Shown: positions 1 through 64,000 of the stretch, piece after piece
How the letters are laid out: each line of letters starts with the position of its first letter
How positions within the stretch are numbered: the first letter of the stretch is position 1
Source of the DNA: Octopus sinensis
Taxonomy: Eukaryota
Direction: 5' to 3'
DNA: 64,000 nucleotides
Assembly: GCF_006345805.1 (NCBI RefSeq)
Contig: NC_043014.1
Span: 25,730,001 to 25,794,000, forward strand
The notes under the pieces: model-generated
Database searches by the model: none
What the model was told of the DNA's origin: nothing
Seen by the model: only the letters and a program-made list of their open reading frames with translations
Position numbers and translations under genes: made by a program

Positions 1-760
1 AGCAAAAACTAAGGCCCAGTCAACCTTGATCAGAGACCTCCTCTTAGCAGATGATGCAGCACTGGTTGCTCACAGTGTGTCAGCTTTTCCTATCCTGACA
101 TTCATTGGAATGTCAGGATAGGAAAAGCTACTACAACCTTTGGTTAACTTAGCAGAAGAGCATGGGATAACAAGATGCTCACAGTAAAAACCAAAATAAG
201 GGTTTATGGAGCATACATACTGAGCACCCTCCTATGTGGATCACAGACTGTACACTATACGCTGGACAAGAGAAGAGACTCAATGTCTTTCGTCAGAGAT
301 GCCTGTGATCCTTGGCATCACCTGGCAAGACATAGTAACCAACACAGAAGTCTTGAAACAGGCAGCACTTCTGAGCATGGTAGCTATTCTGTGCCAAAGG
401 AGACTAAGATGGCTGGACATGTGAAGAAAATGGATACAACAGAATTCCCAAACAGTTGGTATATGGTGAATTGGCTCAGGGTAGCAGATCCAGATGATGA
501 CCAAAGCTAAGATTTTAGGAGAAATGTAAGGGCAGTCTCACCAAATACCACATTGATGCAAAGACTTGGGGACAGAACAGCATGGAAAACCTCAGTGTGC
601 AAAGGAGCCAAACAGCTTGAGGAAGAAAACATTCTGGCCCTCAAAGCAAAATGCCAAAAAAAAAGGAAAGACAACACAACTTTGCTTGCAGATTTTGCAG
701 CAGAACTTGCTCATCAAACATAGGAAGGAGCAGCTGCAGGAAGAAAATTGAGTACTTAAG
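1..760 (+). mobile_element. Decayed RTE-clade (BovB-like) LINE, reverse transcriptase C-terminal fragment
   Basis: Translates to AKTKAQSTLIRDLLLADDAALVAHS (YADD-like motif), NVRIGKATTTFG and KTKIRVYGAYILSTLLCGS, typical RTE RT and downstream motifs; frameshifted. Ends approximate. Confidence 0.75.
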
Positions 761-789
761 ATATTCTCCACTGCTTAGACAGTGTTGTG

Positions 790-1115
790 GCAGCAGATGT
801 CAATGATGAATACCTCAACGAAATCATTGAACTTCAGTAGAGCCGGCTTCAACAGCAACTCTTCAGAACAGCAAAATTCTCAATGTTTTGGTGTCACCAA
901 ATTGTGCCATACCCTCTTATTGCTAAGAAAGTCCTTGAGATACATCATTTGTTACAACGTATATTTGTGAGCAATCCTTTTCAAGGATGGTAGACATGCA
1001 AACTAAGAAAAAGAATAGACTTCGTTGTGAAAATGATATGAGAGTGGCACTTGCCATGGTGAAGCCATGCATTTCTGAACTTGTATCTGAAAGGCAACAG
1101 CAAAAGTCACATTTA
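790..1115 (+). mobile_element. hAT (Buster/Charlie-like) transposase C-terminal remnant
   Basis: Frameshifted translation WCHQIVPYPLIAKKVLE..FVTTYICEQSFSRMVDMQTKKKNRLRCENDMRVAL resembles the hAT dimerization domain. Confidence 0.7.
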
Positions 1116-1329
1116 TTTGTTGTAAATATTCATTGAGTTATGCTTTAGTGTGAAATTCATGTTTTGTTGCTTTTGTTCTTTGAACACAGTGATTTTGTGT
1201 GCGACTGATGCATGGTTCATTTTGTGCACTAATAAAATATATACCTGTGTTTTAAAGAAATCAGATTTTATTTTTCCATTTACAAAGGGTTCGGTGAATG
1301 TACTGATGAAGCTTGCAGGGTTCAGTACC

Positions 1330-2790
1330 TCCATTAAGGTTAAGAGCCACTTGTCTAATTCTTCACCATGTTTTATCATAGCAAAAGGTACCATTCTTTT
1401 TGGTTTTAACACTGGTATTGCGTTTTCCTTAATTTGGAAACGTGTGTTGGTCTTAACACACAAACCTAATTTATCCAACAACATTTCAGGAAAAGCATTT
1501 TTTAATTTTGTCTTCAATTCATCTGATGCCTTATTCTTCCTGGCGGAACAATCATTTATATTTTTACAGAACAGATTTATGGGAAGGTCCCATCCCATAA
1601 ATCAAACAACTCGATCCAGTCAGTACCGAACAAGTTTGTTGCATCTTTTAACACAGACACTTTTGTTTTACAGGTTTTACCATGAAACGTAATGTCACTT
1701 ACCATTTCACCTAAGAAGTGTAATCTTTCACTTGTGACACCTCGTGCACTTTTCGATGTTTTCTTTAATGTAGGTTTCCCAATTTCACATGTTAGTATCA
1801 ATAATTGTAATGTTGCTACATGTATCTAGTTGTAGTTTCACGTTCGCGTCATTTATTTTTACTTACACATACTTTCTTTTTTGGGTGTCATCACAACTAT
1901 CTGTAGAGCACACCTTTTTAGAATTTTTATTTTCCTGACCTTTTTTGCTTATCTTTGCAGTGCAAGCTTTTATGTCCTATTTTTTGACAACTAAAACATT
2001 TCCGAATTTTAAATGGACAGTCTTTCTTAAAATGCAGACCTCCATACCCATAGCATGGATTAGGTCGTAACATACTTTTTTCTTTATTTATTCCCAGTTG
2101 ACATGTCTGTACTTGACAGAAGTTTTTTCTTATTTTCTTTACATCCTGTTGCAGGTTGATAATTCTTTGGCATTCCTCTGCTACTGTCTGCAGGGTTAAA
2201 TTCTGGCCCTCCTCTTCTAGTTTTGTAAAAATCCATGCATTTATTTCTGCATCTTTGTTGTCAAACCTTGCACAAGGATGAAGCATTTAACATGTCCAGA
2301 GATAATTCCTTCAGTTTAAATTTTTCACACATTTTATTTACAATTCTGGCATAACTGACAAAATCTTCGTCCTCTTTTACTAATTTCAAACATTCCTAGC
2401 GAGTGTTAAACAGGGAACTCTATCACTGAACATTTTGGATAGCAATTCAATTGTTTCCTCAAATTCACTTGTTTTTTTAGGCAAGATAAAATTGCAGTAT
2501 TTTTCATATTCCGAAAGACCTAGTTTCAGTAACAGTAGTCTCGCTTTTTCATCATCTGTCCAATACTTGCATTCTTCCTTGAAGATTTCTTCATATCTTC
2601 TGAAGTACACCAAAAAAGTTATACCCTCTTCTGGGTTATAACTAAATTCAGTTATAGCACTTACTACACTGTCTGGCAAAAACAAACTTGTAGTGCTTCC
2701 CAACTTCAACATCAGTTCCTGCAACTGATTGTGTTATAGTTGTTGGTGCAACTGCTGTTGCTTTTGCAACTGTAATATGTCAGCTAATAA
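1330..2790 (-). mobile_element. Ty3/Gypsy LTR retrotransposon remnant (gag, zinc knuckle, protease region, start of RT)
   Basis: ORF 2386-2724 is gag-like (FRRYEEIFKEEC..KARLLLLKLG); ORF 1927-2286 has a CCHC knuckle (CFSCQKIGHKSLHC); ORF 1113-1598 has FQIKENAIPVLKPKRMVPFA. No LTRs recognised. Confidence 0.75.
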
Positions 2791-2817
2791 GTCTTCCATA
2801 ATTAATGAGTTTCTTCA

Positions 2818-3400
2818 TCACCATCATCATCGTTTAACGTCCGCTTTCTATACTAGCATGGGTTGGATGATTTGACTGAGGTCTGGCGAACCAGATGGCT
2901 GCACCAGACTCCAATCTGATCTGGCAGATTGGAGTTTCTACTGCTTGATGTCCTTCCTAATGCCAACCACTCCAAGAGTGTAGTGGGTGATTTTACGTGC
3001 CACTGGCACGAGGGCCAGTCAGGCAGTACTGGCAATGGCCACACTCAGGTGGTGCTTTTTATGTGCCTCCTGCACAGGAGCTAGTCCAGCGGCACTGGCA
3101 ACAGCCTCGCTTCGAATGTTTTTCACGTGCCACCAGCACAGATGCTAGTAAGGCGATGCAGGTAACGATCACACATCGGCATGGAGGCCAGCTTGTTGCT
3201 TTGGCAACAATCTCACTCGTATAGTACTCTTAGCGCTCCACTAGCACTGGTGCCAGTCATCGAATTTGATTTTGATTCCAATTCACTTGCCTCAACAAGT
3301 CTTCGCAAGCAGAGTTTAGTGTCCAATGGAGGAAAGGCACGCATAAGTGGACTGGTTACAAAAATCATCAATGACCAATGTAAGCTTCAAATCACTCATC
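2818..3400 (-). mobile_element. 5'-truncated RTE 3' UTR fragment
   Basis: catcatcatcgtttaacgtccg is the reverse complement of the (GAT)n-tailed 3' end of the long RTE copies at 9186-12790 and 30700-32452. Confidence 0.85.
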
Positions 3401-3899
3401 GCCACTTTTATAACGTGGTTTCTGTATATGTCATCTTAGTGTTTTACACTAATGCAGTGAGATATATAGTACCACGGAACAAGGTAGACACCAACCGTCT
3501 CCACTTGATGTTTTCCCAAATATTCTGCCAACAACTATAACCAATCCAAATCAACTCTCAACAGATTATAACAACTTCTCAACAATTTCCTGTGACTCCA
3601 CAATCTCGCAAATGACCTCTTTCGACTTCCTGTAATTTCTCATCTCTTGCTCTCTGTCTAACACGCTGCTACTTATACAAGTTCATTCTCACAGGGGGTG
3701 TCATGATTTTTGCCATAACACTCACCAAAGGAGATCTTGTCTCCACTAATGAAGAAATGCAATCTACAGGAGTATACGACCCCTGTCATTATTTAGGCCA
3801 AAATGACAAGATTTACTAATTGTACTAGGGTGCAAGCCCCCTCCAGTTGGAGCTTAAAAGGCTCAGATTTTCCAAGTTATATGGAAATTACATGAATAT

Positions 3900-5430
3900 T
3901 CTAGAAGTAGTTAATCACAAAATAGTGCAAAAAGATGAGAAAGAGTGCACCCAATTGGGAAAATGTCAGCTAATCACAACATCAGCATGGCAAAATGAGA
4001 GCAATATTGCATGTGGTGGTGTAGGAATCTTCCTTGATAAGAATGCTAAAATAGCACTCGGCAGCATCATGTGTCAGTAACAGAATTTTGGCTGCAAACT
4101 TAGGTGGAAACCCTGCTATGTCCCAGTTGAAGACTTACATAATGCAGAACACTACAACAGTTACTGTTTAATACCACCTCTCAATATGAATTTCTTGCTT
4201 GATGATTGTAACGCACACATAATAACAAAAGACAGTGCTTTCACATTTCGTAAACATACAAACAAGTGGCTACATATTCCTTGATCTTGCATTAGAAACC
4301 AATAAGGTTATTACAAATACTTGGTTCTAAAAGAAATAGAGCAAGCTATGGACTTGTGTCTCAGACATGAATGGAAAAAGTTGCAAGTTGATTACATCTT
4401 GATCAACCAAAAGTGGAGGAATTACACAGGGAAAGCAGCAAAGTTGGGCATCATCATAGGAAACAGTAAGGCAGAATGTGTCCAAAAGTGGTATCAACAC
4501 TTTGGTCAATTGCTTAAAAAGTCTACTCTTGTAAGCAATAAAGATGAGATTCAACCTATTTTCAACAATCTCACATATAAAACCAGACCCTTTGATCTGG
4601 AAGAACTTCAGAGTGTCAAGAATAAACTTAGGAGGGAAAAGATGCTGGCCCTGATGGAATTCCCCCTGAAGTTATCAAGAGATGCAATCTGGATTAAATA
4701 ATATTAGATTTTGTGAATAAGTTCTTGCAGAACCAAGAAAGTCTAGATCAATAATCTAAGATTGACTTGATACCAATCCCAAAGTCAGGAAACCTCAGCA
4801 ATGAAACTAACTACAGAGGAATTACATTGTCCAATATCTCACTCAAAGTCATCAACTGAATGATCCTCAACAAGATTCAACAGATACTTGATAGCCATCA
4901 GAGACCAAATTAAAATGTATTTAGACCAGGGAGATTCACAATGTCTCAGATGTTAGCCCTGAGGCATATCATAGGAGTTAAATCAATGCAGCTACCTGCC
5001 ATTATAACCTTTGTAGACTTCAGCAAAGTGTTTGATAACATCCATTGTTACAAAATATTGAAGATCTTTCAGGCATATGGCATTCCAGATGAACTAGTTT
5101 TTGCCATTGTAAAGAACTACAGGAAGACCAGAGATCATGTATTGTCACCTAAAGGGAAATGGAATTCTTTCAAATACTAGCTGGGATGCTACAAGGAGAT
5201 ACATTTGCAATTGTATTGGATTATGCTATACAGCAAGCTGTAGACAATAGTGATGAAGACCTTGGTCTCGTCATACACCAGCAAAGATCATGGAGAGTAC
5301 CAGCAGTAACCATCACAGACCTGGACTTCACAGCTGAAATAGATTAAGCGCAACAGTTACTCAGCAGGGTAGATCAGCTGCTAAAATTGGACTGCACACA
5401 AATGTCAAGAAAACGGAATACGTCTTTCAA
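3900..5430 (+). mobile_element. Degraded RTE-clade LINE of a different family, APE and RT fragments
   Basis: GGVGIFLDK (APE), VDYILIN, FVDFSKVFDNIH, GMLQGDTF and DLDF motifs across several broken frames. Confidence 0.75.
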
Positions 5431-5489
5431 TCAATCAAGTGATAATGAACTATTTGTTTTGGCGGTTCTAAATTGAATGTTACTGAAGA

Positions 5490-5581
5490 CATCAAGTATG
5501 TGTGTGTGAGTGTATTTATATATGTATATATATAAATATATGCATGTGCCTGTATGTGTGTGTGTATTATATACATCTGTA

Positions 5582-5626
<45 letters not shown>

Positions 5627-5885
5627 GCCTGTGTGTATATGTGTTTGTGTATGTCTATATATGTATATACATAGATACGGATATACAAGCATAGGCTCGT
5701 CAAAATACTCTCATGGAATATAACCAAATGAGGTTTATTTTTCAACATAGTCCCCCTTGTGGTCCTCACACTTCTCTTATCAGTGTTGCAGTGCTTGGAT
5801 CACACTGGTAAAGAAGCCTTCATACATACCATATGTGTATGCATACATGTGTTTATATACGTATATGCAAGTATATGTACATGTA
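5490..5885. repeat. Compound (TG)/(TA) microsatellite region
   Basis: Direct reading of dinucleotide runs. Confidence 0.9.
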
Positions 5886-6085
5886 TCTGTATCACCCCAC
5901 CACTTGACAACCAGTGTTGGTTTGTTTGCATCCCCATAGCTTAGCTGTTTAGCAAAAGACACTGACACAAGTACCTGACTTTAAAAAATAAGTACTGGGG
6001 TTGATTCATTCATCACTAACTTTTTAAGCCAGGATCCCAGCATGGTCAAAGTCCAGTGACTTAACCAAGTAAAAGATAATAAGTC
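5885..6085 (+). mobile_element. SINE 3' half (family of the 32846 copy)
   Basis: cttgacaaccagtgttggt..cttagctgtttagcaaaagac..cccagcatggtc matches the full SINE at 32846-33235. Confidence 0.75.
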
Positions 6086-6619
6086 AATAGTTTATACCTC
6101 AAAGGAAATCTTTCCTTATTTTTAAAGAAAACAAATTAGAGCAGTAAAGAAAGGAATGTGTGTCACAGTGAATGGTAGAGGTTTCATGATTGCTTCAGTC
6201 TTAAATCTCAAATAACAAAGCACTCGAAAACCTCATTTTGATACAAACAGAAATATATTAAAATTTGAATGTGTAAGAAGTTTCTATACATTGTGGTCTT
6301 AGCAAAAATTACACAATTAATAAGCAGTTGATTTAAGCTTCCCATACCAATTGCCTTGAGTAGTTTAAATCACCTTCATACTTTGTCCATGTCTGTGGAC
6401 AATTTTAGTGTTACTTGCATGACTCCAATCTTCTAACACACTTATATTTTCACACACATAAAAATGTGCCCCTCACTCTCTCTCTCTCACACACACACAC
6501 AGTCTTCAGGCTAAATTTTACGGTTTGCATAAATAGAAAAGGAAATACAATATTCCATCCTAAAGTAAAAGTATTTTTGAAAAATCAGAAAATATCAACT
6601 TGATTAGGGCTAGGAGATA

Positions 6620-7000
6620 AGTTTGCTCATAGTAGCCACCTTCAATTTAAACCACTTCCTTAAAGTGGCTCTGGAACCTGGTGCATATGTTCCTCACTGT
6701 GTCCCTGAGAAGATCTTAGAACACCTTGATCTTGGCCACCAGCCCAGCCTTGGTGTTGCAGGCAGAGTGGTTGGTGTCTTTTTCAACTATTCTCAGGGGG
6801 ATTAGGAAGCTAGAAATTGGGGCTGGTGAAGTTGTAGAAGTTCCCCAACAATCACTTCTCAGTCTTTCTGGAGGTATGGCAAGAAGCTGAATCCTGCTGC
6901 TGTACATGTGGCCTTTCAGCAGCTTCACATAGCCATCTGAATCGAGCCTATGACTCTGTTCAAAGATGTGGGGATGAATTCCAACATGTGGATGCAATCA
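6620..7000 (-). mobile_element. Tc1/mariner-superfamily transposase remnant
   Basis: PHIFEQSHRLDSDGYVKLL plus a frameshifted QQDSA-like segment; similar to the remnant at 28040-28760. Confidence 0.5.
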
Positions 7001-7324
7001 GAATACCTGTTGTATCTTTTCCTCTTGGCCATGACTTTGTAGTCTACATTGCAGTTGTTTGTATCACCATATCACATCTTATATCTTTCAGTGTTCAGAG
7101 AGCATTCAGCAGCATGATACAGTTAACTCTTTTCCAATATGCAAATGACTTCCTGTACTCCTTGTCAGCTAACTTTTTCTCAAATACTAATTTAATATTT
7201 ATGCTCTCCAATGGCAATAACTGTTCACCAATATATTGAACTGTTCCTGAAAAAATAGGTGAGATAAAGCGTTGTCAAATTTAGCCTGAACACTATGTGT
7301 GTTTGTACACATGCACACTATATC

Positions 7325-7620
7325 TTATTTCAATCATTGGTCAGCGGCCATACTAGAACTCCACCTTGGAGGGTTTAGTCAAACAAATTAACCCCAGTGT
7401 TTATTTAAGTCTAGTACTTATTCGATCTGCCCCATCTGCTGACTTGGTCAGTTACAGGGGACATAACCAACCAGCACTAGTTGTCAGGTAGTGCTACACA
7501 TTTACATATGCACAACTGGCTTTCGGTTTCCATCTACCAAATCCACTTAAAGCTTTGGCCTGAACTCAAGATCACATGGTTAGGAAGTAAGCTTCTTACC
7601 CATGCTGTCATGTCTGCACC
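7325..7620 (-). mobile_element. SINE (family of the 32846 copy), decayed
   Basis: Reverse complement of head (ggtaagaagcttacttcc), core (gtggatttggtagatggaaac) and tail. Confidence 0.75.
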
Positions 7621-8500
7621 TATATATTGGTTTGGTCAAAAAGTCCCATTAAGTTTTTTTTTTTCTTTTGTCAAGTGAAAATATGACACAAGTTTTAAAC
7701 AGTTACTTATTCGATCAATGATATAATTACCATTTCATTACAGTTTCTTCTGCTATCCTGTGGGCTGATCTGTTATTCCCTGCTCAAAGAATTTCCTGTC
7801 TTCACTGGTGAAAAATTTTTCCAGGTGAATTTTTACATCCTCTTCAGCGTTGGAGTTCTGTCCATTCAATGAATTTTGAGAACAAATCAGGTGGAAATCT
7901 GAAAGTGCAAGGTTGAATATGAAGGATACGGCAAAATTTTCCAGCCAAGACCCAGTTAAATTATGCCACATCTGCGAAGTATGCAGTCTGACATTCTGTA
8001 ATGATAGACAATGCCCTTGCAATTAGCAAGTATTGGATGCTTCTGATGGATCGCTTCATTTAATTTGTCCAGCTGGTCACAATATATATCTGAATTAATG
8101 GTCCTGTCTGTAGGAAGAAACTCATAAAAGACAACACTTCCAATCCCACCAAATTGTAAGCATAACCTTCTTTGGGTGAAAACTTACTTTGAAGGTCATT
8201 TGTGGCGGTTCACCATGCTTTCCCATGATTGTTTGCACTTCACATTTTTACAGATGATTTATTTTTCTGTCCATCAAGATTCTCCTCAAATAAGGCTTAT
8301 TTTCTTCATGTATCTTCAATGAATTACAGATGGAAATTTGTTGAGTAAGGTTAGCTTCATTCAGCTGATGTGGGACTCCAACACTAAACCTACTGGTGTT
8401 ATCGAGGCAGATGGTTTTCATCACTCAATTTGGATATTCGGAGAATATCTGCAATCATCCTGGTCCTGTAATGAGGGTTGGTGTTGACTAACTCTTTCAT
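7620..8500 (-). mobile_element. Mariner transposon remnant
   Basis: ORF 7753-8022 LALSDFHLICSQNSLNG..EEDVKIHLEKFFTSEDRKFFEQGI is the C-terminus of a mariner transposase; tattggtttggtcaaaaagt at about 7624 is TIR-like. Confidence 0.75.
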
Positions 8501-8514
8501 TTTGTTGCTATTAA

Positions 8515-8807
8515 CCCTTTCATTACCGTATTTATTTTGAGATGTTCTGTGTTTCTTTCTATTATTTTATATGTAACAAAGAATTTAATAAAATAACTTG
8601 GTTATCATTAAGCTAGTGTTAGGAACATAAATTGTGACTAAGGTTTGGTGGAAGATTTTAATTCAAAACTTATGAAAACAAAACATTTGTACTACAGAGC
8701 CAGTGGAGCATGCTAGCTTTGTTTCTTTCAAATCTTCACATCCCCTCTACATTCACAGCCCACGAAACACTACAGAGCCGGTTTCAGTCGGGTTGGTAAT
8801 GAAAAGG
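8515..8807. mobile_element. piggyBac-type MITE
   Basis: TTAA at 8511-8514 and 8808-8811 flank 13-bp TIRs CCCTTTCATTACC / GGTAATGAAAAGG (1 mismatch). Confidence 0.7.
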
Positions 8808-9185
8808 TTAATCTCAGTTGACTGGCACTAGCTTGGTGCATCATGAATGGAAAAATTTCCTGATCAAAATCTTGAAAATCACTTCTGGCTTACATATTCT
8901 GTAACAGCATCCTTGCCATACACAACATGTCTTCTTACAGTTTTTCTGCCACTTACTTGCCTTATTGTAAAATAAAACATGAGGTGTCGATAATGTTTGT
9001 TTCAACTCTCATTTTCAATATGATCCCAAGCACACAAAATACATTTCTCATTACAAGCTTGCTTTGATCTATATTGTATTTAATATGTTCATATAGACAA
9101 AGAACAGGCTGAAGTTAGCTACTTTATATTAAAGTGCTTGAAGTTAAATGCTGACGAAAAACTAATGAACTTTTTTACTAACCAT

Positions 9186-12100
9186 ATCTTCATCGTTTAG
9201 CATCCGCTTTCCATGCTAGCATGGGTTGGACGGTTCAACTGGGGCCTGGGAAGCCAGAAGGCTGCACCAGGCCCAATCTGATCTGGCAATGTTTCTACGG
9301 CTGGATGCCCTTCCTAACACCAACCACTCTGTGAGTGTAGTGCGTGCTTTTTACGTCCCACTGGCACAGGTACCAGACAAGGCTGGCAAACGGCCATGAT
9401 CAGATGGTGCTTTTTACATGCCACCGGCACGGAGGCCAGGCGAGGCTAGCAACGACCACAATTGGATGGTGCTTTTTATGTGCCACCGGCATAGAGGACA
9501 GTCAGGGTGGTGCTGGCAACGGCCATGTTCGGATGGTTCTCTTATGTGCCACCGGCACTGGTATCACAGCTACAATTTCCATTGATGTTGATCGATTTTG
9601 ATTTTGATTTTCACTTGCCTCAACAGTTCTTCACAAGTAGAGTTTTGTGTCCCAAAAAGGAAAGGTATGCATAAGTGGACTGGCTACATCCCAGGTAGAG
9701 GCCACAGATTATGGTCTCACTTGTCCTGCCGGGTCTTCTCATGTACAGCATACTTCCAAAGGTCTTGGTCTCTAGTCATTTCCTCGGTGAAACCTAAAGT
9801 TCGAAGGTCATGCTTCACCACCACGTCCCAGGTTTTCCTGGGTCTACCTCTTCCACAGGTTCCCTCAACTGCTAGGGTGTGGCACTTTTTCACACAACTA
9901 TCTTCATCCATTCTCGCCACATGACCATACCAGCGCAAACGTCTCTCTCTGCATACCACAACTGATGTTTCTTAGGTCCAACTTTTCTCTCAGGGTACTT
10001 ACACTCTGTCGAGTATGAACACTGACGTTACACATCCATCGGAGCATACTGGCTTCATTTCTTGCGAGCTTACGCATGTCCTCAGCAGTCACGGCCCATG
10101 TATCACTGCCATGTAGCATGGCTGTTCGTACACATACGTCATACAGTCTGCCTTTTACTCTGAGCAAGAGGCCTTTTGTCACCAGCAGAGGTAAGAGCTC
10201 TCTGAACTTTGCCCAGGCTATTCTTACTCTAGCAGTTACACTTTCAACACACCCGCCCCCACCACTGACTTGGTCACCTAGATAACGGAAGCTATCAACT
10301 ATTTCTAGTTTTTCTCCCTGGAATGTGGCGGAAGTTGGTCTCTTTGCATTTTCAGTGTTTATTGCTCCTGAGCATCTGCCACATACAAAAACTATCTTCC
10401 TAGTTAGCCTTCCTTTGACTTTGCTGCACCTCTTATGTGTCCATAGCTTACACTTGGTGCATCTTATAGAGTTTCTACCTATGCCTTTTCTACAGATCGA
10501 GCAGGGCCATCTACCTGAAGGCGTTTGTGACTTGTCTACCTTCCTACTTATTAGGACTTTAGTTTTAGCTAGGTTTTACTCTAAGGCCCTTTGATTCTAA
10601 TCCTTGCTTCCACACCTGAAACTTCTCCTCCAGTTCTGATAGTAACTCAGCAATTAAAGCAAGGTCATCAGCGTAGAGGAGCTCCCAGGGGCATCTTGTC
10701 TTGAATTCCTCCGTTATTGCCTGGAGGACTATGATAAATAGGAGGGGGCTGATGACTGAACCTTGGTGGACCCCTACCTCTACCCAGAATTCTTCACTGT
10801 ACTTGTTGCCAACCTTCACCTTACTAGCGGCGTCCCTGTACATGGCTCGCACAACTCTCACTAACCATTCATCTATCCCTAGTTTCCTCATTGACCACCA
10901 GATAAGTGATCGGGGGACCCTGTCGAAGGCTTTCTCCATGTCAACGAAAGCCAGGTACAGGGGCTTATCTTTGGCTAGGTATTTCTCCTGCAGCTGTCTT
11001 ACCAAGAATATGGTATCAGTGGTACTTTTCCCTGGCACGAACCCAAACTGCATCTCAACTAAACTAACTCTCTCTAATTAGTTGGGCTATGACCCTCTCC
11101 GTAACCTTCATTACCTGATCCCACAGCTTGATACCTCTAATTATTTGTATCTAGGGCGTCACTTTTACCTTTGTAGCAGTTGACTATTATGCTGCTACAC
11201 CAGTCATTGGGTATGACTCCTTCGATATCACCTGGTTAACTATAGCCGACACTACCAGATATTTTGAGCATCTCTGCAGTTATTCCTGATGGGCCTGGGA
11301 CTTTCCCTGTCTTCATGCTTCTAATTGCCTTAACTACCAAGGAACTGTCAGCTCGGATAGCTGGTCCCTCTGTTTGGTCGACATTCAGCAGACTCTCTTT
11401 ATCCCATTCATTTTCCTTATTCAGCAACCTTTCATAGTGGCATCTCCAAACCTCTCTCTTTGCATCCTCATTTAGCGCAAGTGAACCATCATCCATGCGA
11501 ACACATTTCTCTCCTACTACATCACGATTCTCTCTCACACAGTCTTGCAACACGAAATACCTCAAGTCTTTGGTCCTCACGGCACAGAACATTGGCAAAT
11601 TTCTTCTTATCTGCTTCCCTTCTGGCTAGCTGTCTCCCAGCTTCTCTTTTGGCAGTCTGATACAATTCCCTGCTACCACCATTCTTCCAGTCCTTCCAAG
11701 CCTGTCTCTTTTCTCTAATAGCCCTGTCTACAACATTGTTCCACCACCACGTTATTTTAGGTCGAGAGGGGACTTTGCACCAACCACAGATCTGGTCAGT
11801 GGCTCTCAGCAGGTTGTCCCTTAGAGACCTCCAGTTGTCTTCTACCCCATGTGAAGCTATATCCCCTTCTACTTCGTCAAAAGCTTCAAGTAATATGTTC
11901 CTAAATCTCTGTCCATTCGCAGGATCTTTAAGCTTCCAGATCCTACTTCTCCATGTTGGTCATCCTCTTAGTCCTGATCCTAAAGTCACTAACTACCAGT
12001 CTATGTTGTGGGGTACATTCTTCGCCTGGGAAGGTTTTGGCATTTATAAGCAGCCATCTTTCCCTTTTCCTGGCAAGGATGTAGTCAATTTGGCTAGTAT

Positions 12101-12790
12101 GGCAGCTCGATCGGTAGGTGACTAGGTGGCTGGTAGGTTTCCTGAAGTTAGTGTTGCAAACCATAAGATCATTTGCATCGCAGAACTCCAGCAGCCTGGT
12201 TCCCTCCTTGTTGCGGGAACCATAACCATAGCCTCCATGTACACCATGGAAGCCCCCAGCATGTTGTCCAACATGCCCATTGAAGTCACCAGCCACAAAG
12301 AGAAGGTCTCTGTCGTTCGTCAACGAGGTAGTCTGCAGTAGGGTGTCATAGAATCGGTCTTTCTGTCCATCGGGTAGCCCCGGCTGAGGGGCATAGGCCG
12401 ATATAATGGTTGCTAATCCATGATGAAGCACTAATCTAATCTTAAGTATTCTGTCACATACTCTGATTACCTTATCTACCCATTTTTCAGCGAGAAGTAT
12501 ACCCACGCCTCAGCCCCATTAGTGCTCCCTGCCCAGAAAATCTTGTACCTGTGTCCTTTGCCTGTGAGGAACCTAGCAGAACCTCCTCTCCACCTTACTT
12601 CTTGGATGCAGCACATATCGACACCTCTCCGTTCAAGCATCTCAACAATCTCACCAGACCTACCTTTCAGTGTGCCAACCCTGAGGGTGTGGGAGTTATG
12701 GGCCCTAGAGACCCGGGGACGGGGGACAGTGGCATCATGTACCTGAAAAGAGAGCTCGCATTTGGCAGAATTCATAAGCAAACAATGATC
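9186..12790 (-). mobile_element. Near full-length RTE LINE (APE endonuclease + RT + 3' UTR), frameshifted
   Basis: ORFs 12476-12781 and 11943-12506 (APE: VGTLKGR, CIQEVRW, AGDFNGHVG, SQIDYIL); 10565-11053 (RT: FVDMEKAFDRVP, GVHQGSVISP, LLYADDL); 9717-10182 C-terminal domain; (GAT)n tail at about 9186. Confidence 0.95.
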
Positions 12791-13489
12791 TTAAGTTCAA
12801 CCTGCTTACAAGTGTGATCGTGTGATAAGTTTTCATGAGTGAAAGAATATGTTGTGAGGAAATGCGTGAGCTAGGGTTTGAGACAAAAAGACATTGACAG
12901 TAAAAAGGAGAAAATAATAAGGGTTTATGTTGATAATACTCAATGAAAGGAGGAGCAAGTCGAAAGCTTAGCTGCTATTTTCCATCCTGAGGTTCGTGTT
13001 TATATATATATATATATTAGCCCTATTTAATGTCTGTTTTTCATGCTGGTATGGCTAAGACAGTTTGACAGGAGCTTGCAAGCCAGGGGACTGCACCAAA
13101 CTCTACTGTCTGCTTTGGCATGGTTTCTATGGTTAAATGCCACTTTCTAGTGGCACCACCAGTGTCAACAAGTAACGTGAGGAAGGTAGCTTTGTGCCAA
13201 GTGATGAGAGGTTAAAGTATGATACAGGGGACTGAAATAGATGTTTTGCTGTAGAGAAGAAGGAAAGATAGTAGCAAAGATGTTGAGACATACGCTTAAG
13301 CTAGAGGGAGGTGTATACAAGTAAATATTGGAAAGAGTGCTTGGGTAGGTAAGTTCATGAAAGTGAAAAAGAACGGGAGATAAAGGAGATGCAATGCAGT
13401 GAATGGTGAACACGGGTGAAAGGGGAGTGTTAGGAATATGAGTTATTGGGGAGAGGTTCATCAAACTATGTGCTGAGACATAGATGACA

Positions 13490-13900
13490 TGCTTTTAGGA
13501 CCTTGCTTTTGCATAGATGTACCGGTCTTCTCATGCACAGTAAATCACCAATCGTCCTGGTCCTTTGTCATCGCTGTAAGGCTCAACATCTTTTTACCAA
13601 CATTTTTTACCACTTCTTCCTGGATCTTCCTCCTCCAAAGTTCCAGGCATGTTCAGCAATTAGTACTTCTTTATGTAGCTTTCCTCATCCATCTACATCT
13701 TATGACCATACCAGCATAGTTTTCTTTCTTGTACTCTATATCTGATCAGTTTTTCTCTCAACATATTTATACATTGTCACACATGCACATTGACTTTGCA
13801 CATCCAGTGGAGCATGCTAGCTTTGTTTCTTTCAAACCTTCACATGCCCTCTACATTCACAGCCCATGAAACACTACTATGTAGCCTTGCTGTTCATACA
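13490..13900 (-). mobile_element. RTE C-terminal fragment (related family)
   Basis: Reverse strand encodes WAVNVEGM.RFERNKASMLHWMC and MTKDQDDW-like segments. Confidence 0.6.
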
Positions 13901-14947
13901 CAAGTATCAGTGTAATTTGTTTGTTTTGTATTTTGTCGCCTCTTTGTGTATAGTAAGAAGTGTTTTCTTGTGTTGCTTTATTACATGTAGTAGTCTTCCA
14001 CTTTTTATTCCTAAGTACTTTTCTAGTCAAACTGTTATTTTTATAATAGTTCTCTGTCTGTATCAGACCACAGTTTCTTCTGAGCAGTGTATTATTATTA
14101 TTGGGTATGTAGTCTCAGTTACCTAATATGGGAGTGATAGCAGTGTATAATACAGATTATATGGTAGACTGGGGGGAGGGTGAGTGGAAGCCGTTACTTA
14201 CCAGGGGAGTGAATCGGATAGATTTCTGGTATTTGGTGGGAAGTACATTACAAGGAAGTCAATGCTCATGGCGTTATACAGTGGACAAAATTCAAATGGT
14301 CAAGAATAGTAAGGAAATAGGAACATAATGGTAGAGCAAAATAGTATATAGAACAGTTGAAAGTAATTAAGGATATTTTAGTTTCTCTGAATACCTGGCC
14401 TTCACTTGAGTAGTCTTATGAATTTCAATAGCTGAGCATTATAAGTGGGCAAGAAGATGAAGGAAATGAAAAAGAAAGTTTGTGTTGTATATTAGGTTTA
14501 AAAATATAAGCATAATATAAAGGACTTGGAGTGTATACAATATATGATTTTGTTACTTTATAGTATATAGTCTATCCAGAATGTTGTGTAATTGTAGACA
14601 AGCTTTGATCAAGCAAGCTATGGTGGAAAGAATTCTAGCCACCTGACTTGTCTTATTTGAGGATTGCATTATGTAAGTTTTTTTTTTCTTAATGGTAGGC
14701 AGTGATTTAAAGGTTTTGGCTAGTATTTCTATCTTGAGCAGCCACATGGGATCTCCTTCATTGATTTATATGTCTTGTATGTATTTATAATGGTAGACTG
14801 AATGTATTCAACATAGGTTTGTCTTAACAACTTGCTACTCTGGATTTAACTCAGGTTTACCTCAGACAGGCAAACCTCAGCTGAAGTGTTGGGAATTGTC
14901 TAGGGGTGCCAGAAATACTCCCACCTTTCTTTTTGTAACTCTAAAGT

Positions 14948-15335
14948 CATAGGCATGGCTGTGTGGTTAAGAAGTTTGCTTCTCAACTATATGATTTTGG
15001 GTTTAGCATGGCACCTTGGGCAAGTATCTTCAACTATAGCTTTGGGCTAACCAAAGCCTTGTGAGTTAATTTGGTAGGCAAAAACTGAAAGAAGTCCATT
15101 GTACATCTATCTCCTTCTCTTGACATCACGTGATAGTTGTAAACGAGTGTCACCATCATATAAGTGATGATCTTCATTTCCAGTCTTACAAGAAAACCTG
15201 TCTGGCCATGGATAAATTTTTCCTTATTTGAAAACTGAAGGTTGGGTACAGAAAAAGCATCCAACCATAGAAAATCTGCCTCAGTCAAACCCATGCAAGC
15301 ATGGAGAAATGGATGTTAAATTGAGGATGATAGTG
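14948..15335 (+). mobile_element. tRNA-derived SINE variant with RTE-type 3' tail
   Basis: Head ggcatggctgtgtggttaagaag is shared with the 32846 SINE; the tail aacccatgcaagcatggagaaatggatgttaa matches the RTE 3' end at 32410-32450. Confidence 0.7.
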
Positions 15336-16204
15336 ATTAAAAGAATCCAAAAGTTAGTTCTCTTGTAATTCAATTTGCATTTTTAAACAGTTAAATATTT
15401 GCACTTTGGGTTGAGGTTCAGCCAGAATAGATAAATGTGGTGTAAAGAACTTGTGATTCACTGGTGACAATAAAAATTCGGTATTGTCAGATTGTATACA
15501 TCAATAAATGATCCTTGTGACTTAATGAATGAGAATAACATAATGTCAACCAAGCTTAATGGTACCAAGAGCTTGATAAAATGCACATAAGTTTCTGAAA
15601 ACTAGTTACTCTCATTTGGTGGGAAAGCCTGTTGATTACTTGAAGGCGCTCATGGATCTTAATCTTAAAAAGCAAGTGTTCTATTTAAACTAAGGAAGGC
15701 AAGGGTTTAGAAAGGGCTCTAGTAGCAAACTTTGTTGCTTCAGAACATTGCAAATGAGGCCCACATCATTAAGTTGATCGAGCCTGTTTTGTAAAGATAT
15801 ACTGCAAGTTATATTTGAGAATGAGGTGGCCAATGAAATTGATAAGATACAACTCTGAATGATGCAATATGTAGCTATGTTGAGATGTCAATAGATATAG
15901 ATGAAAGAATTATGAGAGATTGTAAGAATTTTATATGCCCTTCAAGTTGGTATGACAATGCATATAATTGGGAAAGGTTACTTTCCAGCACAAATGAAGT
16001 TCTGTCATGTATGACAATTCAAAAAAGTTCTCAATTTCCTGGCTTTATGAACATGGATTGTCAGCCTTAACAAATATAACAAAAAATAAGATAAAACTGG
16101 TATCCAGCAAAGTGGAGGATTACATAAGAGTGTCAAGCTTATGGCCTTGGGTTGTAAAAACTAAGAAACTTTTTCTCTTTTATGCTCATAATTGTGATAA
16201 AAAT

Positions 16205-16370
16205 ATGCATGTGCATCTGTGTAGTAAGAAGTTTGCTTCCCAACCACATGGTTCCGTTTTCAGTCCCACTGTTTGGCACAAGTACTAGGCTTAAAAATAA
16301 ATAAATGCTGGGATTGATTCATTTGACTAAAATTCTTCAAGGCTACAGTGTAATGGCTGAAACAAGAAAA
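16205..16370 (+). mobile_element. Internally deleted SINE (head joined to tail)
   Basis: gtagtaagaagtttgcttcccaaccacatggttcc followed directly by aagtactaggc..ggctgaaacaag. Confidence 0.65.
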
Positions 16371-16522
16371 AAGTGGGAGGATTCCTTGGAATTTCAGCAA
16401 GGCTAGGAAGTGGCTGGTGGGAGTGGGGGTAAAAATAAAATATGTAACTGGTGTACTGCAAAACAACAATTGGTTGAGTACCTCTGATCGATGACAAAAT
16501 ATACCAGAAAATATGTTTAATA

Positions 16523-17156
16523 CAGTACCATACAAAAGTCTTCAGCCACTTTAAACTATTGTAAATTTCTACTAATTGCCAACTTATAAGTGGATGTTTT
16601 GCATTGTTTTTTTTTTTTTTTGCAGATGAAACATTGGCCCTGTTGGAGTTATTTCCATACCTAATCATTATATTTTGTAGTAGGGGTTCCAAATGAGAGG
16701 GTAAGATGAGAGACGATCACCAAAAATGGCCGTGCAAAAGTTTTCAGCCACCTGACATAAACCAATCGAGATTACAGTGTTTTAAAACAGAAAAATATCT
16801 GTAATGAAAATTTATTACATAATGTTCATTTCAAGAAGTACATTGTTAATATTTCGTGTGGCTTCCCTTAGTTTGAATAATTGCTTTAATGTGTTTGGGA
16901 AGAGATGCATACAAATCCTTCACCATCTTCAAGATTGTATGGGTTCTTCTGACAAACTCTTCAGTTCTGTCCACATTTGCTTGATGTTATTTAAGTCGGG
17001 GCTCTGAGCTGGCCAGTCTTTCAATACAGTAACACCTTCATCAGCCAGACTCTGTTGATGAAAGTGTTACTGCAATGCGAAACATCCACTTATAAGTTGG
17101 CAATTAGTAGAAATGTACAATAGTTTAAAGTGGCCAAAGACTTTTGCACGGGACTG
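16523..17156 (-). mobile_element. Internally deleted Tc1-like element (TA-flanked, ~85-bp matching termini)
   Basis: TA|CAGTACCATACAAAAGTCTTCAGCCACTTTAAACTATTG.. is inverted at 17072-17156|TA; inner repeat ccgtgcaaaagttttcagccac at about 16730; the minus strand encodes DWPAQSPDLN and HIKAIIQTKGSHTKY*. Confidence 0.88.
16693..16700 (+). CDS. NAA50: Candidate first coding exon of NAA50 (ATG AGA GG, Met-Arg-Gly), tentative
   Basis: Only ATG-NNN-NN followed by GTAAG that I found upstream of exon 2; phase 2 fits exon 2 and gives MRGGRIELGD, comparable to human MKGSRIELGD. It lies within a Tc1 remnant, so it may be coincidental. Confidence 0.35.
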
Positions 17157-17601
17157 TATATTAATGTGGCCTAGAGGGGAAAAATGAATTAGTGACTAAA
17201 GTAATGCTTTTGTGTTGCTGATTTGGTTTTAATAAAATACTAGAGACACTTCTTGATCCTCAATGGAAAATTGCTTTAGTGCATGTTATGTATTAATGCT
17301 GCTAATTCCAGACATAAAGTATTTTAAGCATGCAGTGTAAGTATGGCTACAGAATGTAAAGAAAGTGTACAAACTATACAAACAATAGATTTTACATGAT
17401 TCCTCCATATACATGTATTGGGTTATTTTAAATTTTTGTGCATAAAATCACATTCATACACTGATAAACAAGTAGATATGAATTAGCTTTTCTGTTATTA
17501 TCAGCTTCTCTCTCTCTCTACAGTTTGATAAACTTCTTTTTTGATCATCACTACCACAGGTGGAACTAATGAGACTTGTGTTTTTCTCTGTTTGGTTACA
17601 G

Positions 17602-17738
17602 GGGACGTATTGAGTTAGGAGACATTACTGCCCATAACATCAAGCAGCTGAAACGCCTTAATCAGTATGTTTTTCCTGTAACATATAATGATAAATTCTA
17701 CAAAGATGTCTTGGAAGTGGGTGAATTGGCAAAACTTG
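17602..17738 (+). CDS. NAA50: N-alpha-acetyltransferase 50 (San/NatE catalytic subunit), coding exon 2
   Basis: ttacag acceptor, gtgag donor; encodes GRIELGDITAHNIKQLKRLNQYVFPVTYNDKFYKDVLEVGELAKL; 137 bp. Confidence 0.96.
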
Positions 17739-19944
17739 GTGAGTTTCTCCTTATAATTTCTGTTCTTATGAATAGCAATACACATGGCTTTGTCAAAGTT
17801 GTGATAAGGATTGGACAGTCTCTCTCTTCTTTGTGCTTTAAAAACTTTCCATTCTCTTGTTCCTTTGGACATGGCACTTAATTTAGATTGATTGCCTCAT
17901 TCAACTTGATTTACAAAAGATTCCATTTCACAGTTGAATGGTTACTTTAGAGTTATTAGGTGTAGGTATAGTTGTGTGATTGCAAACTTCACTTTGTAAT
18001 TATGTGATTTCACCTTGTAACACCTTGGAAAAGTGCCTTCTATATAACTGAAGCTGACTTGTTTACTGAATGAAATTAGTAGATAAAAACCATGTGAAGG
18101 CTCATTGTGTGTGCACAAACATTTATTTTCTGCATGTCTTACTTAGCACTGACAATGTTTGGGCAATATTGGTTTTATGTTTACATCTCCAGTAATGAGT
18201 CCTGTACCTCAATATGTGAAGATGAGTAAAAATACAAGAAAAAGAAGGGTTTGTGACAGGGAGGGTATCAGGTTGTAGAATACTGTCTCAGTAAATCTTA
18301 TCTAAACCATGCCAGGATGTAAAAGATAGAGAAGTTCAAACATTTTTTTTTTTTGTTTGTGTTTAGGTAAAGTAAACTTTTTGACAGCAACTTGATTTTG
18401 AATAGAAACTAAACAATTGAAAATGAGCAGAAAGAATATGATCAACAGTCTGAGAATGTTTTCATTGATATTTAATGTTTATTACTTAACAAAAATGGGT
18501 GTAGGCATGACTGATTTACAACCATGAATCCAGGCTTGATCTCATTGAGCAGCACTTTGGAGCAAGAGTTTTCTTTCATACCCTTATGTCCATCAATGCC
18601 TTGTGGGTGGAATTTCATATCTAGGTACTATACTGAAACCAGTTGTATTTATGTGTGTATGTATATCTTTTAGTAAGAAAATTGAAACCTAGTGTTTTTA
18701 AATAAAATTACTTTGATCACTCTTGGGATTGAAAATACAGTGAAGCAGTATAAAGTAACTGGATAGGATACTTGAGAGATAAGACCCTCTTATTTCTAAA
18801 GTTTTAAGTAAAAGTTGAGTGATGAAAACTGTATAGAAGCCCCCCAAATAGACTATCCCTGTTTTGGAATGGTGAACTTAAAAATCACCATTTGGCCTTT
18901 GGCTGATTTTAGCAGTACAAGCATATGGGTCTAGTCCCCAGTCTGAGGATCATTTCCCATCTGTCTCAGAGAACCTTAAGCAAAAATGTAGGACACTGCC
19001 CCTCTAAATAAGCTATGCACACACACACACACGTGTGCAAAATAGTTTGGTAACTGTTCTGATTTTAACATGCCTTTTACCTGCTCAGAGCCAAGTATAT
19101 ACCAATATGATGCAAAGTATTGGGTACTGCAGAGCAATTGACAAACCAAGTTTACAGTTTGGAATTCTTTTATTCTTGGTTTCAATTGATCTATTTTCTA
19201 TGAGAGCATTACTCATTATGTGACACTTTACTGGATGAGATATCCAGTGGGATTCAGCACAGTTTCTGTCCACCTAGTGTATGATATAAATTGAAAAACC
19301 AGTGCTTTTAAATACAATTGCTTTGTGGATTTTGTTTCACTTTGAGTTGCACAAACAGTATCACTCATGACTGAAACTTATTCAGTGAGATTGAACCAAG
19401 AATTGTGTAATTACAATACAAACTTCTTAGCCTCAAGGCTTCTATTTGTGGCCATTTCAATTCAGTTGTGTCACTAACATAAAAAACTTGATCATATTAC
19501 ATAAAAAATATTTCCAGTCAGTTGTGAGTTAGTGAGCTTATGTTTGACTAAATAATTTACAATATCTAGTTTTACCCCTTTTTTTATGCAGATTCAAATA
19601 CTGCTATGGTCAGTATTGACCTTCATCCATTTAGGATTATAGAAATATATTGGGTGAATTCAACTGTTTACTTTTTGTTTGTACCTCCTTAGTAAAGAAT
19701 TTGCATTATCATTATATCACTGATATAATGGTTTCTGATTATGCACAAGGCCAGCAATTTTGAAGGGTAGAGGTTGATACTATTGGCTTCAGTGCTTGAC
19801 TCATACTTTATTTTATCAATCCCGATAGGAGGAAAAGCAGAATTGATCATAGCAGGACCTGAATTCACAATGTAAAGAACCAGAACAAATACTATTAGGA
19901 ATTTTTCTAAAGCTCTAATGGTTCTGCTGTCTTGCTACCTATTC

Positions 19945-20150
19945 ATCATCATCATTCATATGTCCATGTTCCATGCTAGCATGGGTGGGACGGTACCACA
20001 AGTCAGCCAGGCCGAAGCCTGCATCAGACTTCTGTGACTGTTTTGGCTGGATTTTTACAGCTGGATGCTCTTCCTAACACCAACCACTCAGCAGAGTGGA
20101 CTTGGTGCTTTTTATGTGGTGCAAGCACAGGTGAGGTGAGTAGTGCTTTT
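19945..20150 (-). mobile_element. RTE 3' tail fragment in NAA50 intron 2
   Basis: catcatcatc..ccatgctagcatgggtgggacgg..gctggatgctcttcctaac. Confidence 0.75.
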
Positions 20151-20454
20151 TATGTGGATATCATTGAAATAATGAACATTGAATCTAAGAGGCCAATATT
20201 GCAGGTTATGTTCCTTGAATATTGATTACCTCTTCTTAGATATATGCTTACTGCCCAATGGGGAATTTGAACTAAAGAGGGTGAAACTGATTATCCAGTA
20301 TCCATCCACTAGGCTTTGTCACATAGTAATATATTATATATTGATATTTAAACTTGCCTTGTATAATTTACTTACATGTTGTAGAACTTTTGTCAATTGA
20401 TGATGTAATTCAATGCTAAAGTTTCTTTTTTTTTTTTTTTGTCTCATTTTCCAG

Positions 20455-20574
20455 CCTATTTCAATGACATTGTTGTTGGTGCTGTGTGTTGCCGAGTGGA
20501 TAACTCTGCAACACAGCGCAGATTGTACATAATGACTTTAGGCTGCTTATTTCCATACAGACGGCTGGGAATTG
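20455..20574 (+). CDS. NAA50: NAA50 coding exon 3
   Basis: ttccag acceptor, gtaag donor; AYFNDIVVGAVCCRVDNSATQRRLYIMTLGCLFPYRRLGIG includes the acetyl-CoA-binding RRLGIG motif; 120 bp. Confidence 0.96.
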
Positions 20575-21529
20575 GTAAGTTGTTTGTACACTCTACTGAA
20601 CACCATTCAATTAGAATATTGGCTTAAGACTGGTGTGGCTTATCTGATGCAATGTGTTCAAACCTCAATGCTTGAGCTGTTTTGTGACCTAACTTTTGAC
20701 TCATTCTATCTGAATATAGTTGCTATTCTCACTTTGTGGATGAGTGGTATTGGGATGTTATGTGGCTGTTAATTACTACACTCACAATGTTTTATTTTAC
20801 ATGCATATATGCAATAGTTTTATTTGTTTGTTGTTGTTTTAAATCTATTTTGATATGTATTATTAGGAAATGTCATTTTACACCTTGAAAAAAAAAAACC
20901 TTTCTAACCATTTTAACATAATGTGAGCATGGCAGCAACTGTGCATTACAGATTTACTTGTTCGGCACTGATTGTTACTAATCGTCAATTTTCTGATCAC
21001 AAGAATGTGTGAATGTTTATTCATTGGAACAAAACAACTTAGGTTTAGGACGTCTAGTATGACATTTATTACAACTGAATGTTGAATACTGTATTCACCA
21101 TTTTCAGTTGTAGTAAATGTTTTTAAATGTGAGATGGCTGAATGGATAGAATATTGAACTCCCTTTCTAGAAGTTGCATATTCAAATCTGCTACTGTCAT
21201 TTCATTGTTTCTAGGTTGGTACACTTTATATTGCCTCAGCTTACCTAGCTGTTAATAATATACAAAAGAATCTTTTCCAGCTTCATCTTGTTTTGTTACT
21301 GTTGGGTCCAAACCCTGATGCTAATTATGGTCTGTGTATGATGACTGTTATGCAATGGCCTAGTCCATGTTAAATTTGTTATGTGCAGGTGAGCCAGCTC
21401 TACCCATTCTTTAATTTCATCTGCAGCAGATCCTCAATGTAACAGGTTGATAGATTTGTATATTCTCACTGATAAAATATTAGTGACTGAAGCAGTATTA
21501 ATACCAAAAGGCAGTCTTGATCTCCAAAT

Positions 21530-22090
21530 TACTGCTGAAGGCTATCTTCATTTCCAACATTGTGTGGGTTGTATTAAAATACAGAATGCCTTTGATATCG
21601 ACTCATGGTGCATAAAAACACTTGTATTTGTATCACTGACAGACAAAAACTATCTGCTACGACTGCCAGAATTACCAGATCATATGATTTCACCTTACTT
21701 TTGGCTCCTCAGTAACAGATAGATGTCCAGCAGCAACATAACTGCTGAATCTCCCATCAACAAGCTCATATGAGAAAACCTTTCAAGCTGTTGCTGCTGG
21801 ACATGGCAATGAGGAGCCCATAGGACAAAATCATTATGTGATCTGGTACTTTCAGCAGTTACAGTAGACAATTCTCATCAATGATACAAATACGAGTGCT
21901 TTTATGCACCCCAAGTCCATATGTAAGGCACTCCTATGGTAAATAATGAAGTATTCTGTGTTCTAACACAACCTCCATGGAGATAAAGATTGCTTATCTT
22001 CAATTTAGACTTAATTTGTCAGGGACAGTAGTGACTGACAAAAAAGGTGGGGCAGTTGTAATAATGAAACTGGTCTGCCAACTATACACA
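21530..22090. repeat. Imperfect ~200-bp-arm inverted repeat with an adjacent Penelope-like RT motif, in NAA50 intron 3
   Basis: Perfect 16-bp core 21723-21738 / 21789-21804 with decaying outer complementarity; the flank at about 22027-22066 encodes VVTDKKGGAVVIM, similar to the PLE motif ADKGGAVV. Confidence 0.7.
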
Positions 22091-22741
22091 TTATTTGCAA
22101 ATTCTTTCTTTAAGGATTAAGGATTACCAGTGATATTGAAGAGTTAGAGTATCTTCCATTAAACTCAGTTTCTTTGAAATAAACTCTCTCAGATGTTTTG
22201 ATTACTCTTTTGTTTTTCTCCCTGCAGTTATTAACCAGAGATGCTTTACTGAACTATTTATATTATCTCTGACTATAGCATTGTAGATTCTAACTGATAC
22301 TTCTGAACAAACTTAACTTTTCTGTATTGACTATTTAGTAGCAACATTTTTTGTTATAATGTTCTGTTATTTTGATGACACTGTTTCCTAGTGTAGAAAA
22401 TTGAACTCCTGTTTCTCTCTTTGATTATTTAGGTTTATGTTCTTAGTTTTCTCTGCAGCCCTTAAATAAATTTTTATTTCCTCTTCTAAATCTTGTTACT
22501 TTATCTGCTGCCACATTGAGACTCTTCATTTCTGCCCTCATGGTTTTACTTTTAATGTCTTGCATTTCTCTAAACTTTTTGCCCTCCCTCTCCCACACGT
22601 TGAATAGATATTCAGTGGTGATCAGAAATAATCAATAGCAAGTACATACAATTTCAGAGATAAATTATTGAAAATGTACTCTTTTCCTTAAACCATTTTA
22701 GTAGCATATTTTTGGCTGTAAACTTTTTCTTTCATTTTCAG

Positions 22742-22808
22742 GCACAGTGATGTTGAATCATGTTTTAAAAATCTGTGAAGAAGATGGAAACTTTGATAAT
22801 GTTTTCTT
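22742..22808 (+). CDS. NAA50: NAA50 coding exon 4
   Basis: ttttcag acceptor, gtaag donor; TVMLNHVLKICEEDGNFDNVF; 67 bp; too short for the ORF track; phases join correctly. Confidence 0.95.
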
Positions 22809-24264
22809 GTAAGTATCTTCCTTGCTTTATATCATAGCATCAATATTATTGAGGCAAACCAGGGAGTGCCATTGTATGTATGACTGATTTAGTCAATAGT
22901 CAACATTTACTTACTAATTATGATTTTTACACCTGTTGTAATTTGCCATGTAAGGAGCAAGATAAGGCCAACAAAATTGTCTTATAGATATTAAGTAATG
23001 TATGTGTATCTTGGTTTTACAATAAAGTTCATGATGTTATGAGAGGTGACTAAAAAGATTAATGAAAAGAAGGCATCCAGCATGAAAAAGCAGTCGTAAT
23101 ATTTATGTAAATTAGGGGAAGTTGTGCTTATCTTTTGTTGTAAAATGTTCTTTAATATTGTGTGTAAATCATCAATATAATAATATTAATATGCCAATTT
23201 GTTTTTTGTACGTACCTGATGCATGTGTCACATTTAAGAGAAAGAAATTTTGTTGCTTAAAGATTTCTTGTAATTTCTGGAAGAGATTTGAAACCACCAC
23301 CTATGTGTTGTTTTACTACTTCTCAACACCCATGCCTACAGGTCCACTGAAGCAGCAACAATCTTAATGGGAAAATTTGATGTGTGTGCAAAGGAGAGAG
23401 GAAGTGAGAAGGAGTGGCTGAATTCCTTTGAATTCCTTTCTGTGATTGAACTGAAATTAACCCCTGGCTATTAAAGGCCCAACCACACACACACACACAC
23501 ATTTGTTTTAGGTCTTCTGCCTCTTTGAATTTGGCCATACACCAGATAATATGTTAAGTCTTATGTTCCAAAATTTAAATTTTGATTTTGTTTTAATTAT
23601 AAAATTACACCTCATTTAAAAAACTACTTTTGGTTTTCGAATACAGCCTTTTCTTTCTCTTTCTATATTTTTGTTAAGTTACAATTTCTCTATCTTGGTC
23701 TGGATTTTTCTAGTTTCTTGTATCATGTGAAAACATTAAAAAAAAAAAAATTAAATTCAGAGCCGAACAAAATCAAAAATATTCTATTTTTCCCTTTCCT
23801 TAATACTAACAAGAGCATAGTATGAGAGAGATTTGGCTGTTATTTCTTGCAAATTGAACAACCACATAGTCGTTCAATTGGCTCATTTGTTGATGTGCAT
23901 AAGTAAACAAAGACTAAGGCACATACACACACATATACATATATGAATGTGTCTGTGTTTGTCCCCACCACCACCATTGCTTGACAACCAATGGTGTGTT
24001 TGCGTCCCTGTAACTTAGCTGTTCAGCAGAGGAGACTGATAGAATAAGCACCAGGCTTACAGGGAATAACTCCAGGAGTCAAATGACTGAAACAAAAGAA
24101 TACAAGAAAAACGTTTCATACCACTAAAGCAAGAGGGTTCTCTGAATATGTATGATGTATTTTAAAGCTAAATAGTAATTCTATTTACGTTTGCGTAACA
24201 GATATTTTGGTTGGATTATATAGTTATCAGTTTTACCTTTCTATATTCTGTAACTGTCACAATA

Positions 24265-24465
24265 TACTTTTCTACTATAGGCCTGAAATTTTGGGTGGGA
24301 GAGGGCCAGTCAATTAGATCGACCCCAGTATGCAACTGGTACTTCATTTATCAACCCTGAAAGGCAGTGGACTGTGGCAGAATTTGAACTCAGAACGTAA
24401 AGACATGAAATGTCACTAAGCGTTTTGCCCGGCGTGCTAACTATTCTGCCAGCTCGCCACCTTTA
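24265..24465 (-). mobile_element. Second tRNA-derived SINE family, in NAA50 intron 4
   Basis: Reverse complement ggtggcgagctggcagaatagttagcacgcc..gttctgagttcaaattctgcc contains A- and B-box-like motifs; plus-strand relative at 33418. Confidence 0.75.
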
Positions 24466-24930
24466 ACTGTCACAATACAGAAACATTTCTCATGGCACCA
24501 GCATACAATTTACTGATACTTACATTTTTTATGGGTCCAACTAGTTATTATTATTATTGCCACTGTATTTTCTATTTTTTTCTTTCAATTGCAATACCAC
24601 CTTTAGTAAGATATACTTTGCCAGGTTATCAATCTTATCTTTAGAGTGTGAACTTTTATAATGTTTTGATTGGTTTGATATCCAGTCATTACCAGGTAGG
24701 TTTGTTTTTTCCTGACTACTGTTCCAAACTGAATTTGAACTAGGAAACTGATGGTAATCTGAGATGAAACTTAATGAAATATAGTGCAGATAAATATCAC
24801 TACTCCTATATGCTCTAAAGAGCAGGTTAATAGTCAGGAAATTACTAACTCATTTCAAGTGTTTAATTACTCCCCACTTCCTTCTTTGTAGCTAGCTTAC
24901 CTCTGGTGTGTGTCTTTTTATTGCTTGCAG

Positions 24931-25105
24931 ACATGTCCAAGTAAACAATGTTGGAGCAATAAAGTTTTATGAAAAATTTGGATTTGAAATAGTTGAAGAA
25001 AAGAAGAATTACTACAAAAGAATTGAACCAGCAGATGCATACGTTCTACAAAAAACTTTTACAAAAACCAAACAGCAACAAGCTTTACGCCGTATTGAAA
25101 AATAA
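24931..25105 (+). CDS. NAA50: NAA50 last coding exon
   Basis: ttgcag acceptor; [57 protein letters not shown] then TAA; possible polyA signal ATTAAA at 25292-25297. Confidence 0.96.
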
Positions 25106-26349
25106 TTTTCAGAATTTGAAAGAAAAACAAAATCTTTTCTCCTTCCTCAAAAAGCAGGCCATGTGATGATCAATGTTTTTGTACATAAACAAGCAGTTGT
25201 CTGACTTGGAAGAATATATATATGTGCATGTGTTTGTATATATAGACAGATATACCTGCACACACACATATAATGTATGTATATAAAGTTTATTAAAAGT
25301 TACATGACTCGATTTATTTTATGACTGGGAAGATTCAACATTTCTATCACATTTCACAACCTGAGGGAATAATTTTTTTGTCTGCTCTTTCTATCCCTCT
25401 GTTCTGGGTTTTTTTGTGCAGATTTTATTTTGTGGTTTTAATTTATTTTGTTTGATTTGAATCAACATCCTGTCAAATACCAAAATTACCAAGAACCTCT
25501 TTTTCTAATAGATTTGGTGTTGATGACTGGGAATAAAAATTGTTTGGTAATGTTTTTCTTTCTTTCCTCTTTTCTTGACTTTCTACCTGACTTTTTTTCT
25601 CTCCTTCTGCCTTTCCTTGTTTCATCTTGAATCTATCCATTTTTACATACATGGGACAAAACGGGCTGATCTCAAGCTGTTGAGCCTCATGGAGGAGATG
25701 ACAAAGGACCAAGATGATTGGTGATTTGTTGTGCTCAAGAAGACCTGTCCTTCTTGAGGACCATGGAGGTCCTAAAAGCATTGTTTTTGTCTGGGGCTTG
25801 ACCCTTCACTCAATCTCATCTTTCTACCACCTGTTTCTCTACTCTTCTAACTGGTATTATTCAGCTACTGTAATCACGAGAATAGAATCTGCACATATTC
25901 ATCCTTTTTGCGCAACCAGTTACTGCCTCATTTCCCTTGAACCACTTTCTTTTAAAATCTGTCCCTCAATCTCAATGATACCTTCCAATTTTATTTTCCA
26001 CCAATCATCCCTTTCAGTACTTCCAGTTATCTCTTTCTCTCCTCTGAGCTACATAGAACTATTTGCTTTGTCTTTAACCCTCTCAGTCCTAGGCCCCTGT
26101 GACTAATTTTACCCTCCACCTGGGCTCCTGAGCAAAAAGATAAATAGTTCTATATGCAACTTGAGTAATCATTGCTGGAAAACTAATAAACGAAATAATA
26201 ATAATAGGCCTGTCTCTCAATCACTTTGTTTGTTCACTCAGATTGCTACTTTCTTCATCTCTTTCATCAGTTTGATTGTCTAAATCACTCATTGTTTGTA
26301 TAATGGTAAACTCTTCATCTGAAGAATAAATATCAATAATTTCCTCAAG

Positions 26350-26685
26350 GTGCAGGTATGGCTCTGTGGTAAGAAGCTTACTTCCCAACTACATGATTCT
26401 GTTTTCAGTCCCACAAGATGGCACCTTGGACAAGTGACTTCTACTATATCCTCAGGCCAACCAAAGCCTTGCGAGTGGATTTGGTAGACAGAAATTGAAA
26501 AAAGCTCATTGTGCATGTCATTGTGTCTGTGTTTGTCCCACTTGACAACTGGTGTTGGTATGCCTGTATCCCAGTAGCTTAGTGGTTTGGCAAAAAAGAG
26601 AGAATGAGTACTGGGGTTAATTCATTTGACTAAAAATCCAAGGTGGTGCCCCAGCATGGCCACAGTCTAATGACTGAAACAAGAC
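26350..26685 (+). mobile_element. Full-length tRNA-derived SINE (family of the 32846 copy)
   Basis: Head, core and tail ggtgccccagcatggccacagtctaatgactgaaac all present. Confidence 0.85.
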
Positions 26686-28039
26686 TTTTATTGGAAAAGG
26701 GCATAACTACAGTTTAATACCTCACTGACTTTGTTACTTGTTTACCACATGAAATGCTGGGTTTATCATATGCTAATTTCATTGCAAAAAATTTTTTTTT
26801 CGTCCTTGATTGAAAACAGAAAGAGTAGCTATGGGGTACACCATTAACAATGAGTCATTAAACACACTTCACTACAAAGCTGTAACATGATAGGCTGTCT
26901 ATTTTTAATATTTTATCTCCTTTTTCTAGGTGTATTGTTCATTACCACTTTAATGGAAATTTGGTAGATTACGTTTATGCTATTCCCACTGTACTAGGAA
27001 CACAGCGTGATAGGGTTAACAACTGTTATCTACTGTTGATGGTCTTCCCACTGCAACCACCCCTTCTGACTTCCATCTCTGTCTGTACATTTCTCTCTCT
27101 CCCTGCTTACAGGTTTATTATACTGCTGCTTTTCACCCTTCCTGTACTGCCACATCACCTTTTTCCCAAGCCACTTTTATTTTACCCTCTTTCCACCCCA
27201 TACTGATATTTACCATCAACCATACCACCATCCTTTACATGTGAACTAATACAAAATGAATTGTGGATTACTGTGCCCCCCATGTTTAAAAGAATTCTAA
27301 AACCAATAAGCACATAACATTTTTTCTGAAATACTATATTGAAAATTAATCCCTTTCACACTTATAAAATGTTAACCAAACTTTAAAATTTGTCATTACC
27401 ATTATTGTCAGTATGGGCAGAACTTATGAATTGTTTACTGCAAAGGAGAAATTAAATGTGTTGAATATGCATTTGAACATGACAATATAGCTGCCAGAAG
27501 ATATTTTAATGTTAATGAAGCCAATGTTCGAAATTGGTGTAAACAGTATGACAAAACTGTGCCTAGTAATAAACAGACAAAAATAAAAACATACAGTCAG
27601 GAATATCCATATCACTATGTATGCCAATGGTGCTCCATTTTGATAGGTAGAAACTCCAAGCAATGTAAAATATGGCCTGGACTGTGTTTACCAGCATGAA
27701 CGTCAGACTTCAAAAAGTAGTTAACCATTTAATGGTTTTAGTAAATTTTATGCAGAAAAAGTAAACATTATACAGTCCAGCATAAATAAAAATCAACTTC
27801 GTTATATTGAAGCCATTATTTTTTCTGTAAAAACTTATTCTGACATTAAATGAGTCAACTTCTGGTACGAATGTTTATGTTTTGTATGTATTTTCCCAAC
27901 AAAAAAAAATTTCAAAACATTTTGGAAATGATCTACTCATGTAATTTATGCACCTCCTAAAGTTTATTTTTATTTTTGCAAAAAAGTATGTAAATTACAT
28001 GGGTTTTTACAGTAATCTAGCAAAAATCAGATGTATTTC

Positions 28040-28760
28040 AATAAAAATCTGTACTCATTCTCTTGATAGGAAGTCTCTTTCAATGTGGAACCCTAACCAT
28101 TGATGCCTGCACAAAATGGTCCTCATTTATTCCGTATATCACCGAGCTCCTGTAGTGTTAGGATGTTAATTAGCCTCCCTTTCAACAATGCTCTAAATGT
28201 TGTAATCATGAGATTTGAATATGGTACTTGGAGGCCACAAGTTATTTTGCATAATCGCAAAAAGTGTCTTGACATCCATTCTTGAGTTACATAAGCTTTG
28301 TAAGGTGCTGAGTCTTCTTGAAACATTCAGCCTTCCACAATATACTTCATACATTAAGTTTCCTCAGTACTCAGTGCAGATAGTCCACTCAAACTCGTAG
28401 AGTTCTTTGGTTTAGGTCCTCATTGAGTTTTCCAGCATCATCATCAATAGTGTTTTGAACCTGTTTGGATGAGTTATTGTGTCTGAACAACCAGAATGCC
28501 CCCCCCCCCCCTCGTTTGATACAATTGAAACATTCTCATCAGAGGCTTCCAATTACATCTGATCTTGCAGCATTTAGAGAGATGGCAATTTCTAAATCCT
28601 GTGTTCCACACTCGTGGCAACAATGATTGCATAACTTTTATATCTCTTGTGTTGGTTTTTTATCTGCTATAGGGAATCTGAAAGAAGTAAATTTCTATTG
28701 CTTTCAGTTTGAAAATAGCATTAGACTGATAAAGTATCCTCAAATATTCTTTGCACCCTG
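28040..28760 (-). mobile_element. Tc1/mariner-superfamily remnant
   Basis: ORF 28123-28326 MFQEDSAPYKAYVTQEWM resembles the QQDSAPAH catalytic region; terminal cagggtgcaaagaatattt (reverse strand) at about 28760. Confidence 0.6.
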
Positions 28761-28924
28761 TGTGTGTATAAATCGTCATTTCAAGGACTTACAAGATGAG
28801 TAGATATGTGATCCTCAAACCAGTGATTTGACCAGAATACATGCAACTTAATAGGCTCTGCACCCAAGACTGTTTATTATGTTAAGCTAGATAACATTAA
28901 GTCTGCCAACCAAGAACTCAGAAT

Positions 28925-30045
28925 ACAAAGTCTCATCAAAAAGTATCTGGACTATTTCTATGATAAAAGAACTAAAGTACACAGAGTGAAGCTACTTTGC
29001 ACAAATTGACTTTGAACTCTGTTGTATATGCACACTAAGTTATAACATTCTCACTCACTTCCATCATTTATTGCTGTGCTTGGAAGTGAAGCGTGTAGAG
29101 TGTGGTTGTCATGCCACAGCACATATTCCATTAGTGACCATGGCAGAAAATTTGCATCAAATTTGCTAAAAACTTGTTGATAACTACACAGAGACCTATG
29201 CAGTAAGTATATGAGTGGTTCACACATTTCCAAGTTGGCCAGCAAAATGTTGATCATAACATACGTTCTGGGAGACCCACAACCAGCAGAACTGATGAAA
29301 ACTTAGCGGATGTGCATACAGCTGTTCAGAAAGACTTGAATGGGTGTGTGTGAGTTGTCGAATGATGTAATTATAGTTCAGTTCAATCCATTCTTATTGA
29401 AGATTTGGGTATGAGACCTGTTTGTGCCAAAACTGCTTTTAGTTGACCAAAATCATTGAGTTTCAGCTGCACAGAATCTTGTGTTGGGGAAAACAGAAAC
29501 ATTTTGAAATAGTCATAACAGATAATGAATAGGGGATCTATGGCCATAACACTGAAACTAAGGCTCGGTTTTTGCATTGGAAGACCCTAACCTCTCCAAG
29601 GCTAAAGAAAGCATAAATGAGTCTTAGCAATGAGAAAACACTGTTGATAGTTTACTTTGGCTACAAGGGTATTTTTCATCATGTATATACTCCACCTAGT
29701 CAGCAAACAAAGAGTACTGCTGTGACATGTTTCAGTGTTTGTAGGATGTTCTCTGTTGGAACAGGACAGAATTGTATGCATTCAGTGAGTGGTAACTCCA
29801 CTAAAAACTTGCCTGCCTGTTCATCATATCTTGTGCAGCAGTTTCTGTCCCAGCACAACATTTCAAGAAGTCAGGGAATTTGAGAATGCAGTGAGGCAGC
29901 TGCTTGCTATCCCAAAAATGGAGTTTCAGGAATGCCTCCACCAAAGAAAACGACGCTGGATGAAGTGTGTGCTTTCAGAAGGGGACGACTTCAAAGGTGA
30001 TTAAATCCCGAATTGATATGTGTTGTATTTTTTGATCAGACATCT
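28925..30045 (+). mobile_element. Mariner transposon remnant with both TIRs
   Basis: tacaaagtctcatcaaaaagtat at left and tttttgatcagac at about 30030; internal KTLLIVYFGYKGIFHHVYTPP resembles the mariner catalytic domain. Confidence 0.75.
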
Positions 30046-30239
30046 GCAAGTGAGTCCTACACTCAAAGAATGTCAGTTAGCAAAACCTTTTTATTCTATA
30101 ATTGATGGAATTAACATGGCTTATTTCTGTGAATTTAACATAAGCAGAATCTGAAGACCTAGTTCTAAATGGTGGTAATTGTTTCAAATTTTGGCAGATC
30201 AGCAATTTTAGAAGGAAGAAATTAGTCAATTTCATTTAG

Positions 30240-30570
30240 AAGTTTCCCAACCACATGGTACCAGGTTCTGTCCCACTGCATGGCACCTTGGATAAGTGTC
30301 TTCTACTACAGCTTTGGACTGATCAAAGACTTGTGAGTGGATTTAGTAGATGGAAACTGAAAGAAGCCTATTGTATATGTAATATATTTGTGTCTTTGCA
30401 TCTCTTTGTCCCCCACCACAGCTTGGAAACTGGATTTAGTGTGTTTACATCCTTGTAAATTAGTGGTTCAGCCAAATCATCATCATCATCATCATAAAAT
30501 AATTACTGTTGATTCATTTGACTAAAATAAAATTCTGCAATTCTAATGACTGAAGCAAAAGATAAAAGAT
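30240..30570 (+). mobile_element. SINE (family of the 32846 copy)
   Basis: cccaaccacatggtaccaggttc..gtggatttagtagatggaaactgaaagaagcc..aatgactgaagc. Confidence 0.75.
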
Positions 30571-30699
30571 ACACGTAGAAGAATATACATGCACTATAAC
30601 CTAGAAAATACAATTGATATAACACAAATATTAACTTAACTTTGTCCAGCAACATATATCAGAAACCCTATGATAAATTTAAAGTAAAACTATAAGTTT

Positions 30700-32452
30700 T
30701 AAACTTAGGGGTAGATGAATGGTTAGTGAGAGCTGTGCAAACCATGTACAGGGACGCTGTCAGCAAGGTAAGGGTTGGCAACAAGTACACTGACGAATTC
30801 AGAGTAGAGGTAGGGGTCCACCAAGGTTCAGTCCTCAGCCCCCTCCTATTTATCATAGTCCTCCAGGCAATAACAGGAATTTAAGACAGGATGCCCCTAG
30901 GAGCTCCTCTGTGCTGATGACCTGGCTCTAATTGCTGAGTTGCTATCAGAACTAGAGAAGTTTCAAGTGTGGAAACAAGGATTAGAATCAACCAAAGTCC
31001 TAGTAAGTAGGAAGGCAGGCAAACCACAAATCCCTTCAGGTAGATGGCCCTGCTCAATCTGTAGTAGAGGCATAGGTAGAAACTCTATAAGATGTACCCA
31101 GTGTAAGCAATGGACACATAAGAGGTGCAGCAATATCAAAGGAAAGCTAACTGGGAAGAAAGTTTTTGTATGTGGCAGATGCTCAGGAGTAATAAACGCT
31201 GAAAATGCGCAGAGAACAACATCCGCCACATTCCATGGAGAAAAACTAGAAGTAGTTGATAGCTTCTGTTACCTCGGTGACCAAGTCAGTAGCAGGGGAG
31301 GGTGCGCTGAAAGTGTAGCTGCTAGAATAAGAATAGCTTGGGCAAATTTCAGAGAGCTCTTACCTCTGCTGGTGACAAAGGGCCTCATGCTCAGAGTAAA
31401 AGGTAGACTATGACGCATGTGTACGAACAGCCATGCTACATGGCAGTGAAACATGGACTGTGACTGCTGAGGACATGCGTAAGCTCGCTAGGAACGAAGC
31501 CAATATGATCCAATGGATGTGTAATGTCAGTGTGCATACTCAACAGAGTGTAAGTATCTAAAGAAAAGTTGGACCTAAGAAGCATCAGATGTGGTGTGCA
31601 AGAGACGACTGCACTGGTATGAGGATAGCTGTGTGAAAAAGTACCACACTCTAGCCGTTGAGGGAACCTGTGGAAGAGGAAGACCTGGGATGAAGTGCTG
31701 AGGCACAACCTTCGAACTTTAGGCCTCACCAAGGAAATTTCTCATGACCAAGACTTTTGGAAATATGCTGTGCATGAGATACCCGGCAAGCCAAATGAGA
31801 CCATAACTTCATGGCCTATGCCAGGAGCGTAACCAGCCCACTTATGCGTACCTTTTCCTTTTTTGGACACTAAACTCTGCTTGCGAAGACCTGTTGAGGC
31901 AAGTGAAATCAAAATCAAACTAAATGACTGGCATCCGTGCAAGCGGGGTGCAAAAAGCACCATACGAGTGTGATCGTTGACAGAGCGGCTAACCAGCTTC
32001 CGTGCCAGTGGAACATAAAAGGCACCATTCGAGTGTGATTGTTACCAGCATTGCCTTACTGGCATTTGTGCCTGTGCTAGCAGGGTGCAGAGAGCACCAT
32101 CCGAGCGTGATTGTTGCCAGAGCGGCTAACTGGCTTCTATGCCAGTGGCACGTAAAAGGCACCATTCGAGTGTGATCGTTACCAGTGTCGCCTTCCTGGC
32201 ACCTGTGCTGGTGGCATGTTTAAAAAGTTTTGAGCGAGGTTGTTGCCAGTACCGCCTGACTGGGCCCCGTGCTGGTGGCATGTAAAAAGCACCCCTCTAC
32301 ACTCTCGGAGTGGTTGGCGTTAGGAAGGACATCCAGCTGTAGAAACTCTGCCAGATCAAGATTGGAGCCTGGTGCAGCCATCTGTTTCGCCAGCCCCCAG
32401 TAAAATCGTCCAACCCATGCTAGCATGGAAAGCGGACGTTTAAACGATAATG
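30700..32452 (+). mobile_element. 5'-truncated RTE LINE (RT C-half, CCHC-like region, 3' UTR)
   Basis: GVHQGSVLSPLLF, CADDLAL, FCYLGDQ motifs; ends gcggacgtttaaacgataatg. Confidence 0.92.
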
Positions 32453-32845
32453 AACCCTGTGGAATTTTAGACATCATTCAATCTCCTTCATACAGAGAAA
32501 GATAAAGAAATTATCCCATGTTTAATGTTTTGTTGATCATCAGAGGGCAAGTATTCTTTCATTCACTGCCTACAAAGGAAATTTATAGCAACTTGCTATT
32601 TAAATAAGACGAAAGCTAGAACATAGATATAACAGGTTGATTGATGTGCATACCACACATTTGTTAGCAACAGGATTAAATAATAATTTCAAATTTTGGC
32701 ATAAGGCTAGCAATTTTGAGGAAGAGTGTAAGTCAATTACATCAACCCTGTGTGCTCAACTGGTACTTATTTTATTGACCCTGAAATGGTGAAAGGCAAG
32801 GTCAACCTCAGTGGAATTTAAACTCAAAACATAAACATAAACATA

Positions 32846-33235
32846 GGCGCAGGAGTGGCTGTGTGGTAAGTAGCTTGCTAACCAACCACATGGTTCCGGG
32901 TTCAGTCCAACTGCGTGGCATCTTGGGCAAGTGTCTTCTGCTATAGCTCCGGGCCGACCAATGCCTTGTGAGTGGATTTGGTAGACGGAAACTGAAAGAA
33001 GCCTGTCGTATATATGTATGTGCGTGTGTTTGTGTGTCTGTGTTTGTCCCCCTAGCATTGCTTGACAACCAATGCTGGTGTGTTAACGTCCCCGTCACTT
33101 AGCGGTTCGGCAAAAGAGACCGATAGAATAAGTACTGGGCTTACAAAGAATAAGTCCCGGGGTCGATTTGCTCGACTAAAGGCGGTGCTCCAGCATGGCC
33201 GCAGTCAAATGACTGAAACAAGTAAAAAAGAGAGT
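32846..33235 (+). mobile_element. Full-length, well-preserved tRNA-derived SINE with LINE-type 3' stem-loop
   Basis: A-box-like tggctgtgtggt, B-box-like gggttcagtcc, core cttgggcaagtgtctt, tail ggtgctccagcatggccgcagtcaaatgactgaaac. Confidence 0.9.
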
Positions 33236-33417
33236 ATGAATGAAATGCTGCTAAGCATTTTGTCTGGCGTGCTGACAATGCTGCCTTAACATGATTGAAA
33301 ATAATACAATATGCACAGCAGTGTCTATTAGAAAACGTAAGATAAAATACTTAACAGGTTTTAAGCCTTTTCCAATGGAATGTAGACAGTTGTGAATATA
33401 TATTATTATTGTGTTTG

Positions 33418-33605
33418 TGAGGGTGGCAAGCTGGCAGAATCATTAGCATGCTGGACAGAATGCTTAGCAGTATTTCGTCCATCGCTATGTTCTGAGTTCA
33501 AATTTCGCCATGGTTGACTTTGCCTTTCATCTTTTCGGGGTTGATGTAATCGACTTAATCCCCTTCCCCAAACTGCCTTTGTGAAAAACGATTGAAATCA
33601 TTATT
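33418..33605 (+). mobile_element. SINE (family of the 24265 copy)
   Basis: gggtggcaagctggcagaatcattagcatgc..gttctgagttcaaatttcgcc. Confidence 0.75.
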
Positions 33606-34060
33606 ATTGTCTTTGTATAAGAGTGTCCTGATGTTTCACTGTTGATCACTCATCAGAGAACTAGAACCTACTCATTTTTCTGCTATAATTTGCATTATTT
33701 TGTCTCATGTAAGTCCTGAATTAGTCTAGGAACTATAGAACTAATGGCCTGCAGGTAAACAACACTTTAAATGTCAAGTGAAGTTCACTTGGTGGGTATG
33801 AATTCAATTCTAGGGCCAGCCAGTTTTTATATAATTTGGTACAACCAGCATCACATGTATAATACTAAAACCTCTGGTATGGATAATGGAATGAGAACAA
33901 TCTACCACTGAGGATTTAAAGGAATTGGTTAAAATTCCTAGTAGGAAGCAGGATATCAGTAAAACATGACTTTTAACAATTAAGATGACATAAGGATACC
34001 AGTTTAAATAATGATAATTCCTCATCTCAGACTTTGATCAAAATCACAGGTAATATATAA

Positions 34061-34387
34061 TAAAGACTCCGCCGGTTACGACGACGAGGGTCCCAGCTGA
34101 TACGATCAACGGAACAGCTTGCTCGTGAAATTAACGTGCAAAATGGCTGAGCATTCCACAGACACGTGTACCCTTAATGTAGTTCTCGGGGATAATCAGC
34201 GTGACACAGAGAGTGACAAGGCTGACCCTTTGAAATACAAGTACAACTCATTTTTGCCAGCTGAGTGGACTGGAGCAACGTGAAATAAAGTGTCTTGCTC
34301 AAGGACACAACGCGTCGCCGGGAATCGAACTCACTACCTTACGATCATGAGCCGAATGCCCTAACCACTAAGCCACGCGCCCTCACT
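34061..34387 (-). mobile_element. Complete third-family tRNA-derived SINE with 17-bp TSD
   Basis: TCACAGGTAATATATAA at 34044-34060 and 34388-34404; reverse-strand head has A box TGGCTTAGTGG and B box GAGTTCGATTC. Confidence 0.92.
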
Positions 34388-34609
34388 TCACAGGTAATAT
34401 ATAAAAGGAATGTGAAGAGACAAACGTGGAAGATCTACAGAGACAAATGTGAAGTGAAAATGCAACCTGCAGTAATCTTGATGCAACTGTGTCTTGAAAA
34501 TAACCTTGATTTTTGGTACAAAGCAAAAGCAACATAATATATGAAATAAAACGGAGCTTAGGGTAAATAACACACCACAATTTTTTTTTTTTAATTGTAA
34601 ATTGTCAAC

Positions 34610-34895
34610 AGGTGTGTGGTAAGAAGTTTTCTCCCAATCATATGCTTCCAGGTTCAATCCCATTGTATGGAACCTTGGGCAAACCAAAGCCTTATTAGTA
34701 AATTTGGTTGACAGAAACTAAAAGAAGCCAGTTGCATATATATGATGTAATTTAGCAGTTCAGCAAAAAACCACTGACAGAATAAATACTAGGCTTTAAA
34801 AAACTACTGAAATTGATTCATTCTACTAAAAATTCTTCGAGGTGGTGCTCCAGCATGGCTGCAGTCTGATAGCTGAAACAAGTAAAAGATAAAAC
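34610..34895 (+). mobile_element. SINE (family of the 32846 copy), decayed
   Basis: ggtgtgtggtaagaag..ggtggtgctccagcatggctgcagtctgatagctgaaac. Confidence 0.75.
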
Positions 34896-35229
34896 AACTG
34901 TTAGTGTTGACATAACATTTATGAAGTGTTGTTTTGCTTGTTGATAGTGGATTATTTAGTCTCCATGAGAAATCTGTAACTGTCCTGTAGATATTTCGAC
35001 ATCAGTAAACAATAAAATATATGTGAATGTAGTGTCAGCTATTTTGGAAATGTGCTTTTATTTTGTACTGGAGGTCAAGGATATTTTGAAAAGAAAGCTA
35101 GATTGTCCATCCTGCATCAGTATAGCTATAAGCTCTGCTCCTGAGAACAGGGTTTCCCAACCTTTGTTGTCAATACTCCCCTGTCAAATTAAATTTCAAA
35201 TAAGATACTGAATTCATCTTACATAGAAA

Positions 35230-36200
35230 GATAACGCTTAGGTATTAGTGCAAAAGCAATTTTAATACTGTCTTAATTTCTATTATAAATACCATTGATA
35301 AAAATGCAAAAACAAAGCAACTTTTATTTGATAGTTTATCTCAATGCTTTCAATGTGACGGTTGACTTTGTTGTTTACTGGCTAAAGCTCTTACACGAGG
35401 TTCCATGCTGCTTAGAAGTTATTGTAGATCTCGTTTTGTAATTTGCAGGCAGTTTCTTTGTATAGTTAGAAGCTGTGTAACTGCGTTGAACCAACATTCA
35501 GCCATATAGGAAGTTGGAAAAGCAGTGATGAAAAGTTTGATGGCTTCCCACAGCTTAACATATCTTTCAGAAATTTCTTTTTGTAGCCAGAATTCCTGGT
35601 ATGATTTTTTGAAGTGGGACTTCAATTCAGTCTTTTTTTAAAGTAATTTACTCCTCTTGTATCGCAGAGTCAGCTTCATTTGTATAATCGTCAGGTTTAT
35701 CAACCAGTCAGGGATTTCCATACTAATGAGGTCTTGACATCTACAGCTCATGTTGTTATGCAAAGACTTCAAATGGTCACAATAAATGAAAAGGTCATCA
35801 TCTGATATAGAGATATCAGCCTCATGATTATTTTCTAATTGAGCAAGATTTGGAAATTGACATAGCTTCCGACAACCAACATTATGTCTAAAGAGTGAAA
35901 GCTTGTCCATGAATGCATGAATAACCAATTTTGCTTTGATAAAATTTATATCACTGCCTTGCAATTTCAAATTTCAATCATTGAATATATTGAATGAATT
36001 CTGTAAGTAAGGTAATGTCACATTTGCAAGCTAAGAGATCTTCACTCAAATCTTCATATTTTCTCTCCTGAAAAAATTGTATGACTTGAATAAAATCACT
36101 TCAAACACTTGCCTTTCGGTAACCATCTCACCTCAGTATTTAAAAGAAGACGATCAAATTCTTCATCATTGTTGTTGCAGAGTTGTCGAAATATTCAGGA
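35230..36200 (-). mobile_element. hAT (Buster/Charlie-like) transposase remnant
   Basis: ORFs 35638-35970 (KLQGSDINFIKAK..FPNL) and 35419-35625 (FWLQ..FPTSYMAECWFNAV..KQRNCL-like) match the hAT C-terminal domain. Confidence 0.8.
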
Positions 36201-38267
36201 ATTATGGGGGACCACATTTTATTTCGGTTTGAACGGCAGTAAATTGCTATGATAACAATACCAAGTGCATTTAAAACTAAAAAATTAGCATTTGTTAACT
36301 CTAAAGCAAAAAAAAAACATTATAGTTTTTGGGTTCTCGAGGCCCAAAAAGTTGATTTTATAGTTTTGACACTTTTTAACCCTTTTGTGTTTAAACGAGC
36401 CAAAATCTGTTGTATCTAATTCCTCTACAAAATCCTTTAAAAAATAAACAAATCAAGTTAGTGAATTTTCATAGCTTTGAGATAATGTGAGAGCTTTTCT
36501 TCCAGAAAGCACAGAACTGAAAGAATAGCAAAATTAACTGAGGCGGATGTCAACAGAGAAAATACTGACTTCCATAAAGTGGAAAAATAAATGGGAGGAA
36601 AAAGTTGGTAAATATTTTGGTGTGAATGCAAATAGCTGTTACGTGGCAGCAGCCAAATATTTACTTTTCTGGAAAAAGGAGCCGTTTACACATGATTTTG
36701 ATGTCACATTCATTGAAAGCATGCAAAATAATCAGGAAAAGAAAAGACGACCCTGCAAAACAAAACTCCCTTGTGGGAAACTTTGAGGTCCCCACCACTC
36801 CTCCCACCTTTCCAGAAAAAAATGGCTTGTGGCAGGTTTGGAGGTCAGATACGTTGAATGCACCCCAAAAAAAAACTGGAAAAAATTAATCCACACCAAG
36901 GTACAAAATATTTACTGAAAGAATAAAACCATGAACCAATTATACCTGTATTTTAATCAATTCAAACTAATGTACCTCATCTTGAAAAGTGGCAAAATTT
37001 TTGTCAGTTGCCATCTAGGATAATTTTAGTAATAAATCAAACAGGTAAGATGCATTAAGAATTTCAATTTTAGTGTTTAACCATGTTATTGCTTTCACAC
37101 CTGTTAATTAAATCTACCTGCCCATAAAAACCAAATTTACTCAATAAGATCAGCTAAAATTACATAACTAAACCAATGGTATATAAAGCACCCGCTGACA
37201 AAATTTCAATTTGATTTGGTCAGCCCGAGACTATCGTAGAAGACACTAGCCTGACGCGTCACGCAGTGGGACTGAACTCGGGAAGCAAGCTTCTTACCAC
37301 ACAGACACTCCGTTACATTTTCAAAGAATTAAAGGTTTAACGATTAAAGAGGTTAACTTATCGATTAACAGTGCCCACCTCTGTATATATGCATAGAGAC
37401 GTCATAAAATACACATAATATGAATGTTAACGTATTAATTCACATTCTCCCCATATTTAATAACGAACCATGTAATCCACATTCTCGAAAACATATTTCG
37501 GATCTTTTCGATTTGAACGGCAGTTTTGGATCTTTTCGGCTTGAACGGCAGTTTTTAACATAATTTCTAGGTAACTAAAAAATTTTAAACTTCGTATACT
37601 GGTAGAATGTGTTTATAAAACATCTTTTTCTCTTGGCTTTATTGAGAAAATTCTATGGTTTGTAAGATATTTGTTGTTTTTTCTTCTTCAATTTCTACCA
37701 ATCAATGACGTCTATTGAGGTAAATAACATTCTGTGCCGTATGAATATGTCCCTCGTTTAAGAAACAGATTGGATTTAGGTACTTGTCTATTGTCGTGGT
37801 CCCGGTTTCTCACACGCGAATTCGCGCGCGCGCGCCAGACGTAGGTACTCGATACTCGAGATCCTACGAGGTGACTTGCGCATGCGCAGTACAGAATTCG
37901 CGCATGCGCGTTACCCCCCCCCACCCCTAAAAAAAAAGGTGTTGGATTTCACTAAAAATATATGTGTGTGTGTGTATATATAACATTTTCAATTTTACAC
38001 AAAAAAATTACATAGTCGCTTTCCTCGCGGATTTACAGATAAATGAATTAATTACTATTTTACAGAATAAAATTAATGAATTAATTATATAAATTAAATA
38101 ATTCTTGAAAATTAATTAATATTAATAATATTTTTTGAACAAAGTAAATAATTTATAAAACTTAGTTAATAATTTTTTTTACACAAACGCGAACGTATAT
38201 AATTTGTGAAACTTTTTTTTTTTACAGACGTATATAATTTGGTAAACTTAATGAATTAATTTCTTCT

Positions 38268-38684
38268 CATCATCATCATCGTTTAACGTCCGTTCTCCAT
38301 GCCAGCATGGGTTGGACGGTTCGACCGGGGATCTGGGAAGCCAGAAGGCTGCACCAGGCTCCAGTCTTATCTGGCAATGTTTCTACAGCTGGATGCCCTT
38401 CCTAACGCCAACCACTCCGAGAGTGTAGTGGGTGCTTTTTACATGCCACCCGCACAGGTGCCAGGAGAGGCTGGCAACGGCCACGGTCGGATTGGTGCCA
38501 GTCGAGGCGGCTCTGGCATCGGCCACGATTCGGATAGTGCTTTTTACGTACCACCAGTCCAGGGGTCCTGGCATTTGCCGGGTGCCACACTTGCCCCAAC
38601 ATGTCTTCGCAAGCAAAGGGGGTTGGCGTGGGTGCCTGTCGTGGGATGAGGTTCGATATCAACTTCGCTTGCCTCAACAGGTCT
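38268..38684 (-). mobile_element. RTE 3' UTR fragment inside the left foldback arm
   Basis: (CAT)4 + cgtttaacgtccg..gcctcaacaggtc. Confidence 0.9.
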
Positions 38685-39263
38685 TTGTGTATAAATGTAT
38701 AAATTTTTCGCACTAAATTCTTTCCGTAGAATTTATCAAAAAACGCGCAAAATTATTCCGTAGAATTTATCAAATTAAAAAACGCAAAATTAATATATTT
38801 TTTGAAATTGCAAATTATTTAGAATATAAAACAAATTAAATTAAATTTTAAAAATAAATGTCATATACTTATACTCTGTAAGGTACTGTGTTCACACTTC
38901 AATTTACTATTTTCTAGAAATGTTGCTTTTCTAATTGAAACAATTTTTCTCAATCTCCATTTAAAAGTCCATAATGCCTCTTGAGCCATATCAAAATGAA
39001 CAACTTTGAATTACGTGGTGGTGGTGGTGTGAGGTTCTAATTTTTTTTCTGATCTCTCTTTGCCCCCTCTTTATCTCGGTTGTTCATTCCGCTAATATTT
39101 AGAAAAATTTTCGCGCCCAATTTTTGTTGTCGCGGGAAAAGATGAACGATTTAAAATAAATATATCTTAATTGTAGTGTGAGAAAGTATATATATTCTGA
39201 TGACAAAATATATTATCTTTCAAAAACATCCCAAATTTATAGACTATATCGCGTAGGTTTAAG

Positions 39264-39331
<68 letters not shown>

Positions 39332-39768
39332 AGAGAATGAAACATCTTTCATCTGTCTCCCCACCACACCTCCATCTAGGGGGGCAAAGAGAGATCAGAA
39401 AAAAAATTAGAACCTCACACCACCACCACCGCCGCCACGTAATTCAAAGTTGTTCATTTTGATATGGCTCAAGAGGCATTATGGACTTTTAAATGGAGAT
39501 TGAGAAAAATTGTTTCAATTAGAAAAGCAACATTTCTAGAAAATAGTAAATTGAAGTGTGAACACAGCACCTTACAGAGTATAAGTATATGACATTTATT
39601 TTTAAAATTTAATTTAATTTGTTTTATATTCTAAATAATTTGCAATTTCAAAAAATATATTAATTTTGCGTTTTTTAATTTGATAAATTCTACGGAATAA
39701 TTTTGCGCGTTTTTTGATAAATTCTACGGAAAGAATTTAGTGCGAAAAATTTATACATTTATACACAA

Positions 39769-40185
39769 AGACCTGTTGAGGCAAGCGAAGTTGATATCGA
39801 ACCTCATCCCACGACAGGCACCCACGCCAACCCCCTTTGCTTGCGAAGACATGTTGGGGCAAGTGTGGCACCCGGCAAATGCCAGGACCCCTGGACTGGT
39901 GGTACGTAAAAAGCACTATCCGAATCGTGGCCGATGCCAGAGCCGCCTCGACTGGCACCAATCCGACCGTGGCCGTTGCCAGCCTCTCCTGGCACCTGTG
40001 CGGGTGGCATGTAAAAAGCACCCACTACACTCTCGGAGTGGTTGGCGTTAGGAAGGGCATCCAGCTGTAGAAACATTGCCAGATAAGACTGGAGTCTGGT
40101 GCAGCCTTCTGGCTTCCCAGATCCCCGGTCGAACCGTCCAACCCATGCTGGCATGGAGAACGGACGTTAAACGATGATGATGATG
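39769..40185 (+). mobile_element. Mirror copy of the RTE 3' UTR fragment inside the right foldback arm
   Basis: Same boundaries as the left copy in mirror image (coordinates sum to 78453 at both ends). Confidence 0.9.
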
Positions 40186-42727
40186 AGAAGAAATTAATTC
40201 ATTAAGTTTACCAAATTATATACGTCTGTAAAAAAAAAAAAGTTTCACAAATTATATACGTTTGCGTTTGTGTAAAAAAAATTATTAACCAAGTTTTATA
40301 AATTATTTACTTTGTTCAAAAAATATTATTAATATTAATTAATTTTCAAGAATTATTTAATTTATATAATTAATTCATTAATTTTATTCTGTAAAATAGT
40401 AATTAATTCATTTATCTGTAAATCCGCGAGGAAAGCGACTATGTAATTTTTTTGTGTAAAATTGAAAATGTTATATATACACACACACACATATATATTT
40501 TTAGTGAAATCCAACACCTTTTTTTTTTAGGGGGGGGGGGTAACGCGCATGCGCGAATTCTGTACTGCGCATGCGCAAGTCACCTCGTAGGATCTCGAGT
40601 ATCGAGTACCTACGTCTGGCGCGCGCGCGCGCGCGAATTCGCGTTTGCGAAACCGGGACCACGACAATAGACAAGTACCTTGGATTTATTTACATTTGTG
40701 AAGAAAAGATACCCTTCCCCCACCCCTAACCCTAAAAGAGATTGAAATGCAATAGATCGATTCTAGGGTCATAATTATGGGTGACAATTTCATATGACAC
40801 CGCTAGAAAAAACTGCCGTTCAAACCGAAAAGATCCCATATTTCTATAAAATGTTGGGTGTGGCTGTGGGGGGAAATTCCGAGCTCCCCCCCCCAATAGT
40901 TTTGTGGCATATTAGGTCAGCATAAATTCATTCAACGAAAAAAAAATTCGACGCCAATATTCCAAACGCATTCGCTAGTTCGCATGCATAGGTGATTTGT
41001 AACCCAACGCATAAAATGAGTGTGGATGTGGTCTCTCCACATACTAGAAATAACAGACAAGTCACTGAAGTGTTGAACATACACATCCATTTCTTTTTTA
41101 TCTCTCGCATTTGATAACAGATAACCTGGTTTGGGAAAGAGGCCAAAAATGGGTGGTGTGCGTATTCTTTGCCACCGCCGTATTTAGTAATATGGAGACG
41201 CTTTTGGAGTTAAGAATCTACTCCATCTTCTATATTCTGATCATTACTTTCCTCCCCACTTGTTTCGTTATTTCGCCAACGTACTTTCACGATGAAAATG
41301 AAAGTTTTTCCCGCTCCCTTGCCCCCATCCACTTAATCATGATAAAAATTCAATGATTTAATTAAAAGAGAAACAAGAATTAAAACTTATTAATGCATCA
41401 TCCTAGTGAATGGCTGGGTGGTGACTTTGCTGTTATCCCTGGCATGTCGGACGACCATATTAAGGCCATCTGAATGTGGTGTGATCAATGTTTGTTATAG
41501 GAAGGGTACCCAATATACTTAGGTAGATTTGTGACACTTGAAAAAAAAGGATGGGCGATCTTTCGGAATTACTAGAAATAACAGCCAAGTCTTTTTTGAT
41601 TTTAATTACACATTAACTAATACAAAAACGGTTGTGAAAAAACATTTCATTTTTCAAAATTCCAATTCTTACATATACAAAAGTATATTCAATCGACTTT
41701 TAACTTTCATTTGTGCATGCAGCTATTTCAAGCAGTTCAATAAATAAGATTCAATAAAATAACGGAACTCGAGACTTTACTAGTCAATGTACATTTCTGA
41801 ATTCAACATAAAGGGCAAGTATTTACTTAATCAAGAAATGTGTTTTCCACGCTTACCATCTCATCAGTAATATAACTTGAGAAAAATGTATATACTGCCA
41901 TTCGCAGAGTATTTAAATGAAATTTAATATTTTTCCGTCACTTTAAGCTGAGAAATTACTCAACTAGAGACGTGTATCTCGGATAATGCAGTCCTATATT
42001 CATTATTGCATTAAGAGACGAGATAATCACAGATGCGGAACAATTACAAACGAAGCAGATTTCATTTCCCAAGTTCCTATATAAAAATTCTACTTGTATA
42101 CCGAACTTTGAAAATATTAACCATTTCATTTTTCTCCGAAAGCCGAACTCAACACACATGACATCGATTTTCTACCAACAGCCAGTTTTCTCATACTGTT
42201 TGCTTTCTTGCACGTTATTTCGTTAAGGTTAAGTAAACATTGTCTCACCAACAAATCTATGTTCTAGCAAAAAATTAAAACGGGCTGAAAAAGGTCTTAA
42301 TACGCTTTAATAGCCATCACTCGAGATAATGTTAACAAAAGAGGTGTCTCGACAAGATGATCAACAGACATGACTAAACAACTAAGATCTATAAAGGTAA
42401 TTTCTGACAACATTAATTTAGTTGATTTTATTACTACCCACAAGGGGCGAACATAGAGATGTGGGGTCAGACATACGGATGGTTTTTACAAAAAATCGGA
42501 TTTAAAAATAACATGAAATTACAAGAATATACACAAAATCGAATGATGAAACAACATTAATTTAGTTGGCGCCAAGAAATTCAAAACAAAACTTATCAGG
42601 TATCATGGGAAATTTGGATTTTTTTTTTGTAATCTCGTTATAACGAGAACGACAACAAGACCTAAAGAGAAAGGTAGGGGGAAAGTTACGTTCGTACGAG
42701 GTGTTGCAACTATAGTTGTAAGCAATT

Positions 42728-42757
42728 TTTGGCGCGAGACTGTGACTACTATATAAG
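42728..42757 (+). promoter_or_regulatory. H2A.X core promoter: E2F-like site and TATA box
   Basis: TTTGGCGC at 42728-42735 (E2F consensus TTTSSCGC) and TATATAAG at 42750-42757, about 50 bp upstream of the ATG. Confidence 0.7.
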
Positions 42758-42806
42758 TCTTGTTAGTAATTCAAATTGTTCATTTCTCTCTCGCACTTGA
42801 ACAACC

Positions 42807-43226
42807 ATGTCTGGACGAGGAAAAGGTGGAAAAGTTAAGGCGAAGCCTAAGACCCGTTCTTCGAAGGCTGGACTTCAATTCCCTGTTGGTCGAATCCATC
42901 GTTTGTTAAGAAAAGGCAACTATGCCCAACGTGTTGGTGCAGGAGCTCCTGTCTACTTGGCTGCCGTGATGGAGTATTTAGCTGCTGAGGTGCTCGAGTT
43001 GGCTGGCAACGCTGCTCGGGACAACAAAAAATCTCGAATCATCCCCCGTCACTTGCAGTTGGCTATCCGCAACGACGAAGAGCTGAATAAACTCTTGTCT
43101 GGTGTCACGATTGCTCAGGGCGGTGTTTTACCAAACATCCAAGCTGTCCTTCTTCCGAAGAAGTCTGCTGCCGCCGCTGTTTCCAAGAAGTCCGACAAGA
43201 AAGGGTCTCAATCTCAGGAATTTTAA
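42807..43226 (+). CDS. H2AX: Histone H2A variant H2A.X (139 aa, C-terminal SQEF), intronless
   Basis: Complete H2A fold ([59 protein letters not shown]) with an extended tail ending SQSQEF, the SQ(E/D)-hydrophobic PIKK motif that defines H2A.X. Confidence 0.96.
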
Positions 43227-43282
43227 GATTCCATACGTCATCTCGTTTTTACTACTTTTTTTTATATTTTCATCTACCAAAC

Positions 43283-43298
43283 GGCCCTTTTAAGGGCC
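43283..43298 (+). terminator. Histone 3' stem-loop (SLBP-binding type)
   Basis: GGCCCT-TTTA-AGGGCC (6-bp stem, 4-nt loop) with A-rich flanks CAAAC and AACAA, 56 nt after the stop codon; HDE-like AAAGTCTG at 43314-43321. Confidence 0.9.
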
Positions 43299-45233
43299 AA
43301 CAAAGCCATCCGTAAAGTCTGACATTGTCTTCTGAATTCGTGCGATTTTCTTCAGATACATATGGTGTCCGCTTTGCTATCATTGTTAAATTCAGTTTGC
43401 ATCTAATTTTAATAACTCTGTGTTGACTTTTTAATAGTATTTTTTCTTTATATTAAAATTATCTTAATAATGTGGGATTTTGCTCTTATCTCAAAACTCT
43501 CCCTGAAAGAACAGTAGTGGTGTTGGTCTTCCTGTCCGTGTTTTGTTTCGAAAGTCTTTCTAAAGAATTCTTAATGGAGAGAGCAACAGTGGGTGATTCT
43601 CAAATGCTTTGTAACAGCATTGGAATGAAAAGATATTACTAAATTGTTTAGTAAATACTTTCTGCTGTATGTCATGGTCGTAAGATTCTTCATGCTTACT
43701 ACAGCTTTACGATATCGCGCTCCGTTTGTGGTTCGAGTAGGTTTAGACTATTTCGTACGAGGGCGAGCTTCAAAATTTTTTATTAATCCAACTTTAAAAT
43801 GTAACTTACACATACGTGAACATTTGCAGCACTCGTAATGAAAAGGACTGAAAGCTATCAGTGCCAAATTTTGAGGGAAGGGGTGCGGTCTAAATATAAA
43901 TTCTACATAATATGGATAGTAATGGTTGACCACATTGTTGCATAGGCAACGAAAGCAGAAACTTAGCTGGTTTTGACTTTTAGTGTATTCTTTTAAGCCT
44001 TAGAAACCAATTTAAATTTGAAAGTTTTCTACCTACTTTGTTAGGCAAAACAAAGATTACGCTGAATATTTTGGACTGCAAATCCGTACTTAAGAGGGAT
44101 AAGGGCCTGTTTTTGACCACAGTCGGCTCTGATCAAAGGCAAAAGTACTTCCCTCTGATCTTTAACATAGACAATACAACCTTGACTGCGTTATCCAGTG
44201 TAATCTAGAGATTTGACTGCTGTGGAGCAAGCGACTTAACTTTTGCCCTTCTATGATTTTATATTCAGTCAATTATCGGAACTACCATTTTCAGTGTTGC
44301 AAAGGTGATGGTTGTAGTATAGCTGTAGATAAATTGGAATTTCATACGCCGCGTCCACGTGATTTCTAGGATTGATCAAAGATATTTCTGTTATGACCAT
44401 CTCGTCTTGGTTCGTCTTAAAATGTACGTGTGCTTTAAGTGAGATTTTAGGGTAAAGTTTTACAATCAACTTTATTTACAGGGCCGTGTACATTTTTGAT
44501 GAAGCATTTAAGGTATATATTCCATAAACAACAAAGCCCTTCATCTTCCTCTCTCTCGTTTGTCTCCACTTGCTAATCTAAAATCGTCAATATTTTCTTA
44601 GTAAATCACATGGTTACAAATTCAATTCTACTGCTTGGTATCTTAAGTCTTCTATAACATCAGAATGTCTAATGCCAAGTAGTGACGTAGCTATTGGGGG
44701 ACAGACAGCTCCCTGGCGCCTTTTCAATTCGAGTTACCTATATCAGTAATTGTTTCATACATCTTGATTGTAACAAGATATAACAGAATTATGTCCCTTC
44801 AATTGCATATAGAAGTAGTTCAGATCTAAGATATAGATTAAAAGATCTGCTTGTTTTAATTATTATTGAAAACAGTATGACAATGACGTGTTTTACTGAA
44901 ACGTGAAATTAATTAATGTAGAATACAATTACGTATATTATAACTAATGAAACATCGCTTAATGTTAAGAGAAATAAGTTAATCGTTTGGTATGTCACGG
45001 CGCCCTTTTTTCTCGCTTTTTTTGCTCGCTTCTCCTAACTTTAGGACCTGACAACACCTTTGAAGCCATGTGTATCTGCGTTGTATTAACACTACTTATC
45101 AAAAGAAGTGTTAATCCTATAGATTAGATTAATCTGTACCAGTTTTAGAAATAAGTTTTGGGGTTGGTAAGATCGAAAAAATCCTATGGCTACAATGCAT
45201 AACAAAAAATCGGTGTGGATTGATAGATAGGTA

Positions 45234-45600
45234 CAGGTGCAGGTATGGCTGTGTGGTTAAGAAGCTTGCTTCCCAACAATGTGGTCTTGAGTCCAATTTC
45301 GCTGTAGCATCTTGGGTAGGTGTTTTTTACTATATTTCTAGGCCAACCAAAGGTGGGGTGGAAACTAAAAGAAACCTGTCAAACATGTATCCCTTTGTCT
45401 TCATATGTGATGGTGGTAAATGAGCATCAGTCATACAAGCAATGCTGCCCGTTTCCGGTGTTTCATGAAAGGTTTGTCTAACCATGGGGAAATATCTTGA
45501 AAACAGGTGAGGGATAGTAATAAGGCATTTGACTGCAAAAGAAAAAACTGCCTCAAATTGTCTAACCTATACAAACATCTAAAAGTGAACATTAAGCATT
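45234..45600 (+). mobile_element. SINE variant with RTE-type tail (as at 14948), decayed
   Basis: Same head; internal gtgatggtggtaaatgagc..tcatacaagc; tail aacctatacaaacatctaaaagtgaacattaa. Confidence 0.65.
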
Positions 45601-48600
45601 TATATAAAATCTCAACCTATTTTCAATGTGCAAGTTGTGGACGATGTGAATAATTTGGGCTGTGTGGTCAGTAGTGATGGCAGTCTAGAAAGTAATGTGA
45701 ACAGCAGAACTGGCAAAGCAGGGTTCATACTCGAATATATTCGCCAAATATGAGCAACAACAAACACCACTTCTGACATGATCTAATTATGTAATATGTA
45801 TGGAAAGTATCAACAAAGGCTGACAATGTAAACAGAAAGCCCTCAAAAATCACCTCGTAAAATTGAATTATGAATAAGGAAATCTCTCTGTGAAGCAAAT
45901 CCCAGCTTTTACAGAACACTGGGGTACTGCATTAGCTTTTCCTAGCAGACTATATCTTGTACCTGTCATCCACTTGGCATACTAAATCGTGGCAATAAGA
46001 AAGTGGTTATGTTCAAAATAGGGTTGATGGTTAATACAAAATGTTTCAGAATTCAAATATCTTACAAAGTGCATCAACATATTTCACTCCTGCTTGACAG
46101 GATTAAGGGGGGGGGGGCATAATGGGTCATTTGCTAGATTTTCATTATTTTTCTCCCAACTTCAAACCAGGAAGTATGAATAGTAGCCATTATGAATTGT
46201 ATCATCCTTCCTGCTAAAAAAAATTTGCACTCTTCCTGGTCACTTCTTTTCAAGCTCTTCATTCTGAATCACAGACTTCAGTCACTAAACCAACCAATTT
46301 TCAATTGTAAAATGAAACTTGAAACTTTGCTGTGCTGCAAGAAGTACTGCAGATTTGGATTTATGGTACTAAAGATATGTTCAGAGAATCTTTGCCTGTG
46401 TTTTATTGGATAATGGAAATTTCCTTGGAAATTCTGAAATTCAAGTAAATTTAAAAGCAGAGCATATTGGGTCACTTAAAGTATAGCTCATGGGCTTCTA
46501 TAAATAGAAGAAAAGAAGTAAGGAAGTATGAAAGTGTTTTAGCAGCATCTTTATATAATTATTGATATTTACACAGAATCAAGTTTGAGACAGAACATGC
46601 AGTGAAGAAGCAGCAAAAGTCTTAGAGTGGAAAGGAAGGAGGATTACTTGCTCCAAAATGGCAGAAAACAGGTAGTGCAGAATGTGACAATAATGATGGT
46701 TACCAGATAATGCATGTAATTCAGAGGAAGAGGACACTGAGTACTCCATCTGCAAGAGATGCTGAAACAGATAATGACATTTGGTTGCTGACCTTTGTGA
46801 TATTTATGTTTGCCCTAAGTGTATTCCAAGGTGTTCAGATGTTAAGCAAGAGCTCTGCAAGAAGCATACAACGTAATCTGGACTCCGTGTGTTGAATGGA
46901 AGACTTTATCATGACTAATTTAACTTTCAAAGTGACTGTTGTTCTGTAAACATTGTTTCTTTATTTTGATAAAGGTTGAGTTTTTTTTAACTTTGGATAT
47001 CACTCACATTACTTTATTGTTTGCAACAGTCACCCACAATTTGTCAGTTTTATCCAAATGTTGCTCTGTGTTTCATTCCATTTGTGAATGAATCATTATG
47101 TCTCACCAAATGTTGGAATTTCACATATTTACAGTAGTTCAAATATTGTTATGAATATATGAAACAAGCATTTAAAATTGTCTCCCATTCCATCGGAAAT
47201 GCTTATCAGAATCATGATGCATTTTTGCATGTTAATCCATGTTAACTGTTACATGCTGGTTTTTATTTGACACAATTTTCAAAATTTTGAAAAATTGATA
47301 CATTATGCCCCACATTCGCATTAAATGATGATGATATATGCATGTGTATTTTATAGCTCCAAGCAGGGGTGAAATACATATGTTAATGCACATTGTAAGA
47401 CATTTGAATTCTGAAACATTTCAACTTAATATCGATACCTGTTGTTACATGTTGCATGTTTATATAATCTAGTTACCTTTTGAATACTTTTTGATTCTAG
47501 GTTGAAAAAGAGTCAGCTTGTTTCCTTTAAATACATCAAGTTTCCAGAAGCACAACTTTGTCCTGGTATGATTTACTGTAGTCTGTACCATGAGTTGTTA
47601 ACATTATATTCTATTGATGATAATCATTGTCAACAATCAGTTGCTTCAGTGGAACCAATTTCAGCCTACCCACCAAAATATACTCCACTCAGAAGATTAT
47701 TTTTGTGGGGAGTAATATATTTTGTTTGCTTTGTGCTATGTCGTACTAAATTTACCCAAGTAAAGCTATAGTTGCATGTGTTCCTTTACATTCAGAAGTT
47801 TTATCAAGTTGACTAACCAATCTCTAGTTGTCATTTTAAAATCTTAACCAACATATAAAGTGTATGCAATTCTGCAACAATATTAATGACGTGACATCTC
47901 CAAATTGGGATGGGTTTTTTTTTCTTTTTTTAAGAATTGTATCAAACATTATTTGTAATTGTTCTTCTTGCATTGGTTGTTAAATTGCAATCTTTAATAA
48001 TATCTAGAATAACATTCAAAACTTGAGTGATTTTTGCATTTTGTTCATTATCAATATTTGTCAATTTATTTGATTTGCATGGGTTAGTATACCCTATTTA
48101 CCACTAAGTCACAACTGTATGTTTTCTTGCTGAAGATTTTCAACATGTTTAATTGTTCTGTGAAACAGTGCTGTCTGTTTTAAGTCCCTATAATATTATT
48201 AACCAGTATTATTAACTCTTGCCAGAAAGAGAATGAAATATTGATTCAGTATTTGGAACTGGATAGGAATTTGATCAAATTCTTTCATTTACACCTAGTT
48301 TCCATATATTCTGAGATCTCCATTTATTTTCACTTAGAGGGATCTTTTTTTAAAAAGGCCTTCATTAATTAGTTTCCTCAGCTTTGTTATAACTATTAGC
48401 TTTATCTGTATGACCTTAAGACAATACTTAAAAACAAGTCTTAAAACCTCTTTGTCTGTCCTTGAACTATCAATACTCATCACATCCATATCAAGCAATT
48501 CGTGATTTTTGCTTTATTCAAATATAACAGTACTCCCAGCATCTATACTCTCATAAACTTCCATTTATTTGTTAAACTTGCCTAAAATTATGATCCATCA

Positions 48601-49889
48601 AACTGATTTACTTTGAGATTACACTATCTTAATATGGACCGACCAGATTTGAATTACTATAGTTACCTGACTAGCAGTTGTCAACTGGCATTTTAAAGTC
48701 TACATTATTGAGTTTCACATTGATCACTGTCATTCTGTTTTACACCAATTTCATAAATACTTGCAAACTCTTCACTTTCAAATACCTCACTTTATTTTTG
48801 TGGATTTACATGCTGCCTTAAAAGTGTTTCTTTTTTAATATTTAAAACATTTTACTAAATGCAAATTATATTTGTTTCCATCAACACTGATATCAAGAAC
48901 ATACAATATATCTTCTTTACTTTTTTATTTGAAAATGAGAAACCATTTCAAGTTGTTGAATGAATTCAGTACATGCATTAAACTTCAGGTAATGTCATAT
49001 GCTTTTACACAATACTCAGATGATTGCATATAATGAATCTCATTTGAAAATCCCCAGCACATTGTCAATTTAGTTTCAGTTTTTTCAAATTCTCAAAAGG
49101 AGCTAATCACATAAGCTCTAAGAATAATTTTGAATTAACATGTTCAAGTCATGCTTTATTAAATTTTAAAAAATAATTTAAAGTTTATTAGGATTTTTTT
49201 CACCATAGTTTATCTTGGATATTCACCAATCTTTCAACAATTTCATATCCTCTGCACCTTAGCCACATGATTTTTTTAGTTCCAAGTGTTAGACGATTCT
49301 ACAAATATTTGGATAGTAAATTAACTTATATATAAATAATTTCTCTAACCAAAGTTTTCATAAAAGGTATGAAGAGTGGAATTAGGATGAGTAGGATTAT
49401 TAACTCATCCTAAACCGCATTTCTTTTATCTGGACCAAATCTATTCAGAAGACACTTTTACTGCAGTTACTTCCCTTGCAATAAACTGCGATTTGATACA
49501 GAAAAACGTATTTGGACATTAGTAACCAACACATATAAATATACACATACATTGCTTCTACGTTCGTTTTTCCATCGCATAGTGGTGCTTTATCTGATGG
49601 AAGTAATCTGTAGTTGGGCACATCGAAATTTTTATCATAGTTTTTTTTTTGTGTAATGGCAGGATGCCCTTCTTATCACTGGTCCCTCTTAAATTGTTGA
49701 TACCGCAATGATTTTTTTTATTTGCTTTGTTCTTAAAATTTTTATAAGAATTATATAACAACCTCATCATTTCCATATCACACGAGAACTTCAGTATTTA
49801 TTTTGTTTCATTACATATATATATATAATTGATGTACCCTAAGATTATCCTTTAGCTGTGCACATAATGTAAAAACGATTTTAGTAGGT

Positions 49890-50346
49890 AGGCCTACACC
49901 CAAGGCAGAGGCAGGATGCTCATGCAGGAGTAACATAACTTGTCCGCTGAACGACCACTGCAACATGGAGACAGCTGTATATGAGGCAGAGGTAGCAGCT
50001 ACAGGACCCAATAGACAACCGAGGGTGCGGAATGGAAGGCCCCTTCAGAACCTACTTTAACAACCAAAAGTCCTCTTTCAACATCCCAGAAAGACACAAT
50101 GCCACAACCCTAGCTAAGCACTTTTGGTCTTTGAAAAGAAGTACCACAGAGTACAGCATAAAGTGGAAGATCCTTGAGAAGTTCAAACCGTACTTCAATA
50201 GCAGCAGGAAGTGCAGGTTATGCCTGGCTGAGAAGAGAGCAATTTTAAAGGGTACCCAGTGTCTGAAAGTTTACCTGAATAGCAGGAGTGAGGTGTTTAA
50301 TCCTTGCCCACATGAAAGGAAGTACATCCTATTGTACGCAATATGA
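49890..50346 (+). mobile_element. Penelope-like element GIY-YIG endonuclease remnant
   Basis: CPLNDHC..AVYEAEV then EGPFRTYFNNQKSSF..TLAKHFWSLK..YSIKWKILEK..KCRLCLAEK..LNSRSEVFNPCPH, characteristic of the PLE endonuclease C-terminus. Confidence 0.8.
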
Positions 50347-52282
50347 ATGTAACCACAGGGCCTTGGCCTTCCACCAATGCTCAGCACACATCAATGCACA
50401 CACATACACCCTTATAAGGTGGGCATCTCACAAAATAGACTCTCCCACCACCCCCAACTTATACCCCTTCATTTTATCCCCACACATATATAGACCTCCC
50501 CATATACATACCACATGCTCACATAAAACCCACCACCACACGCTAACATAAACCCCCCACGACCTTATCCTCTACAGAAAGCAAACACTGATGAACACAG
50601 CTATATATACCTACACTCCTGAAAAAATTATGCATGTTATACCACTACACATATCACACACCCCAACCCCCACAGTAGCACCACACTTAATAATGCACAC
50701 TTACACCACAAACACTTCAAGATAACTCTTGTCAGCCTCACTGCATATCCAACCAAGAGACATAACTCCTAACCTGGCCCTTTTTTGTTTCACCACCTCT
50801 TTCACAGTATCCACTGACCGGTTGTGTTAATCCACCTCCAACAATAAAGAGCAGTCACTACATTCCCTTCCATATTGGTTAACTCTGATAAGTGTAAGGT
50901 TATATAATCGGATTGTTACCTAACACTCCATTGTATACCTTGCACAAAACCAATCGGTAAGATCAGCCGTGATGGGCTAATAATAGTATATATTTTGGAT
51001 AATATATGAATATAATTTGCCTGACACCTGAAACAAGGAACTTTTATTGTAGCTCTTAAAATATTCACATCTACTCTATTTAATCACAATAATGAAGTAT
51101 TCACAAGGAAATGTGCAAATAAAGCTGTATGATGTCCTTTACCATAATTTACAACACATTTCTGACTTTGTAGAAAGATTTCTACCAGCAACATGGGCAA
51201 TAGCAACCCTGAGAATGTTAGCAATTCTAAGATTCCTAACCATATTGGGTTCACATAATGTGTGACATATGATATTCAATGTTGATTAACCTCAGCTCAA
51301 CACATTGAGTAGACTACTGATTGAAGGTTTCAACTGTGATCAGGGCTAGATTAAGACCCAGAAGCCCTAAGATGTTTGTGTCCCCATATATATGTAATTC
51401 AAAATATAAATAAGAGTAAATCGTGCAATATATTTTTATTTCTCAAAATGAAACAAAACTAACAGTAAGATGTAGTTTTGCCACCAATGATCAATAACAA
51501 ATCTATCTTCAATCTGACTGACTACCGCTCTCATCAAGCCAACCTTTTTAAATAGATTTTCCAGGAGACACTAAATTTGTTATATATTCTACTATAAGTA
51601 GTACTAGCTTAAAAGCTGACTTTTAAACTAGCTCCTGCGAAGGCAAAGCTAATGAGAGCTAAATAGCATGACTATAATGTGTCTATAATGACTATATGCC
51701 CTAGTGGTGTTAAATCAGTTTTAAAATACAGACAGTCCTAATCTGTCATTAGTTTCTTAGATATAATAAAACGTAATGTGAGCCCTGTTGGTAAAGCAAC
51801 AGAGTGGGAGTGAGAGGCAGTAAAGCAGGTGGACAGCTTTCAAAAGTTTTGCTCTAATCAAAATAAAACTGCAAACTTTCGCCATAAATTATATTTATTG
51901 GTTTCACACAAACACAGATATTTAAATATATATATGAAATTAAATATTAAACACTTTTGCTTTAAAAATATTATCGTTCACATAACATAGCCTATATATA
52001 AATGTTACATGAACGATAATATACTTTCATTTTTTTCTTCTTTCATTTTAGTCCATTTTTCCATAATTGCCATTTCTGATACAAGCCATTATTTCCTTTT
52101 CCAACTAAAAGATAATGTATTTTAAAGATTTCATCAATCTAACAAATATGCGTGCATACATTTTCACACACATACACACATGTATATGTATGTGCAAAGG
52201 TGTTATATAAATGTTTACATATATATGTGTATCGACAAGAGAATCCATCATATCTATATATATATATATATACACACACATA

Positions 52283-52613
52283 AGATCTTTTCGGTTTGAA
52301 CGGCAGTTTTTTCTAGCGGTGTCATATGAAATTGTCATCCATAATTATGACTCTAGTATCAATCTATTGCATTTCAATCTGTTTTAGGGTTAGGGGGGGA
52401 AGGGAATCTTTTTTTTCTTCACAAATGTAAATAAACCCAATCTGTTTCTTAAACGAGGGACATTCATGCGGCACAGAATGTTTTTTACCTCAATAGACGT
52501 CAGTGATTGGTTGAAATTGCAGAAATTGAACACATTCTACCAGTATACGAAGTTTAAAATTTTTTTTTACCTAGAAATTATGTTAAAAACTGCTGTTCAG
52601 ACCGAAAAGATCC
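52283..52613. mobile_element. Uninterrupted copy of the GGATC-ended MITE (opposite orientation to the 37500 copy)
   Basis: TIRs AGATCTTTTCGGTTTGAACGGCAG / CTGCTGTTCAGACCGAAAAGATCC; flanks CACACATA / CATACATA are an 8-bp near-TSD within a microsatellite. Confidence 0.88.
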
Positions 52614-52666
52614 CATACATACACACACATACATATATATGTAATGTATGTATGTGTGCATATATA

Positions 52667-54310
52667 TCATCATCATCATCGTTTAACGTCCGTTTTCCGT
52701 GCTAGCACGGGTTGGACGGTTCGACTGGGGCCTGGGAGGCCAGGAGGCTGCACCAGGCTCCAGTTTGATCTGGCAGTGTTTCTACAGCTGGATGCCCTTC
52801 CTAATGCCAACCACTCCGTGAGTGTAGTGGGTGCTTTTTTCATGCCACTGGCACAGGTGCCAGGGGAGGCTGGCAGCGGTCATGATTGGTTGGTGCTTTT
52901 TATGTGCCACCGGCACAGAAGACAGTCATGACGGCGCTGGCATCGGCCACGTTCGGGGGTGCTTTTTACGTGCCACCGGCACAGCTATCACAACTACAAT
53001 TTCCATTTGATATTTACTTTGATGTTGATGTACTTGACTCAATATATCTCCTCAAGCACAGCAGGTCATGTGCCACCAGTACTGAAGCCAGTCAAGGCGG
53101 CACTGGCATCGGCCACATTCGGATGGTGCTTTTTATGTGCCGCCGGTACAGGTATCGTAACTACAATTTCCATTTGTTGTTTATTTTGATATTGATGTAC
53201 TTGACTCAATAGGTCTCCTCAAGCACAGCAGGTCACCCTACGATCTAAGGTAAGCACAGCAGGTCATTCTGCAATCCAAGGTACTTTGGATGGGCTGGGG
53301 CTATGCGAAACTGGTGCAGGAAGCAGCCCGGGTCTTTGCAGACACAGCATATCTCTAGAATCTCTGTCTTTTCGTCATTGCCTCTGTGAGGCCCAACGTT
53401 CGAAGGTCATGCTTGACTACCTCATCCCGTGTCTTCTTGGGTCTACCTCTCCCCCTGATACCTTCAACTGTTTGGGAGTGGCACTTCTTCACACATCTCT
53501 CCTCATCCATCTGCAGTACATGACCATACCAGCGCAAACGTCTCTCTTGCACACCACATCTGATGCTTCTTAGGTCCAGCATTTCTCTCAGGGTGCTTAC
53601 ACTCTGTTGTGTGTGCACACTGACATTACACATCCAGCGGATCATGCTAGCTTCATTTCTTTCAAGTCTACACATGTCCTCTGCAGTCACAGACCATGTT
53701 TCACTACCGTGAAGCATGGCAGTTCGCACACATGCATCGTACAATCTACCTTTCACTCAGAGCGAGAGACCCTTTGTCACCAGTAGGTGTAGGAGCTTTC
53801 TAAACTTTGCCCAGGCTATTCGTATTCTAATGGTGACACTCTTTGAGCATCCACCTCCACTACTAACTTGGTCACCTAGGTAGCGGAAACTATCAACTAC
53901 TTCTAGTTTCTCCCCCTGGAGTGTGATGGAATCTGTTTTCTGAGTATCTGTGGTGTCTGTTGCCCCTGTGCATCTGCTGCACATGAAAGCTATCTCATCA
54001 GTTAATTTTCCTTTGATGTTGCTGCACCTCTTATGCGTCCATAGCTTACAATGAGTACATCTTATGGAGTTTCTAACTACACCTTTTCTACAGATTGAGC
54101 AGGGCCACCTGCCCGAGGAGGTGTGTGATGAGGTCGCCTTTCTGCTTACTATAACTTTGGTCTTTGTTACATTTACTCTAAGGCCCTTTGATTCCAAACC
54201 TAGCTTCCACACCCGAAATTTCTTTTCTAGTTCCGGTAGTGATTCTGCGATGAGGGCCAGGTCATCAGCATAGAGGAGCTCCCAGGGGCAACCCGTCTTG
54301 AATTTCTCTG
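52667..54310 (-). mobile_element. 5'-truncated RTE LINE
   Basis: ORFs 53757-54362 (CPWELLYADDLAL..FRYLGDQ) and 53355-53756; 3' UTR with tandem units; (GAT)n tail at about 52667. Confidence 0.92.
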
Positions 54311-54334
54311 TGTATATATATATATATACATATA

Positions 54335-55943
<1,609 letters not shown>

Positions 55944-55948
<5 letters not shown>

Positions 55949-56200
55949 TGAGATTGTGTGTCTGTCTGTCTGTGTGTTTCCCTAAAACTTGAGAACTACA
56001 CAACCAATTTCATTTAAATTTTACACATGCCTTACTTAAGGTCCGGGGAGTGTAATCGGCAAAACAATCTTAACTTTTTCCCTAGGGCGACCCCACAGCA
56101 ATATCATATCTTCTCCACTATTTCAGTATTACGTGTTAAAAGTGAAACAAAAACATCTTTCTTTTGTAACGCAGACACTTTCATTTTAATACTGAAACTA
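55944..56200 (+). mobile_element. Probable Helitron-type 5' end
   Basis: tatataaaactgagattgtgtgtctgtctgtctg..ctaaaacttgagaac..ccaattt resembles the 5' segment of animal non-autonomous Helitrons; same orientation as the Rep fragment downstream. Judged from recalled resemblance only. Confidence 0.45.
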
Positions 56201-57101
56201 ATAAAGTAAAAGTATTATATAACAGGGATGAACCATTAACAAGTGGTCATCCATTTTGCTAGAAGAAGATCCGCTATGGTCTTATATGCTACACCACTGG
56301 TTTTCAATTCATATTAATCAAATTAATATTCAATTTTGCACCCTTATTATGTGTGTGTGTGTGTATTAGCAATGCATAGCATGTATTAGCAATTCATATA
56401 AAAATGCATCAATACCTTGAACTTGAATAAGTGGTTTCACATAAATGGGGATACATTAAAAAGGTTTGTTATTATTATTACTGTTTGACTAATGTAATCA
56501 CGTTTGTTGGTTCCTCGTCAGGGAAACGTTGTTGTGTTGCATTTGTTAAATAATTGTAAACCGTAACCCTCCCCCTTTCGGAGAAAGGGCTTTGGTTATT
56601 GTTTAAAAATTGAATAGTGACTCTGTTTGGGGAAATTGACAATATTTTCACCGTCTTTACGGAAGCATTTTTCTTAAAATTCCTTCGATAGAAGAAAGTC
56701 CAAAAATGAATTTCGCTGCAGTCGTACACTTCTATACAAGAGGGAGGACAAGATCCAATTGATCAAAATTGCAAGAGACAGGCCTACAATTCCAGTCTGT
56801 TATATATTTTGAGTATTGTTATCACTAGCGATATCAAGATATAACTTTGTATTTTGTATTTTATGTGTAGATGTCTATATATAGATGTACATGTAATATG
56901 TACACATATATATATACACATATATACATGCATGATATATCTACCTATACACACATACGCACACATACACACACACGCACACGCACACACACACACACAC
57001 ACATACATAGGGGCAGGTGTGGCTGTGTGGTAACAAACTACGTTCCAAACACATGGTCCTGGGTTCAGTCCCACTGTGTGTTGACTTGGAAGGACAGCAT
57101 A

Positions 57102-58185
57102 TGTTCAAAAAGATTTCCAAGGAGGTTCCTACAAGAAACTCAGACAGGTGCTGATGGGTATCCATCATACAGACGCAGAAAACCAGAAGACGGAGGTTTC
57201 ACAGCAACTATCGGACAGCACGATATTGATAATAGATGGATTGTTCCATACTGCCAAACTCCTGTCAAAGACTTTCAATGCCCACATCAACGTTGAGTTT
57301 TGCAACTCCATCAAGTACGTTTGCAAATATGTAAACAAGGGTTCTGACGCTGCAATGTTTGGACTTCAGCAAGAATACTGCCAGGATGAGGTGACGCATT
57401 ATCAGGTGGGACGGTACATAAGTAGCAACGAGGCTTTCTAGCGCATCTTTGGCTTTCCAATTCACCAACAACACCCCGCCATTCAACAGCTTGCAGTGCA
57501 CCTGGAAAAAAGAGTGTACTTCCCCGATGCTAATGCTTCTCTGTTGGCAGATGAACCAAGGGATAGCACATTCACTGCATTCTTCAAGCTTTGTCAAGTG
57601 GAACGATTCGCCCAAACCTTGCTGTATCCATAGATTCCATCGTGCTACACTTGGAATGGAAAAAAATGGGCCCCACGGAAAGCAGGTCAAAATGTTCATG
57701 GATACCCTGGCATTACGTTTTACACTTGCCTTGGGCGAGTATACACAGTGCATCCCACTCAACAAGAGTGCTTCTACCGTTGTCTACTACTGCATGAGGT
57801 CAGAGGGCCGTCTTTCCAGGCCCTAAAACCGTTCATGGACATGTCTGCACAACATACAGAGAAGCCTGCTCTCGACAAGGTCTGTTAGAAGATTGTGCAC
57901 AATGGGATGCAACTTTAGGAGAGGCTGCTTTAACACAATCACCTAAAAGTCTTAGGGCACTATTTGCATTATTACTACAAGCATGCGAACTGTGTAATCC
58001 GGCCACTCTATGGCTCAAATATAGAGATAACCTGTCTGAAGATTTTCAGCGCCAAGCTCAACTGCTCTATCCTGACATGGAGGGTATCAGCAATGAAATC
58101 TATAACAAAACACTCATTGACATTGAAGACAGAATTGCTAAACTGGGTGGAAATGAATTGTCAACGTATGGCCTGCCACAAGCAT
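57102..58185 (+). mobile_element. Helitron RepHel remnant (Rep/HUH domain), frameshifted
   Basis: CSKRFPR..DGYPSYRRR..IDNRWIVPY / AHINVEFCNSIKYVCKYVNKGSD (YxxKY motif)..GRYISSNEAF*RIFGFPIH..QLAVHLE. Confidence 0.88.
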
Positions 58186-58258
58186 TCAGGTCAGGGTCAA
58201 ATAGCCTTCCCACTATTAAAATTAATTAGTTTTACCCTTTTATTATTGACAATATATG

Positions 58259-58343
<85 letters not shown>

Positions 58344-58359
58344 ATATGTATGTATTCTC

Positions 58360-59183
58360 TCATTATTCTGTCTAGTTCTGTAACATGTCATTCATGTAAA
58401 TATACTTTTCGTTTAGTCTTGTCTTCCTGTTGCTCCTGAAGATAACCTTATATTCATTGATTCACTTAACTATTAAAGTCTTAACACTCAGCCACTTATC
58501 CTTCCCCTAAAATTTTTTTTTGTCAGGTTTTTCAAACCTACTTTCTTGGTCTCGCGATTAGCAGAACCTCTTCCTAGCTAGATTGCCTGACAAACTCAGA
58601 TTTTACTTTTTCAAGTCTATCTTAAATATTAAATATTATCGATACTACCGTCTCGTTTCAACCACGCCAGTCAGAGCCCCTCTTGCGGTTTCCTCCCATG
58701 TGTTTCTTGACCACTTCTCTCTCCCTCTCTAACTAACCCTGTCCCTCTCCTTATGTTTCTCTATGTCTCCCTCTTTCCGTAACCACCATCGCCATAGTAT
58801 AAACTAGCGAACGCATGATCAGGAATTCCACTCGCTTCCTAACCAACCCCTACCGAAGAATAACGGACCGCTCATGAACGGATAAAAGTTAAGAATCCTT
58901 CTTTCAACCTCGCTTCTTCTACCTACTATCTTTGCACATATCATCATTATTCTTTCATTATTCTTTCATTATTCTGTCTAGTTCAGTAACATGCCATTCA
59001 TGTAAATATACTTTTCGTTTAGTCTTGTCTTCCTGTTGCTCCCGAAGATAACCTTATATTCATTGATTCACTTAACTATTAAAGTCTTATCACACAGCCA
59101 CTTATCTTTCCCCTAAAATTTGTCTTTCTCAGATTTTTCAAACCTACTTTCTTGGTCTCGCGATTAGCAGAACCTCTTCCTAG
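58360..59183. repeat. Pair of 218-bp direct repeats (58360-58577 and 58966-59183) around a 388-bp spacer
   Basis: Both copies run tcattattctgtctagttc..gcagaacctcttcctag with scattered substitutions. Confidence 0.9.
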
Positions 59184-59432
59184 TTACTGGTGCACCCCCT
59201 TTACCACTCCTCCCTCCCACCCATGCCCACCCACTCTCCCTCCCATGCCCTCCCTCCCATGCCCTCCCTCCCACCTCTCACACACATGCTGGAAGTTCCT
59301 ATTCTTTGCCATCCTTGGGTTGCCTCCCATGAAGACTGCAAAAGCCCTTTCACCATCCCCACCCCTAGTCTCGGCCTATCACCTATGTAAGGTAATGTTC
59401 ATACAGTGCAACATATGAAAGGGTAGTGTTAT

Positions 59433-61117
59433 GCAGGTTGAACTGAAGGCTACTGTATTGCTTGCTCATGAATTCTGCCAAATGCCAGTTTTCTTTTCAG
59501 GTACATGAAGCTACTGTCCACCGTCCCAGGGTCTCTAGGGTCTATACCTCCCACACCCTCAACATTGGCACACTCAAAGGTAGGTCTGGCGAGATAGTCG
59601 AGAGGCTTGAACAGAGATGTGTTGATATATGTTGCATCCAAGAATTAAGGTGGAGAGGAGGTTCTGCTAGGTTCCTCACAGGCAAAGAACATAGGTACAA
59701 GATTTTCTGGGCCGGGAACACTGACGGGGTTGGGGGCGTGGGTATACTTCTCACTCAAAAATGGGTAGATAAGGTAATTGAAGTAATCAGAGTATTTGAC
59801 AGAATACTAAAGATTAGATTAGTGCTTCATCATGGATTAGCAACCATTATATCGGCCTATGCTCCTCAGCCGGGGCTACCAGATGGACAGAAAGACCGAT
59901 TCTATGACACCCTACTGCAGACTACCTCATTGATGAATGATAGAGACCTTCTCTTTGTGGCTGGTGACTTCAATGGGCATGTTGGACAACATGCTGGGGG
60001 CTTCCATGGAGGCTATGGTTATGGTTCCTGCAACGAGGAGGGAACCAGGCTGCTGGAGTTCTGCGATGCAAATGATCTTATGGTTTGCAACACTAACTTC
60101 AGGAAACCTACCAGCCAACTACTCACCTACCGATCTGGCCAACATACCAGCCAAATTGACTACATCCTTGCCAGGAAAAGGGAAAGATGGCTGCTTATAA
60201 ATGCCAAAACCTTCCCAGGCGAAGAATGTACCCCACAACATAGACTGGTAGTTAGTGACTTTAGGATCAGGACTAAGGACGACCAGAAGACGACCAACTT
60301 GGAGAAGAAGGATCTGGAAGCTTAAAGATCCTGCGAATGGACAGAGATTTAGGAACATGTTACTTGAAGCTTTTGACGAAGTAGAAGGGGATAGAGCTTC
60401 ACAATGTTGTAGACAGGGCTGTTAGAGAAAAGAGACAGGCTTGAAAAGACTGGAAGAATGGTGGTTGCAGGGTATTGTATCAGACTGCGAAAAGAGAAGC
60501 TAGGAGACAGGTCTATTTAGCCAGAGGGGAAGCAGATAAGAAAAAATTTGCCAATATTCTGCACCGAGAGGACCAAAGACTTGAGGTATTTCGTGTTGCA
60601 AGACAGTGTGTGAGAGAGAATCATGATGTGGTTGGAGAGAAATGTGTTCGCATGGATGATGGTTCACTTGCGCTAAATGAGAATGCAAACAGAGAGGTTT
60701 GGAGACGCCACTATGAACGGTTGCTGAATAAAGAAAATGAATGGGATAATGAGAGTCTGCCGAATGTCGACCCAACAGAGGGACCAGCTATCTGAATTGA
60801 CAGTTCCTTGGTAGTTAAGGCAATTAGAAGCATGAAGACAGGGAAAGCCCTAGGCCCATCAGGAATAACTGCAGAGATGCTCAAAATATCTAGTAGTGTC
60901 GGCTATAGCCTAGTCACCCGTATAGTTAATCAGGTGATACACGAAGAAGTCATACCCAATGACTGGTGTAGCAGCATAATAGTCAACTGCTACAAAGGTA
61001 AAGGTGACGCCCTAGATACAAATAATTACAGAGGTCTCAAGCTGTTGGATCAGGTAATGAAGGTTACGGAGAGGGTCATAGCCCAACTAATTAGAGAGAG
61101 AGTTAGTTTAGATGAGA
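59433..61117 (+). mobile_element. RTE LINE 5' half (APE + linker), 3'-truncated
   Basis: ORF 59462-60325 holds the complete APE domain; ORFs 60475-61176 run up to NYRGLKLLDQVMKV; colinear with the 9186-12790 copy. Confidence 0.93.
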
Positions 61118-61667
61118 ACGCCGTTTCTGGATTAGTTGGATATAGAGATCAACATTTCCGTCATCAGAAATGTTGATCTCTATATCCAACTAATCCAGAA
61201 ATGGCGTTCTCAAGTAATCAATGTACGTGTGATCTTTCATTATTTTTCCCTCTATACCTGCGTGAATTATTTTTGAGTCTACATTGTCTGGGAGACTTTT
61301 CTTATAGTAGAGGAAATAGCTAAAATTTTTTGGCTGCTATTTCTAAAAGTTCAGTGTGTGGTAAAGTAAATTATTTTACTGAACCCTAATTATATAACGT
61401 AATGTTTTAGATATACCGTAAATGGTTTTTTACATACTGAACACTACTTAGTAAAATTATTAATTAATAATTAATTAATTTTACCCATTTATTATTAACT
61501 ATATATATATTGTATATATATTGCTGCTTCAGTGGACTAGTAGGCATGGGTGTTGAGAAGTAGTAATACAACACATAGGTGGTGGTTTCAAATTCTTTCC
61601 CAAAATTACAAGAGATTTAGTTAAAAATTTTTTACATCTGTACATCACCCCCAATACTTCTAACATA

Positions 61668-61676
61668 TATATATGT

Positions 61677-61709
<33 letters not shown>

Positions 61710-61738
61710 GTATATATATATGTATATATGTATGTATA

Positions 61739-61784
<46 letters not shown>

Positions 61785-61806
61785 TATATATATACACATA
61801 TATACA

Positions 61807-61848
<42 letters not shown>

Positions 61849-61871
61849 ATATATGTATGTATGTATGTATG

Positions 61872-61935
<64 letters not shown>
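61668..61935. repeat. Compound (TA)/(TATG)/(CA) microsatellite
   Basis: Direct reading. Confidence 0.95.
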
Positions 61936-61936
<1 letters not shown>

Positions 61937-63210
61937 GGCTACTAAATGGCTCAAATGTGGATGTGATATATCTCGACTTTGCAAAAGCCTCTGATAAAGT
62001 TGACCATGGCATGATTTGTCACAAACTGTGTGGTCTTGGCATAGGCGGAAAACTTGGAGAGTGGCTGCACAACTTCCTAAAAGATAGAAGGCAGGCAGTT
62101 GTGGTCAATGGAGCCACCTCCAAGGAAACACAAATAACAAGCGGTGTTCCACAGACACTGTCTTGGGGCCACTGATGTTCATAGTGGGCCTTTCAGACAT
62201 GTCCTCAGTTGCTAAGATGGCCACCCTTGCTAGCTATGCAGATGACACAAAAGTCTCCCACACAATACAAACCCTGGAAATATTGCACATCTGCAACAGG
62301 AGTTGGATACAATATACAGGTGGGCTGAGGACAACAACATGCAGTTTAATGCAGGTAAGTTCCACACCCTGCGCTACCGGCACACAAAGGTAAACGACAT
62401 GCAGACTGGATACACTGGCCCGGGAAGAATTGTAATCCCTGAGTCAAAATCAGTGCGTGACCTGGGCATTGACATGAGCAATGATGCATCTTTCCAAGTG
62501 CATAGTACTAATTTGGTGATTAAATGCAGACGGCTAGCTGGATGGATTCTCCGAACTTTCAGAACAAGAGAGAAGGAGACACTGATGGTCCTGTGGAAAA
62601 CTTTCATCCTCAGCCGCTTGGACTACTGCTCCCAACTATGGTCGCCACACAATATAAAGCTAACAGTAAAACTTGAAGCAATTCAGAGAAGCTACACTAA
62701 GAAGATCGTCTCAATGCAACATATCAGTTACTGGGAAAGACTGAAAGTATTAAAACTCTTCTCCCTAGAGCGGAGGCGGGAGAGATATGTGGTGATATAC
62801 ATCTGGAAAATCCTGGAGGGTCTTGAACCAAACTTTGGCATTCAAAGTTACCCCAACCGCAGAACGGGGCGCCACTGTATGGTGCCAAAGATTCCAACAT
62901 CACTATCAAAATACAGGACCAGATACTGCAACAGCTTGGATTTCAGAGGACCACAGCTCTTCAACATCCTCCCTAAATGCCTGAAAGATTTGCATGGTGT
63001 GGATGTGGGTTTCTTTAAAACTAAATTGGATCTCTTCTTGTCGGGGGTCCCAAATGAACCTACCTCACGGCAGGAGACACAGATGCGGGCAGCGGCATCA
63101 GACTCCCTTGTTGACCAAGTGCCACGTATCAGAGGTGGATTCATATATTAGTGTAGTTCATTCAGCGGTGGTACCCCAGCATGGACGCAGCCTTCGGGCT
63201 GAAACATTTT
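61936..63210 (+). mobile_element. 5'-truncated CR1/L2-group LINE (RT C-half and 3' end)
   Basis: [56 protein letters not shown]; short 3' UTR ending cagcatggacgcagccttcgggctgaaac. Confidence 0.9.
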
Positions 63211-63329
63211 TAAGGATTTATATATATATAATATCAGAGCTATGGCCATGCTGATGCACCACCATTTAGTAAAGAAAGGTACCTCTCGCATGCTAAGCGA
63301 GTGCTCTACCATCTGAGATAATTCCCCCA

Positions 63330-63331
63330 GA

Positions 63332-63398
<67 letters not shown>

Positions 63399-63497
63399 GT
63401 ATATATGTGTGTATATAAACATAGGATAATTCATATATATATGTATATATATATGTATATATATATGTATATATGTGTGTATATAAACATAGGATAA

Positions 63498-63545
<48 letters not shown>

Positions 63546-63815
63546 TTATCCTATGTTTATCATCAGCATGGAAAATTCGATGAACCGATACCAGGGTAGC
63601 AAATTCACGTCAGAAATATGGTTGAAGCGACCTGTCCAAGTGTCCAAGGGTAGAAACTCCGTGTTCATGTGCAGAAATTTGTGTGTTATATATGAATAAA
63701 TAAAAGAATGGAGTCGAACAAAGATGTTAACAAAATTCCTTTACTCTCGACATATGTTTCGAAGACAACATGGTTTCATTCCAAAGGAATAAAGGGTGCA
63801 AGATGCAATCTTCTC

Positions 63816-63863
<48 letters not shown>

Positions 63864-63864
63864 A

Positions 63865-63931
<67 letters not shown>

Positions 63932-63945
63932 TATATATGTATGTA

Positions 63946-63980
<35 letters not shown>

Positions 63981-64000
63981 GTATATGTATATATATATAT
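63330..64000. repeat. (TA)n-rich microsatellite blocks (63330-63545 and 63815-64000)
   Basis: Direct reading. Confidence 0.9.

Follow-up and report, generated by a model that had tools for sequence, protein, structure and literature searches.

The window analysed here is a stretch of 64,000 nucleotides from chromosome CM016876.1 of the Octopus sinensis assembly GCA_006345805.1, and positions given without a locus name refer to it. Between the coding exons of NAA50 (17603-25084) and H2A.X (42807-43226), where the first-pass annotation had located it, lies a foldback element of 2901 bp (37779-40679), 2.1 kb upstream of H2A.X. Its left arm (37779-39067, forward strand, 1289 bp, terminus 5'-GGTACTTGTCTATTGTCGTGG) was identified by BLAST and repeat search as the reverse complement of the right arm (39380-40679, reverse strand, 1300 bp, terminus ...CCACGACAATAGACAAGTACC-3'), in such a way that the arms make up 89% of the element and enclose a unique loop of 312 bp (39068-39379) that carries a (TA)33 run at 39266-39331. 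The arms had been recognised earlier, but with inner ends at 39068 and 39378 that were wrong by 1-2 nt. The two arms are 98.2% identical across 1302 aligned columns, and a global alignment showed 8 substitutions per 1287 aligned bases (0.62%) and five indels, of which CGCG falls in a CG run, a single T in a homopolymer and GGCGGC in a GTG/GCC run, the other two being CA and AT, in line with the near-perfect arms with scattered differences described before.

Both ends of the element start with GG (GGTACTTG.../...CAAGTACC), and the terminal 21-mer was found at the two element ends only, with a chance expectation of 0. Each arm begins with a CpG-rich terminal domain (37779-37935 on the forward strand, mirror copy at 40519-40679) made of repeated GAATTCGCGC and two GCGCATGCGC palindromes. 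The four GCGCATGCGC sites of the window all fall inside these two domains, where 0 were expected, and judging from its sequence the domain may bind transposase or act as a promoter. Further inside the arm there are two 26-nt subrepeats with a spacing of 34 bp (TTCCGTAGAATTTATCAAA; 38715-38774 on the forward strand, mirror copy at 39679-39738), and the subrepeat ttccgtagaatttatcaaa is indeed present twice in each arm, as had been noticed. The tandem structure of the arms is limited to such two-unit repeats of 34-36 bp. The arms also contain a copy of a dispersed repeat of about 450 bp, similar to a SINE or a LINE 3' tail and with an (ATG)n-type end (38244-38690, probably on the reverse strand, judging from its microsatellite end; mirror copy at about 39757-40209). 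Other copies, 72-91% identical, were found in the window at 2799-3314, 9159-9534, 19943-20140, 31875-32453 and 52667-53152, and more in the loci L001, L006 and L007; the repeat had no match to tRNA or Rfam.

The coding capacity of the element was also studied. Its open reading frames gave zero Pfam matches, and tblastn with octopus Merlin proteins detected no transposase remnant, which agrees with the earlier statement that a transposase ORF is absent and is expected for a non-autonomous derivative. None of 10 exact translations of arm ORFs was present in the protein collection, as expected from the fact that eukaryotic assemblies are represented there by annotated genes only. The 72-aa terminal ORF, used as query in a homology search, gave no candidate, and the terminal 21-mer had 0 matches in metagenome contigs.

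The element interrupts a MITE-like repeat and is flanked by a perfect 9-bp target-site duplication, TTGGATTTA, at 37770-37778 and 40680-40688. The left half of the host repeat (about 37528-37778) aligns to 52613-52432, in reverse complement, of an intact paralogue at 52284-52613 (reverse strand), and the right half (40680-40836) aligns to the same paralogue. This alignment spans the insertion junction, with 91-94% identity, and the intact paralogue shows that the uninterrupted state is the norm of the family. The paralogue contains a single TTGGGTTTA at 52432-52440 on the reverse strand. The first-pass annotation had taken this copy for the empty site: the repeat is uninterrupted and holds the 9-mer once on that strand, but one base away from the position proposed (about 52433-52441), and what it represents is a paralogous copy rather than the empty allele.

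The O. sinensis locus L002 is identical, letter for letter, to window positions 32807-53226. The orthologous site was examined in O. vulgaris (L001, assembly GCA_951406725.2), with one assembly per species. The O. vulgaris site was empty: it contains one TTGGATTTA (L001:7863-7871), also seen singly in the paralogue, the flanks are joined with a 9-bp overlap and are 99.7% and 98.95% identical to those of O. sinensis, and neither arm was found at the locus. With an empty site that has one copy of TTGGATTTA, the foldback is shown to be real, inserted recently and no product of misassembly, and the earlier reading of the 9-mer as the duplication of a real insertion holds. Its proposed youth is also supported, as it is absent from O. 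vulgaris and the arms differ by substitutions at 0.62% of positions; the divergence between the two species is 0.32% over 20.3 kb of this locus. Inverted ends, a duplication and an empty site with one duplicate copy are the features of class II elements, and the foldback shows all of them.

About 190 kb of additional O. sinensis and O. vulgaris sequence were searched for related elements, and one relative was detected. This element, FB2, is an O. sinensis foldback of 3112 bp (L003:161-3272) with arms 94.8% identical, located on a different chromosome and flanked by its own duplication of 8(-9) bp, AAAAAAAT. It starts with GGTAAAATTAC, sharing the GGTA start with the window foldback. The central core, formed by the loop and the innermost 60 bp or so of each arm (39005-39442), is conserved in FB2 (L003:1521-1928), with about 90% identity over some 440 bp once a (TA)n insertion and small indels are set aside. 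The two elements also have a 46-bp arm segment in common, while the remaining arm sequence is not shared, so that the "family" proposed in the annotation is supported in part, by one relative with a common core, segment and start. Another O. sinensis foldback, FB3 (L007:3104-4756), also has GG ends, is flanked by an 8-bp duplication, GACTTTCC, and has an exact empty site in O. vulgaris (L006:3528-3552); an FB3-like remnant was present in L011 (O. vulgaris). The arms of FB2 and FB3 are built of tandem subrepeats of about 120-150 bp. A separate difference of 1.76 kb between L006 and L007, considered as a transposon, turned out to be a change in (TA)n length. Additional octopus loci were sampled through a LINE endonuclease query that yielded just three octopus proteins, and no further copy of the window core was found in L009-L011 (O. 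sinensis and O. vulgaris) or in L012-L014 (O. bimaculoides).

The same genomes contain Merlin elements of 8.7 kb that encode an intact 305-aa DDE_Tnp_IS1595 protein and have inverted ends of about 354 bp starting with GG, with 8-bp duplications (GCAAATCT, CAAGGCTT). Intact copies were found at three non-orthologous loci across O. sinensis and O. vulgaris, with 99.2-99.8% identity. Merlin has been active recently in both genomes. The termini of the one Merlin family with definable ends (GGCGATGTTTCG..., L003:4267-12996, boundary set by paralogue comparison) were compared with the foldback arms. The terminal 70 bp showed no similarity beyond chance, as 35-240 of 300 shuffles reached the observed score, and this Merlin family gave no BLAST match, in such a way that termini common with an IS1595-type autonomous element were not seen for the one family compared. 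The motifs TTCCGT and ATCAGATTT..CCGT had seemed to be shared, but the alignment scores were ordinary in the shuffle test and the idea was discarded. The idea that FB2 and the neighbouring Merlin transposase gene form one element was also rejected, since the Merlin boundary at L003:4267 lies about 1 kb off. An autonomous element with GGTACTTG... ends was not found in the loci examined.

The window foldback is a standard, already known kind of transposon, a non-autonomous class II cut-and-paste element with foldback architecture, and we consider its recent insertion by a transposase practically established (probability around 0.95). The idea that the palindrome is a fold-back artefact of the assembly, or a one-off insertion mediated by repair without any transposase, takes its strength from the fact that a single assembly carries it and that palindromes can arise from long-read chimeras. 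It is nevertheless very improbable, as the arms are absent from the O. vulgaris locus and hence are not inverted local sequence, the GG...CC termini are sharp and the 9-bp duplication is perfect, the arms differ at 13 places around a unique 312-bp loop, and this loop is conserved in FB2, an independent foldback on another chromosome with its own duplication. The exact length of the duplication admits two readings. Its outer bases (T...A) are complementary, likewise in FB2 and FB3, so that a 7-bp duplication with AGG...CCT termini could be read instead and the length is ambiguous by 2 bp. In all three elements the inverted repeat enters the duplication by one base (37778-37835 pairs with 40623-40680 in the window), and this could point to another superfamily with shorter duplications, P/Galileo-like or Dada-like. 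We regard that assignment as improbable, since the implied duplications would be of 7, 6-7 and 6 bp with A, T and C as first bases, a combination that fits no single known superfamily, and a symmetric target preference accounts equally well for the complementary outer bases. Galileo, with arms of about 1.2 kb and CA-type termini, duplicates 7 bp of its target and has a transposase of its own that contains THAP, and P-type ends begin with CA, not with NGG; in place of the 7-8-bp duplication with CA-type termini of the P superfamily, the window foldback has GG termini, or AGG under the 7-bp reading. Foldback-like long inverted ends are described for Galileo, a member of the P superfamily (PMC3573991, PMC3688188).

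Which transposase moved the element was then weighed between the two groups already named in the annotation, MULE/Foldback and Merlin, and both stay as candidates. Merlin elements are defined by 5'-GG termini, duplications of 8 or 9 bp and inverted ends of 24-462 bp, and no longer ends are reported in the same work, in which O. bimaculoides has 191 Merlin transposase matches, the highest number among the bilaterian species named (PMC8101967). The window foldback carries GG at both ends, the duplications of the three GG-ended foldbacks are of 9 (window), 8(-9) (FB2) and 8 bp (FB3), and no IS1595-type transposase is encoded inside the window element. The GG ends, these duplications and the near-identical intact Merlin copies in the same genomes favour Merlin as the mobiliser, and Merlin is in our opinion the probable superfamily. 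The same non-autonomous foldback could instead belong to the Mutator/Foldback superfamily (MULE, Phantom-type) and have been moved by a MULE transposase. MULE duplications are of 8-11 bp, mostly 9, their ends commonly have hundreds of bp, and they are present in molluscs (PMC6446971), while in Tm1 elements, of foldback type, the duplications are of 9 bp and the ends are composite and include tandem repeats (PMC3169594); the window foldback, duplicated over 9 bp at its target and with inverted ends of great length, falls within these descriptions, and so do the subrepeat arms of FB2 and FB3. The window arms are, however, nearly devoid of the tandem subrepeats and multiple domains that largely form MULE/Foldback arms, with just two units of 34-36 bp, the duplication is of 8 bp in FB2 and FB3, as in the Merlin elements of the same genomes, and all three foldbacks start with GG, the Merlin hallmark. 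No MULE transposase was noticed in passing in the loci retrieved. These data leave a MULE origin as a possible, though rather unlikely, assignment.

The complete palindrome inserted into the MITE-like repeat in the O. sinensis lineage, after or around its split from O. vulgaris, and the 9-bp duplication derives from staggered cleavage of the target. The non-coding element has to be moved in trans, with a Merlin (IS1595-type DDE) element as the likeliest source of transposase. We propose that the identity of its two ends reflects one and the same element end present twice. One arm may have gained the SINE/LINE-tail-like repeat, and only afterwards would the arms have become copies of each other, through inverted duplication or arm-to-arm conversion. 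Both the mobilising transposase and the origin of the palindrome are inferred. On a broader scale, the window foldback and FB2 might represent an undescribed, currently mobile octopus lineage in which the core of about 440 bp nucleates palindromes and the long arms of these are rebuilt or homogenised time and again, an idea that we consider doubtful. Such rebuilding would place foreign repeats at mirrored positions of the arms and let the arms vary while the loop is conserved, and arms that vary around a conserved loop are described here as the reverse of classic Foldback families. We found no description of foldback or Merlin-derived elements in cephalopods in the literature.

In the common-octopus species complex, these data show cleanly that DNA transposons have moved very recently. 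Within about 40 kb compared, two GG-ended foldbacks and one SINE were present in O. sinensis and missing at the exact orthologous sites of O. vulgaris, and the presence or absence of insertions of this kind can serve as a marker to tell both species apart. Long perfect palindromes are also potential sites of genome instability and of assembly error. Folding predicts that the window foldback would form a near-perfect hairpin of about 1.3 kb if transcribed, so that a hairpin RNA could be produced near H2A.X. If the octopus lineage is real, species-specific perfect hairpins of about 1.3 kb would be scattered near genes and, if transcribed, would offer RNA editing or small-RNA pathways a substrate. 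Octopus is noted for extensive A-to-I editing.

We compared the window foldback with known systems. It resembles non-autonomous members of Merlin, the eukaryotic relatives of IS1016/IS1595 (Feschotte 2004, according to PMC8101967), in its GG termini, 8-9-bp duplication and long inverted ends, and it is found in a genus rich in Merlin transposases, whereas its 1.3-kb arms are about three times as long as the longest Merlin ends reported (462 bp). With the Foldback elements of the Mutator/Phantom lineage (Drosophila FB; Meloidogyne Tm1, PMC3169594) it shares the 9-bp duplication, very long arms and short loop, together with mostly non-coding copies whose arm length and content differ from one to another and the tandem subrepeats of FB2 and FB3; by contrast, the window arms consist mostly of unique sequence with an embedded dispersed repeat instead of short-tandem arrays, and its relatives have 8-bp duplications. 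Galileo of Drosophila (PMC3573991, PMC3688188) illustrates that foldback-like long arms also arise outside FB and that their structure is very variable among copies. Finally, long-inverted-repeat MITE-like elements and hpRNA loci are alike in being non-coding, with a duplication, inverted ends and a predicted hairpin if transcribed, but MITEs are commonly under about 800 bp with a high copy number, and at 2901 bp the window foldback exceeds their size.

The element between NAA50 and H2A.X (37779-40679, 2901 bp) agrees with its description in the first-pass annotation, which was made without database searches: the inverted arms, the termini and the flanking duplication were all found again. Repeat search and self-BLAST placed the left arm at 37779-39067 and the right arm, inverted with respect to it, at 39380-40679, with 98.2% identity across 1302 aligned columns. 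Between them lies a 312-bp loop of unique sequence (39068-39379) that includes a (TA)33 microsatellite. When the left arm was aligned globally to the reverse-complemented right arm, 8/1287 substitutions (0.62%) and five indels (CGCG within a CG run, CA, AT, a single T and GGCGGC) were counted; the outer 180 bp of the arms contain half of these substitutions together with three indels. The element termini are GGTACTTG.../...CAAGTACC, and the terminal 21-mer is confined to these two ends, with none expected by chance. A 9-bp duplication, TTGGATTTA, adjoins each of them (37770-37778 and 40680-40688). The inverted repeat reaches one base into this duplication (A...T), so that the junctions allow a second reading, with a duplication of 7 bp and AGG...CCT ends.

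The element interrupts a MITE-like host repeat, the two halves of which flank it at around 37528-37778 and 40680-40836. An intact paralogue of this repeat (52284-52613) spans the junction in the alignment with 91-94% identity and carries the 9-mer once, as TTGGGTTTA (52432-52440, minus strand). An empty site had been claimed within the same window, and the intact host copy with its single 9-mer is indeed there, but it is a paralogue and not an empty allele. The orthologous loci were reached via the intronless H2A.X gene (42807-43226), which was looked up in public assemblies. The Octopus sinensis locus recovered (L002; GCA_006345805.1, CM016876.1) is contained in the window as an exact substring, and that of O. 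vulgaris (L001; GCA_951406725.2, OX597833.1) matches it colinearly with 99-99.7% identity. In the O. vulgaris locus, positions 37778 and 40680 are joined directly and overlap by 9 bp (...aagaaacagaTTGGATTTAtttacatttg...), the element being present in O. sinensis and cleanly missing from its sister species, with one assembly per species. Because members of the host-repeat family are also normally uninterrupted, an insertion in the O. sinensis lineage is far more likely than a precise loss. It is very unlikely that the palindrome is a fold-back artefact of the assembly, given that the O. vulgaris locus has neither arm, that the ends are sharp with a perfect duplication beside them, and that 13 sites differ between the arms around a unique loop. 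What the locus holds is a non-coding palindromic element with identical, defined ends, integrated via a 9-bp staggered target cut.

Regarding the host repeat itself, the intact paralogue of O. sinensis is without 66 bp (at 52525-52529) that its O. vulgaris orthologue (L001:19741-19807) and the interrupted host copy both possess. A 28-bp tandem duplication of terminal sequence, GGATCTTTTCG.CTTGAACGGCAGTTTT, is seen at the left end of the interrupted copy (37496-37551).

In the 20.3 kb of orthologous DNA compared, 66/20314 substitutions (0.32%) separate O. sinensis from O. vulgaris. The arm divergence of 0.62%, based on 8 differences only, is not significantly higher than would be expected had the element inserted after the split with identical arms. 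Even so, it hints at a donor copy whose arms had already diverged slightly, so that the element would have come from elsewhere as a ready-made palindrome. Its position is intergenic, 12.7 kb past the last NAA50 coding exon (coding exons at 17603-25084, plus strand, located with a human protein query) and 2.1 kb upstream of the H2A.X start codon. A SINE of around 327 bp that looks tRNA-derived lies at 34061-34387, flanked by TCACAGGTAATATATAA as a 17-bp duplication; O. sinensis has it and the orthologous O. vulgaris site (L001, around 4483-4499) does not, making it a second species-specific insertion less than 4 kb from the foldback. Further inverted-repeat elements at 54313-55934 (233-bp arms, 92% identity, inside a (TA)n tract) and 16520-17159 look Tc1/mariner-like because of their TA-flanked CAGT-type ends.

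The outer 157 bp or so of each arm constitute a CpG-rich terminal domain in which GAATTCGCGC recurs and the palindrome GCGCATGCGC is present twice. The 64-kb window has this 10-mer four times, always in the two terminal domains (37878-37909 and 40545-40576), against an expectation of none, and the palindrome resembles the NRF1/EWG-type binding motif. A dispersed repeat of around 450 bp is embedded at 38244-38690 and mirrored in the right arm, and further copies, 72-91% identical, were detected in the window and at other octopus loci. Those in the window adjoin LINE reverse-transcriptase fragments and terminate in an (ATG)n-type microsatellite; we read the repeat as a SINE or a LINE 3' tail, and it gave no tRNA match and no Rfam match. 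Since this foreign repeat is mirrored in both arms, the arms turned into copies of each other after gaining it. The remaining arm sequence is AT-rich, and its subrepeats are of two units only (34-36 bp). No ORF of the element had a Pfam match and no similarity to octopus Merlin transposases was detected; it is a non-autonomous element. Single-strand folding of its full length gave -2418 kcal/mol versus about -680 for shuffles, with 1281 of the 1289 left-arm bases predicted to pair with the right arm. Such a strong fold is the expected outcome of an inverted repeat and no evidence of function, and cruciform, hairpin RNA, small RNAs and editing are only possible, here hypothetical, consequences.

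Merlin elements have 5'-GG termini, duplications of 8 or 9 bp and inverted ends of 24-462 bp, and O. bimaculoides shows unusually many Merlin transposase matches, 191 (PMC8101967). Relatives of the window element were sought from Merlin transposase loci. For this, an O. sinensis protein in the supplement of PMC8101967 was taken into a protein-collection search and from there to the encoding loci. The O. sinensis and O. vulgaris DNA examined besides the window locus came to around 190 kb and is biased to transposon-rich loci. Merlin elements of 8.7 kb with an intact 305-aa DDE_Tnp_IS1595 gene were located at L003:4267-12996, L005:4253-12988 and L004:~3886-12950. They have GG termini, inverted ends of around 354 bp, which start with GGCGATGTTTCG / GGCATAGTTTCG in L003, and 8-bp duplications, namely GCAAATCT in L003 and CAAGGCTT in L005. 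These copies are 99.2-99.8% identical, encode the same 305-aa protein and lie at non-orthologous positions, two of them in O. sinensis and the third in O. vulgaris; a Merlin transposase source has therefore been active on the timescale of the foldback insertions. Inside each of them there is also a pair of 344-bp inverted repeats (L003:4638-4981 and 9412-9755) around some 4.4 kb, possibly a nested long-inverted-repeat element.

A single relative of the window element was found in the 190 kb, which allows at most an order-of-magnitude guess of copy number. This second foldback, FB2 (L003:161-3272, on another O. sinensis chromosome, CM016860.1), is 3112 bp long with arms 94.8% identical, has the ends GGTAAAATTACAG.../...CTGTAATTTTACC and is flanked by AAAAAAAT, perfect at 8 bp, or 9 bp with one mismatch. 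A third foldback, FB3 (O. sinensis, L007:3104-4756), has ends of the form GGTTAATATAGGGCG... (GGTTAAT...), arms of around 150-bp tandem units and an 8-bp duplication, GACTTTCC. Its exact empty site is present at the orthologous O. vulgaris locus (L006:3528-3552), and a decayed relative lies at ~L011:16126-16897, also in O. vulgaris. These observations hint at mobility, since the two species split, of Merlin and of several lineages of GG-ended foldbacks. A foldback-like sequence with 512-bp arms of 99.6% identity was also seen within a (TA)n tract at L005:18628-20144.

We assign the window foldback to Merlin with a probability of about 0.6, as this superfamily fits best with the GG ends, the mixed 8- and 9-bp duplications of the three foldbacks and a recently active Merlin with long inverted ends in the same genomes. 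The foldback ends and those of the one delimited Merlin family had nothing in common beyond chance (shuffle test and BLAST), and none of the octopus loci examined had a copy that combined GGTAC ends with a transposase. Membership of the MULE/Foldback superfamily is a less probable option, although a 9-bp duplication and long arms are equally characteristic of it (PMC6446971, PMC3169594) and molluscs have MULEs (PMC6446971); explanations other than these two are improbable. The outer bases of the duplication are complementary in all three foldbacks (T..A at 37770-37778, A..T at L003:153-160 and G..C at L007:3096-3103; chance around 1 in 64), which could mean that the target preference is symmetric or that the boundary of the element was drawn a single base too far inward. 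With the boundary shifted, the duplications would be of 7, 6-7 and 6 bp, and such lengths match no single superfamily.

For its movement, a trans-acting DDE transposase, probably Merlin, would bind the terminal domain at both ends, and the same enzyme would excise the element and then reinsert it. The palindrome would be older than the insertion, either having originated by inverted duplication of one transposon end and adjoining sequence or being maintained by arm-to-arm conversion.

Non-autonomous transposons of foldback type or with long inverted repeats are well known in many eukaryotes, and literature searches turned up no account of such elements in cephalopods; the interest of the window element is that of a well-documented, very recent insertion. 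The central 440 bp or so of FB2 (loop and innermost arm) are around 90% identical to window 39005-39442, whereas the arms cannot be aligned between the two elements outside this core, save for a single 46-bp segment. The FB2 arms are made up of tandem subrepeats of around 120 bp plus a palindromic repeat that is embedded at mirrored positions in the two arms. The conserved part is thus the centre and the arms are variable, a pattern opposite to that in classic Foldback families.
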